Source: Takakia lepidozioides (lineage: Eukaryota > Plantae > Bryophyta). Taken from it: 64,000 nucleotides of DNA. The notes under the pieces are model-generated. The model did not search any database, was not told the DNA's origin, and was given only the letters and a program-made list of their open reading frames with translations. Below, piece after piece: positions 1 through 64,000 of the stretch; the first letter of the stretch is position 1; the number at the start of each line of letters is the position of its first letter. Location: assembly GCA_030704615.1 (NCBI GenBank), contig CM060734.1, positions 33,232,001 to 33,296,000 of the forward strand, written 5' to 3'. The position numbers and the translations under genes are program-made.

Positions 1-560
1 GCAAAGTCCACCCCTGCTAGAATCCTATCCATGACTCTCTGAAACTGCAGGAGCATTCTTAAGCCCAAATGGTAAGAACCGCCACTGATATAGGCAATCC
101 TTGCCGTGCTCATTGATCCCCCAGAATGCCGTCTTCTGCTTGTCCGCCTCCTTGATTGGCAACTGGTGATATCCGGATCGTAAATCCAAAGTGCTAAAGG
201 CCTTAGCATGCCCGATGGCATCAAAGATCTCCTCTGGTGTTGGCATGGCATACTTATCGGACTTGGTCTGACGATTTACAGGCCGGTAATCACCGCACAT
301 ACGTCTCTCCGTCCAATTGCCATAGACATCCTTCTTGGCTGGCATCACTGTGGCTGAAGCATACTCTCCACCAGAGAGCTCCACCAAACCTGCCTCCAGA
401 GATCTTGAGTCCTCATCTGAATCAAAGACCTCTCCATGTCACTGTATCTATAGGGTCTCCGAAAGATTGGCGTGTCAGTGGCCAACTCAATACGGATCTC
501 TTGACCCTTCAGTGCTCCCAAGTCCTTCAAACTGAAGGCAAAGCAATTCCTGTAAGCCCT
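1..560 (-). pseudogene. Gypsy reverse transcriptase, N-terminal part (frameshifted)
   Basis: ORFs 345..623 and 25..387 read PIFRRPYRYS..., EYASATVMPAKKD...RMCGDYRPVN...DKYAMP..EEIFD....AFSTLDLRSGYHQL...KTAF...YQWRFLPFGLKNAPA. After a frameshift it continues QRVMDRILAG. Confidence 0.95.
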
Positions 561-974
561 CAGGAACCGCCGTATACGTCGTCTCTCTCCTCCGGTGACA
601 ATGGGTCCAATGTCAGGCTCCAATTGTCCTCCGTAACTGCAACCTTAAGTCCAGTGGGCTTAGAGGTAGAGGACGCGTCCAGTGGTTGCTATGTTGCAAC
701 CTCTTGAGCAGTACTCCCTGCCTGCTCAGTCAATGACAAGGCCTCATCCTGCCCATCATCTCATCCTTGAGGACTCCTCAACCCGAGAAGAATCCCCAAC
801 CTCATCCATCACAGCCGCCTTGGCTGCCAACTCCCTCTGAACCTCGAGCACCTCCCACGTGTGCCATGGATGCATGCACCCCGTGGTCCTCACATGCTCG
901 CCCCCACTCACTGCCTGTACCGTCTCGGTAGGCAGAGAGACCATTGAGGGAAGTGTACTCCGCACTCTGCGTTG

Positions 975-1945
975 CTCAGCCAGAGCCAAGCTGATAATCC
1001 AGGTCAAGCAATTGAGATCCATTGCTTGCCCCAACACTTGACGACGTGATGCCTCAGAAAGAGACGACACCGCCGTGGTACCAGTGGTAAAACCCATTGC
1101 CCGCTCACGCTCGTCAGCATTAGGCTCCACTAACTGCTGCAACTGAGCATCCCACAGGAGGCCAGGTCCACTATCCCGGAAAGCATGCGATCCTGGGAAG
1201 CTGAGCAGTGTAGGTAATGCTGCTCGTGGTTGACCCACCTTGTTGACCACTGCCAAAGGCGAACGGTCATCGTGTCTCACACGCTGAGACTGCCTCCCTG
1301 TGTCCAGAATGTTATCCACTGTGAGATGTGCTGGCCGCTGCACCCCATCAAATGCACGCTTGAGCAGTGCGGGTGGCATCAAGTTAGTCCACCATAGCCG
1401 TGGACGATGAGCCCGTGACCCCACTGTAGCTGCATCTAGCAACACTGCTGACCCAAGCCACGACCGGACTTGATGCACACTGGCCATCACCCTGGCCCGA
1501 GAATCGCCCATCAGTGGCACATTCTCCAAGATGTATGCTGGAGATACAGCTTGATGAAGCTGCAAGTGGCGCAAAACCCGCACCATCTCCCAAAACAGAC
1601 CCGACCTCGAGTCTCGCAATCCATTGCCATGCCCGGCTGATGAATGCCCTTGGCAGGGCCAACCTGCCACTACCAGATCAATGGAGCCAACCCGCTCCAA
1701 ATCCTGCGCCCCCAGCAACGAAATGTGCTGGCAAGGCCTGCTGATATCCACGAATTGCAGACACCGACAACAACTCAGGGTACCGCTGCACCAACTGAGC
1801 AACATGGCGAAGTGAAACGCGTCGTGCAGTCTCATCCCTCTCCACATACAGGTAACGCCGAACTCGTACACCTGCCTGTAACACAGCAGCCAATCCGGTG
1901 CTGATCCCGCCAAACAAGTCCAGAAGACAAATGCCTTCATCCGGA
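975..1945 (-). CDS. DNMT3-like C5 cytosine DNA methyltransferase domain within retrotransposon pol (one frameshift at ~1725)
   Basis: Motif I LLDLFGGISTGL (~1935-1900), II YVERD, IV DLVVAGWPCQG (PC ~1655), GLRDSRSGLFWEMVRVL, VI YILENV (~1520), VIII AHRPRLWWTNL (~1400), IX ERERAMGF, X RRQVLGQAM (~1030). Spread over ORFs 1678..2061 and 756..2705. Confidence 0.93.
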
Positions 1946-2369
1946 TACTGCCACACAATAGGTGTGGTGTCCAATGGAGACAATTGAGGTGGTCCTGGTG
2001 CAATCCCCACACTCTCCTCCTCTCCTGACGGTACAAAAGCCTCCACCCAGGCTTGTTGCACCGTCGATCAGCATCCCGCTGCAAATCCTTGCTCGTGCCC
2101 CACAATGGAGTCTGAGCAACCATGGTAGGCAACTCCGCCATACCATACATGTCATCCTGCTCTCCCGGAGGTGGTACATCCTCTGAATGAGCATTGCCCT
2201 CAAGCAACTCTCTAGGCCAACTCACTGCCGCTGTGAATGCTGCTAGTGTCGGCATCTTGCCTCGCTGGGCAACCGCAACTCCTCCTATGAACGTCACAGG
2301 GAGCTGCACACGCCGGCCCTCCCCTGACTGCCATGCAGGCCTATAGGAAGCTGACTCCTCCCAAAAATC

Positions 2370-2700
2370 CAGGGTGAAGCCCATGGGGTACAACACTGCC
2401 CCACCAACCAGGACATCGTATGAGACTGCGTCTGTCACAATGGCCTTGGCTCGCATCACTGAGCCATCTGTAGGGTGATCCGGCCGTAGTCTGATAGCCA
2501 ACTCACGCCGTGTCATGCCCCGAGCCTGCTCCGATCCTCCCAGAGACGTCTGTATCTGGAAAGGACAAGGCTCCATATCCGCCTCCGTGAGGCCCAAGCC
2601 TGCAATAGCAGCTCTGCCCAGCATCAATGGCTGAGCTCCCGAGTCCAACAAGACCGCAGTGGCCGGTACCTCTTGCCTGCCGGTCCACTCAAAAGAAAAT
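2370..2700 (-). CDS. Retrotransposon aspartic protease domain
   Basis: AVLLDSGAQPLML (catalytic DSG) and the C-terminal YDVLVG motif in ORF 756..2705. Confidence 0.85.
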
Positions 2701-3049
2701 GCCATCCTGGTTGTCTAACATGACAACTCCAGGTGTCACCATGGCGCGCTCAATGGCTGGCCTAGCTGGCAGCTCCATCAACCTGGCAGCTGCAGCTTGC
2801 CATGGCGCCGCCGTGGCAGTCTTGACCCTCAAATCCGAGGATCCTCCGGCACTACACCTCCCACTATCTCCGCAGAAGATGAAGTAACCTCCCCACTCTC
2901 ACAGAGTGTAGCTGCCAGCCTGAACACCTCAGCTGGTCTTACCCCCGGCGTCGCAATCATGGTAGCCGAGAACAATGGAGCCTGGCACACAGATGTGGCC
3001 GCTCCTAGCAGCACACTAGCTGCCGTAGCCTTGGCAACACTAGGTAGTG

Positions 3050-4850
3050 GTGCTACCCGTGTAGCTCTCCCCAATGGCATAGTAACCTCCGCCTCGGTAA
3101 CAGTCGGCGAGAACTAGGTGCCATGGATGGCGTCGACACTGTCTCCGCCAATGTGAATGACTGAGGAAGCCTAGCCTGACGGCTTGCCTCCCCACGCTGT
3201 GGATCCAACTCCACCTCTGCACCTCGTGGCTCAGGAACTCGTGCTGCTCGAGTCACGGCTGCAGCAGACTCCACCTGCACTAGTGGTAGTGCTGCTCCAC
3301 ACATGAATCCCATGCCTCCCATATCTCCTCCCTCAGGAGCAGGAGGTGGACCATCCGGCCTTAGAGCCGGTACCACCTGAGCTGTAGCCATGGCAGCGAG
3401 CCTCTGCTCTAGCTGCTGAAGCCGGTTGGCCATGCCTTGGTCAACACCCTGACCTCCGCGTCCTTGGCCACGTTGAGCTTGCCCTTGGCCTCGTGGCTGG
3501 CCACCTCGTCCTCTCTGGGCTGCTCCACCTCCCCCCGGCCACCATTGTTCCCTTGGAACTGGCCTGGGCGCAACTCAGGATGCAAACCATAACACTGGGC
3601 CTCTCCATGCCCGTGCTTGCCACAATGCCCACACTGCAACTGTGCAGGCTGTGCATGTGCCGGCCCTTTGCCTCCCTCTGGGCAATCCTTCTTGACATGG
3701 GGTCCTCCACATGTCCAGCACACCACATCCGCCCGTTGTTGGCCAGCAAATGAAGGGAGAGACCCCTGCATCTGAGGTCCTCTCTGCCCTTCCCTGAGCT
3801 TCACCTGAGCCCCCTTGTTGCCTTGAGCACGTTGAGGTAGTGGTTGGCTAGGAGCACCACTACCCCGTGGTGTCTCCTTAGCAAATCCCACCATGACCAC
3901 TCGTTCCTCCACCATGTTGAGCTCTATCCGCTCTGCCAGCAAAAACACATTTGCTAAGGTGGGTTGGGCCGCTTGTAGGAGAGTTGCATCCCGCACCCTT
4001 CTCCTCAGCTCCTTGTCCAATATCCCATACCAGAATTGGACTGCCTGAGCTTCCGTAACCCCTTGGGTTACATTTATCAAGCGCCTCATGCGAGTGAAAG
4101 CCTCCCTCAAGCTCTCGGTCGGCTTCCGTTGGAACTCTTGCAAGCTCCGCAACTTCTCTGTCCTCACCCCTTGGTAGTTCCCTCTCAACTCTTTCGAAGA
4201 ACTCCACAACAGGGTTGAAGGCAGGCACGGGTGCTAGTGCTGGTGCGGTAGTGGCTTGGGTGGACGTCGTAGCTACTGTACCACCAGTCCCACTGCTACT
4301 TGCTGAAGCTGCCGGTGCAGCGGCAGGTGTAGCCACTGCCCTCGTGGCTCTAGTGCCCCTAGTGATGGAGACATAGTCGGGTGACCCAGTACATCCTCCA
4401 CTCCTCGATCTCAACCTCATGCCCCCGCCTGAACTCATGGTAATCATCCATAGGCGGCCCCTCAAGGTGCTGAAACAGCCCCTTCCATGCCATGAAAGGC
4501 GTAAATAGTTGTGGATTGCGCATTTGCTGCAAATCACACCAACTATCAAACTCTTGGATAAAATCATCCAACTCGATGGTGCCCACCGCCCCAGAGTACC
4601 TTCGTGGCCCCTTGGTAGCTCCATACATCTCCTCCATTGTGTCCCACAACAATGGCAAAGAAACAACTTGCACCGCCGGTATGAGTCCTCCTGATTCACA
4701 ATCCGAATCAGAACCTTCCGTAGAAGACACAGGAGGTGAAGGTGGCCTAAACCGCACACCTCGTCTCGTGTACCCACTAGTATCGCTAGTGCTCGAACCG
4801 GCACTGTCCCCAGCAACTAGTGGCACCTCCGTGTTGACACTCAACCGGTC
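3050..4850 (-). pseudogene. Gag polyprotein (frameshifted) with two zinc knuckles
   Basis: ORFs 4359..4844, 3878..4816 (part), 3409..4209 and 3053..3433. Capsid-like YSGAVGTIELDDFIQEF and LQEFQRKPTESLREAFTRMRRL; knuckles CWTCGGPHVKKDC and CGHCGKHGHGEAQC. Confidence 0.85.
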
Positions 4851-5539
4851 ATGAACATGTCCCTAACCCCTCTCCACAAGGTAACCGGGTAGAGAACCTG
4901 TTGCGGCTTATGGTTTGGAATACTAAGTTCCTAACATAGCCTACACCTGTACCTGCATCCACCGCAAGCACTCCTATGGTTGGCTGGTCATCACCTCCAA
5001 CCTCACCACAGGAGAAACAATGATGGTCTGGCTGGTCATCACCCCAGCCTCACCATCGACAGCATGCTCTAGGACTGGCCGGTGATCAAATCCGGACCAA
5101 TCACCTATAAAAACAAGCGCCCACACAAAACTAGCATGGCGCACAGTCAAGCATGCAGGTATGGAGGGGATCCAAACACAAGAAATCAGAACGACAACTC
5201 CCCACACAAAAACAACTCCACGGTGTTGCTCCTGCAAGGACACCCCAGCCCAAACCCGGACTGACTCTTGCCTCCACCTACGGAAAGGTCTTGGCCTAAT
5301 GAGAGGGTGGAAACTACGAGGAAGAGAAGCTAAAGCAATGCCTAACCCCAGCATGCCCTCATCCCAACACTTCCTCTCCTCTCTTCCCTCACTTGCATGA
5401 CCATGGGAATATCATGAAGATACTCCTCAAACCGCCCTCCACGAGCTTCAAAATTCGGCCTTCAAGACCACATGCCAGTCCTTAGGCAGTCCCAGTGCCT
5501 CCACGAGTCAGCACAGGCCGTCCACAGGTCAACACGGGC

Positions 5540-6115
5540 CCACACAGCTCACTGCTCACAGCCGTCACAGTCAGGCCACTGGGCACAGCCTGTCACAGCC
5601 CCTCATAGGTCACACACATCACAGCACAGGCCGGCACGTCACAGCCCCCACAGCCCGTCACAGCCCCACAGGCCACCACAGCCGTCACAGCCCCAAAGGC
5701 CACGGGCACAGCCTGTCACAGCCCCTCACAGCCCGTCACAGCCCCAAGGCCTCAGGCACGGCCCACAGCCCCAAAGGCCTCTGTCACAGCCCCACAGCCC
5801 CAAAGGCCTCAGGCACGGCCTGTCACAGCCCCTCACAGCCCGTCACAGCCTCAAAGGCCCAGGCACGGCCTGTCACAGCCCCTCACAGCCCATCACAGCC
5901 CCAAAGGCCATCACAGCCCCTCACAGCCCGTCAGGCAGCACAGCCTGTCACAGCCCCGCACAGTCTGTCACACAGCCTGTCACACAGCCCGTCACAGCCC
6001 ACAGGCCCACACCACAGCCCCTCACAGCCCCACACACACAGGCCCACGGCCTGACACAGCCCCTCACAGCCCGTCACAGCCCCAAAGGCCTCAGGCACAG
6101 CCCGTCACAGCCCCA
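5540..6115. repeat. Degenerate tandem array of (GT)CACAGCC(C) units in the retrotransposon leader
   Basis: Dozens of cacagcc/tcacagccc units are directly visible. Confidence 0.95.
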
Positions 6116-7295
6116 TCCATGGCCGCTCTGGCAGTTTAGCCATTTCTCCAAGGGGTTTAGCCACGCCAAGCTAGGGTTTGTGTCTCTTGGACTCTAGGCT
6201 TCTTCCACCGAGCTATGGCGGCTGTGAGGAAATCACAAGGTATTCTTGCTCTTTCGGCTCCTACACACCACCATAGTAGCCCTAAGCCATGAGGTTTGCC
6301 ACAAACAAGCCTTCTTCTCACTTAGCCTCCCCAAACACGCCACTAAACTCAATGGCAAACAACCAAGCCCTGCTGGTTCCCAGCCCTGCTCTTGCCATGA
6401 CAAGAGCCCTCTCAATGCTGAAGCTCGAGATTGAAACCCAATCTCACCATACTCCACAAAGTGCATTGATTTGCCCCAAGCCAAACAGCCCTTTCGCTTG
6501 GTCTTGCAATCCTTCACACAATGAAAGCTCGCATTCCCAAGTCCAGTTCTCAGCTTTGCCACCAAAGCCACTATAACTTGCTTGACTGGTCCTCTTCCCA
6601 ATCGTTGCTCATGCATGTACACAATCTGAAACCATCAAGGTGCTCTGGAATTACCTGCAGCATGGTGCTTTCATCTCTGAAGCTGAAGATCGAATGCCAA
6701 GGTCTACCACCTCGTAACCCACATCGCCTCCGCTTCTAAGAACCAAGAGCTCCACGGTGCTCCTTGCATAACAACTTGGTTTCTCTCATTCTCAAGCAAA
6801 AACCACAAGTGCTACAACTAACTCGTATCTGGCACTCACAGATACGAGCTCATCTTTCTCGAGTGATAAAGAAGAAGGAAACAAGCACGAGTTCACAAAT
6901 CTGAAGCATAAACTCATGCATATATAACCTCATCACTCAAATACAAGTCAAGCCAAGTGCACCCCACGCCATGGGGAATCCACACTACGGCGCCATAGCT
7001 AGGCGCGGTGAGGCTCAACTCGAGAAAGATGAGCCTCCCGCGCTTGCCATGAAGATAACCACTCCAGGGCCTAAATCTGCCTTGACCCCTGGATTGACAC
7101 TTGAGCCAATCCCAAATGTCAATATGTAAAAGCTAGCTATTTCCTAGCTAGTTTCACACTAGTGGTAAAATAACTTGACAGTTGTAGTTGGGCAGTAGAG
7201 GTACGAAGTTCTTGCATCTGGAACTGAAGACTCTACAATGTGACGACCATTTCCGCAAATGTGCCTTCCATCTTAACTAACTAAGGAACAAACTT

Positions 7296-7306
7296 TAGTC
7301 TCGCCA
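7296..7306 (-). promoter_or_regulatory. Putative primer binding site (TGGCGAGACTA)
   Basis: Minus strand reads ...CCTTGACA|GTT|TGGCGAGACTA: LTR terminal CA, a 3-nt spacer, then TGG (complement of tRNA CCA). The cognate tRNA was not identified. Confidence 0.65.
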
Positions 7307-7309
7307 AAC

Positions 7310-7952
7310 TGTCAAGGACGAGAGCATGACTGAACACAAATAAGAGATCAGACTAGAGGTACAAGACTAGACAAGAAGTCAAGGTCGGCGTGGCCGAATG
7401 CATGATGAGTAAATAGGAATCAAGATGATCTTTATAACAATGAACAAGAGTATAAGATATTGGAACACGACTTGAATACTGGAATGCTGGAAACTGGACT
7501 GGAGTACCAGATACTGGAAACTGGGCTAGAGTACTGGACTGGAGTACTGGACTGGAGTACTGGAAACTGGAAACAAGAGTAGCTTATTGCTATTGGCAAG
7601 ACTGAAGAGTGTCCAGTCTCGCCTCCTATATATACTGGCTACTGAGAAGCTTCCCCTATGGAGGTTTTTTGATGGAGAAGTTTCCAAAATTAAACAAAGG
7701 TTTCTTGATGGAGAAGCTTCCTTAAACAAATGAGGTATCTTGATGGAGAAGTTTCTTCCAAATGAAGCTTCCTGAGCAGTTTTCCAAGTTATTCTTGGTA
7801 ATTTGATAAACTCCTGGTAACTTGGTAAGTAATGGTAAATCATGATAGATAATGGTAAATCACGGTAAGTTATGATAACTTCCGGTAACATGATAATTTG
7901 GTAACTTCTGGTATTTACTCCTGGTAAGTTCTTTTGGGCTATGTCCGTGATA
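7310..7952 (-). repeat. 5' LTR of the DNMT-Gypsy element (~643 bp)
   Basis: Imperfect terminal inverted repeats TGTCAAGGAC...GTCCGTGATA (8/10 match), adjacent PBS, TATA-like TATATATAGG on the minus strand (~7625-7634) and internal ACTGGA tandem repeats (7475-7575). The second LTR is outside the window. Confidence 0.75.
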
Positions 7953-8260
7953 CCTGGGATGAGATATCTCATTGAGGATATTCAAACCGTTCTTGCTAGT
8001 TTTCCTGGAAAAACATTTGCGAGGGAAGGGCAAATCTTTTTTGTGGATGATGAACCATCAAAATCACTCAGAAACCCTGCAAATACTGGATATTTCCTTC
8101 TTATTTTTAATGGGTCAAAAAATAAGCTATCTAATATAAATGATGCAGTGTGGCCATTTATCTCAAACATGATAGGAGCATCCAGTGTTGTTGAGTATAT
8201 GAGTGAGAGCTGCAAAAACATCTCACGCAACGATAGATCGGAATCACCCACTATGGTCTT
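7953..8260 (+). pseudogene. Fragment resembling the C-terminal half of an FCP1/NIF (HAD phosphatase) domain, abutting the LTR
   Basis: YLIEDIQTV...QIFFVDDEPSKSLRNPANTGYF resembles the family motif LLxDDSPxKxxxNPxxTxxF. Confidence 0.45.
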
Positions 8261-10724
8261 GGTATGGGCGATATTTGGATCCTTCCGTTTTCCATCCGTG
8301 GACAAGTCAGCCTGATTATCTTGGTATGTACTTCGCCATTCATGTCAAAGTTAAATAAATACTGAATGGTAACATGCATTTGTTTTAGGTATGTATTGTT
8401 CTTTATTTTAGTTTCTCAATTAGCCGGTCGTTTTTTTATTGGGTTTGTGGGCTTCGATATTTTTCAGTGACTTACAAGTCCGATTTTGAACCATTCTGAC
8501 GAATATTTGCTTTCTCTTTGAAAACCAGAGTCCTCAACTTCAAGATGTGAATGGTTCAAGATCTTTAACTTCGTCAACCACACGTTCCAGTATCAATTCT
8601 GATGATCTATTCGACCATTCCAAGAATAGATCATTCTCTCCTGATGCAGAAAGTCAAGCTGGAATCGGATGGGGCATAAGGAGGCGTCTTCGAACTCAGC
8701 CCCTGAATACAAGTTGTTTGGGAAGGGAATCATCATTCGTGACGGATTCTCAAGTCTAGAATATGTCATCTCATGATGTTAGTTCTTAACAATTATAGTA
8801 TTATTTACGGCTGTGGCAGGGCATATGGACAATTTGCTGTAGAAATCGCAAGTTCTTTAGTTGTATCTGCACAGTTCGACTTACATGTCAAGGTTGCATG
8901 TAATGAATATCATTGTGCATTCAATGACATTCGAAAATAAAAATGATCTATTCTCATCTATGTCCAAGTTTGATTTGTCATTTCTATTGGATGATCTGAA
9001 CTATGAATGAAGCTCTCCTGATTTTAATGTTTGTTTCCACTTTTTGTCAGTTTTGGACTTCAAGCTCTACATGATGTGGTTGAAGTATATATTCTTTCTT
9101 TATCTCTCTTCGTGAACATCAGCATTAGAGTCCAAGTTTTTTCATTTGTCCAACATCCGCGAACATTTCTAAAGTTGATCAAAGTATATATGACTAATTT
9201 ATAATGGCACTAACGTATTGTTAGTAGAATAAAAATTATTTTTTGGGTTTCATATATGATTTATTTATTCACTTATTCTTATTTCTGGACTCATCTCAAA
9301 CACATGTAGATATGTGAGATCACGACGTTGCTCATGTCATTATAATAGAGCGTTGAGTATACGACCACATGGATGAGTAAATGAAAATGAGTGTGCATTA
9401 TTGTTGAACATTTTGGACTTCATTAAGTACTCATATTAAAAATTGTACGTCTCATATAAACTCATTAAGGACATCAACTTAGACATTTTGGGAGCTACAA
9501 TTGACACATTATTTGTGGTTTGAGATGATGTGCAGAGTCAAAGCAATTTTTGCCTCTGAAATAGATTTAAGAGTGAGATTTTCTGATATGTTTATAGATG
9601 TTTGGATTTTTAATAGATCATTAACTATCATATATGTTTTGATATAGCAAATGAATCTATGTATGCATTACAGATGTCGAATCTCTTAGTGAGAAATCGT
9701 TTGTGGTACATCATAGCATAGAACACATGGGCTGCGCAAAGACCCGCAAAACTTTGTTATGTATGTATGTATATATTTTTTAATAAACTCATACTGATTT
9801 GAGAGTTAAATTTTCAGCATCAATTTGTTGATATTATATTTCTATCTTTTCTTGTAAGAATTTAATTTAGGAACAAAATTGATTGTAGATAAGGCCATTC
9901 AAAGGGATTGTCTTCAATGACGTTGTACTGCAAGATAAAATCTAGGTATTTTATTTATTAATTTATAAACTTTTCATGTAAATTGGTTTGATCGTCAAAC
10001 TAGTTGTGTAAGAGACCAAAACTAATGCGATGACGTCACACGATGAAGATCTCAATTTCAACTAATTTATATGCAGGCACCACTCCTCATTTGGAGACTA
10101 CATGGAAAGTCCGCCGCGGTAGATGAACAAGGACTTATAAAAATTTCAGAATCCGGCCGACCTGGTGAATGGGCGGTGGGCTTATCAGCTCAGTAGTTGC
10201 GAGTATCTAGCCACCAAAGATGTTTCTCTGTCGCCTCTAAGGTTATTACTACGACCATTGATGCTTCATTGGACGATGCACATCTGACATTTGTGGATAC
10301 ACTCTTTATGGATGGTACAAACATGAAGCCTAAAGCAAAGTTCATGGTCTTGCTCATGGCTCGATATCACATATTGGCCACCAATATCATAACTTCACAG
10401 ATTACTTAGCAGCTTTACATACTTTATCTTTCTTCGGCTGCATATTTTTCCAAAGAAATACAAGTTAAAAAATGAATGACTTAGCGTCTAAAGTGTTATT
10501 GTATTTTTTGTGGCTCCTTTCATGTTTATACATGATTTGCCCACTCATTTGCTATCTATTGAGAGACTGAGGCCATGCATAGATAAAACCACAGTTTAGT
10601 TATATATACATTAATAGATTATCTAACAAGAGATATTTTCATGTGTTGTGTGAAGCGATAATAAAACCGTTGATATCGATCATATGGCACAAATATAAGG
10701 CTATCAACTTTATTCATTTTATAT

Positions 10725-10728
<4 letters not shown>

Positions 10729-10756
<28 letters not shown>
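10729..10756. repeat. (AT)n microsatellite
   Basis: Direct observation. Confidence 0.95.
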
Positions 10757-10760
<4 letters not shown>

Positions 10761-10789
10761 TGGTTAACAGGGGAAGGTGGCCCTGGAGC

Positions 10790-11670
10790 TTAATTTTATT
10801 ATGATTATTGAAGGGAAAAAAATTAAAACCCTTAGTTGGCACGTGGCCGCCATAAGGCTTAACACATGATGTTCGTGACGGATACCCTGAAGAGCAGGAC
10901 GATTAGCAGAGCTAAGCAAGAGAGTCTGTCCGTGAAGAGACCTGAACCAAAAGACTCTAACAAGAGTAATACAACCTAGTGATTCATTCTAGGTTAGATA
11001 CACAACAGACTATGAGGCATAAATCTGAATAGATCCTAGAGCAAAGAGGAGCTCCGAATTTACTTGACTAGAATGTGGAGATTGAAGTCATCAACGCCCC
11101 TGCAGGTAATTTAGGGAAGGTAGGAAAGCTTGGTCTTCGTAGAAGCCCTGACATGCTTCCAGTTGATGTCCAATTTTTCAAACTCAGGGGAAGCGGAAGA
11201 GGAGGGCTTGGTTTCCCCTCCATTGAGGGGGGATTTGCCCAGGCCAGACGCAGGTGTCATGTCCCGAGCAGGAGCAGATGATGCCCCCTCTCCCCCAGGT
11301 AGAATTGAACTGCTGTAGGAGAGCCTGTTCCCACTCTGGTTTCCTGGCAATTCCTGTAGAGACTTTATTCCAAGCCAGCTTAGCTGCCACTGTGAGTTCA
11401 AAGAAGATTCTTATTAGCACAACAGTTGTTGTTGAATTCAGACGTTGCATAGACCATGCACTTCTGGCTTTCCATAATTGCCATAGAGTTGCACCTCGTA
11501 AAGCTTCAAAGACTAGGCAAGTGCATGCGGGGCTGGCCCCAGCCCGAGTAGAGAGAGGCTATATATGGCCATATAAGGGCTGGCCCTTGTAGGATAAGAG
11601 ACAGTGCTCCATGGTTTCCATAGTGCCAGTGTTGCAACAAGTGCAGAGCAGGGCCTCTTGGATGTTTAGA
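10790..11670 (-). mobile_element. 5'-truncated L1-like LINE, 3' end fragment
   Basis: Minus frames give CTCCNTGTMETMEHCLL and LRGATLWQLWKARS...LAWNK...QFNSTWG...IPPQW, clearly homologous to the C-terminus of the LINE at 32720-33910 (LWNLWKARC...IPPQW). Confidence 0.75.
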
Positions 11671-11952
11671 AATTGCCCTACCTTTAGCACGTGGTTGGCG
11701 ATTTGCCAAAGGAAAGCACTCAGCTTTGCTGGTTTCTTCTTGATTCTTAATCAAGATTCTTAATGGATTCTTAATCAATCTTGTCAAAGGTTTCCATACT
11801 TGTTAATTAATAAAGCTGTTCACCAAAAAAGAAAAAGAAAAAGAAAGCTCTATGTGTTCAACAAAATTTTGTTAAGTTTTTCAATCACTTCAATGTTTGT
11901 TCATGTTTATCAATCATACTTTGTTGACCTATTGTCATAACACAGTCTCAAC

Positions 11953-12870
11953 CAGTGTTGTGCGGGTACCCGCTTAGGCGGGTTGGAACCGGCGGTTCCG
12001 GTTCCGGTTCTTCGGAACCGGGGGAGCAGGGACGGCGGGTATGGGTTTTTCCAGGAATCGGCTGGGAACTGGATCCGGGGGGGTCAGTGGCAGTTCTGGA
12101 ACCAGTTCCCGCACTAGGTTTTTTTTTTTTTTTTTTTTTTTCTCCGTGATGTCATCTCTCACCTCCAATCTGCGCGATCTGCTGCAGTAGTGCAACTTCA
12201 GTGCGGGGGAGGGAGCAGTGCATAGCAGCACGGGGAGGAAGGAGCAATGCGCCTCAGCGCGGGGGAGAGGGATCAGAGTGTGAGGGAGGGAGCAGCGCAG
12301 GGAGGTAGCATCGTAGGCAGCAATTTTTTATTTTATTTTTATTTTTATTTTTTCCACGTTGTATCGTCTCACGAGTCTGTTTTTGAATAGTGAGGAATTT
12401 GAATAGTGAGGAAGTCCACTTAGATGACAATGAGGAGTTGATTGCAGAGGCCGAGTTGTTTGAGATAAAATGATTTCTTTGTGTACACTACACACATTAA
12501 TTTATACTCGCTTACATTGCATTATTATTATTTCATAAATTTGTATATGAATGTTGTGTGTTTTCTTTCAACATGGTCAAAAGATTTGATATAACTAATG
12601 GGGATTCACAAATCATTTTCAGATTTATAAAAAACGATCAAAAATTTAATATATATTTTTAAATTCATAAAATAGAGAACCGGAACTTGAAACTGGAACT
12701 GGCGGTTCCTTCCCAAAACATACCCGGAACCGGAACCGGAATCTGCTCATGAATTTTGGAACCGGAACCGCTTCATAAAAAAGGGATCCGGAACCGGAAC
12801 CCTCTCTTTAAATCTACCAAGGAACCGGAACCCGAGGTTTCTTCAATATGGCAAGAACCGCACAACAGAG
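11953..12870. mobile_element. Non-autonomous hAT-type DNA transposon (MITE-like)
   Basis: 8-bp TSD GTCTCAAC at 11945-11952 and 12871-12878; imperfect TIRs CAGTGTTGTGCGG / CCGCACAACAGAG; many subterminal GGAACC/GGTTCC repeats. Confidence 0.88.
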
Positions 12871-13192
12871 GTCTCAACCTTCATGGCATGCTTTACTTAG
12901 GAGGAAAGAAAAAACCATCGAGGCATGTGGGCAGCGACCGCGCAGGTCCTAGTCCACTTCGGAGTCACCGTGGCAGAAGGTTTCGTGGCCACTTGTTTCA
13001 TCTATTGAGGGATATTTCATTCATGAACTATGGCTGTCATTCATTCGTTTCTGTGGAGGAAATAGGCTGCCTAGAACGCCACCAAGGAAATCTAGAGTTT
13101 CCAGAGGAAAGAGAGACAAGAGGCGTGTGTGAAGGGAACTGCAGAGGTGGTCTGAGTTTGCTTCCTGAATCTGCAAGTGCGTTGTTTTGGCT

Positions 13193-15928
13193 ATGGCGGG
13201 ATCATTGGAAGAAGGGAGTGGCGGGCAGTACAAGGAAGGGTACTATGGTACCTTTCAAGGACAACCCAACATGGCCCAGCCAGTGCCCCCTGGCCAGGGT
13301 GGCTATTATCCTGGTCAGGGATACCCATCCGTTGCAGGTACTCTCTCTCTCTCACCCTCTCTCTCACCCTCTCTCTCGTCTTCCAGAGAATTTTCTGAAC
13401 TTGTTTTCTGTATTTGAGCTGGACAGTAAACTGCTCTGATATCCAGAAAGCCAAAAATCAATCTTGGAACGAGTCCCAAAGATGTCGGCCAAAGGGTGAA
13501 GATAAAGAGGAATGTAAACACGTACTTGAGATGCCGTGGCAAGGCCTCCAAGGCCTGCAGGATAGGCGGGGCGGCCAGGATCAAGGTCTTGCCTTTATGT
13601 ATTTAGGTCATGTTCCTTTTCCGCCACCAGCCTCCAGTAGTTAGCAGCGGTCTCAGAACTTGGCCATAGCTGTCTAGCACTCAAATGGCAAAATCACTGG
13701 CCCATTGAACAGTGTATTAGCTTGTCTTATGTTGGCTATCTTGGAAGGTTATGATGTCTGATCAGCTCAGCTGTTGGCACGTCTTGGCAAAGTAATTACC
13801 CTACAGGAGAATCAGGCTTGACAAATTCTGATTCAGCAGTGTTTGGCTGGCTCCAGCGGGTGTCACTCTTCTTTTCATCTTGTTTCCGTTAAACTAGTTT
13901 TTACCAGAGCTTTGTGTTGGAATACGTTCCTACTTGCCCAATGCCACCCTCTCGCTGTAAGGGTAGGAGCAAATGTCAATCACTGCGTGCATGTCTCTTT
14001 GAGTTCCTTTCGATAGTGGCAAATGATTGAGCCGTTTGTTCTCTGGTTATGATACTGCAGGCTATCCCAGGGTTGCAGAGGGGACACCCATGCGCGGCAT
14101 ATATCATAGCCAAGAGCCCCTTCCATTTTGTGGGCTGGGATTTGGCTGGTTCCTGTAAGGCTCAAAGTTTTGTTTCACCCCTGAATCTGCACTTCCACAG
14201 TACATCATGCTAATTGTTTGCAATCCACATTATCATTTGTCCGATCCGCCAATTGACCTCTGGGATCATGATTTCATATTTGAAGAGAGTGACTGACACG
14301 CCAAGATGTTAAATCAGGTGGCAGCTTGCAGATTACAGTTCTGTGTGTGTCGAAATTTACCATGTGTAAAACTTATCAGTTAGAATGTAGCCTATGAATG
14401 AGGGCATTGCAGTCACACATGGCAGGCTGAGTTGTGATCCGATCATGCGAGGGATCATTTCGCTGGGAGACCATTTCTGGTGATAGCAGGATGTTTGAGT
14501 AATATGTTTCTTCTCCTCTTAGATGTGGGGTAAGGGCTCCTTAATCCTATGGGTTTGCACTACCCAACTGTATGCACCTAGTCCAAGAACTAGAGAGGAT
14601 TGGATTCACAGGCTGTTTGATGAGAATGATTTATCCCCTATTTGATCTACATGGTTGTTGTGGATGGTGGGGCAGATTCATTCTGGGGTTTTTTTGTGTC
14701 TCCATTCCCTGGTATGTGGGCACCTTCATCTTCTTCTGCCTTACCCATGATTACAGAGAACGCGCCGGGCTTGCGGCATGTGCCATTGCTGTATGTCTTC
14801 TCCTCTCTGCTATAAAACTTTTGTTTGGTGTTATTGTTGTTTTAAGTTTCTCTTGTCACGTTTTTGCAGAGCTGCTTCACATTCCAGGGGTTGGGTCTGT
14901 GTGCAATATGGATGGATAATGATGGCTGAATCATATTAGCTTTCTTAACCATCCAACAACAGGAGCCACACAACATAATCTTCAATTTGGTTTGCGATCC
15001 TGTTGTGTGCCATTTTCTGATATGTCAAATGACGTAGGGAGGTATTTAGAATTAGATGGCCACGGATTTCTTCTAATTTATAGTTATCTTTTTTAACAAC
15101 AGATGCAATAGCCTTGTGGCTATAAACTATAAACCCGAGAAAAGACAGTCATACCTACACGGCCCTAGAGGCAACCCCATGGATTTTATCATGTCTCTGT
15201 CTCTCTCCCCCTCTCTGCTCTACTCCATATCTTGGAAGCAGGATCGCCCTGTCAAACAGGCTGTACTGGGGAAAGAGGGTAGAAGAGATTCTCAAGGATC
15301 TTGACCCTGCTGGATAAAAAATCCTGTGTGAAGGGCTTTCTAGACGATATCTGGAAAGCCTGAACTAATTGTCTATACCAAGGTAGTCCCACCACCGGAG
15401 TGAACAGGGAACAGACACTACCTCCATGAGGGGTCTATGGCCACAAGACTACAGCAAACGTTGTATGAGTACATTCTCTCTCTCTCTCTCATGATGTTCT
15501 ACATGATGTTCCCTTTTGGTCTATGGCCACAAGGATATGGCAGACAACGTCTTATGAGTACATTCTCACAATGTTCTACTTTGTTCTATTGGCCCTTGGG
15601 TGCCCTGTGGCCACCATAAAGTTTCATTCTTTCTCTCATTTGCCTGGTTTTTGTGTTGTTCAACTTTGTCTTCTTGGCCCTCTTTGGATGCTGTAAAGCT
15701 TCTTTCTTTCTTTCTTTCTCTCGTTAAGTGACGGCAGGGAAGAGTCAATGAGTGCATTCTCTTGCCCCAATTGAATTTCATTCATGGCTAATCATTAATG
15801 GTGTATTGCTTGGCACATCGAGCTGTTCTTAATGTTGTATTTACAAATTGTATGACATCTTTGGGTCTTTTTTGCAGGCTCTTGTGTTTCTCTTGCTTGG
15901 CGGGTCAAAGGCCGGTGATATGTGGTGA
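13193..15928 (+). CDS. Plant '60S ribosomal protein L18a-like' small membrane protein; exons 13193-13337, 14061-14154, 14676-14790, 15878-15928 (134 aa)
   Basis: The spliced frame is continuous with GT-AG introns. PLPFCGLGFGWFLFILGF..IPWYVG...HDYRERAGLAACAIAA matches this family's conserved C-terminal domain, after a Pro/Gly/Tyr-rich N-terminus. Confidence 0.85.
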
Positions 15929-17250
15929 TATGTCAATGTCCACCATTGGTGGATTTATTCCTTTCTTCCTATGTTCATCTGCCACCAAGTCTGGTGTTAT
16001 GACAAGTCCTGTAGCATAATGCCATTTGTTGGTGTGCAAATATCCAGTGTGCAAAAGTAGGTTCATCTAAGGGCATGCCAAATGGTTGTTCCTTATGAGC
16101 TTTTATTGGGTTTTTTTTTGGGGAGGGAGACTCTCCTTTAAGCCACTATGCAGTTAGTCTTCACAGTGGTTGAGTGTGCCTAGACTGGGCTGAGCTAGTT
16201 GTATAGGTTGGAAGTTTGAATTTGTGTACAGAATTTCCATTTCACCCCAAACGAAGTAGGAACTCTTGTGCAAGCACAAATCTGGCTCATACAGTCCAGT
16301 CTAATTATCTTATTTTGGGGATTTACTCCAAAGGCGCGCTTTCTCTTTGGCCAAGTTCTAATCAGGTAGAAGCGCTATATTCATAGCTGTCTTAGAAAAC
16401 ATTATGAGAGTTCAATTATGGAACAGCCAATGTTGTGTCTGGTATCTGCATTGTTGAATGTTTGATGAAATGAGTTATAGTTGTAGCCTTAAGATATGAA
16501 GTGGCCACACATTCTCCAATATTGTCGGTCAGCATGCATGTCTAGCCAGTGGGTGTTTTACTGTTGCTGTAGAGAGGTCTATGCATGATAGTGAGAACAT
16601 TGGTACTTGATGCACTCATGTGTCCTCCAAGGCCCAATGAGACGAGTCCATTGATGTCTTAATAGTGTCTGAGAGACTGGAGAGACCTGACTCGCTCCGC
16701 CTTCAGCACAATTCGAATGGAGGCATTCACACAAACACAAGTTGCTCCAATGTAGTAAAACAGAAACTCGATTTCTAGTTTATGAAGCATCAGGCTGTGG
16801 TTTCATTTCGTTTTCCTCCTCAGGTGTCTCAAAACTTGGCGGTTGTCCTTAACTTCGATAGTTCTCTGTTCTTGCTATCCTTAGCAACGTAGAGCTGGCT
16901 GAAAATCAGTTAGTGTTAGCAGTATCACAATGGGACTGCTGAGCTCCACTCAGACAGCAAGGAGAGCATCAGAAATTTGAAAAAGTAAAAGAAAAAGAAG
17001 CATTCCTGCTCAACGAAAAGCACAGGAGGCCATTGAAGGATTGAACCCAGGAACGCCCTGGTTATGCGTGCTCTAGTGCAAGAGTAGGAAGAGAGTGCGG
17101 GCTGTCTCCGAGTTGTTTAGTTGCCCTGCGATGGTTTCGCAGGTCGTGATCGCTGCGCTTACATGCAATCTCGAGTGTTGAGAAGTCTGAAGTTACAAAT
17201 CTTCTCCTCGGAAAGGGCAGAAAGCAAAGCACTGGCATCTTCTGGCAGGA

Positions 17251-19155
17251 ATGGACGCTCCTGTTGTCACTGTGAGGGCGAAGTACCTGGTAAATGGGCC
17301 CAAGGGCCAAAGCATGCAAGGGGTTCTGGTGATGAGCGGGAGCCGATTCAAGTGGACATCAAATGATCCCAAGGCGGCAGATAAGAATGTTGATGTTGAT
17401 TTCCTTGCGGTAAAATCCCATAAGTCTAGCAAGGAGACACCAAAATCAAAGAAAGCGCTGCTCAACTTATGCACAGAGGGTGAGGGGAATGCGGATGGTG
17501 GGTATCTGTTTGAATTCCAGAATTTTCAGGAGAGGGATACATGCCGTGACATTGTTGCAAACGCTTTATCCAAGCAGCGGCCTCCAGGGTCAGCGCAATC
17601 ATCAGGGCAATCATCTGGGGGCCCCTCTGTGCAACCGCCGGGTTCGGCTGCCGCTGAACCCGTTGCTGTCTCGCACAATGACCAATTGGATTTTATGGAA
17701 ATGGAGCGGCGTATGAAACTTCTTCAAGAAGATCGTGAACTACAAAAGCTGCATCAGCAGCTCGTGATCAGCGGTGTGCTGTCGGAAGCAGAGTTTTGGG
17801 CCGCTCGAAAGCACATGCTGGAAGATGAAGGATCACGCATTCCAAAGCAGCGAACAGGGCTCAAGAGTGCTATGCTTGCTGATGTTCGTCCTCTCACTGA
17901 CGGCCGAACTAACAAGGTAACATTCAACCTCACACCAGAGATCATTCATCAGATCTTCGCTGAGAAGCCTGCAGTGCACAGGGCATTTCTAATGAATGTA
18001 CCATCAAAGATGTCTGAGATAGATTTCTGGACAAAATATTGTAGAGCAGAGTACCTGTACCGCACCAAGAATGCTGCGGCAGCAGCCGCCGAAGCTGCTG
18101 ACGATGAGGATCTGGCAGTTTTTACTAGGGCTGATGACATCCTTGCCAGCTCCGCCCGTCGGAAGATTCAGAGAGTGGATCCGACACTGGATATGGCAGC
18201 TGATTTGGCAGATGATTACCTTTCCCTACCAGGGCATGGGATTTTGAGGGATGGGAATAAGGAGAGTACAGAGCTGGTGGAAGGGGCCGGTAAGCGCACC
18301 ATTGTGCATGATATAAACCGGCATGCGGCTGTGGTTCTCGAAGGCAGGCCTCTGGATGCGGCACTGAAGGATACTACGACCGTTGCTCATGCCCTGGCTA
18401 GGGCACAACAAGCGGATGCAGCAGAGGAGCAGACAGATGTGCAGGTGGAGAAAAGGCGGATGAACAGAGTGCATAATATGACTGAAATTGAAGACTTGCG
18501 AGGCGATCAAGCTCCTGCCTACGTGCCTCTCTGCATCCAGGACCCCAGGAAGTATTTTGACTCACAGCAGGCGAATGCCACAGGGGATGCTGCATCTGCT
18601 GCAGCAAGTTCTAATCCATTTCAATTGGACCCATCCCAGGCGCTGCAAGCATTTCAGCAACAGTTGACAGGATTTCAAATGGCTGGTTCTGGAGACAATG
18701 TAATCTCACCTGACATTGCAGTCAAGGTCCTCACTGATCTCACACACCATATTGCAAGCTCCAAATACACAACTGGAGTTACTGCAGAGCGAACTGTTCT
18801 GGAGAGCTTACCCCGTGCCTCAAGGGATGAGTTTTTACAGCATTCAGCCACTGTTAATGAACTTCTTCGGCATTTCTGGGCAGCATACCCGCTGACATCT
18901 GTCTTGCTTGTGAAGAAAGCAAACCGCTTGAAGGATGCCATGGGTCAGCTATACAGCCGCATCCAGATGACCAAGGAGGGTGCACAGCCTGACGTGAGGC
19001 ATCAGTTGTCAAGGCTCTTACAACCGCTTTTTCAAGCCCTTGATGCTGCATTCGCACACCATGAAGCAGAGGCAGGCAAGAGGGCAGCCAGGACTTCACA
19101 GAGGCCCCTTGGTATGAACAGTGCCATAAACGGTGTGACCCCTGTAACTGCTTAG
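17251..19155 (+). CDS. TFB1: TFIIH subunit p62 / TFB1 (PH domain plus two BSD domains), single exon, 634 aa
   Basis: Intact ORF. BSD motifs LQKLHQQLVISGVLSEAEFW and FNLTPEIIHQIFAEKPAV...SEIDFWTKY; C-terminal ELLRHFWAAYP. Confidence 0.92.
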   Translation: MDAPVVTVRAKYLVNGPKGQSMQGVLVMSGSRFKWTSNDPKAADKNVDVDFLAVKSHKSSKETPKSKKALLNLCTEGEGNADGGYLFEFQNFQERDTCRDIVANALSKQRPPGSAQSSGQSSGGPSVQPPGSAAAEPVAVSHNDQLDFMEMERRMKLLQEDRELQKLHQQLVISGVLSEAEFWAARKHMLEDEGSRIPKQRTGLKSAMLADVRPLTDGRTNKVTFNLTPEIIHQIFAEKPAVHRAFLMNVPSKMSEIDFWTKYCRAEYLYRTKNAAAAAAEAADDEDLAVFTRADDILASSARRKIQRVDPTLDMAADLADDYLSLPGHGILRDGNKESTELVEGAGKRTIVHDINRHAAVVLEGRPLDAALKDTTTVAHALARAQQADAAEEQTDVQVEKRRMNRVHNMTEIEDLRGDQAPAYVPLCIQDPRKYFDSQQANATGDAASAAASSNPFQLDPSQALQAFQQQLTGFQMAGSGDNVISPDIAVKVLTDLTHHIASSKYTTGVTAERTVLESLPRASRDEFLQHSATVNELLRHFWAAYPLTSVLLVKKANRLKDAMGQLYSRIQMTKEGAQPDVRHQLSRLLQPLFQALDAAFAHHEAEAGKRAARTSQRPLGMNSAINGVTPVTA

Positions 19156-20735
19156 TGATAGCAGCAGCAGAATTGAGTCCACGTGGGCTACTTTGAAATC
19201 ACTGCAGGTCTGTTATGATTCAGTGGAGGCAGACATCTGTTTGCGATCAAATGTCTGTGGCCATATGTTTCTATGCATGGCATTCTCTGTCATTTGTACG
19301 TCTGTGTAAGACCAACAGACTAAGCTTATATGCCTTTGTAACAAGTGCTTGCTGTCTGTGTTTCAGCACCTTAACTTTAGAGTGCCCAAGATTTATCACC
19401 ATCCAGTTGACATGAGCCAAATCTGCAAAGGAACAGTGTACAGGGAGATATTTACTGGATATGTGTGAACCCTGATCAAATTGAGGGAAGGCAGGAGGAG
19501 GTTATTGATACAGAGAAGAAGAGTGGTATAGTGTTGCTTGCGATGGAAGACCTGGATCCAGCAAACCTCTTGCAAACACTCAGTTGACTTCTGCTGCCAC
19601 CCAATTGAATGCACAAAGTCAGTGCAAACAGTGTGCAATTCACGCGCTCAACACCTCAGAAGCGGTGGCATCCTTGTTTGGAAGGTAGTTCTCTTTCTAA
19701 TGTCTAAATCCTGAGGTAGAGACATGGAGCCAGAGAGCATGGATAAGTTATGGAGACGGTCAACAACTTTATGAAAATTGCAGCAACTCACTTTGGTTCT
19801 TGCATCCAAAGAGGGAGAGGGACTGTCTTCTTCTGTTGTGTAGATTGCTAGAAGAATCTGTTTTCTGATTTGGGATTAGTTCAACTTGTGCTGTTTGTCT
19901 GATGGCATATAGAAGTGGCATCCTCATGCCACCATGAATTCAACTTTGTCCTCAGTGTAGCTGTTTCTGGCACCACCATCTTTTGAGATGAGGATTAATC
20001 ACCTTTGGATATATGGTTGCTTGTGTATTGTGATGAGCAGCTGGAAATCAGAGGGCATGGAGAGTTATCATCATATTGTGGACATAGAGGACGAAGAGAC
20101 CAGTGTTCAATGGTCACTGAGGAAGGGCCTAACTCTGCCGAATTGTGTAGGCATCTATAGCGGGAGCTATGCTGGTTATGTGGCCATGACTTCCAGTGTG
20201 CATTTGCTGGTGCACCTGTGACTGCATATGGTGGAGATAGCTGTGACACCATCACTTGCGAAGATATATATGGTGACTCCAGCCAGCAATTCGAGCAGAA
20301 CAGAACGCGATCCATGCAGTATCATAGAACACTACAAGTCAAACTAGTACCAAACCAAAATAAATTTATCTAGCAATCTACACCTGTTTAGAAAGAGGGA
20401 ACTCTCTCTTGCATGTAAGAACAACCTTGAGGAGCTGTAACTCTCATAATAATGACTATGTACCTTTAAGTCTGAATCCATAGACCTGATTAGATGTAGG
20501 TATGTGCTGGGATTGTACATTCTCATCATGCATTCAATGAACCAAGGAGGGCATGGTTTATGGAATGATTGCTGAGGATTTAGGTTTTGGCTTTTAGGCT
20601 GGTTGTATTTGCCTTGTTATTCATTAAAATTTGCAACCACAGCTGTTGCGTTATATTATTAGTTGTGACCCCATTTGTCTAATGGGATGGACCAAGGTGA
20701 TTTATTACTTCTATGACCATTGAACAACATATGAA

Positions 20736-21389
20736 TGTAATAAGGGCCACTCTACACTAGGTTTCAAGCCCGAAGCATTCCCATTGGCGGAGGCCTGAAA
20801 TTGGGCCCAATGGCTTGACACTACAGCCTGAGCCCAAGAAAATGGAAGTGGGTCATTTGCCTACATGGCACAAGTTTTGGCGTCAACTTCTTGGGCATGA
20901 CTAAGAAAAAAGAACCTTCCTAGAATGGAGACCTGTGAAGCCTCAAAACGAGCCTGAAGCATATAATCCCTTCCCTTCCTCTCAAGAAACAAGTTTTCAC
21001 AACAAAGGGGCAAGCAGAAAGAGCAGGCAATGCGCGAGATCCGACACACAGGAGCTCTCATCCAAAGCTTGTACACCGAAATCACATATTTACTAACACC
21101 CGAATCCACCGCTCTGACCTTGTGTCAGGGCACTGTCTTTATACAAAAGCCCTGGCTTTAGTTGCTCGCCGCGTGGCGAGGCGTCACAAGCCAAAACCCA
21201 CGGTGCCGCTTTGTAACCCTAGATCAGATGAAGGGCCAGGATGTGGCCACCAGCCAAAACTAACCCTAACCTAGATATAATTGTAACAGTTTAACGGCAT
21301 TATACGCCAAAAAAAATACTATGGATATATATATCGTTGTTTTGGATGGAACGGGTCATTTCTAGGCTAAGCAAATATGGGGCATTACA
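20736..21389 (-). repeat. Putative 3' LTR of the second Gypsy element
   Basis: TGTAAT...ATTACA inverted ends, with a G-rich purine tract (GTGGGGGGTAGG) just upstream on the minus strand. No second copy is visible to confirm it. Confidence 0.5.
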
Positions 21390-24300
21390 TCTGTGAAGCC
21401 TACCCCCCACGAAAAATCCTGAGCTCCGCGAAGGGAAAATAAATAATAAGGAAATATCACCCTCCACCGCTCGGTGAAAAACCTACCAAGGGAAAACCTG
21501 CAAGTTAAGCCGCTGAGAAGAGAAGAGGATCAAGCTGAAGTAGATCGGCTAAGAAGATCAAGACATCACCCCACCGTGCGCCTCTCCACATTGATACATG
21601 TAAGATCAAAAACTAGTCAAGGAAACAGGTTCATCCCGCACTTCAGTATTAGAGCCTTGTGGACAAAGGAGAGCACGTCGCCCACGTAAAATTTGATAGA
21701 TCAAGTATGGACCGTCGATCTTGAGCTTAGATTTGCATGCATGCTTGTCATGCTGTAATCGAACACACATGGTCTGTCCTACCTGAAACATGTTAGAATA
21801 CTTGACACGCTTGTTAAAATTACGGGCCTGGGTTAGCTGAGCCTTACCAATGTTCGTCTTGGTATCATGGATAGACACCGCATGCCGAGCATGAAGATCC
21901 TCAAAAAGGTCTCAAGATCAACTGGATCAGCAACAGTAGAGATAAGAGGGGTGGAATGCAAAGGAGAAACACATTTGCGACCATACAACAACTCAAAAGG
22001 AGTCTTCTTGGTGCTAGCATGCACGGCGGTGCGATAAGCAAAGAGAATAGGGGGAAGAAAGGTATCCCACTCCCTGGAAAGTACGCCATTCTTCTCCAAC
22101 ATTCGGCAAAGCGTTTGGTTGAAGTGTTCCGTGAGGCCATTGGTCTGGGATGGTATGGGGCAGTGGTAGAATGCTTAACATCAAAATTGAAGCAAATCAC
22201 CGTGAGGAGCTGGTTACAAAATTCCTTGCCCTGATCCGTTAATATCTCCCGAGGACACCCATGCCGCATAAGGATCTCATTGAAGAAGAACTAAGCTACA
22301 ACATCACTTGCATTAGAATGCAAAGGCCGCACTTCTATCCACTTAGTCAAGTAGTCGGTAGCAACACAAAGGTAGCTTCGACCCTTTGATGTGAGTGCGA
22401 GGGGTCCTACTAAATCAATGTCAACACGAGCAAAAGCATGGGTGACAGGCAAAGGCTGTAGCTCATACAAGATTCGGGCCCTAAAGAGAGCAATGTTAGC
22501 ACGACAAGCTTCACACTTAGAGATGAACTCCGTGACGTCCCGGTGGATGCCCAGTCAATAGTAAACCTCTTGGATGCGAGCCACGGTTTTCTTGATACTA
22601 AGGTGACCTGTATACAAGGAACAATGGAAACGCTCCAATAAAGCATTCAGCTGGCTCCGTGGTGGCACCTCCAAGTAGCATGGCACTCCCCCTCTAGTGA
22701 GCTCCTTGAAAAGCTTATCACCTATGAAACGGTGAGTAGACACATGATACAAAATTTGTTTACGCAAGGACTAAGAAAGGCTAGTTGGCGAACGCCCTGA
22801 TTGGCATCGCTGGAGTAGCGCAGCATGTAGCTGATCATCCATGACTGCACTGCACATAAGAGGCAGATATTGGGCTTTCGAGAAGGTGGTCTGGAGTGCC
22901 TGCACCTATGATCTCCAGCGAGAGATACCTTCACCTCATTTGTTACTACTCGTGGACAGCCAAATCAAGACTTGAGGCTCAAGTGCAGCAGCTGAATTAC
23001 AACATACTCGGGGGCCGAGGAAAGAAAAGAGCTGAAACACAACAAGGAACTTCCACCAAACCATCCGAATTCTCTCTAAGCGATAAATCCACCACACACA
23101 CACACTAATACACGAACAAATCAACCAGGATCATCAAGAAGGCTGGACCAGCCCCAAGCAGCCAATATGCCATTGGAATCCAAGGCCAAGGGGTGTTGAT
23201 CTGCACAAAGAAGGTTGAGAAGAGGGCAGGATCAGGAGGAGGGGCTGCATCAGCAACAACAAGGTCATCCAAGGTGAGCATAGGCCTGTTGACAGGAGGA
23301 TCAACCCGTGTGATCGCTTCAACATTTGTGTTTTCCTTGCCCTTCTTGTAGACTATATCCATGTCAAATTCCTGTAGGTACATAACCCATCTAGCAAGTC
23401 TGCCATGGAATTCCCTTGGCTTAACAAGAGCCTTAAGTGGAAGATGATTAGTCTCTATCACAAACCGGCTGCCATGTAAATATTGTCTGAAATGCTTCAC
23501 ACCAAATACAAGGGCTAGACCCTCCTTATCAGATATGGAATAATTTCTTTCATGACGATCTAGACGACGAGATGCATAAGCTATTACATGCTCATTGTCT
23601 TCTACAACTTGACATAAGATTGCAGAGATGGCAACATCTGATGCATCAGTCTGAAGCAAGAAAGGTAACTCAAAGTTGGGAAACATCAGAATGGGAGCTG
23701 AACACAAAGCCTTGCGAAGGGTGTCAAAGGCAGCTTGTTGGGAGAAGGTCCATTCAAACCTGGCATCTTTGCACAACACCTTGGTCAAGGGGTGAGCAAG
23801 CTTGACAAAGTTCTTTATGAAGCGCCTATAATAATAAGTCAGACCAAGGAAGGATTTGATACAATGTTTATCCCTGGGGATATGAAAGCCCTAAACAGAC
23901 TCAAGCTTGGCAGGATCAGGAAGCAAACCATTTTTGGACAGAATATAACCAAGGAAGTGCAGCTCAGGCATGAACAACTCACACTTCTTGGGCTTTACTT
24001 TGAGACCTGCAGTGCGCAATTTGCTGAAAACACGCTGCAGATCAGTCAAGTGAGCATCAAAACTGGCTGAGTATACATTGATATCATCAACATACATTAA
24101 GGCACACTCCCAGCGAAGATTGCCCAAGACCATGTCCATGAGGTGTTGGAATGTAGAGGTGGCATTGCACAAATCAAAAAGCATGGTCTCATATTGGTAT
24201 TTGCCCATGCGACACACAAATGAAGTCTTTTCCTTGGCTGCTTCAGTAAGAGGAACTTGCCAGATGCAAGATCAAGAGAGGAGAAAATTGTAGCACCATG

Positions 24301-24834
24301 CAATTGATCCAAGGTCTCATTAATCCTGGGTAGTGGGTATGCATCCTTTTTGGTGATGTCATTCAGTTTCCTGAAGTCAACATATAAGCGGGTGGTGCCA
24401 TCTTTCTTACCAACCAGGACAATTGGACTAGCCCAAGGAGAAACTGAAGGCTTAATCACACCAGCATCAAGCATTTTCTGGACTTCTTCTTGGACTATAG
24501 CATGTTCTTTAACACTCTCTCGGTATGCAAATTGTTTAATAAGGGGGCCTTCCGTGACAATGTTATGTTGAAGCATGGGAGTGCGCCCTAAATCAGTGGA
24601 TCCCAAACTAAAAACATCTAGATTCGTTGCAATAAGCATCTCCACTCTCCTCCTTTGACCTGAGGAGAGAGTGGTGCCCATCTTAATTTCAGATATTACT
24701 TTTGTGAGGGCTGTCTTACCTTCTAGGCTGAGATCATGGATAGGTGGTGGTGCCACTGCAGCAACAACATCCAAGGGGCCATGTTGGATGCCAATGGCCT
24801 CAAGTCCAAAGCTAGCTTGTACCTCTTGTATTTC

Positions 24835-25110
24835 AGCAATGGGTAGAACAGTGATGCGAGCTAGAACCTGTCCCTTCTTAATAGTCACTGGGAAGCGCTC
24901 GGGATTAGCAATCAGAATCTTGACTTCTTGCCTATATCCTCTATCTAGAACATTAGTGGCCACCAGGCAATGCTTAAGGGCAGTCAGTCTCCTCCATCCT
25001 TCAACTTCTAGGAAATGAGCACCTGGACATAAGAAGGTCAAACCAGACTTGACCACCTTCTAGGTCATGGCAGGGATGGTGATGTTGAGAGGTGCACGAA
25101 TTAGAGTAGA
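24835..25110 (-). pseudogene. dUTPase-like domain upstream of RT
   Basis: APLNITIPA...VKSGL...NVLDRGYRQEVKILIANP..FPVTIKKGQVLARI resembles dUTPase motifs III/IV (GVIDxDYRGEIxV..N....IxxGDRIAQ). Confidence 0.7.
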
Positions 25111-25789
25111 ATTCTTTGGAATAGCTATGGGCACCCCTGTCCTATCCCCAACACCAGGAACATGCCACTGATATAAGAGTTTGAAGATCAGGCAAAAACT
25201 TGTAAAATCATTCCAATTGAGGTTGGAGTGAGAGTTCTGTTGTACCTCCTTCACCAGGGCCTGGACTCTGGACAAATTGGATGTAGCAGACCCAGCTTTG
25301 ATCTTCACTGCTTTCAAGGGGGAGCTACACCGTGAGCCTGTGAGCCCAGAAGCCCGTGAGCCCAGCATAGGCTCACGCCACGTCATCTATGAATTCCGAA
25401 CTTACAGGGCGTATTTCCGCGGGAGGCGCCTATAGCCGCGGATTGACTTACCCTTTTCAGTCATTGCAAATAACGTCTTTTACATCAATCCCACCTCCGG
25501 CCCTCGTGTCATAAACAACAATTTGATTAGTAACCCTATTTTAACTAATTCTGGACTTTTGGCTTAAATCCGGACCAAACTTAATATGTATTTGAATTCA
25601 AATTAATTCAAATTTTGTTAATAATATCTTGGATAGTAATGTGTGATTGAACTTTGTGAAATTACAAGTGATGTCATACTTGCTTCAAAATGTAACATAT
25701 AAGATGTCCATTTGACATTGAAGTGCTTGTGAAGATGCAGTGTAACTCAACAATTCATTGAACGTCGACTGGGAAGTCAAATGATGTAA

Positions 25790-25905
25790 TATTACATTGA
25801 TCAAGTCCTTGAACATTTCGCATTCTGTGCACTTAGCAAAGGTGCTTCCTGTTATCCGAACCTCCACGTTATGAAATATTCGATTCCGTATACGGCTTAT
25901 AGACA
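25790..25905 (-). pseudogene. Possible DNA-transposase fragment (FxKCxxC segment)
   Basis: IFHNVEVRITGSTFAKCTECEMFKDLI resembles the CxxC region found upstream of the catalytic domain in Sola/DUF7869-like transposases. Short and unverified. Confidence 0.35.
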
Positions 25906-25979
25906 ATTGGAATTAAATTGGAGTATGAGGGCGGAGTATAGACTACATCTATCGGAACTGTCAGATGAAGTCACAAATG

Positions 25980-28900
25980 CCAACCTCCACTGGGCAGTGG
26001 AGGTTGGATGATATCTGTTGATGAAATCAACCACATGGATGAACAATGGATAATGAATAAGCCCTCTGTAGACTAAGGAAGCAGGAATGAACAATGGATG
26101 AACAATGGATAATGAATAAGCCCTCTGTAGACTAAGGAAGCAGGGATGAACAATGGATGAACAATGGATAATGAATAAGCCCTCTGTAGACACTTGAGAC
26201 TAAGGAAGCAGGGAGAGACTCAGAGTCTGCTTCAGAATTACCCTATGGGCAGAGTGGTGCAGGATAGGCAAAGAGGTACACGTTGTCCAGAGAGGTGCAG
26301 GATGTCCAGAGAGGTGTGTGAGAGAAAAGAAGCAAGTGAGAGGTTCAAAGTGGGAAGTTGGTGTTGTGTGGATTCGGACGTTATATAGAGGTGACTTGTA
26401 ACTTTCATCTTTGAATCGCTCCAATGGCAGTGTGGTATGCTTTCTCTCCCGGATCGATTGTGGCCACTGTGGATTATGGCGAAATCGAACGACTTATTTC
26501 AACTTGCGAAATCTCGGCTTCATTGAAAGTGTGCACAATTTTCCATTTATTGATAGCAGCCATTGTCACATTAATTATGGACAACGATAACGGCCGCGAT
26601 CAGACTGAATTCTATCGTACTTGTACGTTAGTAGGACTACAAGTCTGGCATCATTATCGTGCGGCTCTGACAGTAGACTCTGGAATAAGCGTGAAGGATG
26701 TCAATTCTGACAAGTGGCCTGGAGAAATGAAGTCAGGCGGCTAATCGCCACAACTAATTCGGGACTGCACATTAACAATCGATCATTATAATTAGCTGGG
26801 AGGAATCCGGAGGTGAACTATAAAGCACTTTGAGATTGTTCTGTTTATATTTATCGTGCTGTTACAGTGAATAAAACACTTGGGCAGGGCGGGGCATTAC
26901 ATGCCGACGCATTGCATTGGATAGCGAGGGCGGTGCATTACAGGTGTGTGGAATGCTCTGTCGTGCCTTGCTTGCTGGCACATGTTTAATGTAGGGATGG
27001 ACCCCTCGTGTCGGGTATCCCTCAATAAATGGGCAGTCCCTATGGTGGCTCTGGACCTTAAATCGAGGAATGCCCGACACGAGGGGCCATCTACTATCCT
27101 TAAAGCCGTATGTCTGTCAGGGAATATTGACGCCTGGCGGCTAACAGCCGAAAGTAATTGTGGACGGCTCAATATGAGACAATGATTATACAGTGTGACA
27201 AATCCGTAGGTACAGCGTTGTGTCCTCTGGCAGATTGAGTTTGAAACGACTGCCCAGGCGTCTCACGTGGGTGGTCACATGTGCGTTTGGGGGGTGGTTT
27301 GTTGGCTTCGAATCTATTTTAAGATTTTTGTAAGCGTGAGGGTTGCAGAGTCTGACAATGGCGTCATTACAATCATTTCGTCTTTTTTTCATTCGTCTCT
27401 CCAGTCGTCTGTCCAAACGTGTGTGCATTCGTGGAGTTGAACAAATTTCATCTGCGTGGATGGACAGTATTAATGTTAGTTTGCATGGATGGGGCAGAAC
27501 ATCCATTTGGGCCGCGCGACCATTCGATTTCGGACGGAGGCGATGGTTCAGATCATCCTTGAAGGTCGCTTATAAGGGGTGCGCTCTTTGAGCCCGGCCT
27601 TTGGGCTTCCCATTTTCTACGCGTAAGTGCTGCACGAGTGAAAGCTTAACAGTTGAGAGAGGAGACTGTGAAAGAGAAGAGTTTTGGAGCTCATTTTGCA
27701 GCGACTGGACACTGGAGCGTGGAGAGAAAGAGCAGACTTGGCCGAGTGCAGAGAGAGGAGAGGGTGAAAGGTGAGAGAGTGAAATAGGCGAAATTTGAAG
27801 AGCGGGGAGGAGAGACCGGACAGTGGCAAGTGGAGAGTGACGAGTGTAGAGGCAAGAGCACAGTGCAATTACCGGCAGGCGGAGGTGCGGAAGAGAGTAT
27901 CAAACGAAGGACTGTGGTTGCAGGGGCACCAAAATGGCCGGCATAAGCAGGTACAACATTACAAACTCCTTTTTTTCGTCTTCTGTTTCACGTTTTGTGT
28001 TGGCCTGTTCTGAATTCATGTGTTGGCTTGTTCTCAGTTTTGTGTTGGCCCGCTCTCGATTCATGTGGCCTGTTCAAGATTCATTTCGTTTCTATCCTGC
28101 TTCATTCTCTGCTGCACTGCACTGTCTTCAGTGCTTCAGTCCGTGCTTTAGTGCACATTAGGTTTCTGTTTCATTGTTTACTTCGTTGTTTACTTCAATG
28201 CTGTTTCATTCTCTGTCAATTCATTTCACTCCTGCTCCATTCTGTGCTTCAGTGCATTCTTGCGTCATTGCTTCACTGTTGTTTTTCAATTCACCGATGG
28301 TTTGTAGGGTGATTTTGTGTGGTGGTTTTGTGTGCAATTGGGTTTGTGTGTGCTTGTTCTGGTCGATTAGGGCAATGGTTTAGGGTGGCGGGAGATTACC
28401 GTGCTGGTTGTATTGCTTGTTTTGTTCATTGTGGTGGTTTATTGAGGACAGTGGTTTCGGAAATGCCCGGATGTTTATTTCTCAACCGTTTCTTGATCCC
28501 CAAATCCAGCGTTAGTTGATGCATTTCTTCCCATTCAAATTCGATTCTGAATGGAAATTTTCATTTCTTATCCAATTATGTCGAATTCGGCAATTCTGAA
28601 AAACCACGATAGCCTAGTCTACTTGTATTCTACAGTAGACATATGCTAACTGTAGGCTTCGTGCAGGCCATAGTAGAGTATTCGTAGACCCATATCATGC
28701 ACATGAGCAACCAGAAACTGGAACCTCCACTGCCCAGTGGAGGTTCGCGTGAATTCTGTATGCGGAAGCTGAAAGACATTTTTTTAAAGTAAGGATGAAA
28801 TAGGATAATTACGGGAAAATTGAAATCAGTTTGAGACGATGTGGGAACGAGTGATGGAATCATATGTGTAACATTGTAAGTGTGACACATACTTTCCAAC

Positions 28901-30932
28901 GAGACTGGGATACGATAATTGGGAACCTCCACTACCCAGTGGAGGTTCGATATTTCTTTGGGTCAGCCAATTACACACTCTGATTAGTTTTTATGTCAGA
29001 ATGAGAAAGAGGAACGAGGGTGGGGAACCGGTGACTGACAATGAGTACAAGACAGCCAGATTAAATTGGAGCAAGAGACAGTGTTCGGTAGACGTGATGG
29101 AAGCGGACCGTCCAGATCAAAAACATGGTGTTTTCGGAACCAGATGAAAAATCCAGTTGGGGGTCTACCGAGCCGAACAAAATGTCTGTCAATGACGAAA
29201 ATGTGACTGTAGAATCCCCGCGGAACGCATCCGAATCTCCGAACAATACACCTGAAGTCATCTGTAAGGATACCCTAGCGGAAATAAGAGAAAGCGTTCA
29301 TGTAAACAATGATATCAACGGACATCTCCGGGTTACTCGCCAGCATCTCCTGAATCCACATCAGGATCTGAGGGATATTATCCTCCAAACTTCCTCCTGG
29401 ACACTGAAACGAGCGGGGGAGTCCTGGAACTACTGGACGTCTCCAGATCTCCAGGATACTCCCCTGCGTCTCCTGATAGTATCACCGGATCCCCAAAATA
29501 TACCCCTCCAGACTATTCGCCTGATACACTCAGAGAGATAAGAAGGAGCATTCTGTAGTTCTTGGGTACATAATCTAGAATTGTTTGAATATAGTGCGAG
29601 AAGTTCCTTAGTATATTTTGGATGAATTAGGTTCGAAGATTTCTATTGTAGATTAGTCTTGTTTCACGATGATGTATTCAATGGCTCCCGAGCCTCATTT
29701 TCATTAAAGTTTTTTTCTTCAACATCTGTAAAATATGGAGGATTTCCCATTTCATGTAGAAAGACTCGTACATACGAACCTCCACTGTCCAGTGGAGGTT
29801 CTCATTTCTGGAATGATGGATGTTAGTAAGAGAGATCCTGTTATTTGATTATCTAATAAATTTGTGTTTGGTTGTAACATAAGACATCCTACACCACCAG
29901 ATTGCGTCCCGAGATTGATTGGAGATATTTGTGGCGCATTCGTATGTCAGAAGTCCTCACATTTCAAAATTGAACATACCATTATTTTTTAGCTTAACCC
30001 AGAGGTGACAGATTGGGGCATCGTACCTGTCGGTACACCTCCAGATCACAAACTGTCTTTTCATTACAGAAGTCTTGGAGTAATAACAGACTTAAAATAC
30101 ACAGAGGCTCTCGATATAGAGCTTGAATCTAAAGAGGAAAACCCGATGTTGGTTTTGTTCCTGCATGAGGATGCGAGAACCCCCATGACGTTTGGTTTCA
30201 AAGTGGAGGTGGGTCGTCTGAACAAGTCGTTGATGAGTGAATGCGTTGCACTAGGTTTTAGATTTCCAGACGAGGGCTCTGTATTTACAGACGTAGGTTT
30301 GTCGAGGGCCTGGAGTATTTTTCTGGACTTCTGCACGCAATGGGACGACATTCGTAAGAAGCGAGCACTACAGGAAGCATCAAAGCCGAAGAAGGGAAAA
30401 CGCAAGTCGTCGACAGCCGACAATGATGACAATGAGGCCGGGACTTCCGCAAGAAAGAAGAAATAGAAGGAGGATCAGGATCCAGCATTGATGTCAGATA
30501 ATAAGAGACCTAAAGCTGGGGAGATTTTTGACAAGGAAAAATGCGAGAAGATGGAGGAGAGGCTCACGAAAGAATACAATGATGTATTTCCATTCGGATT
30601 CGAGAGTACCTTCCTTGTGAAGGTTTCTATGATGGAACTAGCTCCAAGGAGCATGGTTTACAGGCCGTTAAATATCAAGCATACGGACGAAGTGAAATCG
30701 CGACTCTTCCAACTTCATTTGTTCGACTCCAAACATCCGGTGTATCTTGCGCCAATCAACCCTTCCAATCCCGAGAAGAATGCTTCATCGTGACCGAAGC
30801 AATGGAAGGAGATGGATGTATCAAGGTTCTTCGTAATTGGTGGACAACACACCATCGTGGCAGCAAAGGTAATGGACTTCATTTCCTCCCAGACCTCTCT
30901 TTCAATGAACCTCCACTGGGCAGTGGAGGTTG
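25980..30932. repeat. Five dispersed copies of the palindrome GAACCTCCACTG-NN-CAGTGGAGGTTC
   Basis: Copies at 25980-26007, 28721-28746, 28923-28948, 29776-29801 and 30907-30932. Confidence 0.95.
26035..26212. repeat. Tandem repeat, ~59-bp unit x3
   Basis: GAACAATGGATAATGAATAAGCCCTCTGTAGACTAAGGAAGCAGG(A/G)ATGAACAATGGAT repeated at 26041, 26100 and 26159 (last copy partial). Confidence 0.95.
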
Positions 30933-31645
30933 GTGTTGAACTACAAAATTGGATATGTCCCCACACTTTCAACTCTCTCACCATTTTACATTAACTGTAG
31001 CAGGAACTTCTCGAGGATCTTTCCGACAGCGAATTGAAGGAGTACTACCGGGAGTGGCCTGCGAAGATTGTATGGTCTACCGATGAACAAAGGCTCCTGC
31101 AGTTGTCAAAGCTCCTCAACGATCCCAATAAGGCGCAAAAGTTTGATACAACAATGCCGGAGAAAGTTGCGCATGCGCGAATGTTATTCAACCTGAGGGG
31201 GAAGCCAAGGAAAATACAACGATCACACCACAAAGTCCGAGACGAAACAATGGAAGGTATGCATTTATGGAATCAAAATCTACTATTCACATTCATTTTA
31301 TGCTAAAGAATACTTCTGTTGTCGGAGTGACAACTAATTTATCCTTGAATGAATGTGCAGGAGTTCATGTTTGCCTGTCATTTGATACTGGAAATGGGTA
31401 GCATTAAGGAGGCAATGGTCCTGGTACTTTGCGACGACGACGTTTGGAAGATCTGGGAAGATGTTTTCAAAAACTGGGAGCAGGGAAAGCTACTCGACCC
31501 GCTTAGGATACAGTACAAGGGTGAACAACAACAACAGCTCACGAAATCTGTTATCGCAAAGCTGCAAGGGTTGAACAGATGGCAGCTGATTAAAGTTGCG
31601 CAGAAAATCCTGGACCTGAAATTGACCATTCGAGATTACAAAGAG
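29993..31645 (+). pseudogene. Intron-containing pseudogene with a ParB/Srx-like domain, truncated by a LINE
   Basis: One frame runs from 29993 to 30868 through two stops (TAG 30464, TGA 30791): VYRPLNIKHTDEVKSRL...VYLAP...FFVIGGQHTIVAAK. GT-AG introns at ~30869-31003 and ~31257-31360; further exons to ~31645. Confidence 0.6.
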
Positions 31646-34502
31646 CACCAGGCTTGGATGGGCTGCCCATTGAGTTCTTCAAAGTCATGTGGGGCACCAC
31701 TGGAGAAGAATTCTTGCACATGGCCAATGATATCTTAGAAAAGAAGATTACGCCCTCCCAGATTTCAGAGGGGCTCATCACCTTGATATTCAAGAAGGGG
31801 GAAAGGAATAGCATGGTCAATTACAGACCGATTACTCTGCTCAACTCGACATACAAAACAATTGCAAATGCACTGGCTTTGCGATTGCAGCCACTGCTAC
31901 CAAATATTATCAAGAAAGAGCAGACGGGGTTTCTGAAGGACCGCATGATCTTAGATAATATTCTACTGGCTCATGAGGCCCTACACAGGGCAACCATCAA
32001 CAATCAGCCGCTAGCCTTTCTCATGCTCGATTTTGAGAAGGCTTTTGACTCTATAGATTGGACATTCCTGTTTCAAGCATTGGAGAAATGTGGCATTGGG
32101 GGGCCTTTCCTATCCTGGGTTAAGATTCTACTGCAATCTGCCTCCAGCAAAGTGCTTGTCAATGGAGTCATATCCCAGTCATTCCCAATTTCCAGATCTG
32201 TCCGCCAGGGATGCCCGCTGGCCCCTTTTCTCTTTCTTATTGCGGCGGACTCCCTGGGACATCTACTGCACAGCAATCAGCCCCAGTTAGGAGAGCGCTT
32301 GTGTCGTGGGAGCAATTGTGCCAAAAAAAAAAACATGGAGGCCTCGGCATCATTGATCCAGGAAAACAGATCCAAGCACTCTTGGCTAAATGGATACCAA
32401 GGGCTATTAAGCACAGGCACAGCCCATGGAGTAAGCTTGTCCAACCGTACCTAATGGGCTCAAACCTATGGGCACTCTCCCTCAGATGGGTTGTTCAAGG
32501 CAAAAATGCAGGAGTGGCTTTGGGCTCTCGTCCATGGCAATCAATCTGGAAATCTTGGCATTCTATAAGAGGTAATCTCACCCAAACAATGCCAAAAAAA
32601 TTTCAGGAATGCATCAGGCAGCCCCTGTTTGCTAACTACAATATGGACTCCGAAATCTTACTCTCGCAAACAGCCAGGGGGCCGCCTGGGAGCACGAAGG
32701 GTTCACTTACATAGGGGCTTTGAGAGAGAATGGTGACTTCCTGCCTGAGGCACAGGTCTCCGACATCATGGGAGGGAGAAGAGCCAGGGCTTGGACAACC
32801 ATCCTTTCCAATATTCCGCAATACATGTTGCCCATACTTAGCACAGCCAATGACACATGGTCACTGCCCCTTTGGATGGCTTCTTCACAGGGAAGGAAAC
32901 ATGTCTTGCTGGTCCTTTCCACTGCTGGAACAATGGCATCAGGTCTGGGTTTTGTTGCAGATATAGAAGGAAACCTGGCATTTGCAGGCCCAATGGACAT
33001 ACCCAAAACCGCCCTCTTCCATATCAACGTGCTAGATGATGGAGAAAATGTGAACCCTTTGCCAAATGCAGGCCAAGAATACCAATGGGCTATCCACAAA
33101 TCGTTATATTGGTTCCTCGCTTGCCCCATTTCTGATCTGCAATTCGACCTGGGAGAGTGGAGATGGATGGATTCCAAAAAATCGCCATTCTTTGCATACA
33201 CCGTGAAACTGGGATATTCTCTACTGAAGCCAGCTAGCTCCTTCATTACTAGATGGTGTGCGAAATGGGGTCAAGGCTTCCCACAAACTGCTTGGGATAA
33301 AATTTGGAGAGATGTCTGGGGCAAAGAGAGGGCGGCAAAGATATCTTGTTTCTTGTGGAAGCTGGTCCATAGGGTTCTGCCAGTTATGGCAGCAACCCAT
33401 GTTGATTCGTCGACCTGCCCCTTATGTCAAACAAATCCAGAATCCATAGAGCACTGTTTGCTGTGGTGCAATTTGCCAAACAGGGTCTGGTCTACAGTAC
33501 TGGCCTTCTACTCTAATTGGAACATCTTCCCCTCTCCCACCTCCCCTTCATCGTTGCTGCTTAATGTTATGACTGCAAGTTCGCATTGCTCTTGTTCAGT
33601 GTGGGCCTCCCTAAGAGCACACACGCTTTGGAATCTATGGAAAGCCAGGTGCTCGTGGGTGTATGAAGGGAGGGCCCCTAGGGGCAGATCTGTTTTATTT
33701 CATATATTCCATGATCTGCTAAGTGAGGGCAGGAAAGCATGGGACAAATTGTGTGCAGCTATTCCCGGAACTTCTGAGCAACGAGGAAGGAAACTACTCC
33801 AAGATTTCGAACAGTCCTGGGGCAAAGACAACCTGCTCTGCACCTGTCTTCCCGACCTTCGTGTTCAATGGCAAGACAACATCCCCCCTCAATGGCAAGT
33901 CCCCTGGTGAGGGAGAAGAGGGGGACTTCAACTGGCGTCACAAAAGAGCAAGAGACACAAAGCTGAGAACACAGCTCAAGTTCTGAGACTGACTACCTGG
34001 ATGTTTGGAGTCCTGATCTTAGTTCTTTTAGCTTCTGTTGAGATGACCATCAACTTGGTTCCACTGCTTGTCTAACCCCAGGTTCAAGCTGCTGAAAGCC
34101 AGTCTTGCGCACATATTCACACCTCCTCCACCCAAGAATCTTTATCTTTATCTTTATCCACCCAAGTAAACCTCGTTTCTTACCATATAGTAACCCGCCC
34201 TTTTGTCTAAGCCTCCCTGTCTCTCCACATCAAGAGGGCCCTCTTCATCACCTCCTCTCTCTCCACATCAAGAGGGCCCTCTTCATCACCTCCTCTCTCT
34301 CCACATTTCTTAGCTTTCTCATAGTTGCACCGTTTCATTAGCTAGTTTGCTACGGTTTGGGGGAAGTTTCCTCGCAGTAAGCCTTCACGGCCTTTGCAGT
34401 GGTTATTTTTTCCACTAAAATGTGACCTTCTTATTTTATTAATTAGATTAAGAGGGCCGTGACTGTCCCTTTCTCTGAAAACAAAACCAAAAAAATAAAA
34501 AA
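31640..34502 (+). mobile_element. 5'-truncated L1-like LINE with an internal RT deletion
   Basis: RT: APGLDGLP, NYRPITLLN..YK, EQTGF, LDFEKAFD, VRQGCPLAPFLF. Then VSWEQLC..KKHGGLGI, the zf-RVT region FLWKLVHRVLP...CPLC....ESIEHCLLWC, and an A-rich tail at ~34478-34502. Confidence 0.93.
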
Positions 34503-34779
34503 TTGAAATTCCATTAGGTTAAGAAAAACGTGACAGGTGCATGCTGAAAGTGAGCATTATTAGGACGCTTTTCCATAGGTAAGTAGGAGTTAACAAAAGG
34601 TAAATAAAACATATTTTCACCTCACTCGTGTGCGTGACCCCCTCGATCCTGTCGTGTGTCTTTGTGAGGCCGCTAAGATTGCGTCGCTCATGTGAGTGAT
34701 GAAGTGGAAGAAGGATGGACAAGTGATACTTCAGAATTTGAAGCACAATACCGGAAGATATGGATCGGAGGAAGAGAAT

Positions 34780-37700
34780 ATGGGGGATATCGTGACAGAC
34801 GGGACGAGCCACCGGAAAAGGAGGTTGAGTGTGGATTTTGGCGTGGAGGCAGCAGCTAAGAAGAGGCAAAAAGATGCAAGGAGATTCAGTGAATCCGCTC
34901 AGATAAAGGAGATAAAGGAGGAGAGTGCGCAATTCTTTGAGCATGCTAAAGTTGATTTTAGTGTAACAGAGGTCCTACGCGATCGAAAGAGGAAGTGGGA
35001 GGGGGGGGATTTCGGGGAAGAGGATGAGAATTTGGGAGAGGAGGGTGGTGTAGGAGGCGCAGCGAACGCAGATAATTTAAGAAGATTATGTTCTGATTTA
35101 TCTGGAATTGTCGAAGGAGGGAATGATGAGCTTGGAGCGCAAGATGTAGAAGGCGGCAAGCAGGAAGTACAGAAAGACAGGAGTAATCAGGTTAGAGATA
35201 GAACCAGGAAGAGGGGCAAAAGAAACGTGAAGACGAATGACACCGTAGTTTTGAGCGATATCAATGGATCTTGGGCAAACTCTCTCTCAGGTTCTCACTT
35301 GGTAAGCCGTGGGCTTCTTTGTTGCTGGTTGTCTTTCATATTGTGTTGTAACCTTCGCATCTTCAGTTGTATATATTCAGTTTTCTTGTGGGGCCGGGAA
35401 GGTGGAGGACTGGAATACAATGCTGACTTGGACGAGGCATAGCTCCTACAGAGTACTAACCCTTCTCAAGCGCAGGTTTAAGAGAAGTTTAGCGAGGCCA
35501 CAGAAAGCAGGTGCGTCCTAGCCTGTGGAGAGAGCACCAACTCGCAGCTCTCTATAATTTGCAAAAGGATCTGACAAATGAGACCTAGATTTATTTTTTT
35601 GGGGGGGGGCGGGGGACAACTGATCCCCGGGCAATCCATAGAGCAAGGTTTGGTAAGGAAGGGGAGCTGGAGGGTGGTTCTGTAAGGTCACGTGCAGGAC
35701 TTTATGGTGAGTTTGAAGCAACTCGCCATGGAGCGTCTTCTTCGTAGCACAGGAGAAAATGCCCTTGCTGGCCTCCTCACTCCCACAGCTCTACGCACTA
35801 TCAGTGAGTGTAGTCAACTCCTCCAATGTACATTGAAAGCAGTTCTTTTCTTTGTCGACTTTTCCAGAGTTAAATGACTTTTCTTTATGTGTTGTGGGAT
35901 GGACCAGGTGTGATATTGCAAGAGTTTGTCAGGGACCGAATGCAGACATCCTGTCCTTCCTTGCAGGTAGATGAACCTCCCGGTGAAGTCCCCTCCCAAA
36001 AGTGAGGTGAATGGGCATTCGATTGGGCAATGCTTATACCCAAGGAAAATCCGACTGAAGAGGATGGTGCGTTGGGTCTCAATTCCAAAGAACATACTTC
36101 GAGAGTGTTAAGTCTTCTATTTCACAGAGCTAGTATGGAAAACTGGAGCTCAACTTGTTTGCTCACACAGTTGCAACAAAGATGTTCCTGGGCAAACACA
36201 GCAGAATATAGGGAGGCAGTCATTGAGAGAAAGCACGAGGGAGGGTCAGCAACTGCAAGACCTTAAGGGGGCCATGGGAGATGATGTGCAGGGGAGTGAG
36301 TTGCCATTGAGTCCTATGTCTGCAAGTCAAATATTTTTACTGGAGAAGGACACAACTAAAGCACAGCCAAAAAAGTGTACTAGGAAGGGGAAGGAAAGGA
36401 CGGTGGACCATTCTGCCATGTGACAACTACAGTACTTGAATTTCATAGCAAGGTTGCTCTTACCCAGTGCAAGGCTGCCCGATCTGAAAGCAAAGGCAAC
36501 ATCATCTTTAAGCCAACAGAGAGTAAAAAATGTTGCTGAGGTAGACTGGAAAACACCTTAGTAATCTGCTCAAGATCTTACAAATAGATAATGGAAGCTC
36601 AGAGGTATGGTGTCCGTGCCCTGATCTGTTAACCTATTTGGGGACTAAGTGGAGCTCGGTCTGTTGCAAGCTGTGATCAATTGAAGTGTTTGGATGTTGG
36701 ATTTTCCATGCAATGCGGTATTTTGATGTGAGCATGACCATCGTCACCCCTGGACCGCTCCATCTGTCTGTCTCTATCACCCCAGAATCAGCTCGCTTCG
36801 GATAGCCGATGTCAAATTCTTTTGCACCCACAAACTCAAGCCCAGTCACCAGGTTGTGAGGTCTAGACGTTCTTGTGTTGATGTTTCCGAATTCAGCATC
36901 GATGAGGAAGTCAAGGACATATGGGACAGGATGGGGCAGGATGAGCATGGGAGCTGGGAGAGCAATGCTGCCAGTTTGAGGAAGGTGATGTGTACCTTGC
37001 TGGCGACTGCCTCTAATGTGGAATTCTTTTGGGATCCCAAAGATGGCCATGGCAGAAACAAATGTGACGCCCTACTCACAGTCCGATCGGTTGCAGCTTG
37101 GCCTCCTGAAAGGGTGAGCACCCTCCAAATTATCTGCTCCTTCAAGCAAGCTGTTGTTTGGTCCCTCCCTTTGCAGCAGAAACACACACTAACATGTTCT
37201 TCACCTAAGTCTGACTCCACAATTTGGTAAGCAATCCGGGCAATTGCATGAAGTCTGTCTCTCTGCGAGTGATGCTGAAGTATGAGATGGAATGCGCACA
37301 GGCTTGGAAGAAACAAGTTAGGAGGCTTCCACACAGAAGAGGTCACAGTGTTGCTGGTGGCCATTATAGGAGGCCTTGGTAGTGTTCTCAGCTGAAAAGC
37401 TTCAGATGTACATGTGGATGCTCAAAAGCCAAAAGAAAGCCTTGAAGTTTACAGCCATACACATACAATGGGATGGGTCTCTCTTGAAGGGGTGGGTGCC
37501 AGGTGATTTTCTGGCTGGAAGGAAGTGGAAGGGTAGTCTTGGGGGCTGCTATACATGAGGGTGTTGTGTGAATTGACAGGCGGATCTGGCCATGCCCTTC
37601 CGACATCAACCCAAATTGGTCTCAACTTCCTCCAGTAATGCAGCTTATGCAGTTCCCTGGCACATTCCACCCTCGAGCTCGCTCACTGCCATCAAGGTGT
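34780..37700 (+). pseudogene. Degenerate multi-exon coding-like remnant of unknown function, probably TE-related
   Basis: Acidic/basic low-complexity ORF 34696..35442, apparent GT-AG boundaries (e.g. 35302/35379) and later open stretches (36856..37230) broken by stops. No family recognised. Confidence 0.3.
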
Positions 37701-39779
37701 GCTGTTTTCTTCCTGATTTTCTTGCGCGGTAGCAATTTGTGGTGAATATTTGGGTGGACTACTAGCACTGCAAACCTCCTCCAGCAGCAGCTATGAGCAT
37801 AAGGATGGGTTTGTTTTGGGCTGGAAAGGCCCTGCTCTACTGTAGCTAACGAAGAACAGAGCTGTTTCTTTCTCATCTCTCACTGAGGTCTTCCATTATG
37901 AGGATCAGAAATGCTTGGCAGCTTGTCGGCATCACCACATCCATCAATGATGGGTGAACTATGATAAGCTGATGGCTGTACGTCCAGTGACAGGCAGCAT
38001 GCAAGTCTTTGACCAAAGTCTAGACAAACAAAAACAACCATTCACAAAAACTTCAACCCAACAAAAACTGCCCATGACAACCACTCAAAGCAAATCCAAA
38101 AAGCTTGTCGACACCCCAAACACCTCAGACATCGATGAGGCTTGCAATGCATCTCAAGTCATGTGCCACTGTCCAGACAACCCGTGGTGCCTGCAGAAAC
38201 CTGTCTACCACACCCTGCCTCTGGTAGACTATTGACAATCAGCCCCCACAGTACACTAGCCCTTCACAGTGGCTTTCTCAAGCCATACATAGGTTGGGTA
38301 ATGTGCTGTGGTGCACCCTCACTTTACAAACATTACATCTATACTCAGATAGAAAATGAACAAAAGAATCGCTGTCTCCAATGCCGTACCTCATTTGTAG
38401 TCACAAGCGCTACGGTTCCACTTGTAATATTCTTCAAAAAGTACTTGTTAATAAAGTCGACGTTGTGTTGAGTGTCGACACAATTGTGGGATCAATATAA
38501 TTTTTGGCGTCTAACATTTTTCATCATCAACGAGTTGCGTGCTCAGAACAGAAGCTATGGCGGCTATGCTCAAGTGAAATTACCAACTGATTGCCGCGGT
38601 ATGAGCGGTGGCAATGGCGACTGATCCGTGCTCACAAACGAGATCAATTGCATGTTTATTTCCTCGGTCATCTCTGTCACTTTCACAGGGGCCCGACGGA
38701 CATTGCTCAGGCGAGCTCTTTCTATATCGTGAATGTTATTTACATTGAGTGTTTCTTCTCTCTCTATTTCTCCATCAATTTGTGGCCAGCGATTAGGAAA
38801 GCTCCCGGAGAACAATAATGCATGCCCAAAAGGGACAGAGCTGAAGTCCGGCTACATGATGGTGAGCATAGCGCTCCAATTACTTTCATCTTTGTTATGC
38901 AAGATCTGATTTCAACTTCATGTCCTGGCTTCTGATCTGCTAGGGCCAAAGTTGTTGTCTGTTTTCAAATTTTTCTTAGAAACCTTAAAGGAAACCTGGG
39001 AGCGACTGCACACTCTCAGTTTGCTCCCAGATTTAAGGCCATTGTTCGGAATTTCTTAACGGAACAGTTGGTGATCAGGTTGGCAGGATCTGACGAGCAA
39101 GAGATATTCCGTAATCCGGTTGTTTTGCAAATGGACTCTGACGCAATTATAAGTCTTAGTTCAATACTTAAACTATCTCTGATCCTAATTTGTGGACACA
39201 GATCAACGTATAATCGATATATCGCATACTGATCACAACACAGATGCCACAAAGAGCTACAAAGATTCTTATCGTTCTCAATGATCTGAAGATGGTGATG
39301 TACCTTTACAAAGTCAATTTGAAGCGAAATTCAGTACTTTCTGCCACAAATGTCTAGGGCGTTCTTAGTGTTGTCTTTTCTCTGTCTCTAGAAGCCTTAT
39401 TCAAGGCCGCCAAGCTCCGCTCCATGCAACCTTCCGAGTAACTTTGTCAAGGCAGGGCATCAAATACCATAGCACGTTGTCAGATTCATGCTTCTGGCGA
39501 AACCAGTTTTTTTCTTGTGGCCTAACTTCAACCTGGAAAATGGGGAAAATGAAGCTAAACCCGGGTTACTGCACGGTGAGCATGCACAGCAGGTTTATGA
39601 TTACTAGGCCAGAGATTAGATGCAGGGGTAGTTAAGGGAGATGACTCGGTGGGTCCGATGTCTCGGGGTACAATGGTTTTGGGTGCTACTGTATATGGGT
39701 ATTGTGGAGGGTGTATACGATCCTACGCAGGGTAGGACTCGAGGTCGCAGGTGGGTGTGTTGGTGTGGGAGAGAGAGAG

Positions 39780-40976
39780 ATGGCAATACGGTTTGTGCTG
39801 CTGGTGAACAAGCAGGGGCAAACCAGACTAGCGCAGTACTACGAGTACCTCACCATCGATGAGCGGCGTGCACTCGAAGGCGAAAATGTCAGGAAGTGTC
39901 TTGCCCGATCTGATAATCAGGTGAGTTCCTCTTTTTGTGACGGAATTGCGATTCCCCCTGCCTGACCTTCTTCGGCGGACAACTGTTAGTCGCATTTGAG
40001 TTTTCAACAAAGATCTCTCGTCCATGGAGGACAACTGTGGTATAAGTGCTGAACGCGTCCGTTGTGTTTGATGACAGTGTTCATTTGTGGAGCACCGTAA
40101 CTACAAGATAATATATCGCCGCTATGCCTCTCTCTTCTTCCTCGTTGGCGTTGATGGTGAAGAGGTATTGGTCGCTTGCCTCCCTGAATTGACAAAGTCC
40201 TTCCGTATCTACTCATGTCCCCTTCGTTTCTTCATGTGCATGTGTCAATGTTGCTGAGGTCTAGCAGTGTAGTCCCTGGCGCGTATATATGGAATTCTTT
40301 TTTGGGGGATGCTGAGAACACTAAGAGAATGCAATTAAGCCAAATGCAATCTGAAATCCAAGCTCATCAGATCATAGTGGATTGTACGCCGGAATGCAAC
40401 ACTGTTAGTGTCAGAGTTTGCAAAAGACGAGACGTAGACCTCATCGGGCATTTGTTGGCTGTTTGTACTTGAATGGGGAAGGATTGGTATTATTTTGGGT
40501 TCCAAAGGCAGACATTTGCTGCAGGGTCTGAATTAGCGATTTTGGAGTTTATCCATAGCGTGGTCGAGACTATGGATCACTACTTTGGCAATGTGGTACA
40601 CACTTTGTCTTTCTATGACACTATTGCACATTATGCTTTCTAGTAGGATGTCAACCTAGTTCAAAGATGGTTAGTGCTTTTGTTTCTTGCAATTCCTAGA
40701 GCCTGAATTTGGTAGGTGGTCAAGAGTGTCCTCCATTTTTCTCTTGAGTCAGTCGGTTATGCTCAGGTAGGAGTTATCTCATTGTCATTCAATGAGCAGA
40801 ATTACATGTTTTAACCAAAGAGCATGGTTGGGGGTGTCCAGTGTGAATTGGACATAATGTTCCATCTGGAGAAAGCGCACTTCATGTTGGAGGAGATGAT
40901 CATGAATGGCTGTGTTGTGGAGACCAACAAAACCAACATTTTGACCCCTATCCAACTCATGGATAAATCCTCATAG
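39780..40976 (+). CDS. AP4S: AP-4 complex subunit sigma; exons 39780-39920, 40078-40164, 40512-40595, 40842-40976
   Basis: MAIRFVLLVNKQGQTRLAQYYE...CSFVEHRNYKIIYRRYASLFF...ELAILEFIH..VETMD.YFGNVCELDIMFHLEKAHFMLEEM. KQGQTRL and DIMFHLEKAH are sigma-4 diagnostic. Confidence 0.9.
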
Positions 40977-42109
40977 CCTTTCATTGTATCATCCCTCTTC
41001 GCTATCGGAACAAGTTTGGTGGATATTTCTTGGTTCCAAGGTTAGTAACTATTACGTATACCAAAGATCATTGTGTACTTATTATTTGGGGGGCCTGTGA
41101 GCAGACTTGTACGGCGTGAGGTCTCGTAACCTCCCAAGTGGAGGAGGTTGAGGCTAAGACTAGTGAGTGCCCGAGCTATGTTGCTCAAAGTTGAACGAGA
41201 GACAAATTTTCACTTGCAACCCGAGGGAGCCATTCCACACTCCCCCATGGGCAATGAAGCAGTTTGAATGTCTGCGATTTAACAAGCCTGGCAAGGTTCT
41301 TTTATCAACTCTTGATAAAGCTTACTGGGTTTACCTGGTTACGTGTCTTTCCCTTGTTCTATTGACAAGGAAGTGCAGTATCTCATCATTTCACACAACT
41401 GTCACTGATGGCCACAGCTCCACCACTTGTCTGCCTGAACCACTGTAAGTTTATATCTCATAGTCTCTGAACTGAAGATTTAAGGTTGGCCGTTGTTGGA
41501 ACAATTTTCAGTAGAATTTAGCTACTTAGGATAATTTGAGTGTAAAGCAAGAGTAAAGGATTGACTGACGAAACCTGTGGAGCTTTATTTACAAACTGAC
41601 ATGAGGCAACTGGTCTTATCTTTTTTGTGTAGGGTAAAGAGCTGGAGCAGGTGAACAGTTTAAGGCCCCTATAGAGACAACTCTATAGAGGCTGCAAACA
41701 GGTGAAAAGCCCACACTCCAGCTCTTTACCGGGCGTAAAAAATAATTTTAACTTTTTTGGCGCTCCTCTTCATCTATTCGCGCAGGCTTGTCTTTCTCCT
41801 CCGTGCTTCTCCGTTTCTGTGCACACAGTAAAAATTGTGGTAGAATTTGCTGATGACTGGACTAGTGGTGTCCGTAAGCAACTCTCCAGGCTGGCGCGGG
41901 CGTTTCGCTGTGTAACGTACCAGGCCTACTTACGCGTTAGATTACGCCCTATAAGGCCACGCGATATATACTACAAAAATTTGAAGCATTTTTTACGGTG
42001 CAATTTGCAATTGAGGCATCAATGAAAACTCCTCTCTTGGATACAAATTTTGCTGTCCTCTGCCTCTTGTAAAGTCATCATTTAACGGGGTTATCTCTTC
42101 TTCCTTCCC

Positions 42110-42190
42110 GCTTTTTAGCTCTGTCCGCCAAGGCTGTCGCTTGGCCCTTTTTCTTTTCCTGATTGTTGCTGATGGCCTGGGTCATCTTGA
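42110..42190 (+). mobile_element. Tiny LINE RT fragment
   Basis: SVRQGCRLALFLFLIVADGLGHL, homologous to 32200-32270. Confidence 0.6.
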
Positions 42191-42229
42191 ATCTAGGCAG
42201 GATAGCGTGCATGAGATAACCAAGCTCAG

Positions 42230-43010
42230 TAACTTTTTCTCACTCATGATACTTCGAAAAACCCATTCTATGTATTTTTTCAAGAGCACATCCAGGACAA
42301 ATTCTGCATCCATATCATCTTTGATGATCTTTAGTCCATGAACCATGTCTTGGTCCCCATCTTCCGGATGATGGCATTGTTAAGGTGGCCAAATTTGTAG
42401 TGTCATAACTTGAGGTTGTTCTTTTCATTTGATGGTAAGTGTGGACCAGTGGCTGCTGCATATTATGTCTAGTCACTAACAATTGCAACTTTGAAACGTA
42501 GCAAGATTATCATGTCCCTCAGTTCTCTGTTGTATTTACACCTCTTCCTTTACATTTCATTGTCATCATTCTTTGTCATAGATATTGTTGACATTTCTGT
42601 AGGCAAGTCAAGCTATAGAAAAATAGGTTCTCTTGAGCCCTGGAATATAAAGCACGTCTCTTAGCGGGCCACACTGCCACTAATTGTCCACAAAGACTAA
42701 GATGTTGATGTCACCACATCGAACAACCTAGACGGTATGGTCTATAATAACTGGCACCGACATTTGACAACACCTATAGTCTTAAATGTTTTGAACCATT
42801 GCCACTTGTCCCGTGTCATATGTTGTGACACTCTACTCTCTGCAAACCACTCATTCCTCACTTCAACAATAAGGGCCACTTTCAATGTAGACTCGTTTTT
42901 CATGCTACTGATGTCACATAGAAGGAGCACGGGTCTGCATAGGCACTTCCATGTGCATTACACCCGTGCAACAGTAACCGGGTCTTGTGCACCGCAACCC
43001 TCACTCAATG
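42230..43010 (-). mobile_element. Degenerate Ty1/Copia remnant (protease to GAG-pre-integrase)
   Basis: EWFAESRVSQHMT (cf. WxxDSGASxHMT), LRDVLYIPGL and HYKFGHLN on the minus strand, with many stops. Confidence 0.7.
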
Positions 43011-44406
43011 TGAAGGGTTGGCCGGGTCCTGTTCTTTCATTATGACTGACCCTAGAAGGTCAAAAACATTGATTTGACTTGCTAAAGAGGTCACCCATTC
43101 CTTATTCAAACTCCATGTCATATTCTCACGCTCGACTTCCACAAGGATAGCCGGCGCACATAGTAAAACGGGTTTAGGTATTGGGTGGCACATGGAAGGA
43201 CTATCCAAAGAGTCAATTGAGAGCACCCTTGGTAAACCCCATCTTGTATGATGTCAGCGAATGGAAAAGGGTTCACATGGAAAGTGCCCTAAATGTTGGT
43301 TACACGTGTGTAAGATTTCTAGAAAGAGATCACTAAGCAATGCACCACATACTCCAACACAATCCACAACAATTCTTGTTGGCTCAACAAGAGAGTTGTT
43401 GATACCCATGGTATTTAGGATGACATCAAACAACTGACATCTATATACTGGATATCTGCGGCACTACAACAACGATATGGGTACTGCCGGGCCCTTGAGA
43501 ATTGTGCGCATCTTATATGTGGACGAACATAATCTCTGTTCATTGTATAATGTTATGATGCGCAAGGCACCGGGTTATTATTGTAGAAGCGCCATACACA
43601 TAATATATTGTTCTAATTGATTTCGTTGCCAATAACATTTGAGTTTACAAATTGAAAATCAAACTTGTCCTTGTCCTTCATACAATATTCAACTATTCTG
43701 ATATATATGTGCAGACCTTTGTCTCTTAACATCTTGCAATGTAAATACAAGATCGGGGTGGTGCAGTTTTTGGATCACCTCATCCCATTTGCTTCTTAAT
43801 TAATTATAAAACATGACCACACTGAAAACAAACAATCAACATACCATTTGCAAGTGCAGATTCAACAATGTTCCACCTCTTTCGAAAGTGCCAACCCACT
43901 CTTGAAGTATTGGCAAATGAATAACTCCATTTTTCACAAACATGTATCCATAGCTGTTGATAGCTAAGTTGCCTTCCCCTCTCTCTATTGTTACTTTGCC
44001 CTCTCTCTTGCTAGCCCTTTATGCGCATCGTCTTCCTTCCACACTTAACCTTGCACTTTAAGCAAAACTGAACAGAGCACATAACTTAAATAGTGAACGG
44101 CCATTCACATGTTGACAAACGATTCCATCTTCCCCCACACCGATTCGCCTCGCTCCCTTCGTCTCTATTTCGTTGACCTTCGAAATTTCCTCAAACTGTT
44201 GTTGGGTAGTGACTTATTATTAGCGCTCAAAATCATTCTTCTTCTGCGACTCCCGCACGCACGTCTGCCTTCACGAGTCACCAGTAGTGAGAGAAACGAT
44301 AATTACTGTTTAAGTATATCCCTTCCAGACTCATTGGGGGCGTTTCTCGGCGAGCTACAAATCTGGGAGGTAGCTAGCACGAGTTCAGACGTGGGTGTGA
44401 ATGGAC

Positions 44407-45022
44407 AAGTGTTGGGCGAATGTTAACTTTTTTTTAACATCCCCCTATTCCACGTAGTATTTTACATATCCATCGGTTCCGGGTATTACCAACATGACAA
44501 GCAGCGGATCCAGGTATGCATCCGGTTACTAAATTTAGGGCTAACATATCCGCCCGGTATTACACCGGATATACAATCTTTTTCTTTTCATACTTCCATA
44601 TCCGCCGGTTATGCATCTATCTAGATCGTAAAGACCCGGCCAGGATTTTTTAGTTAGAGAGGATGGCGCCTTATGCGGAGGAATTTTCCCGCCGGGTGTG
44701 AGCGTGGCACCTTACGCCGCGTAAGGTTCCTCCTCTCCTCCAGAGGAAGGCACCTTGTAATGCTCTTGTGAACGTCAAATCGAGATGATCCCAGCCATCC
44801 ATGGTTAAAAATGCTGACTGTTTCTTTACGCCGGGTAAGGCCCTCAGACGGGGCCTTCCTGAAACTCCGGACCGCACTCATCGGCTACCGCCTCATGGCA
44901 GGCCCCTTATTTCAGGAAGGCCCCCCTCGGGCCTTACCCCATACTAAAAAATGTCAGTTCCGGGTCCGAAGACATTGATATCCGGGTTGATATCCTGACG
45001 ACTCTATATCCGCCCAACACTG
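44407..45022. mobile_element. Non-autonomous hAT-type DNA transposon (MITE-like)
   Basis: 8-bp TSD GAATGGAC at 44399-44406 and 45023-45030; TIRs AAGTGTTGGGCG / CGCCCAACACTG; subterminal ATATCCG repeats. Confidence 0.88.
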
Positions 45023-45604
45023 GAATGGACTATCTGCTTTTGACAATGAATGTGGTTGTGGGTTCAAACCACGGTCTGGTGTGTCATGAAGGTGTCCAGT
45101 GTCCACCTTTCAGCTGGAAGGCAGTAGCCCTTGTGGTGAAGTGATACCATAAGTTAAGCTCCCTTGGGGCGACGTCATACCCTTTTTATTTGCTGCTGAC
45201 GGCGGCGTACTGTTTCATTACCGACCTGAGGGTTTCTCTAACTCAGATTAGACACCCAGAAAAAGTGAAGGAAGCGAAGATAAGTTAGCCGATCTCGTAA
45301 AGCGCATCCCACAATCGTCGGTCGGTCGATTCCAAGCTAATATACCCCGCTACTAAGCTACCGTAAGCTACGGGAAGGTGGGCACCTCAAAGACCGTGGC
45401 GACTAGGAAGCCTACTTACTCACACGCAAACAATTTTGGAGTTTTGGAGTCCAGGCATCGCATTCTTTTCTCGGGATCCCTGGTCGGTCAAAAAGGCTGG
45501 AAATTTGAGTTGGGTTTTTTCAATCTTGTGTTCCGGATCTGCATCTTACAAGGATCTGTATGAGTGAGTAGCAGGGGGCGACAAGAAGGGAGAGAGAGAG
45601 AGAG

Positions 45605-48600
45605 ATGGATGCGAAGGCAGGAATGGAGTCTGCGAGGCGCCGCCTTCAAATCATCGAAGACCATGTACATTCTCGTCCTTCTGGTATGCCTCTCGCTCTC
45701 TTAGGCTCTCTGGGCCCTAGATAAAAGGTAGATTTAAGTTGGTTTGGGCAAGGATTACTGGTTGTGAAGCTTCATCAGCTGGAGCCCAGTTTACTTTTTC
45801 GTGCTGTAATAAACCAGCATAGCATGGCAACCCAATTGAAAACAATTAAACTGCGAGGTGGGAATACTATTGAGTGTCAATTATGCGTGTGGGATAGAGG
45901 GCGGAGGGGGTGAAGAGAGACATGCTGCTGCTTACACCCAGCTCTGCATGTCCTTGTGTGACTTAGCTGAGAGAGAGGGGGCATCAGTTTTCTGTCCTGA
46001 AATTGATGGCTTTCATATGCTTGCTACCATGGGCCCCGTAAGAGCGAAAGTTGATGATTCATTCTGTATCCTTCGCTTGCTGTACCTCAAAAAGAAGAGA
46101 AATCAAATGGTCTTCCGCTGAAAGCTCAAAGAGCTTATGGTACAATAGGAAGCAAGAAACAAGAAAGAGAGGGGCCAGAAGCAGCCCAAAAGCAGTTATT
46201 GGTATGCTGGAATAGACAATTCCCATGGATCTCGTAGTAGAAAGGGAAGTGAAAGAAGAAATGTTCTTCACTTTCGATTTCCCTGTTGTTCCCAGCGCAG
46301 CAGGGCATAGGCGGTCCTCACGTTGCAGGTTTTCCCACCTACCAGTCTCTATCCGCAGGCTGTGTGAGCCCACCCTGAACCTCCCCAATGCCCTCAGAAG
46401 AGGGGAAGATAGAGCTGCAGACAGGTAATTGGGCTACATTATTCTATTGTCATGGAGGACGAAGAATGTAGAAATGCAGTTTTGTTGTTAGAGTGGCTGG
46501 TTTCATGTCCACCAGATGTGAAGTTCCATAAGTCCTCATCTAATGCATCTATTGCAGTCCTGTTTGGAGAGAGAGAGAGTGAGAGAGATTTCGGAGGTAG
46601 CAATATATGAACCCCACAGATGAATATATGACACTGCGGGAAGCAGGAGATTGAAGTAACTAAGTTATCCTCATGAGGTACAATCCTCGCTATTGGTTAG
46701 TTCCTTGATTGATTACACCTGTAAGAGAAGTGCATCCGCCATATTTTGTTCTGAACCCCAAGCAGCAACTTAGGAAATGAGAAATACAATCCTTTCAATC
46801 ATGCCTTAATTCTAATTTTCAGCTGTTCAAGCTTCATACCCTTGTGGGTGAACACCCCACAACATCGACCCCACAAGGGTTCCATGAGTGCTTCTATTCT
46901 ACAAGGAGTATACCTTTGATATGCCACAAATAAGTGCCACAGGGAATGGTCAACGAGTGATCCGTCTCTCCTGTAGGTGTATCTTACCTACGCTCCCACC
47001 ATTTTGGATATGGAAGGAGTAAATCCAGGTGTGATCTGCATGGCTACATACAGGCATGTGAGCATAGAGCCCACCCCTGAAAGGGGGCAGTACCTGCAAG
47101 GGGAAGAGGCTTTTATTTACGCTGGGCTTTGGCCGGAGTCATCTCTGTGTCTCATACAGGCATGTGCCTGGTTGGAGTCAAGTTTAATCCACACGACCTG
47201 CTACAGTGATCCAGTGCCATAACTCTTGGCTGATCTTTTAGAACGTGTGATTCTCAATGCTGACCCTGTCCTTGCCTAAACCTTTTGAGTTACCCTAGGT
47301 CCCATTCTGATCCAAGTTTAGGTCTTAAAGGTTCTGTTTTCTAATTAAATCACACATTGGGGATGACTTTGGCAGAGGAATGTGCTCAACTGGAGGTGCA
47401 GCCAACAGTTGGGGAATTTTACCAGGGTATACTTCTTCTCCTCACTTGAAAATGCTTGTTGCCCTGTGTTGTTAGGAAGGGAACCTATTTTACATGAGTG
47501 ACATCTCTTGACAAGGACCTACACACTGCAGTAACTTTGACTTACTGTCAGACATGTTTTCATGATGGAGTGACACAAGGAAAGAAGACATTTGTGACAT
47601 CCACTGCAAAATCTTTGGGCCTATGGGGTAGAGAGATGTCATGTCCGGACATAGAAGAGCTTCCTGTGACAATCTAGTATGGAACCGGTTTCACATGATA
47701 CTTAGCACAATGACAGTGTTGCTGTATGGATGAGAGTGCAAATGTGGGATAGCGAGATCGTTATGTGGAAAAGCTGGCATAGCTCAAGAAGTAGCCACAA
47801 AACTGAAATAGATCAACAGACAGGATGGTGGAGGTCCATAGGAGGTGAGGTGGATATGGCAAGCAATGCAAGCAATCTCTAAGATGCACACAGACAATGC
47901 TCAATTCTGGTGTAATGTGTGGACTGTAATGTTTTGTATGTGCAGAACAAGGATACAGTGTTGTGTTGCCAGAAAAACTAAGCACTGGAAAATGGAATGT
48001 GTTCAGGTATGTCTGTACTGAGGCAACTTCATCTTTGAATTAATAGAGCCATCCATGCAGATTCCAAACCAAGATTGAATAGTTGGGGTTACAAGTTACA
48101 ACATTGTCTCTGATTTGGGATCGCATCCTTTCCTCCTCAGAGCAAGGCTGGAAAAAAATGTGCCATCCCCTGTGTGTTTGTATGTTTGTATTTGTCAAGA
48201 AGGCCTCCTTTAAAGCATGCCAGATGACTATCACAGCACCTTCCTTTCCATTGTTGAGAGGCTCCTGATGATGCCGAAACTTGTGATCCTCCTTGGATCA
48301 GCAATCTAGGTTGAACCTGTTTTTTTTGTATACCTCTTAGGGCTCCAGTGAGTGTACACATATAATAATTTCCTTCTCTCTGACAGAGTCCCTGCACCTC
48401 TGCTCACAAACTCTCAAAAAATTTGAGGCAGAGCCTGAAGCCCTGGTCCCGTTGGAGTCTAACTGCTGGGCAGATTACACACACCAGATTGATGCTTGTG
48501 GGGCTTTCTAGAGGAAATCTGGAGAGCCTGAACATTAAGTCCCACTATTGGAGTGAGCCCCTCCCAAAGGTAGAGTCTCTCCCTTTTTTTCAGCCCAAAC

Positions 48601-51600
48601 TGGGTGCGGGGTCTATGGCAAGTCAATGTTCGTAGGGAACGGGAGTACATCCTCTCACACAGGATGAGTGGCTTTGGCATCTGAATGACTGACCTGGGAA
48701 AGGAAAGGATTAATAGGGTTGCATGGTGCCAGATCAAACCTCTCTCCATTGCAGCTGGTGGACCATTGGCCTGACCATCCTGATATTCATACACTGCACG
48801 ACAATTTTGTGTAAGCTAACTGGAACAAGTGATGATTTGGGGGCTAGTATGTTGATTGTGGTGTATATGTATTCAGGTCGTTCTTTCTAGCTTATTACTT
48901 AGCTGGTCACCTGCATCCTAGTTTATTTGTAAGGCATACACAAGTGTCATGTGTATTGGGAACTCAACAGTCTAGTCGTAGACATGATTATGTATTCAGT
49001 CCTGTATCTGTGAATGTATTCTTGTTTCCAGGAAGCCTGGGTTGGCCAGGCTTGGGGATCATGCTGGACTTGGATTTTGTATCTTAGGAGCATAGAACAA
49101 TTAACAGGCTGGAGGGCCATGAAGTTCAACAGTGAAAGCTCTACTGTCTCCTTCGAAGAATGGCTTCAAATGTGCTTAGCTCATGCCCTGAGATGTGGGA
49201 TTGGTGTGTGAAGGTATGCATCAAAGTCATTTGCAGACAACAAGTTTTTGGGAACCAGGATCCGGGAGGATGGCACTGTTGGCGAGTAAAACTCTTGTTC
49301 TTTCCCTCACAGTCTTGTTATTCCTGAATAAATTCTTTCAACTCTGTTCCAAACTCAGAACTGCTTTAATTTCTAATTTTCCCCTACCTTTGTTGGGCTT
49401 AGTCTGAAGTCATGTGATCTCCATCCTCCTCATCATCTTAGATATAGCACACATGGCAGGTGGGATGGAACTTCGAGTTTAGAAGGCCAAACTAAGAGAT
49501 CTACCGACATGTATAGGCCGGCTTTCTGCTTACGTAATCATTACCTTGGAAATGCCTTGCAGTTACAAGTGGATGACATATGGAGAGGCAGGGGCCGCAC
49601 GGACTGCAGTCGGTTCAGGCCTTGTCCAGCATGGCATTCCCAAGGCATGCAACCAGATCACTTTTGCACAATATACTTTGGGATGTTGCCTAGTGCCTGG
49701 CTGACGTATTCCGACTGAGATTTTGAGCACTCAAGAGAAATAGAAGAACAAAATTTCATTAAGGAGAGGAAGAAAGAAACCAAGATATTTATGAAGTCCT
49801 TGGGAGGCCCAAAGGGGGGCCCAAGGGACCCAAGTGGCACAACACCCTAGAACCACAAAAACCAGAGACCAATTCATAGCTCAAGTTTGCCCAAAGGCAA
49901 TGTGCCAATGCAGATAAATGCTAAGCACTTCGGGTCCTCATAGCCAAAGGCCTCTGCTAAGGTCATGAAATCTCTAAACTCACAACAGTGGAGGGCGGGG
50001 AGTTTTGTGGTGGCACAATCAACTTCTTTGTTGGGAGTGAAGGAAAAGATGTGATAAGCCTATATTTGTCAGTTTCTATCCATTGAGAGATTTGGATATG
50101 TTGGATGTTTGGAAACAGGGGGCCAGTGTGGGACTCTACATGATAAACCGTGCTGAGTGGATTATTTCGGAGCTTGCCTGCTCATCATATTCTTATGTCT
50201 CGGTCCCTCTGTATGATACTCTTGGTAAGCATTACACCGTCCCCTAAGCACATTCTTATGTTGAAAGATATCACATATCAGACACTGTCCTGCCAGATTT
50301 TGTCTGACATCTCAAGAACCAGTGAAGTCAAGCAGCTCCACCCTCATAAAAAGCAGTGGGGCATGTAAGACCAACTTAAAATGGTGGAGTTAGTGAAGCG
50401 ATTCACATTATTTAATCATTTAGTTACAGATCACAGAGTTAGGCACCAATTGATTATGCTCTCCTTGAAGTTTAGACAGCAGTTCTCTCAAGTGAATGTT
50501 CGAATAAACAATTTAGTTTTCACCTGTAGAGAAAAAAAAGCGTGGTTTGTCCAATGATAGTTGTCCTTGGAAAGGGTGATGGGGAGTGTCACTCATTTTC
50601 TGCAGGTGTGGATGCTGTGAGGTATATAATCAAACATGCAGAAGTTGCAGCCAACTTTTGCACCCCAGATAAGCTGCAGACTGTGAGTAAGCTTTTCCAA
50701 TTACCAGCTGTCGTATGCGGGAATGCAGCTCAGAAGCCCTTGGTCAGCACGGGTAGCAAGGAAGGCATATTGCTTGGCACTAGATCTATGGCCAGTGTCT
50801 GTCTCTCTGTACCCAGATCTAAGGAGAGAAACTGAAGGTTGGCCCAGTGTGATGGCGTGACATTGTGGGATCTCTCTTCTCTTTCTTTCACTCTTTGTCG
50901 AACCGATTCTTGGCAGAAACTGAAATGCACTGCCTTTGGTTTCTGGGATTGGGTTGGGTTGGGCAGCTTTTGAGTTGTTTGTCCGAGCTGCATTCTGTCC
51001 GGCTTATCGTGGTAAGTTCCTTTGTCATGTACTTTCTGCTATATCCTACCAGGTTCTCTCTTTGCAATCGCTTGTCTGGTTGTGGTGCTGTGAGGTTGAG
51101 GTGGGGTAAGGGTTGGGGTATGGCTGTGAGAGCCCAATGAATGGTGTGGTATGTATTGATCAGGTTGTCGATTTGTGTCTTTGTATATGGGTTAGGTATC
51201 CCCTGTTTTGTTTATCACGTAGTGTTTGTGATATGTCTGGAGGCACAGTGCATGGGTTGATAGCACTGGTAGTGATTCGTTGCTGAATGGTTTTCAGAGT
51301 GTCGCTGGCTTTGATCCAGTTACTAACGGTGGGGTGTTGTGTGCAGTCTTCCATAATTTTAGATAGAGAGAGGATTTTGTCTGCTGCATGTTAGTGAAAA
51401 TGCTATTCATATGTTTCCTGCCCATGGTTGCAAGAAAGCAAGCATATCAAATCATCAGATCTGAAAGTGTTGTTTTTGTAGGTTGTTGGAGCCCCTGAGC
51501 ATCTGGTGCCGTCGCTCCCCCCACAATCTGGGGTTGAGATTTTATCTTTCACACGACTTGAAGCTGAGGTATGCACTGGTGTAGGACTGTTGTCAAACGC

Positions 51601-54600
51601 CTGACTCCTGAGAGTCGGTTTCCCTGACACCAGTTTACAATCTGTAAATTCATGGGGTCACTGCTATGAAAGTTCCTCTAAGAAAGAAAGAGAAATTTTA
51701 TCACTTCTATGGTAAGCTCAGAGAGCTTATCTCAGTGATACTCGTAAATTGTACCCACTATTTGTAACACAGGAACAAAAGCAAGAGGTACAGCAAAATG
51801 CCCAATGTACAAGCTGGGGCTGGGTCATTACCTTTGGATTGCCCCGTGTCTGAGGTGCTGGCGTGCTATGTTGAAATGACGGCACTGTTCATGCTGTTTG
51901 GTGGTGGGTACAGTCACCGCCATAGCTGGTCTATTTTGGCCAATGGAAACCCTTTTCACTCTTCCTTTTTGTCTGGCAAATTCTGGGTTAGCTGGTGTAG
52001 TGGAATCCCAAGCCTCAGGGCTCTGAGTTGGTAGGTTGGTCTCCATTAGAGCAGAAATCAGCTGTCACAGTCCCTTGCCATTGAAGCTTAGTGCATTTGG
52101 TTTTTGGTTGAACTGTGGTTATCTGTAGGAGTCCCTAGCAAGTGCTATCCCTATTTGTTTCAATCTGACCTTGGATTTAGTCAGAGAAATTCCCTACAGT
52201 ACTTGATCAACACGAATGTTGTCAAGTAGGATAGGAATGTCAAGAGTAGTTGATCAAGGACTTGTCGCTGGTGACGCATTTCTTAGTCAGGAAGTTTGCA
52301 TTTCTTTCCTCTTTCCATGACCCATTCAGCCTTCCGACTATCCAGCAGGTAAACGTTACCTAGAACACTGTTTATCTCGCTTCAACTGGTTGCTTGGCTA
52401 GATCCTTTGGAACGTTTGATATATTTGGATTTGGGTATTCATTTCAGCTCTCTGTTGTTGCCAGGGGGCAGCTGATCTGCAACCCTTTGTGCCACCATAC
52501 CCTCAGGACGTGGCCACCATATGTTATACGAGCGGTACTACTGGAGTTCCAAAGGTACATATTTTACACTTCTCTTACGTTCAACTGTTTGTATCCAAGT
52601 TTTAATCATCCATGTATTTCACAAGTGAGGAGGATGCATGTTCTGGCTCGGAGGTGTCCCATTAGTGCTACATCGTGCTACAATTGTCAGCGTTAGTTTT
52701 ATTCAGTAATTGAGACTAATCTTTCGTTATTTCATTTAGTTTCACTTGCTTTTGAAATTTGTACCAACTGGGTTTATATTTTGACAGCTGGAGCAAATCT
52801 GTGTTGGTGCTGGATGTTCCTTTATGTGCCTTGCCTTCTTTTGTGCAGGGAGCAATGCTTACCCACTACAATTTGATTGCCAACGCTGCTGGAAGTAGCA
52901 TGTGCACCACCCTTTACCCCACAGATGTGTAAGGACACTCATTGCTTGGTTTCCATTCCAGAAATTTTAAATCATTTCAAGTGCCCATGTGTTGACAACA
53001 TCAGCAATCTCTGTCTTCGTGCGATTCGAGTAACCAAGTAGTGAACTGAGTGGTTTGTGGCCAGATTTGGGATCAATTTCAGGTTTCCATTCACTGTGCA
53101 TGTGGCAGGCACATCTCATACTTACCGCTTGCGCATATTTATGAGAGATTGAATGTCGTGGTCATGGAGCACCATGGTGTGGCACAGGGTTTCTATCAAG
53201 GGGTAAAAGAAACGTGCACTTTACTCATTGACATGGATCTGATCCTTGCTTGTAGTTCCTGCACTGATCTTGGGTCACCTTTACTGCAGGTTGTAAAATG
53301 GATAATTTCAAACTTGCTTTGACCTCATTGTTGGAATCACCTTGCAAGATTTCTGGCATACTTTTGGTCAGTTGAAATGGAGTCTGAACCACAAATTAGC
53401 ACCTAGTTCTGTTAAGAATCTCATTTGGAGTATAATATAATGTTATCACGTCAATGGTACACACTACTTTCAAGAGGATAAGGGTTTGATTTTACCTCAA
53501 AGTGTGTGCAAGCAAGTATTTTTTTCTTAAACAGCAAGCTTATTCCTGCTGCACCATGCCAATTTTCTAACAGCTAATTGTATCATAGATCTGACTGCCG
53601 TGGAGTCTTGTAAGTATTCGCAAGCAGCCATGAGAGTCATGTCATAGTGTGGATGGTGTGGGATCAATGACAGGATGTACTGAAGCTGATGGAAGATATG
53701 GAGGCCTTAAAGCCCACACTTTTTGCCAGCGTACCTCGCCTCTATAATCGCATATATGATAAGTAAGTGAGCTGACAAGGAAAAGGTTAAGAGTCCAGTT
53801 GGTTGTTAGTGACACCACATGTCAATTCTGCAGCTATTAAAGGCTGTCTCTCTCCCACCTACCCAATATAGTTGCTATAGCACTGCTAGGCTTAACTGCA
53901 TCCTGCAACTAAGTCGCTCATTGAAATGATACAAGCAAATTAAGAATGTATCCCTTAGAGCTATTGAGCTTTTGTGCTGCGACCTTGCAAGGGACATCTG
54001 GCTGTTAGATAGCCCTGGATAGTCAAATAACAGCAGCGTGTAGGCAGAGTGCTACAGTTCAGACGTTATGTTCCAGGGTTACATGTGTCTACATTTTCAG
54101 ATTTCTGCATGTTTACAGTACTCGTCCCTTTTGATCATTTAATTATATGTGAAACAGGATAACATTCACAGTGAAGTCAGCAGGTGGACTGCGGGAGAGG
54201 CTCTTCAATGTGGCATACAATGCCAAAAAGCAGGCACTTGAGAAAGGTAACTGTTTCCCCCAACTAGAGGTAGCAACAAGCAACCTACCCATCCTTCATT
54301 ACTGGCTTTCAGACAGAGTATACTTAAGTTCATCATGCAGCAATTTTCTGATGCTTGATTTACAGTGCATCAGGGTGTGCAGTAATTTACTTCTCAGCAA
54401 ATTAAATTTATGAGGAGGGCTAAGTTTACTGGAAACCCCAATCCTTCACCAGTCCTTCTGCAAGAAGACAAATGATGCCAACAAGAGCTAGTCTGCTCAT
54501 ATCTGGCTTATGCCTGAAGTGAGATAGTTCTGATTTTGTTGGAATTACCATGTGGATTACAGGTTTTATACTTGTCATCCATCACATTTGGGAAAGGCCA

Positions 54601-57600
54601 ACAAATTTATGAGTGTGTGATCAGCCATGAAGGATTCTCATTCTGGGCTGACGAAGGGACCATGCCATTTGAGCCTTTTTGCTTTCTGGATATGGTAGAA
54701 TTATCTTCAACAATGTTTGACAGATCTCATTCTTAATTTTCAGGGAAGACTCCCTCACCCATCTGGGACCGTCTGGTGTTCAATAAAATACGGGCAGTAC
54801 TAGGGGGCCGGGTGCGGGTCATTTTGTCAGGCGCATCCCCAATTTCTCCGGATGTCCTCGACTTCCTAAAGATGTGGGTAAAGTTAGGCTTATATAACCA
54901 ATAAGCATGATTTCTGGTTCCATTCCTGTTTCTTACATCTTTTGCTTGGGTGTTCTAGGTCAACTATAATTTCTGCTAATTGTTAGTTATGTCAGATAGG
55001 TACTCTTACGTGTGTCCTGTCTTCTCAACACTATAATGGGCAAGTGACATTGCCAAATATGGCACATCTGTTGCAAGATTTGACATTCCTGCAGGTCTTC
55101 TTCTGTTGAACCTTGAATGTTGTTTTGGGCTGCTTGCTGAAGGCCCCACTCCCTTCTTGTATCATACTTTCTTTTTCTTCTGTCGCTTTGAGCTTCCAGT
55201 GGACATTATAAAGTCCCTCTCGTTCCCTTGCCTTTCTGCCTATATGATGTTGAGGCCAGCCCCTTATTCAGCATAGAAGTCCTCATAACTTGGTTAGTGT
55301 CACTGTACTCACTAGGACCTTTCTGGACTTAGTATACTCTGGTTAGTTGAAACCCTCCTGCCAGCTCTGGAAGGGTTGCTAGCTCGCCCTAAGGGTATGT
55401 CTCTGGCAAATGGAATTGTTGATGACAGCATTCTTACATGGAGGGTGGATGCAGATGTTTTGGTGGGCAAGTGTCAGAAGGCTATGGAATGACAGAAACC
55501 TCATGTGTCATTTCGAGCGTTGATGCAGGGGACAACCTCTCTGGCCATGTTGGGGCCCCCAACCCTGCATGCGGTAAGAATGGTTCCTACAACCATCACT
55601 TGGCTTAGCAGAACTCATTTCAGGCCTACGAAGTTAGAATCTCAATAGACATCTCAGGGTATTCTCTCCTGGATGATGAGTTGTCTCCCCACAGTCGCGT
55701 CATGAGGACTCTCACTCTAAGCAGTACAATATGGCATACTAGAAGTTTCTACCTCGTGAGTTCATTGAAAAACATGTATTCCCCTCGATCATATGCTTTG
55801 AATAATAGTGCACAAATTACTGTGCATGATAGTGCACAATGTCTCATTATGTGGTATCCAAGCTGCAGAAGTTAAGCTGATGGACGTCCCAGAGATGGAG
55901 TATACGTCAGATGACAAGCCTTACCCTCGAGGAGAGATCTGCGTACGGGGCCCAATCGTTTTTAAAGGCTACTTCAAAGATGAAGTGCAATCGTCTCTCT
56001 CTCTCTCTCTCTGTCAACACTGGGGCTAGAGCAGCATTGTTGGGGTGTTTTCTATCATGTTTTGTACACAAACCGTTTTTTGAACACCAGTGTGCTGTAA
56101 CTGAATTGTTGTTGGCTGTGAGCAAGTAATTTGGCAATTTCCTGCTGAGGTTCCGTACCCTGGAGGGTATAACTCCTACAGCTGGCTAAAGAATGTTTAT
56201 ATACTGTGCCTTTAAGCAAGTAGACCCATCATTGTCAAGAGGACTGTCAATGAGTGCATCCCCTTCTCATCCTGGGTCCTCCCTCCTTAAAGTACTTCTA
56301 TCTGTGGCCTAGGTTTAGCCTCCATCTTAAACTACCTTTTCACAGTATTGAGGTCATATTTTGGGGGTGCGTGGTTCTTTGTTTAGCCTTGGAATATGAA
56401 AGCTTGAGGGGAGACACGACTGATACATACACAGCACATTGCAGGCGAGAGATTATTGATGCTGAAGGATGGCTGCACACTGGGGACGTGGGGTGTTGGC
56501 TGCCAGGTGGCAGACTTAAGATCATTGACAGGTTGTTACCATTTTAATTTCAGTGCAATTTTATACAAGTAGAGTTGTTCGTTTTAATTTGCAAATCCTT
56601 ATGTTTTCTGACCTTTTCAGCATAGGCTTTACAAGAGGTTCTCCGATTTACTGCCAATAAGTTTCAAAGAAGTGATTGTTGTACAGAATTTTTAGTCCTG
56701 AAATAAGCAAAAATAGCTTGACCTCAATATTACTGATAATCATAGGTGTATTGGTTCCGGCATTTATCAGAAAGAAAAACATATTCAAGCTGGCCCAAGG
56801 GGAGTACATTGCCCCTGAGAAGATTGAGAATGTGTATGTTCGGAGCCGCTTCATCACCCAGTGCTTTATTCATGGTTTGTACCTGTACCTGCGCCGCTTT
56901 TGGCAGCTTAACCTATCTTATTTGATCAACTTTCTGTCTTGTAGTTCTACCCCATGGATGTTAGCAGAAAAAGAACAAAAAGGAACCTCTCCCTTCCTTT
57001 CTCTTCTGCTCCATTCACGGTGATTGAGTGCATGTGCACTTCTAAACAGATGTCACTGACTGCCTGGAGTTAGGGAGGTTTTTCTGACAAATCTCCTCTT
57101 TCTGTACATCAAATTGCTTTCCTTTAGGCTGATTCGGCGCTCAATTCTAGAGCTGTTGTCTGTAGTCACTGAAATCTGGGTGATGTATGTCAGTAGAAAG
57201 ACAAAGCAATAAGCATCACTTAATGCATCCTTGAGGTCCAGTAGCAAACTAAGAAGGGAAAGGAGCTCTCTGGATTGATACCCTAATATTTCTGCTCAAG
57301 CTTCATAGGAGGAAGGGTGATGCTATCACCTAGTCTTACAGTGTACCAATCTTTGGGTAAACAAAGCCAGATCCACATCATTTATTATTTTGTCGATAGT
57401 GGACGGTTTATGGATAATTTTGATGTATGAAGGCTTCATCAATCAGTTGGTGGTTTACTTGTTTCATTGGTGCTTGTACAAATGTGGAAAGCAGGTGACA
57501 GCTTCAACTCCAGTTTGGTATCAATTGCTGTTGTCGACCCAGATACTTTGACAGCGTGGGCCAAGTCTCGGGGGATCAAGGTTCAACCCTATCCTGCCCT

Positions 57601-58535
57601 TTATTGTAGCCAATTATTTTCCAAGTTCATTTGATAATTATCACTCTGGATACTCAAAAAGACATGATCTGACCATGGGAAGTGGTGGGAATGGACAACA
57701 GCATGCGGATAATTTGCAAAAGTTGTGCGAGGATCCAGTTGTACGTGTCGCTGTTCTTGCAGACATGGATGCTGTTGCTCATGAAGCCCAGGTTGACTCT
57801 TATAACTTCATTTCCTCCTTGGGATTCAGAGGAAAATGTGCACTGCCATTATGCCATCCGTAACTCTGTAGCAGTAGATCACTGCCCATTTTGGGCACAG
57901 CAGAAGGGGAGGAGTAAAATCAGGCAGTGATAAGACTGAAAATCATGTCACTACCCTTCAATTGGAAAATCAGGAGAAAGTGTGGCTTAGACTGCCTCTT
58001 AGGCCTGTTTGGCCTACTGCAAGGATGCTCAAGAACTCCAAGTTTGCGGCCACCTCTGCTAATTCTCTGCTTGGGTTGGTTGCAGCTCCGCGGATTTGAA
58101 TATGCCAAGGCAGTCACTTTAGTTGCAGAGCCTTTCTCGATTGAAAATGGCCTTCTTACACCTACTCTCAAGGTTTGTCTGCTGAAGGCCATCCTTTCAC
58201 TTTTAGTCTTACTCCTGGTTGCAGAGATTTGCTTTAGGCAACCAATATTAGATGCAAGCGTACTCAACCATGATGAGGAAAAAGAACTAAAATCCTGTAT
58301 GTTGTTTGAGCAAGCATCCAAGCTTTGTGTCCATATTCTATGATTGACACACTAGATGTAGCTCAATGGTGATGATTTTGCAGATGTTACAAAAATTTGT
58401 TGGTAACTGTATTTCTGATGGGATGGACAGGTGAAAAGGCCTCAGGCAAAAGCGCACTTTGCTAAGGAAATTGTGGACATGTATGCTGAGGTTGCTGCCA
58501 AAGAACAAGTGCATCCATCTCGATCAAGTTTGTAA
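45605..58535 (+). CDS. LACS6/7: Peroxisomal long-chain acyl-CoA synthetase (LACS6/LACS7 type), more than 20 exons
   Basis: Exons traced with splice sites: [12 protein letters not shown] (45605-45683), [139 protein letters not shown]. Ends in SRSSL*. Confidence 0.95.
46200..46430 (-). mobile_element. Non-LTR retrotransposon C-terminal fragment in LACS intron 1
   Basis: [30 protein letters not shown] is a typical motif of the ORF2 C-terminal end of RTE-X/L2-like LINEs. Confidence 0.7.
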
Positions 58536-60121
58536 TGATGTCACCATTCCTGTTGATACTATCCTAAGAGGTTGCTCAATAGGCTGCAAATATATTAGAC
58601 TGCAAAGATGGTGGGTAGTGAAACTGATTATTCTGATGTGGCTGATGCATGCATCTATGTATTCAGTTTGTTCTTTGGTGGCTCTCGATGTAATCAAGGT
58701 ATATAGATTAGAAATTGGCCTTTTCCATATAGGAAGTAAAAATGGGTCTCAGATAGACATTGTTGCAGACTATTCATTTGGCATCTCTGGGTTTGATGGC
58801 CGGTGTACGTCACCCTCGCCTTCGAGCATTGGTGCCTTATGGAAACATTACTTCTTTTCTTTACTCATTGTAACTTGGCTTTTTATCAGATTCAATCACA
58901 GTAAGAAAGAAAGCCTTCAGTAACCCAGCTATGGTCCTTGATGTCGAGAATTTTTTGTCCTTATATCTCAGACTACAATTGGTTTTCACTGTTTCGGATA
59001 TCCTGCAAGACACTGTATATGGATGTACTTCTCCAGCCACTTGCATCCCCTCTTTGTTTTTGGGAAAAAAAGAAGCTATGTAAATGGAAGGAGCAACTCT
59101 CCTTCACTTGAACCACAACGACATTATACTAACTGTAGCTATGGTCAACAGATTTGATTATTCTGAACTAATCAAGAATTACATTAGTTAATCAACCCAC
59201 AAACCTCTGTTCGTGGGTGTTGCTAGAATGACAGAATGCTCTCTAGGACCTCAAAAACAGTTTCTCACAATCGCCAGAGAGGGATTCACTGGAAGTGCTC
59301 TCCTACATAACAAGTCGCTGAGGCTCAACTGAAGAAGCATTTTCATCTGGATAAATTTGGCTACAAACTGGTTTATAGTGCAATGTCACCAAAAATAAAA
59401 ACAAATGGTCCTTCACAATTGCTCTGTCAGTTGTCCTAACCACAATGAACTTCGCCCATGTGGGTTATTCAGGACAGGTTGAGACATTCCTCTCAACCTC
59501 CCTTGCCTCTAAATCTGTTGTTAGCTCCACATCAGCATCTTTTTCTTTCATTTGTCTTTGACAGGTGAGCGGGGCTGATCTTCTCTTCTATACCCTCCCT
59601 TCATACCGGGATAACTTGCTGTAATGTCAAAGCCTTCAGTCTACTGCTTCTAGTTCCACACAGGTTCCTGCCACATGTTTCCATGGAACATCCCCAGACC
59701 AGTTCGCGCCTGTACTTGCCGCTCTTTTCTTCTAGCTGCTTGGAAAATCAATATTACTGATATTATGTCAGCACTTCTCTCTGGAATATGTAAGAAAGAA
59801 CTACTTAGCAGCAACTCCTTTAATTAATGCAGGTTCCAAGAAATCCTTGGTTAAGTGTAAACAGCTCTCCCTATCCCACACACAGACTACAACAAAATGC
59901 AAGGTCGAGCTCCTTCTCATCAATATTCCACGGAAAGCCCCCCAGACTTATGCTATACAAAATCAAATCAAATCCTTCCTTCCAAGCTTGTCGCTGCTTA
60001 CTCTAGCTAAAACTCACCACTTTGACCGCAGAATGATGCGCCATTTTGCCAGGTAACTTCCACTGTGCATGTGGTGAAGGTGTCTACAGGCATCAGAATC
60101 CACGGCTGGCTTCAACATTGC

Positions 60122-61839
60122 CTAAAGGTCCGCAACTCGGACTCCCCTTGCATCTTCCTCTTGCATCTCTTTGACCAATCTTGCCCGCTCTGCTGCCTGC
60201 AATTTCCATTATCATGTCAATATTTGTACTCACTCTCCAAGCACCAAGAACGTCCAAGATATAAAAACTGAGGACAAAGTAAGTAGATGAGAGTAGGGAG
60301 GGAGAAGGGGGAGGCTTATTAACTCCATCTGACTGAATTAGGGAAAATGAAAACATTAACAAAATACATACTTGTCGCATTTTAAGGAGGGTCACATCTT
60401 CATAGGCGCGGTAGCCAGCCCCTATCACTGGCTTCACGCCTTGATATGGCTGTGCTGGCGCTGCAGCACCCTGTTGCCCTGTTTTCAAAGGAGGAGCTCC
60501 TTCTGCAGAGATGACAGGCACCACCAGCAATGGATTGGACATGTCCCCACACAGTGTCTCAGTTGCTGCTATCTGCACCCAGAACCAAACAGACTGACTT
60601 AACACTTACACTGAAAACATCACTGTGCACAGTCCTTGTCTTAATAGCCCACCATACAATAGTTTCTGTGCAACATAGCAATCTCAACTTGGATTGACAA
60701 AGAAGGAATAAGAAGGATGTCACTTACTGCAGCCTGCTTGGAACCCATAACGAGCAGTGCAGAGCTCTTTTTCAGTGACTTCCCTTGGCGGATCACCACA
60801 TCCTCCACACTACCAAACTGCCCAAAAATCTCCTTCAGACGAGCTGCCGAGTAGCCCCCTCCCCCGCCTTCCAGACAGGACCACGACACCTTGATAGTCT
60901 TGGCCAAATCCGATGCTTCCAACCCAGCTGTCTGTGTAAAGACCTCTGTCTTGGGAAGGTTGTTGTCTTGGTGCAGGTGCTTTCCTTGCTTCTGGGCATG
61001 TGCTTTCTGAATCCGTGCAATTTCCGCTTTCAGGCGCCGAGCAACCTGCTCCTCAGCAGCCTTGGCCTGCTGCTCCAACTCGTGAGCACGCTCTCGTTCA
61101 CACAGATCTCGCATCATCTTTTGACGCTTTTCACTCTGCTGCTTTTCATTATTTGAACGCTCTCTGCGTACAAGAAGTAGCTCATCATACACAATACGGG
61201 CCTTCTCGTCCCCAAGAACTTCATAGGCCTTTTGCAGCCTCACAAACTCAGCAGCTGCCAACCAAGGACACACCCATCCATGTCAGTCCACCAGCGTCAA
61301 TTGCAATCCTACGATGCCAAATCACACGCCACCTACAGAATCGTAGATACTTCTATCCATATTGTGGGGTTGGAGACTGTCAGTGTGAAAAGCGTGTGTG
61401 AGAGAAGAAATTCTCCGGCCTGCATAACAATAGCAGGTCTTGAAAACCTTGACAGTCATTGTGAAGGTCAAAGAGGGAGACCAGACATTAAAACCCTAAT
61501 GAACTTTTGGGAAGCAAGCAACTACTCAGACTTCATATGATAATTTGTCTCCCGCCGCACAACTTGACATGAAACGTAGACAGAATTGGAAGTAGGAGTC
61601 AGTGGAGGAGAAGGACCCAAAACACTGAGGTGCACATGAGCAACAGACAGAGACAGTGAAACTAATAACCCACCGGCCACAGGATCATCTCCGCGTTTGT
61701 CAGGATGGCAAAGCAAGGCGCGGGCCCGATATGCTTTTCTGATTCTTGCCTGAGGCACCCCAGGTCCGCCGCCCTCCAGCCCCAGCACTACGTACAGGTC
61801 TTCCTCCATCCCTACATTGAGCCCTGCCCCCCTCTTCAT
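60122..61839 (-). CDS. DNAJC17/Cwf23-like J-domain plus RRM splicing-associated protein; exons 61839 (or 61809)-61674, 61254-60728, 60572-60372, 60196-60122
   Basis: J-domain DLYVVLGL...IRKAYRARALLCHPDKRGDDP..AAEFVRLQKAYEVL.DEKAR..YD, a coiled coil, RRM-like TIKVSW...YSAARLKEIFGQFGSVEDVVI, and the family C-terminus YEDVTLLKMRQAAERARL. Splice phases are consistent. Confidence 0.9.
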
Positions 61840-64000
61840 CCTTTGAAACCTACCTACACACAATTCCTCGAAAACAAGACTGTGCAATCACACGTCTCTT
61901 GTGCACTGCGGATGTGTGCCCACCACTCCTCTCTCTCTCGCTCTCTCTCCTGGGCATCTCTCTTTTGCTTTTTTTTCCAATGAAACCTTGAGGGGGAACA
62001 TTTTTCTTTTGTTTTAAAATGTTTTAAAATAAGTTGGCCTTTCCAAAAAGTACGTGTTTTTTCATTGGTTTCATTCTTTTTCTTTTTTCTTTTTTCTTTT
62101 GTTGCTAAATTCCAAAGGGAAAGCACCTGGGAGCGACAGGAGAAAATAACCTTGGGGGGGAGCCATAAGATCAACAGAGGAGACACTGCTCAGGGACCAG
62201 AGTTCCAAAAAGGTGGTCCTCTCAGAAAACTACAGGGAGCTTCTACAAAGTATCATCTTCAATTGCAGTGCACTAAAAGGAATTGAAAATGGAACCTGGC
62301 TCCCTACAATTCAGGCTTTTTGTTTTTTAAAGGCTTTTATTATCCACAATGTGATTTGTTTTTTTTAAACAAAAAAAAAAAACACATGGGCACTGCTACA
62401 TGCCACCGAGGCGGTTCTGGGCTCAAATCTTGAATAACTCCTTGTGCTTTCAAATTTACAAAAACTTTATTTCCTAGCCTTCCTTGAGGTGCTTGGTTTA
62501 TATTGAAGAGGTGAGGGGGGGAGGGGGGTTGTTTAAGAGCTAGTAGAGGTCTCCTCGGGTCCAATAGTGTATGGGTAGTTTACTGTGCGGAAGGTGGCCA
62601 TGAAGTAATTTGTGAGTTGGAAAGCGCTGAGGGGAGCTCCAACAGTGCATGGTTCACTAGTCATTGAAGAAAGGTGAGCAGTGCAAGTTTTATTAATTGG
62701 CATGCTGCATGCAGATGCACTCCTAGCAGTAATATTATGTAGAGTATATCGAGGAAGGGAATGAAGTGCGCGGTGTCTCTGTTTCTCTGAAAGTAGTTCT
62801 CTCAGATCTCTCACCCTACTAGAGAAACAGTCATTGAATCGAGTAGGATTACTAGTGGTTAGTTTGAAATGGAGTGATCAAGTCGAGTGAGAATGGAGAA
62901 GCTCATAAGCTGGATGGAAGGATCTAATTGACCAATGAGAGAGGGATGATAGCACTATTGAGAACATGGAGGGGAAAACAACAGCTAATTCGCTGTCAAT
63001 AGTAGTCACCTCAGTTCAAACTTCAGGATTGCACACTTATTAGGACATCAGCTAGTTAATTAAAAATAAGAAATTATATTACTTTTAAGAGATTATAATC
63101 GATTTTAATACATACATGTAGGATTGAGGATTGATTTGGAAAGATCATGTGGCTGTAGTCTTAGCAGCTAAGGAGAAAGGGATTCTTTACTTACATAACA
63201 CTAGGTGAGGATCCCACACTTTATACATAATATATACGGTGTTTCTCAAAACTGCGCCATATTGTTATATAACCTAGTTCCTGACTGATAGCCAAGGGAG
63301 CCGCATGCACCCAGTAGCATCCGCTGATTAATTTCTACTATCTAGTGGTTGACATGTAAGGAGTCTGCATAGTAAAATCCCACCTTCAGTGAAATAAGAG
63401 TGACCTGGTTGGCCGTAGAGAAACAATAATATACTAGCTGACTGATTGGTACTGATAATGGGTCTCCATGAGCAAAACAGGACGTCCAGCTGTTCAATGG
63501 TACGTGACGCTCGACTACAGACCTGAAGTAGTTAACCGACACTATCATGCAGTGTTTGCAGTACAATACCTTGCTATGTACTTCTATCTATACTGAAGTG
63601 AGCAGATGTAGTTCCTATTTATATAATGTAAAGATATTATGGTGGAAATGAGTAGAGTGGTTAAGTTTGCTACGTTAGGCTATTTACTTGCACCTGAATT
63701 TTAGCGTCTGCATTTTGCGCACTCTGCAAGCTCTGAAAAGTGATCAATCAGCTGGCTGCTACTGTGCTACATGAATCCAATATGTTAAACTCTAATTCAC
63801 TTCAATAGTTGGACTATGTGCTCCTTAAGCTGGCCACAGAACTCCTGCTAATAAGCAGAAAATTGTCTGGAAGAGACACCTACATCAATTTAAATAGGAC
63901 ACCCAGGGAATGTAAAGGGCCAAGTAGCTGTCAGTGGAATGGGGAGTCCACCCTGAGACCACCACACCCCGGCCCCTCCACCCGTTGGCCTCCCTTGCAG

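What the first reader, a model, noticed from the sequence alone, without database searches (positions are those of the whole stretch)
1..7952. Gypsy LTR retrotransposon carrying its own DNMT3-like cytosine methyltransferase between protease and RT
Seen: pol reads protease (LLDSGA), then a linker, then a C5-MTase domain with its motifs in canonical order (FGG motif I, PCQ, ENV, RxR, motif X), then a linker and Gypsy RT. All are on one strand and separated only by small frameshifts and one stop. Established: AHRPRLWWTNL and ERERAMGF...RRQVLGQAM closely parallel DNMT3 (AHRARYFWGNL; EMERVFGF...RQRLLGRSW), and the motif order is not the permuted DRM order. From memory, DNMT-bearing retrotransposons have been reported in Symbiodinium and the charophyte Klebsormidium (de Mendoza et al. 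2018), so the concept has precedent. Here the flanking genes look like those of a land plant, which would extend the range. Inference: the protease would release the DNMT into the virus-like particle, where it could methylate nascent cDNA (self-camouflage or self-regulation) or alter host chromatin at insertion sites.
Basis: partly seen in the sequence, partly recalled or inferred. Interest (0 to 1): 0.93.

Follow-up and report, generated by a model that had tools for sequence, protein, structure and literature searches.

The report
Moss retrotransposon packing its own methyltransferase
This is a broken copy of an abundant jumping gene in what is likely a moss, with close relatives in liverworts and peat mosses, that encodes a DNMT3-like DNA-methylating enzyme in the same gene as its shell protein, ahead of a conserved stop codon that ribosomes likely read through, so the enzyme would be made in bulk and likely methylates the element's new DNA copies.

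Summary
The minus strand carries Gypsy gag, protease, an unpermuted DNMT3-like methyltransferase and the start of RT. It is no one-off or contaminant: sibling copies are abundant, 62-75% identical relatives sit in Marchantia, Calypogeia and Sphagnum, the domain is under purifying selection, and a flanking host gene groups with mosses.

Two corrections. First, the DNMT is not inside Pol. It ends the Gag-protease frame, before a fixed in-frame TAG-CAA-CCA, a TMV-type leaky-stop context. Such a stop lies in 33 of 39 close relatives and 0 of 32 distant ones. Second, relatives have split A..B-A-B ends with 4-bp target duplications, and this copy likely starts near 7180, not 7952.

The kind is known from one alga (KnitGypsy-Dnmt3). 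Ten literature searches showed no land-plant report and no leaky stop. Readthrough and self-methylation of cDNA are inferred, not shown. This scan has noted the family before on other DNA.

The parts
7183..7952 (-). Separate LTR-like high-copy repeat abutting the element; probably not this element's own terminal repeat
   Evidence: No similarity to 6380-7180, the rest of the window or the 80 metagenome loci. Sibling contigs leave the window sequence at 7185 (X5 3 contigs, X6 1). Depth in X6 is 21 and 9 here against 38-334 in bins 1-7200, but X5 depth is similar on both sides. Inferred.
6380..7180 (-). Likely 5' terminal repeat 'A' of the element, starting TGTCA
   Evidence: TGTCA start as in relatives. 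X7 record 23 matches 6380-7180 and runs on unlike at both ends, as a 3' B-A-B end would. Only a weak 30-nt match to the A repeat of L038 (E 0.06). Inferred.
5507..6152 (.). Degenerate array of about 10-nt units in the 5' untranslated region
3400..4637 (-). gag: capsid-like region and two zinc-knuckle-like Cys/His motifs (3720-3697, 3633-3607); broken by frameshifts; lower limit approximate
   Evidence: PF03732 E 0.0064; tblastn with Marchantia P0001 gag; motifs
2361..2669 (-). Aspartic protease, LLDSGA at 2651-2634
   Evidence: Pfam did not hit the window ORF; aligned relatives hit PF13650/PF13975 at this place.
972..1935 (-). DNMT3-like C5 cytosine methyltransferase domain, canonical motif order, catalytic motifs intact, one frame break near 1725
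   Evidence: fold of the 73% identical relative P0253
683..691 (-). Family-wide in-frame stop TAG followed by CAA CCA (type I readthrough context UAG-CAR-YYA); readthrough inferred
   Evidence: No variant listed at 683-691 in 4 runs while 681 and 694 vary (7 rows not shown). Same site in relatives. Motif from PMC3542737.
1..682 (-). Start of the pol frame: linker and N-terminal part of reverse transcriptase, cut by the window edge before the YxDD motif
   Evidence: RVT_1 E 4.2e-11; 85% identity to Marchantia and L012 RT
17191..19155 (+). Host TFIIH p62 gene, used only to place the host

Best explanation
This is a broken copy of a multicopy bryophyte Ty3/Gypsy family whose first reading frame is Gag-protease-DNMT and ends in a conserved stop that ribosomes likely read through at a low rate to make RT, RNase H and integrase, so the methyltransferase would be made at capsid levels and likely methylates the element's own new cDNA. 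Shown: domain order, intact catalytic motifs, DNMT3-type fold of a close relative, purifying selection, multicopy state, the fixed in-frame stop and its context, and split ends with 4-bp target duplications in relatives. Inferred: readthrough (about 0.8); co-packaging and protease release (about 0.7, from general LTR-element biology); catalytic activity (about 0.75); the element's own cDNA as main substrate (about 0.55); insertion by integrase cutting a CA-nn-TG junction in a circular cDNA (about 0.6). The new copy would then arrive already methylated, resembling host heterochromatin.
For: Five Marchantia gene models of 1278-1281 aa are open Gag-PR-DNMT frames that all end 97 aa after the GQAMD motif; Calypogeia P0251 ends after 99 aa. 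L030 and L034 read DNMT, TAG-CAG-TTA or TAG-CAA-TCA, then 1047 open codons holding RT, RNase H, integrase and PHD. Stop plus CARYYN at the homologous place in 33 of 39 close loci and 0 of 32 distant loci; background 0.16 per 420 nt. The two codons after the stop encode Q-P, Q-L or Q-S, which fits a nucleotide constraint better than a protein one. DNMT dN/dS is 0.09-0.15 between lineages and the domain is as conserved as the protease or more. A profile ranks DNMT3A/B/C (E 3e-19 to 1e-13) above DRM (1e-8 and weaker); all 33 listed Foldseek rows are DNMT3. DNMT and RT trees group the same rows. TMV-type readthrough is 6-10% in plants (PMC2754532). Related retrotransposon DNMT3s of Symbiodinium methylate CG de novo in yeast (PMC5890265).
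Against: No activity, expression or readthrough datum exists here. The Klebsormidium enzyme was inactive in yeast (inconclusive by its authors). 29 of the 33 stop contexts are CAACCC or CAACCT, off the consensus at position 6, and 28 of these are followed at once by ATG, which allows reinitiation instead. Most of the 33 loci are near-copies, so they stand for about four lineages. A sister group of 32 loci and Closterium carry the DNMT in one frame with RT, so bulk production is not required for the family. Recent copy pairs give DNMT dN/dS 0.66-0.78 (L012 against L013 and L014), which I read as decay after insertion.
Confidence: 0.55

Rival explanations
1. The enzyme is active but acts on chromatin at or after integration: it travels with the integration complex, whose integrase ends in a PHD finger, and methylates the flanks or the inserted copy.
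For: A PHD finger follows the integrase in many relatives. DNMT3 enzymes work on chromatin with histone readers (PMC6453930 passages; the PHD-like ADD domain is recalled).
Against: DNMT and PHD lie on opposite sides of the stop and would be made at different levels. Bulk production suits the particle better (inference). The PHD lies outside this window.
Confidence: 0.2
2. The stop is real but not leaky: RT-integrase is made by reinitiation, by a spliced or shorter RNA, or from a nearby ATG. The DNMT would still be made at Gag levels.
For: ATG directly after the six-base context in 28 of 29 Sphagnum-like loci. Marchantia and Sphagnum gene models P0004, P0005 and P0024 skip the stop, apparently by predicted introns.
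Against: No ATG at that place in the window, L030, L031 or L034, while CAR-YYN and the frame are kept. The gene models are automatic.
Confidence: 0.15
3. The domain is kept as a DNA- or RNA-binding protein or as a decoy that interferes with host methyltransferases, and catalysis does not matter.
For: No activity of the Klebsormidium enzyme in yeast. The distant group has WECQG in place of WPCQG.
Against: Catalytic Cys, ENV, RxR and SAM-binding motifs are kept across lineages with saturated synonymous sites.
Confidence: 0.08
4. One-off insertion of a host DNMT3 piece, or an algal contaminant or chimeric contig.
For: None found. No whole genome was held, and the 3' end of this copy cannot be seen.
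Against: Depth over the DNMT equals that over gag, protease and RT in three runs and falls to 0-7 beyond 8100. One contig spans 994-2675 and one 540-1000. The same order occurs in chromosome-scale Marchantia records and dozens of loci. The host gene groups with mosses at 100/100.
Confidence: 0.01

Closest known systems
KnitGypsy-Dnmt3 of Klebsormidium nitens (de Mendoza et al. 2018, PMC5890265; 'Gypsy-DNMT3' in bioRxiv 10.64898/2026.05.21.726589)
   Same: Gypsy domains, intronless unpermuted DNMT3-related domain, purifying selection, and repeats arranged A-coding-B-A-B (Fig. 4c legend; here in relatives).
   Different: Host is a land plant. The paper places the DNMT in the Pol ORF; here it ends the Gag-protease frame before a fixed stop. 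No Klebsormidium sequence came up, so kinship was not tested on a tree.
Plant host DNMT3 (PpDNMT3a/b; Yaari et al. 2019, PMC6453930) and animal DNMT3A/B/C
   Same: Motif order, closest sequence profile and fold.
   Different: Only 20-23% identity to DNMT3A/B in the structural alignment. No DUF3444, PWWP or ADD hit in 26 relatives scanned. Embedded in a polyprotein.
Type I (tobamovirus) stop-codon readthrough, UAG-CAR-YYA (PMC3542737); candidate in rice Gypsy RIRE2 (cited in PMC2754532)
   Same: Stop and six-base context, in frame ahead of the polymerase.
   Different: Here it lies after Gag-protease-DNMT. The Sphagnum-like subfamily ends the hexamer in C or T. Readthrough was not measured.
DIRS-order elements with split direct repeats, including SymbioDIRS-Dnmt3
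   Same: A-coding-B-A-B repeat order and a DNMT3-related cargo.
   Different: DDE integrase (rve, H2C2) instead of tyrosine recombinase, TG...CA ends, polypurine tract and 4-bp target duplication.

Membership tests
Ty3/Gypsy retrotransposon | Domain order gag, protease, RT, RNase H, integrase | tested here: met
   gag, protease and RT in the window; RNase H and integrase follow in relatives such as L030, L034, L038
Ty3/Gypsy retrotransposon | Two identical long terminal repeats | tested here: not met
   Five relatives with both ends (L035, L038, L047, L052, L057) show A..B-A-B. This copy's 3' end is outside the window.
Ty3/Gypsy retrotransposon | TG...CA ends and 4-6 bp target-site duplication | tested here: met
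   4-bp duplication in 4 of 5 relatives (L035, L038, L052, L057; L047 end not found). Not visible for this copy.
Ty3/Gypsy retrotransposon | tRNA primer-binding site behind the 5' repeat | tested here: inconclusive
   None seen by eye in the 40 nt behind A in the relatives printed; no tRNA set was searched
KnitGypsy-Dnmt3 type | Unpermuted, intronless DNMT3-related domain in a Gypsy element | tested here: met
KnitGypsy-Dnmt3 type | Repeats A-coding-B-A-B | tested here: met
   Met in relatives of both groups. For this copy only indirect.
KnitGypsy-Dnmt3 type | DNMT in the same ORF as RT | tested here: not met
   Fixed stop in 33 of 39 close loci. Met in the distant group and Closterium P0037.
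KnitGypsy-Dnmt3 type | Purifying selection on the DNMT | tested here: met
   dN/dS 0.126 (L030/L031), 0.112 (L030/L034), 0.087 (L052/L044); window pieces 0.08-0.14 where not saturated
KnitGypsy-Dnmt3 type | One clade with the Klebsormidium retro-DNMTs | not testable with these tools
   No Klebsormidium-named row among the 63 + 72 hits
DNMT3 family | Motifs I, IV (PC), VI (ENV), VIII (RxR), X in canonical order and DNMT3 as nearest fold | tested here: met
DNMT3 family | Placement in the DNMT3 clade against DNMT1, DRM and bacterial enzymes | not tested
   The tree holds only retroelement domains; no host DNMT sequence was available from a tool
DNMT3 family | De novo cytosine methylation | not testable with these tools
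   needs an assay
DRM | Circularly permuted motif order | tested here: not met
   Profile positions 1-128 match the C-terminal part of DRM chains (230-351) but the N-terminal part of DNMT3A
Type I readthrough site | In-frame UAG-CAR-YYA ahead of the polymerase | tested here: met
   Window, L030, L031, L034, L040 match fully; 29 loci differ at position 6
Type I readthrough site | Measured readthrough | not testable with these tools
   needs a reporter or peptides
DIRS order | Tyrosine recombinase | tested here: not met
   No recombinase family among 26 relatives scanned; rve and Integrase_H2C2 in those that reach that far

The most novel reading that the evidence does not exclude
An ancient green-plant Gypsy lineage, alive from chlorophytes to mosses and liverworts, runs a self-methylating life cycle. 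A leaky stop loads each particle with capsid-level amounts of an active DNMT3-type enzyme, the cDNA is methylated before it meets the host genome, and a DDE integrase inserts it by cutting an internal palindromic CA-nn-TG site of a circular cDNA, a route unlike textbook LTR elements. The same enzyme could add de novo methylation to the bryophyte genome independently of host DNMT3 and RdDM.
Probability: 0.3. Interest if true: 0.85.

Novelty: new variant of a known kind. Interest (0 to 1): 0.62.

Why it matters
Why a transposon would carry the enzyme that silences it has been open since 2018, and the one green-lineage enzyme tested gave no activity. Open-frame relatives sit unlabelled among the gene models of Marchantia polymorpha (for example Mp4g09160, MpVg00370, Mp5g06330), a model plant with methylation mutants, so the question becomes directly testable. 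The stop gives a clear prediction (DNMT at Gag levels, RT at a few percent), and the split ends predict an unusual integration route. Surveys of bryophyte DNA methyltransferases should also account for these copies.

Tried and rejected
No whole genome was held, so copies could not be counted. Summed contig depth shows a multicopy state but is no copy number. Viral contigs: nothing with P0001; with alignment A1, 30 loci matching only a short methyltransferase stretch at E 8e-12 to 1e-4, not used. No RNA holder listed. X13, only guessed to be RNA, holds one sibling contig across 540-1000; I do not count it as expression. Exact look-ups of the host p62 protein found nothing. No tRNA in the window. 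The 17-nt end at 7952 occurs once in the window. The ESM Atlas gave generic PF00145 clusters, the first one Streptophyta. Most window-versus-relative dS values were saturated.

Rows dropped: 9 of the 80 metagenome loci lacked the DNMT end or 360 nt behind it. My script put L010 and L027 in the distant group by alignment end; I moved them to the close group by identity (67-69%) and counted both as misses, because the L027 match lies inside RT after a deletion. Tree labels 'open' for P0005 and P0272 are unreliable: P0005 lacks the linker, and P0272 was not inspected. 'Stop' labels of proteins that merely end after the DNMT were not checked on DNA. The trees are quick, midpoint-rooted and lack an outgroup.

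No complex prediction or second fold was run.

Literature searches without a land-plant report or a leaky stop. The library lacks most subscription papers, and the supplementary figures of PMC5890265 and PMC12344493 and the bioRxiv supplements were not seen; they may hold bryophyte sequences in their trees.
Full report
Observation. The first 4.6 kb of the window encode, on the minus strand, gag (start 4637, two Cys/His knuckles), an aspartic protease (LLDSGA 2651-2634), a C5 cytosine methyltransferase (about 1935-972) and the N-terminal part of a reverse transcriptase that runs off the window edge. Pfam gives PF00145 at E 7.9e-13 and RVT_1 at E 4.2e-11. All 25 PDB sequence hits are DNMT3A, B or C. 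A profile of 18 family rows ranks DNMT3 chains at E 3e-19 to 1e-13, DRM chains at 1e-8 and weaker, and HhaI, HaeIII and DNMT2 lower; the DRM match falls on the C-terminal part of those chains, which confirms that the order here is not permuted. A model of the natural relative P0253, 73% identical to the window piece, has pLDDT 87.5, and all 33 listed Foldseek rows are DNMT3 structures.

A family, not an accident. No whole genome was held. Contigs of four public runs cover the stretch; in three of them summed depth over the DNMT is like that over gag, protease and RT, and falls to 0-7 beyond 8100. Single contigs bridge protease to DNMT (994-2675) and the post-DNMT linker to the start of pol (540-1000). 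At the frame breaks sibling contigs differ from this copy by small indels (12 best rows listed, 76 not shown), so the breaks are private, through decay or assembly error. Protein searches gave 63 longer and 72 similar-length relatives. Named hosts are Marchantia polymorpha (62-73% identity in the top eight rows), Calypogeia fissa (75%), three Sphagnum species, Closterium, Chromochloris and Monoraphidium. No vascular plant and no Klebsormidium name appeared, which in word-limited searches does not show absence. The cluster of Marchantia P0001 has 18 members; the 15 listed are all Marchantia and five are 1278-1281 aa. The flanking TFIIH p62 gene groups with Sphagnum, Ceratodon and Physcomitrium clusters at 100/100 and branches first among them, so the host is likely an early-branching moss; this rests on one gene.

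Selection and history. Between lineages the DNMT domain has dN/dS 0.126 (L030/L031), 0.112 (L030/L034) and 0.087 (L052/L044). The window pieces keep about 70% amino-acid identity to Sphagnum-like loci while synonymous sites are at or near saturation, against 60% for the protease. Two recent pairs give 0.66 and 0.78, which I read as decay after insertion. Quick trees of 58 DNMT and 43 RT rows place the window with Marchantia and the Sphagnum-like loci in both (SH-aLRT 99 each) and recover the same outer groups. Three layouts exist: protease-DNMT-stop-RT (this group), protease-DNMT-RT in one frame (distant metagenome group, Closterium), and RT-RNase H-DNMT-integrase-PHD (25 rows, including the two chlorophytes). 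No host DNMT was in the trees, so the donor was not tested.

The stop. Marchantia proteins end 97 aa after the GQAMD motif and Calypogeia P0251 after 99, which pointed to a programmed end. Of 80 metagenome loci kept (of 311 confirmed), 71 held the DNMT end and enough DNA behind it. Among the 39 close ones, 33 carry TAG or TAA followed by CAR-YYN at the homologous place; among the 32 distant ones none does; background is 0.16 per 420 nt. In L030 and L034 this stop is the only one between DNMT and RT and is followed by 1047 open codons with RT, RNase H, integrase and PHD. The window has TAG CAA CCA at 691-683. No variant is listed there in four runs while 681 and 694 vary, and counting the sibling indels puts the TAG in frame with both DNMT and RT in siblings (7 rows not shown). 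UAG-CAR-YYA is the tobamovirus type I readthrough motif and also works on UAA (PMC3542737, passages). It gave 6-10% readthrough in transgenic plants, and the same paper cites a rice Gypsy candidate (PMC2754532, passages). Against: the loci stand for only about four lineages, 29 contexts end in C or T instead of A, and 28 of those are followed by ATG; the window, L030, L031 and L034 have no ATG there.

The ends. Five relatives with both ends show A..B-A-B instead of paired LTRs. A starts TGTCA, a purine tract precedes the first B, the last B ends in GACA, and 4 of 5 have a 4-bp target duplication. The inner B-A junction is a near-palindrome, CACGACA-nn-TGTCA(T/C)G with single changes, in 11 loci. 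Opening a two-repeat circle at such a junction would give exactly A..B-A-B; this is inference. The 2018 paper notes the same repeat order for KnitGypsy-Dnmt3 in the legend of Fig. 4c without discussing it in the parts I read. In the window, TGTCA at 7180, loose ends of sibling contigs at 7185 that resemble by eye the end of B in L038, and a contig matching only 6380-7180 suggest that the element starts at 7180. The segment 7183-7952 matches nothing else held and is probably a separate repeat.

Mechanism. Most likely the first frame gives Gag-protease-DNMT in bulk and occasional readthrough adds RT, RNase H, integrase and PHD. The DNMT would be co-assembled into the particle, cut free by the protease and methylate the new cDNA, which then enters the genome pre-marked. 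Everything after the anatomy is inferred. Rivals are action on chromatin at the insertion site, a non-leaky stop with separate pol initiation, and a non-catalytic role. The yeast test of the Klebsormidium domain was negative and called inconclusive, while SymbioDIRS-Dnmt3 domains methylated CG.

Comparison with print. PMC5890265 (seen: parts 1 and 3 of 7, section 11 whole, passages, a term search of 3 supplementary text files; figures not seen) describes the kind in K. nitens, with 0 mentions of Marchantia or Physcomitrella in the main text. The 2026 bioRxiv preprint (passages) names 'streptophytes (Gypsy-DNMT3)' once and has no 'readthrough' or 'stop codon'. PMC12344493 (passages, 1 supplementary file searched) repeats 'streptophytes and dinoflagellates'. 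The plant LTR survey PMC6317226 (passages) has no 'methyltransferase' or 'PHD' and notes that some groups have a Gag-protease first ORF. Passages of PMC6453930, PMC9985172, PMC11982613, PMC11244446, PMC10952607 and bioRxiv 10.1101/363937 showed no retroelement DNMT in land plants. The ten searches are listed under Tried and rejected. The word 'streptophytes' may already cover bryophytes in figures I could not see.

Earlier notes of this scan. A look-up by sequence found nothing. Look-ups by words and by genome, made after my own tests of the stop and the repeats, list 37 findings and 68 notes in this genome with the same readings. They are unchecked AI notes and are not counted as support. The junction and target-duplication script was sent together with those look-ups.

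Verdict. A real feature and a new variant of a known kind: a bryophyte branch of the Gypsy-DNMT3 elements with a likely leaky stop and split ends. Interest 0.62.

Noticed in passing
window 23105-25059 (-): A second, unrelated Gypsy-like element with a dUTPase domain (PF00692, E 1.4e-6) just before RT, then RNase H. Its RT is far from the DNMT family.
   Followed up: partly
window 31594-33910 (+): Frameshifted LINE-type RT with zf-RVT.
   Followed up: no
window 17191-19155 (+): TFIIH p62 as one open frame of 654 codons; branches as sister to all other moss sequences in the tree.
   Followed up: yes
window 60641-61282 (-): Exon of a DnaJ-domain gene (weak PF00226).
   Followed up: no
window 26035-26211: Three tandem copies of a 59-nt unit.
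   Followed up: no
P0030-P0060, P0302, P0307, P0314: A clade of 25 rows, including Chromochloris and Monoraphidium proteins, carries the related DNMT between RNase H and integrase, so the domain has moved within the polyprotein.
   Followed up: partly
window 972-1935 and 45-405 against P0251, P0001, P0005: Element proteins are more alike between this moss and liverworts (DNMT 73-75%, RT 85%) than the host p62 is (58-61%). Strong constraint or old horizontal transfer; synonymous sites against Sphagnum-like loci are near saturation.
   Followed up: partly
P0274: A family member labelled as a protein of a 'Candidatus Obscuribacterales' MAG on a 2.4-kb contig, likely plant DNA in a bacterial bin.
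   Followed up: no
L043-L080: The distant group, with one open frame, has Glu in place of the Pro before the catalytic Cys (WECQG), as Closterium P0037 and P0025 do.
   Followed up: partly
window 7178-7185: The separate repeat 7183-7952 starts like an A repeat, ends in ACA and joins the element by two bases, mimicking the family's inner B-A junction; unexplained.
   Followed up: partly
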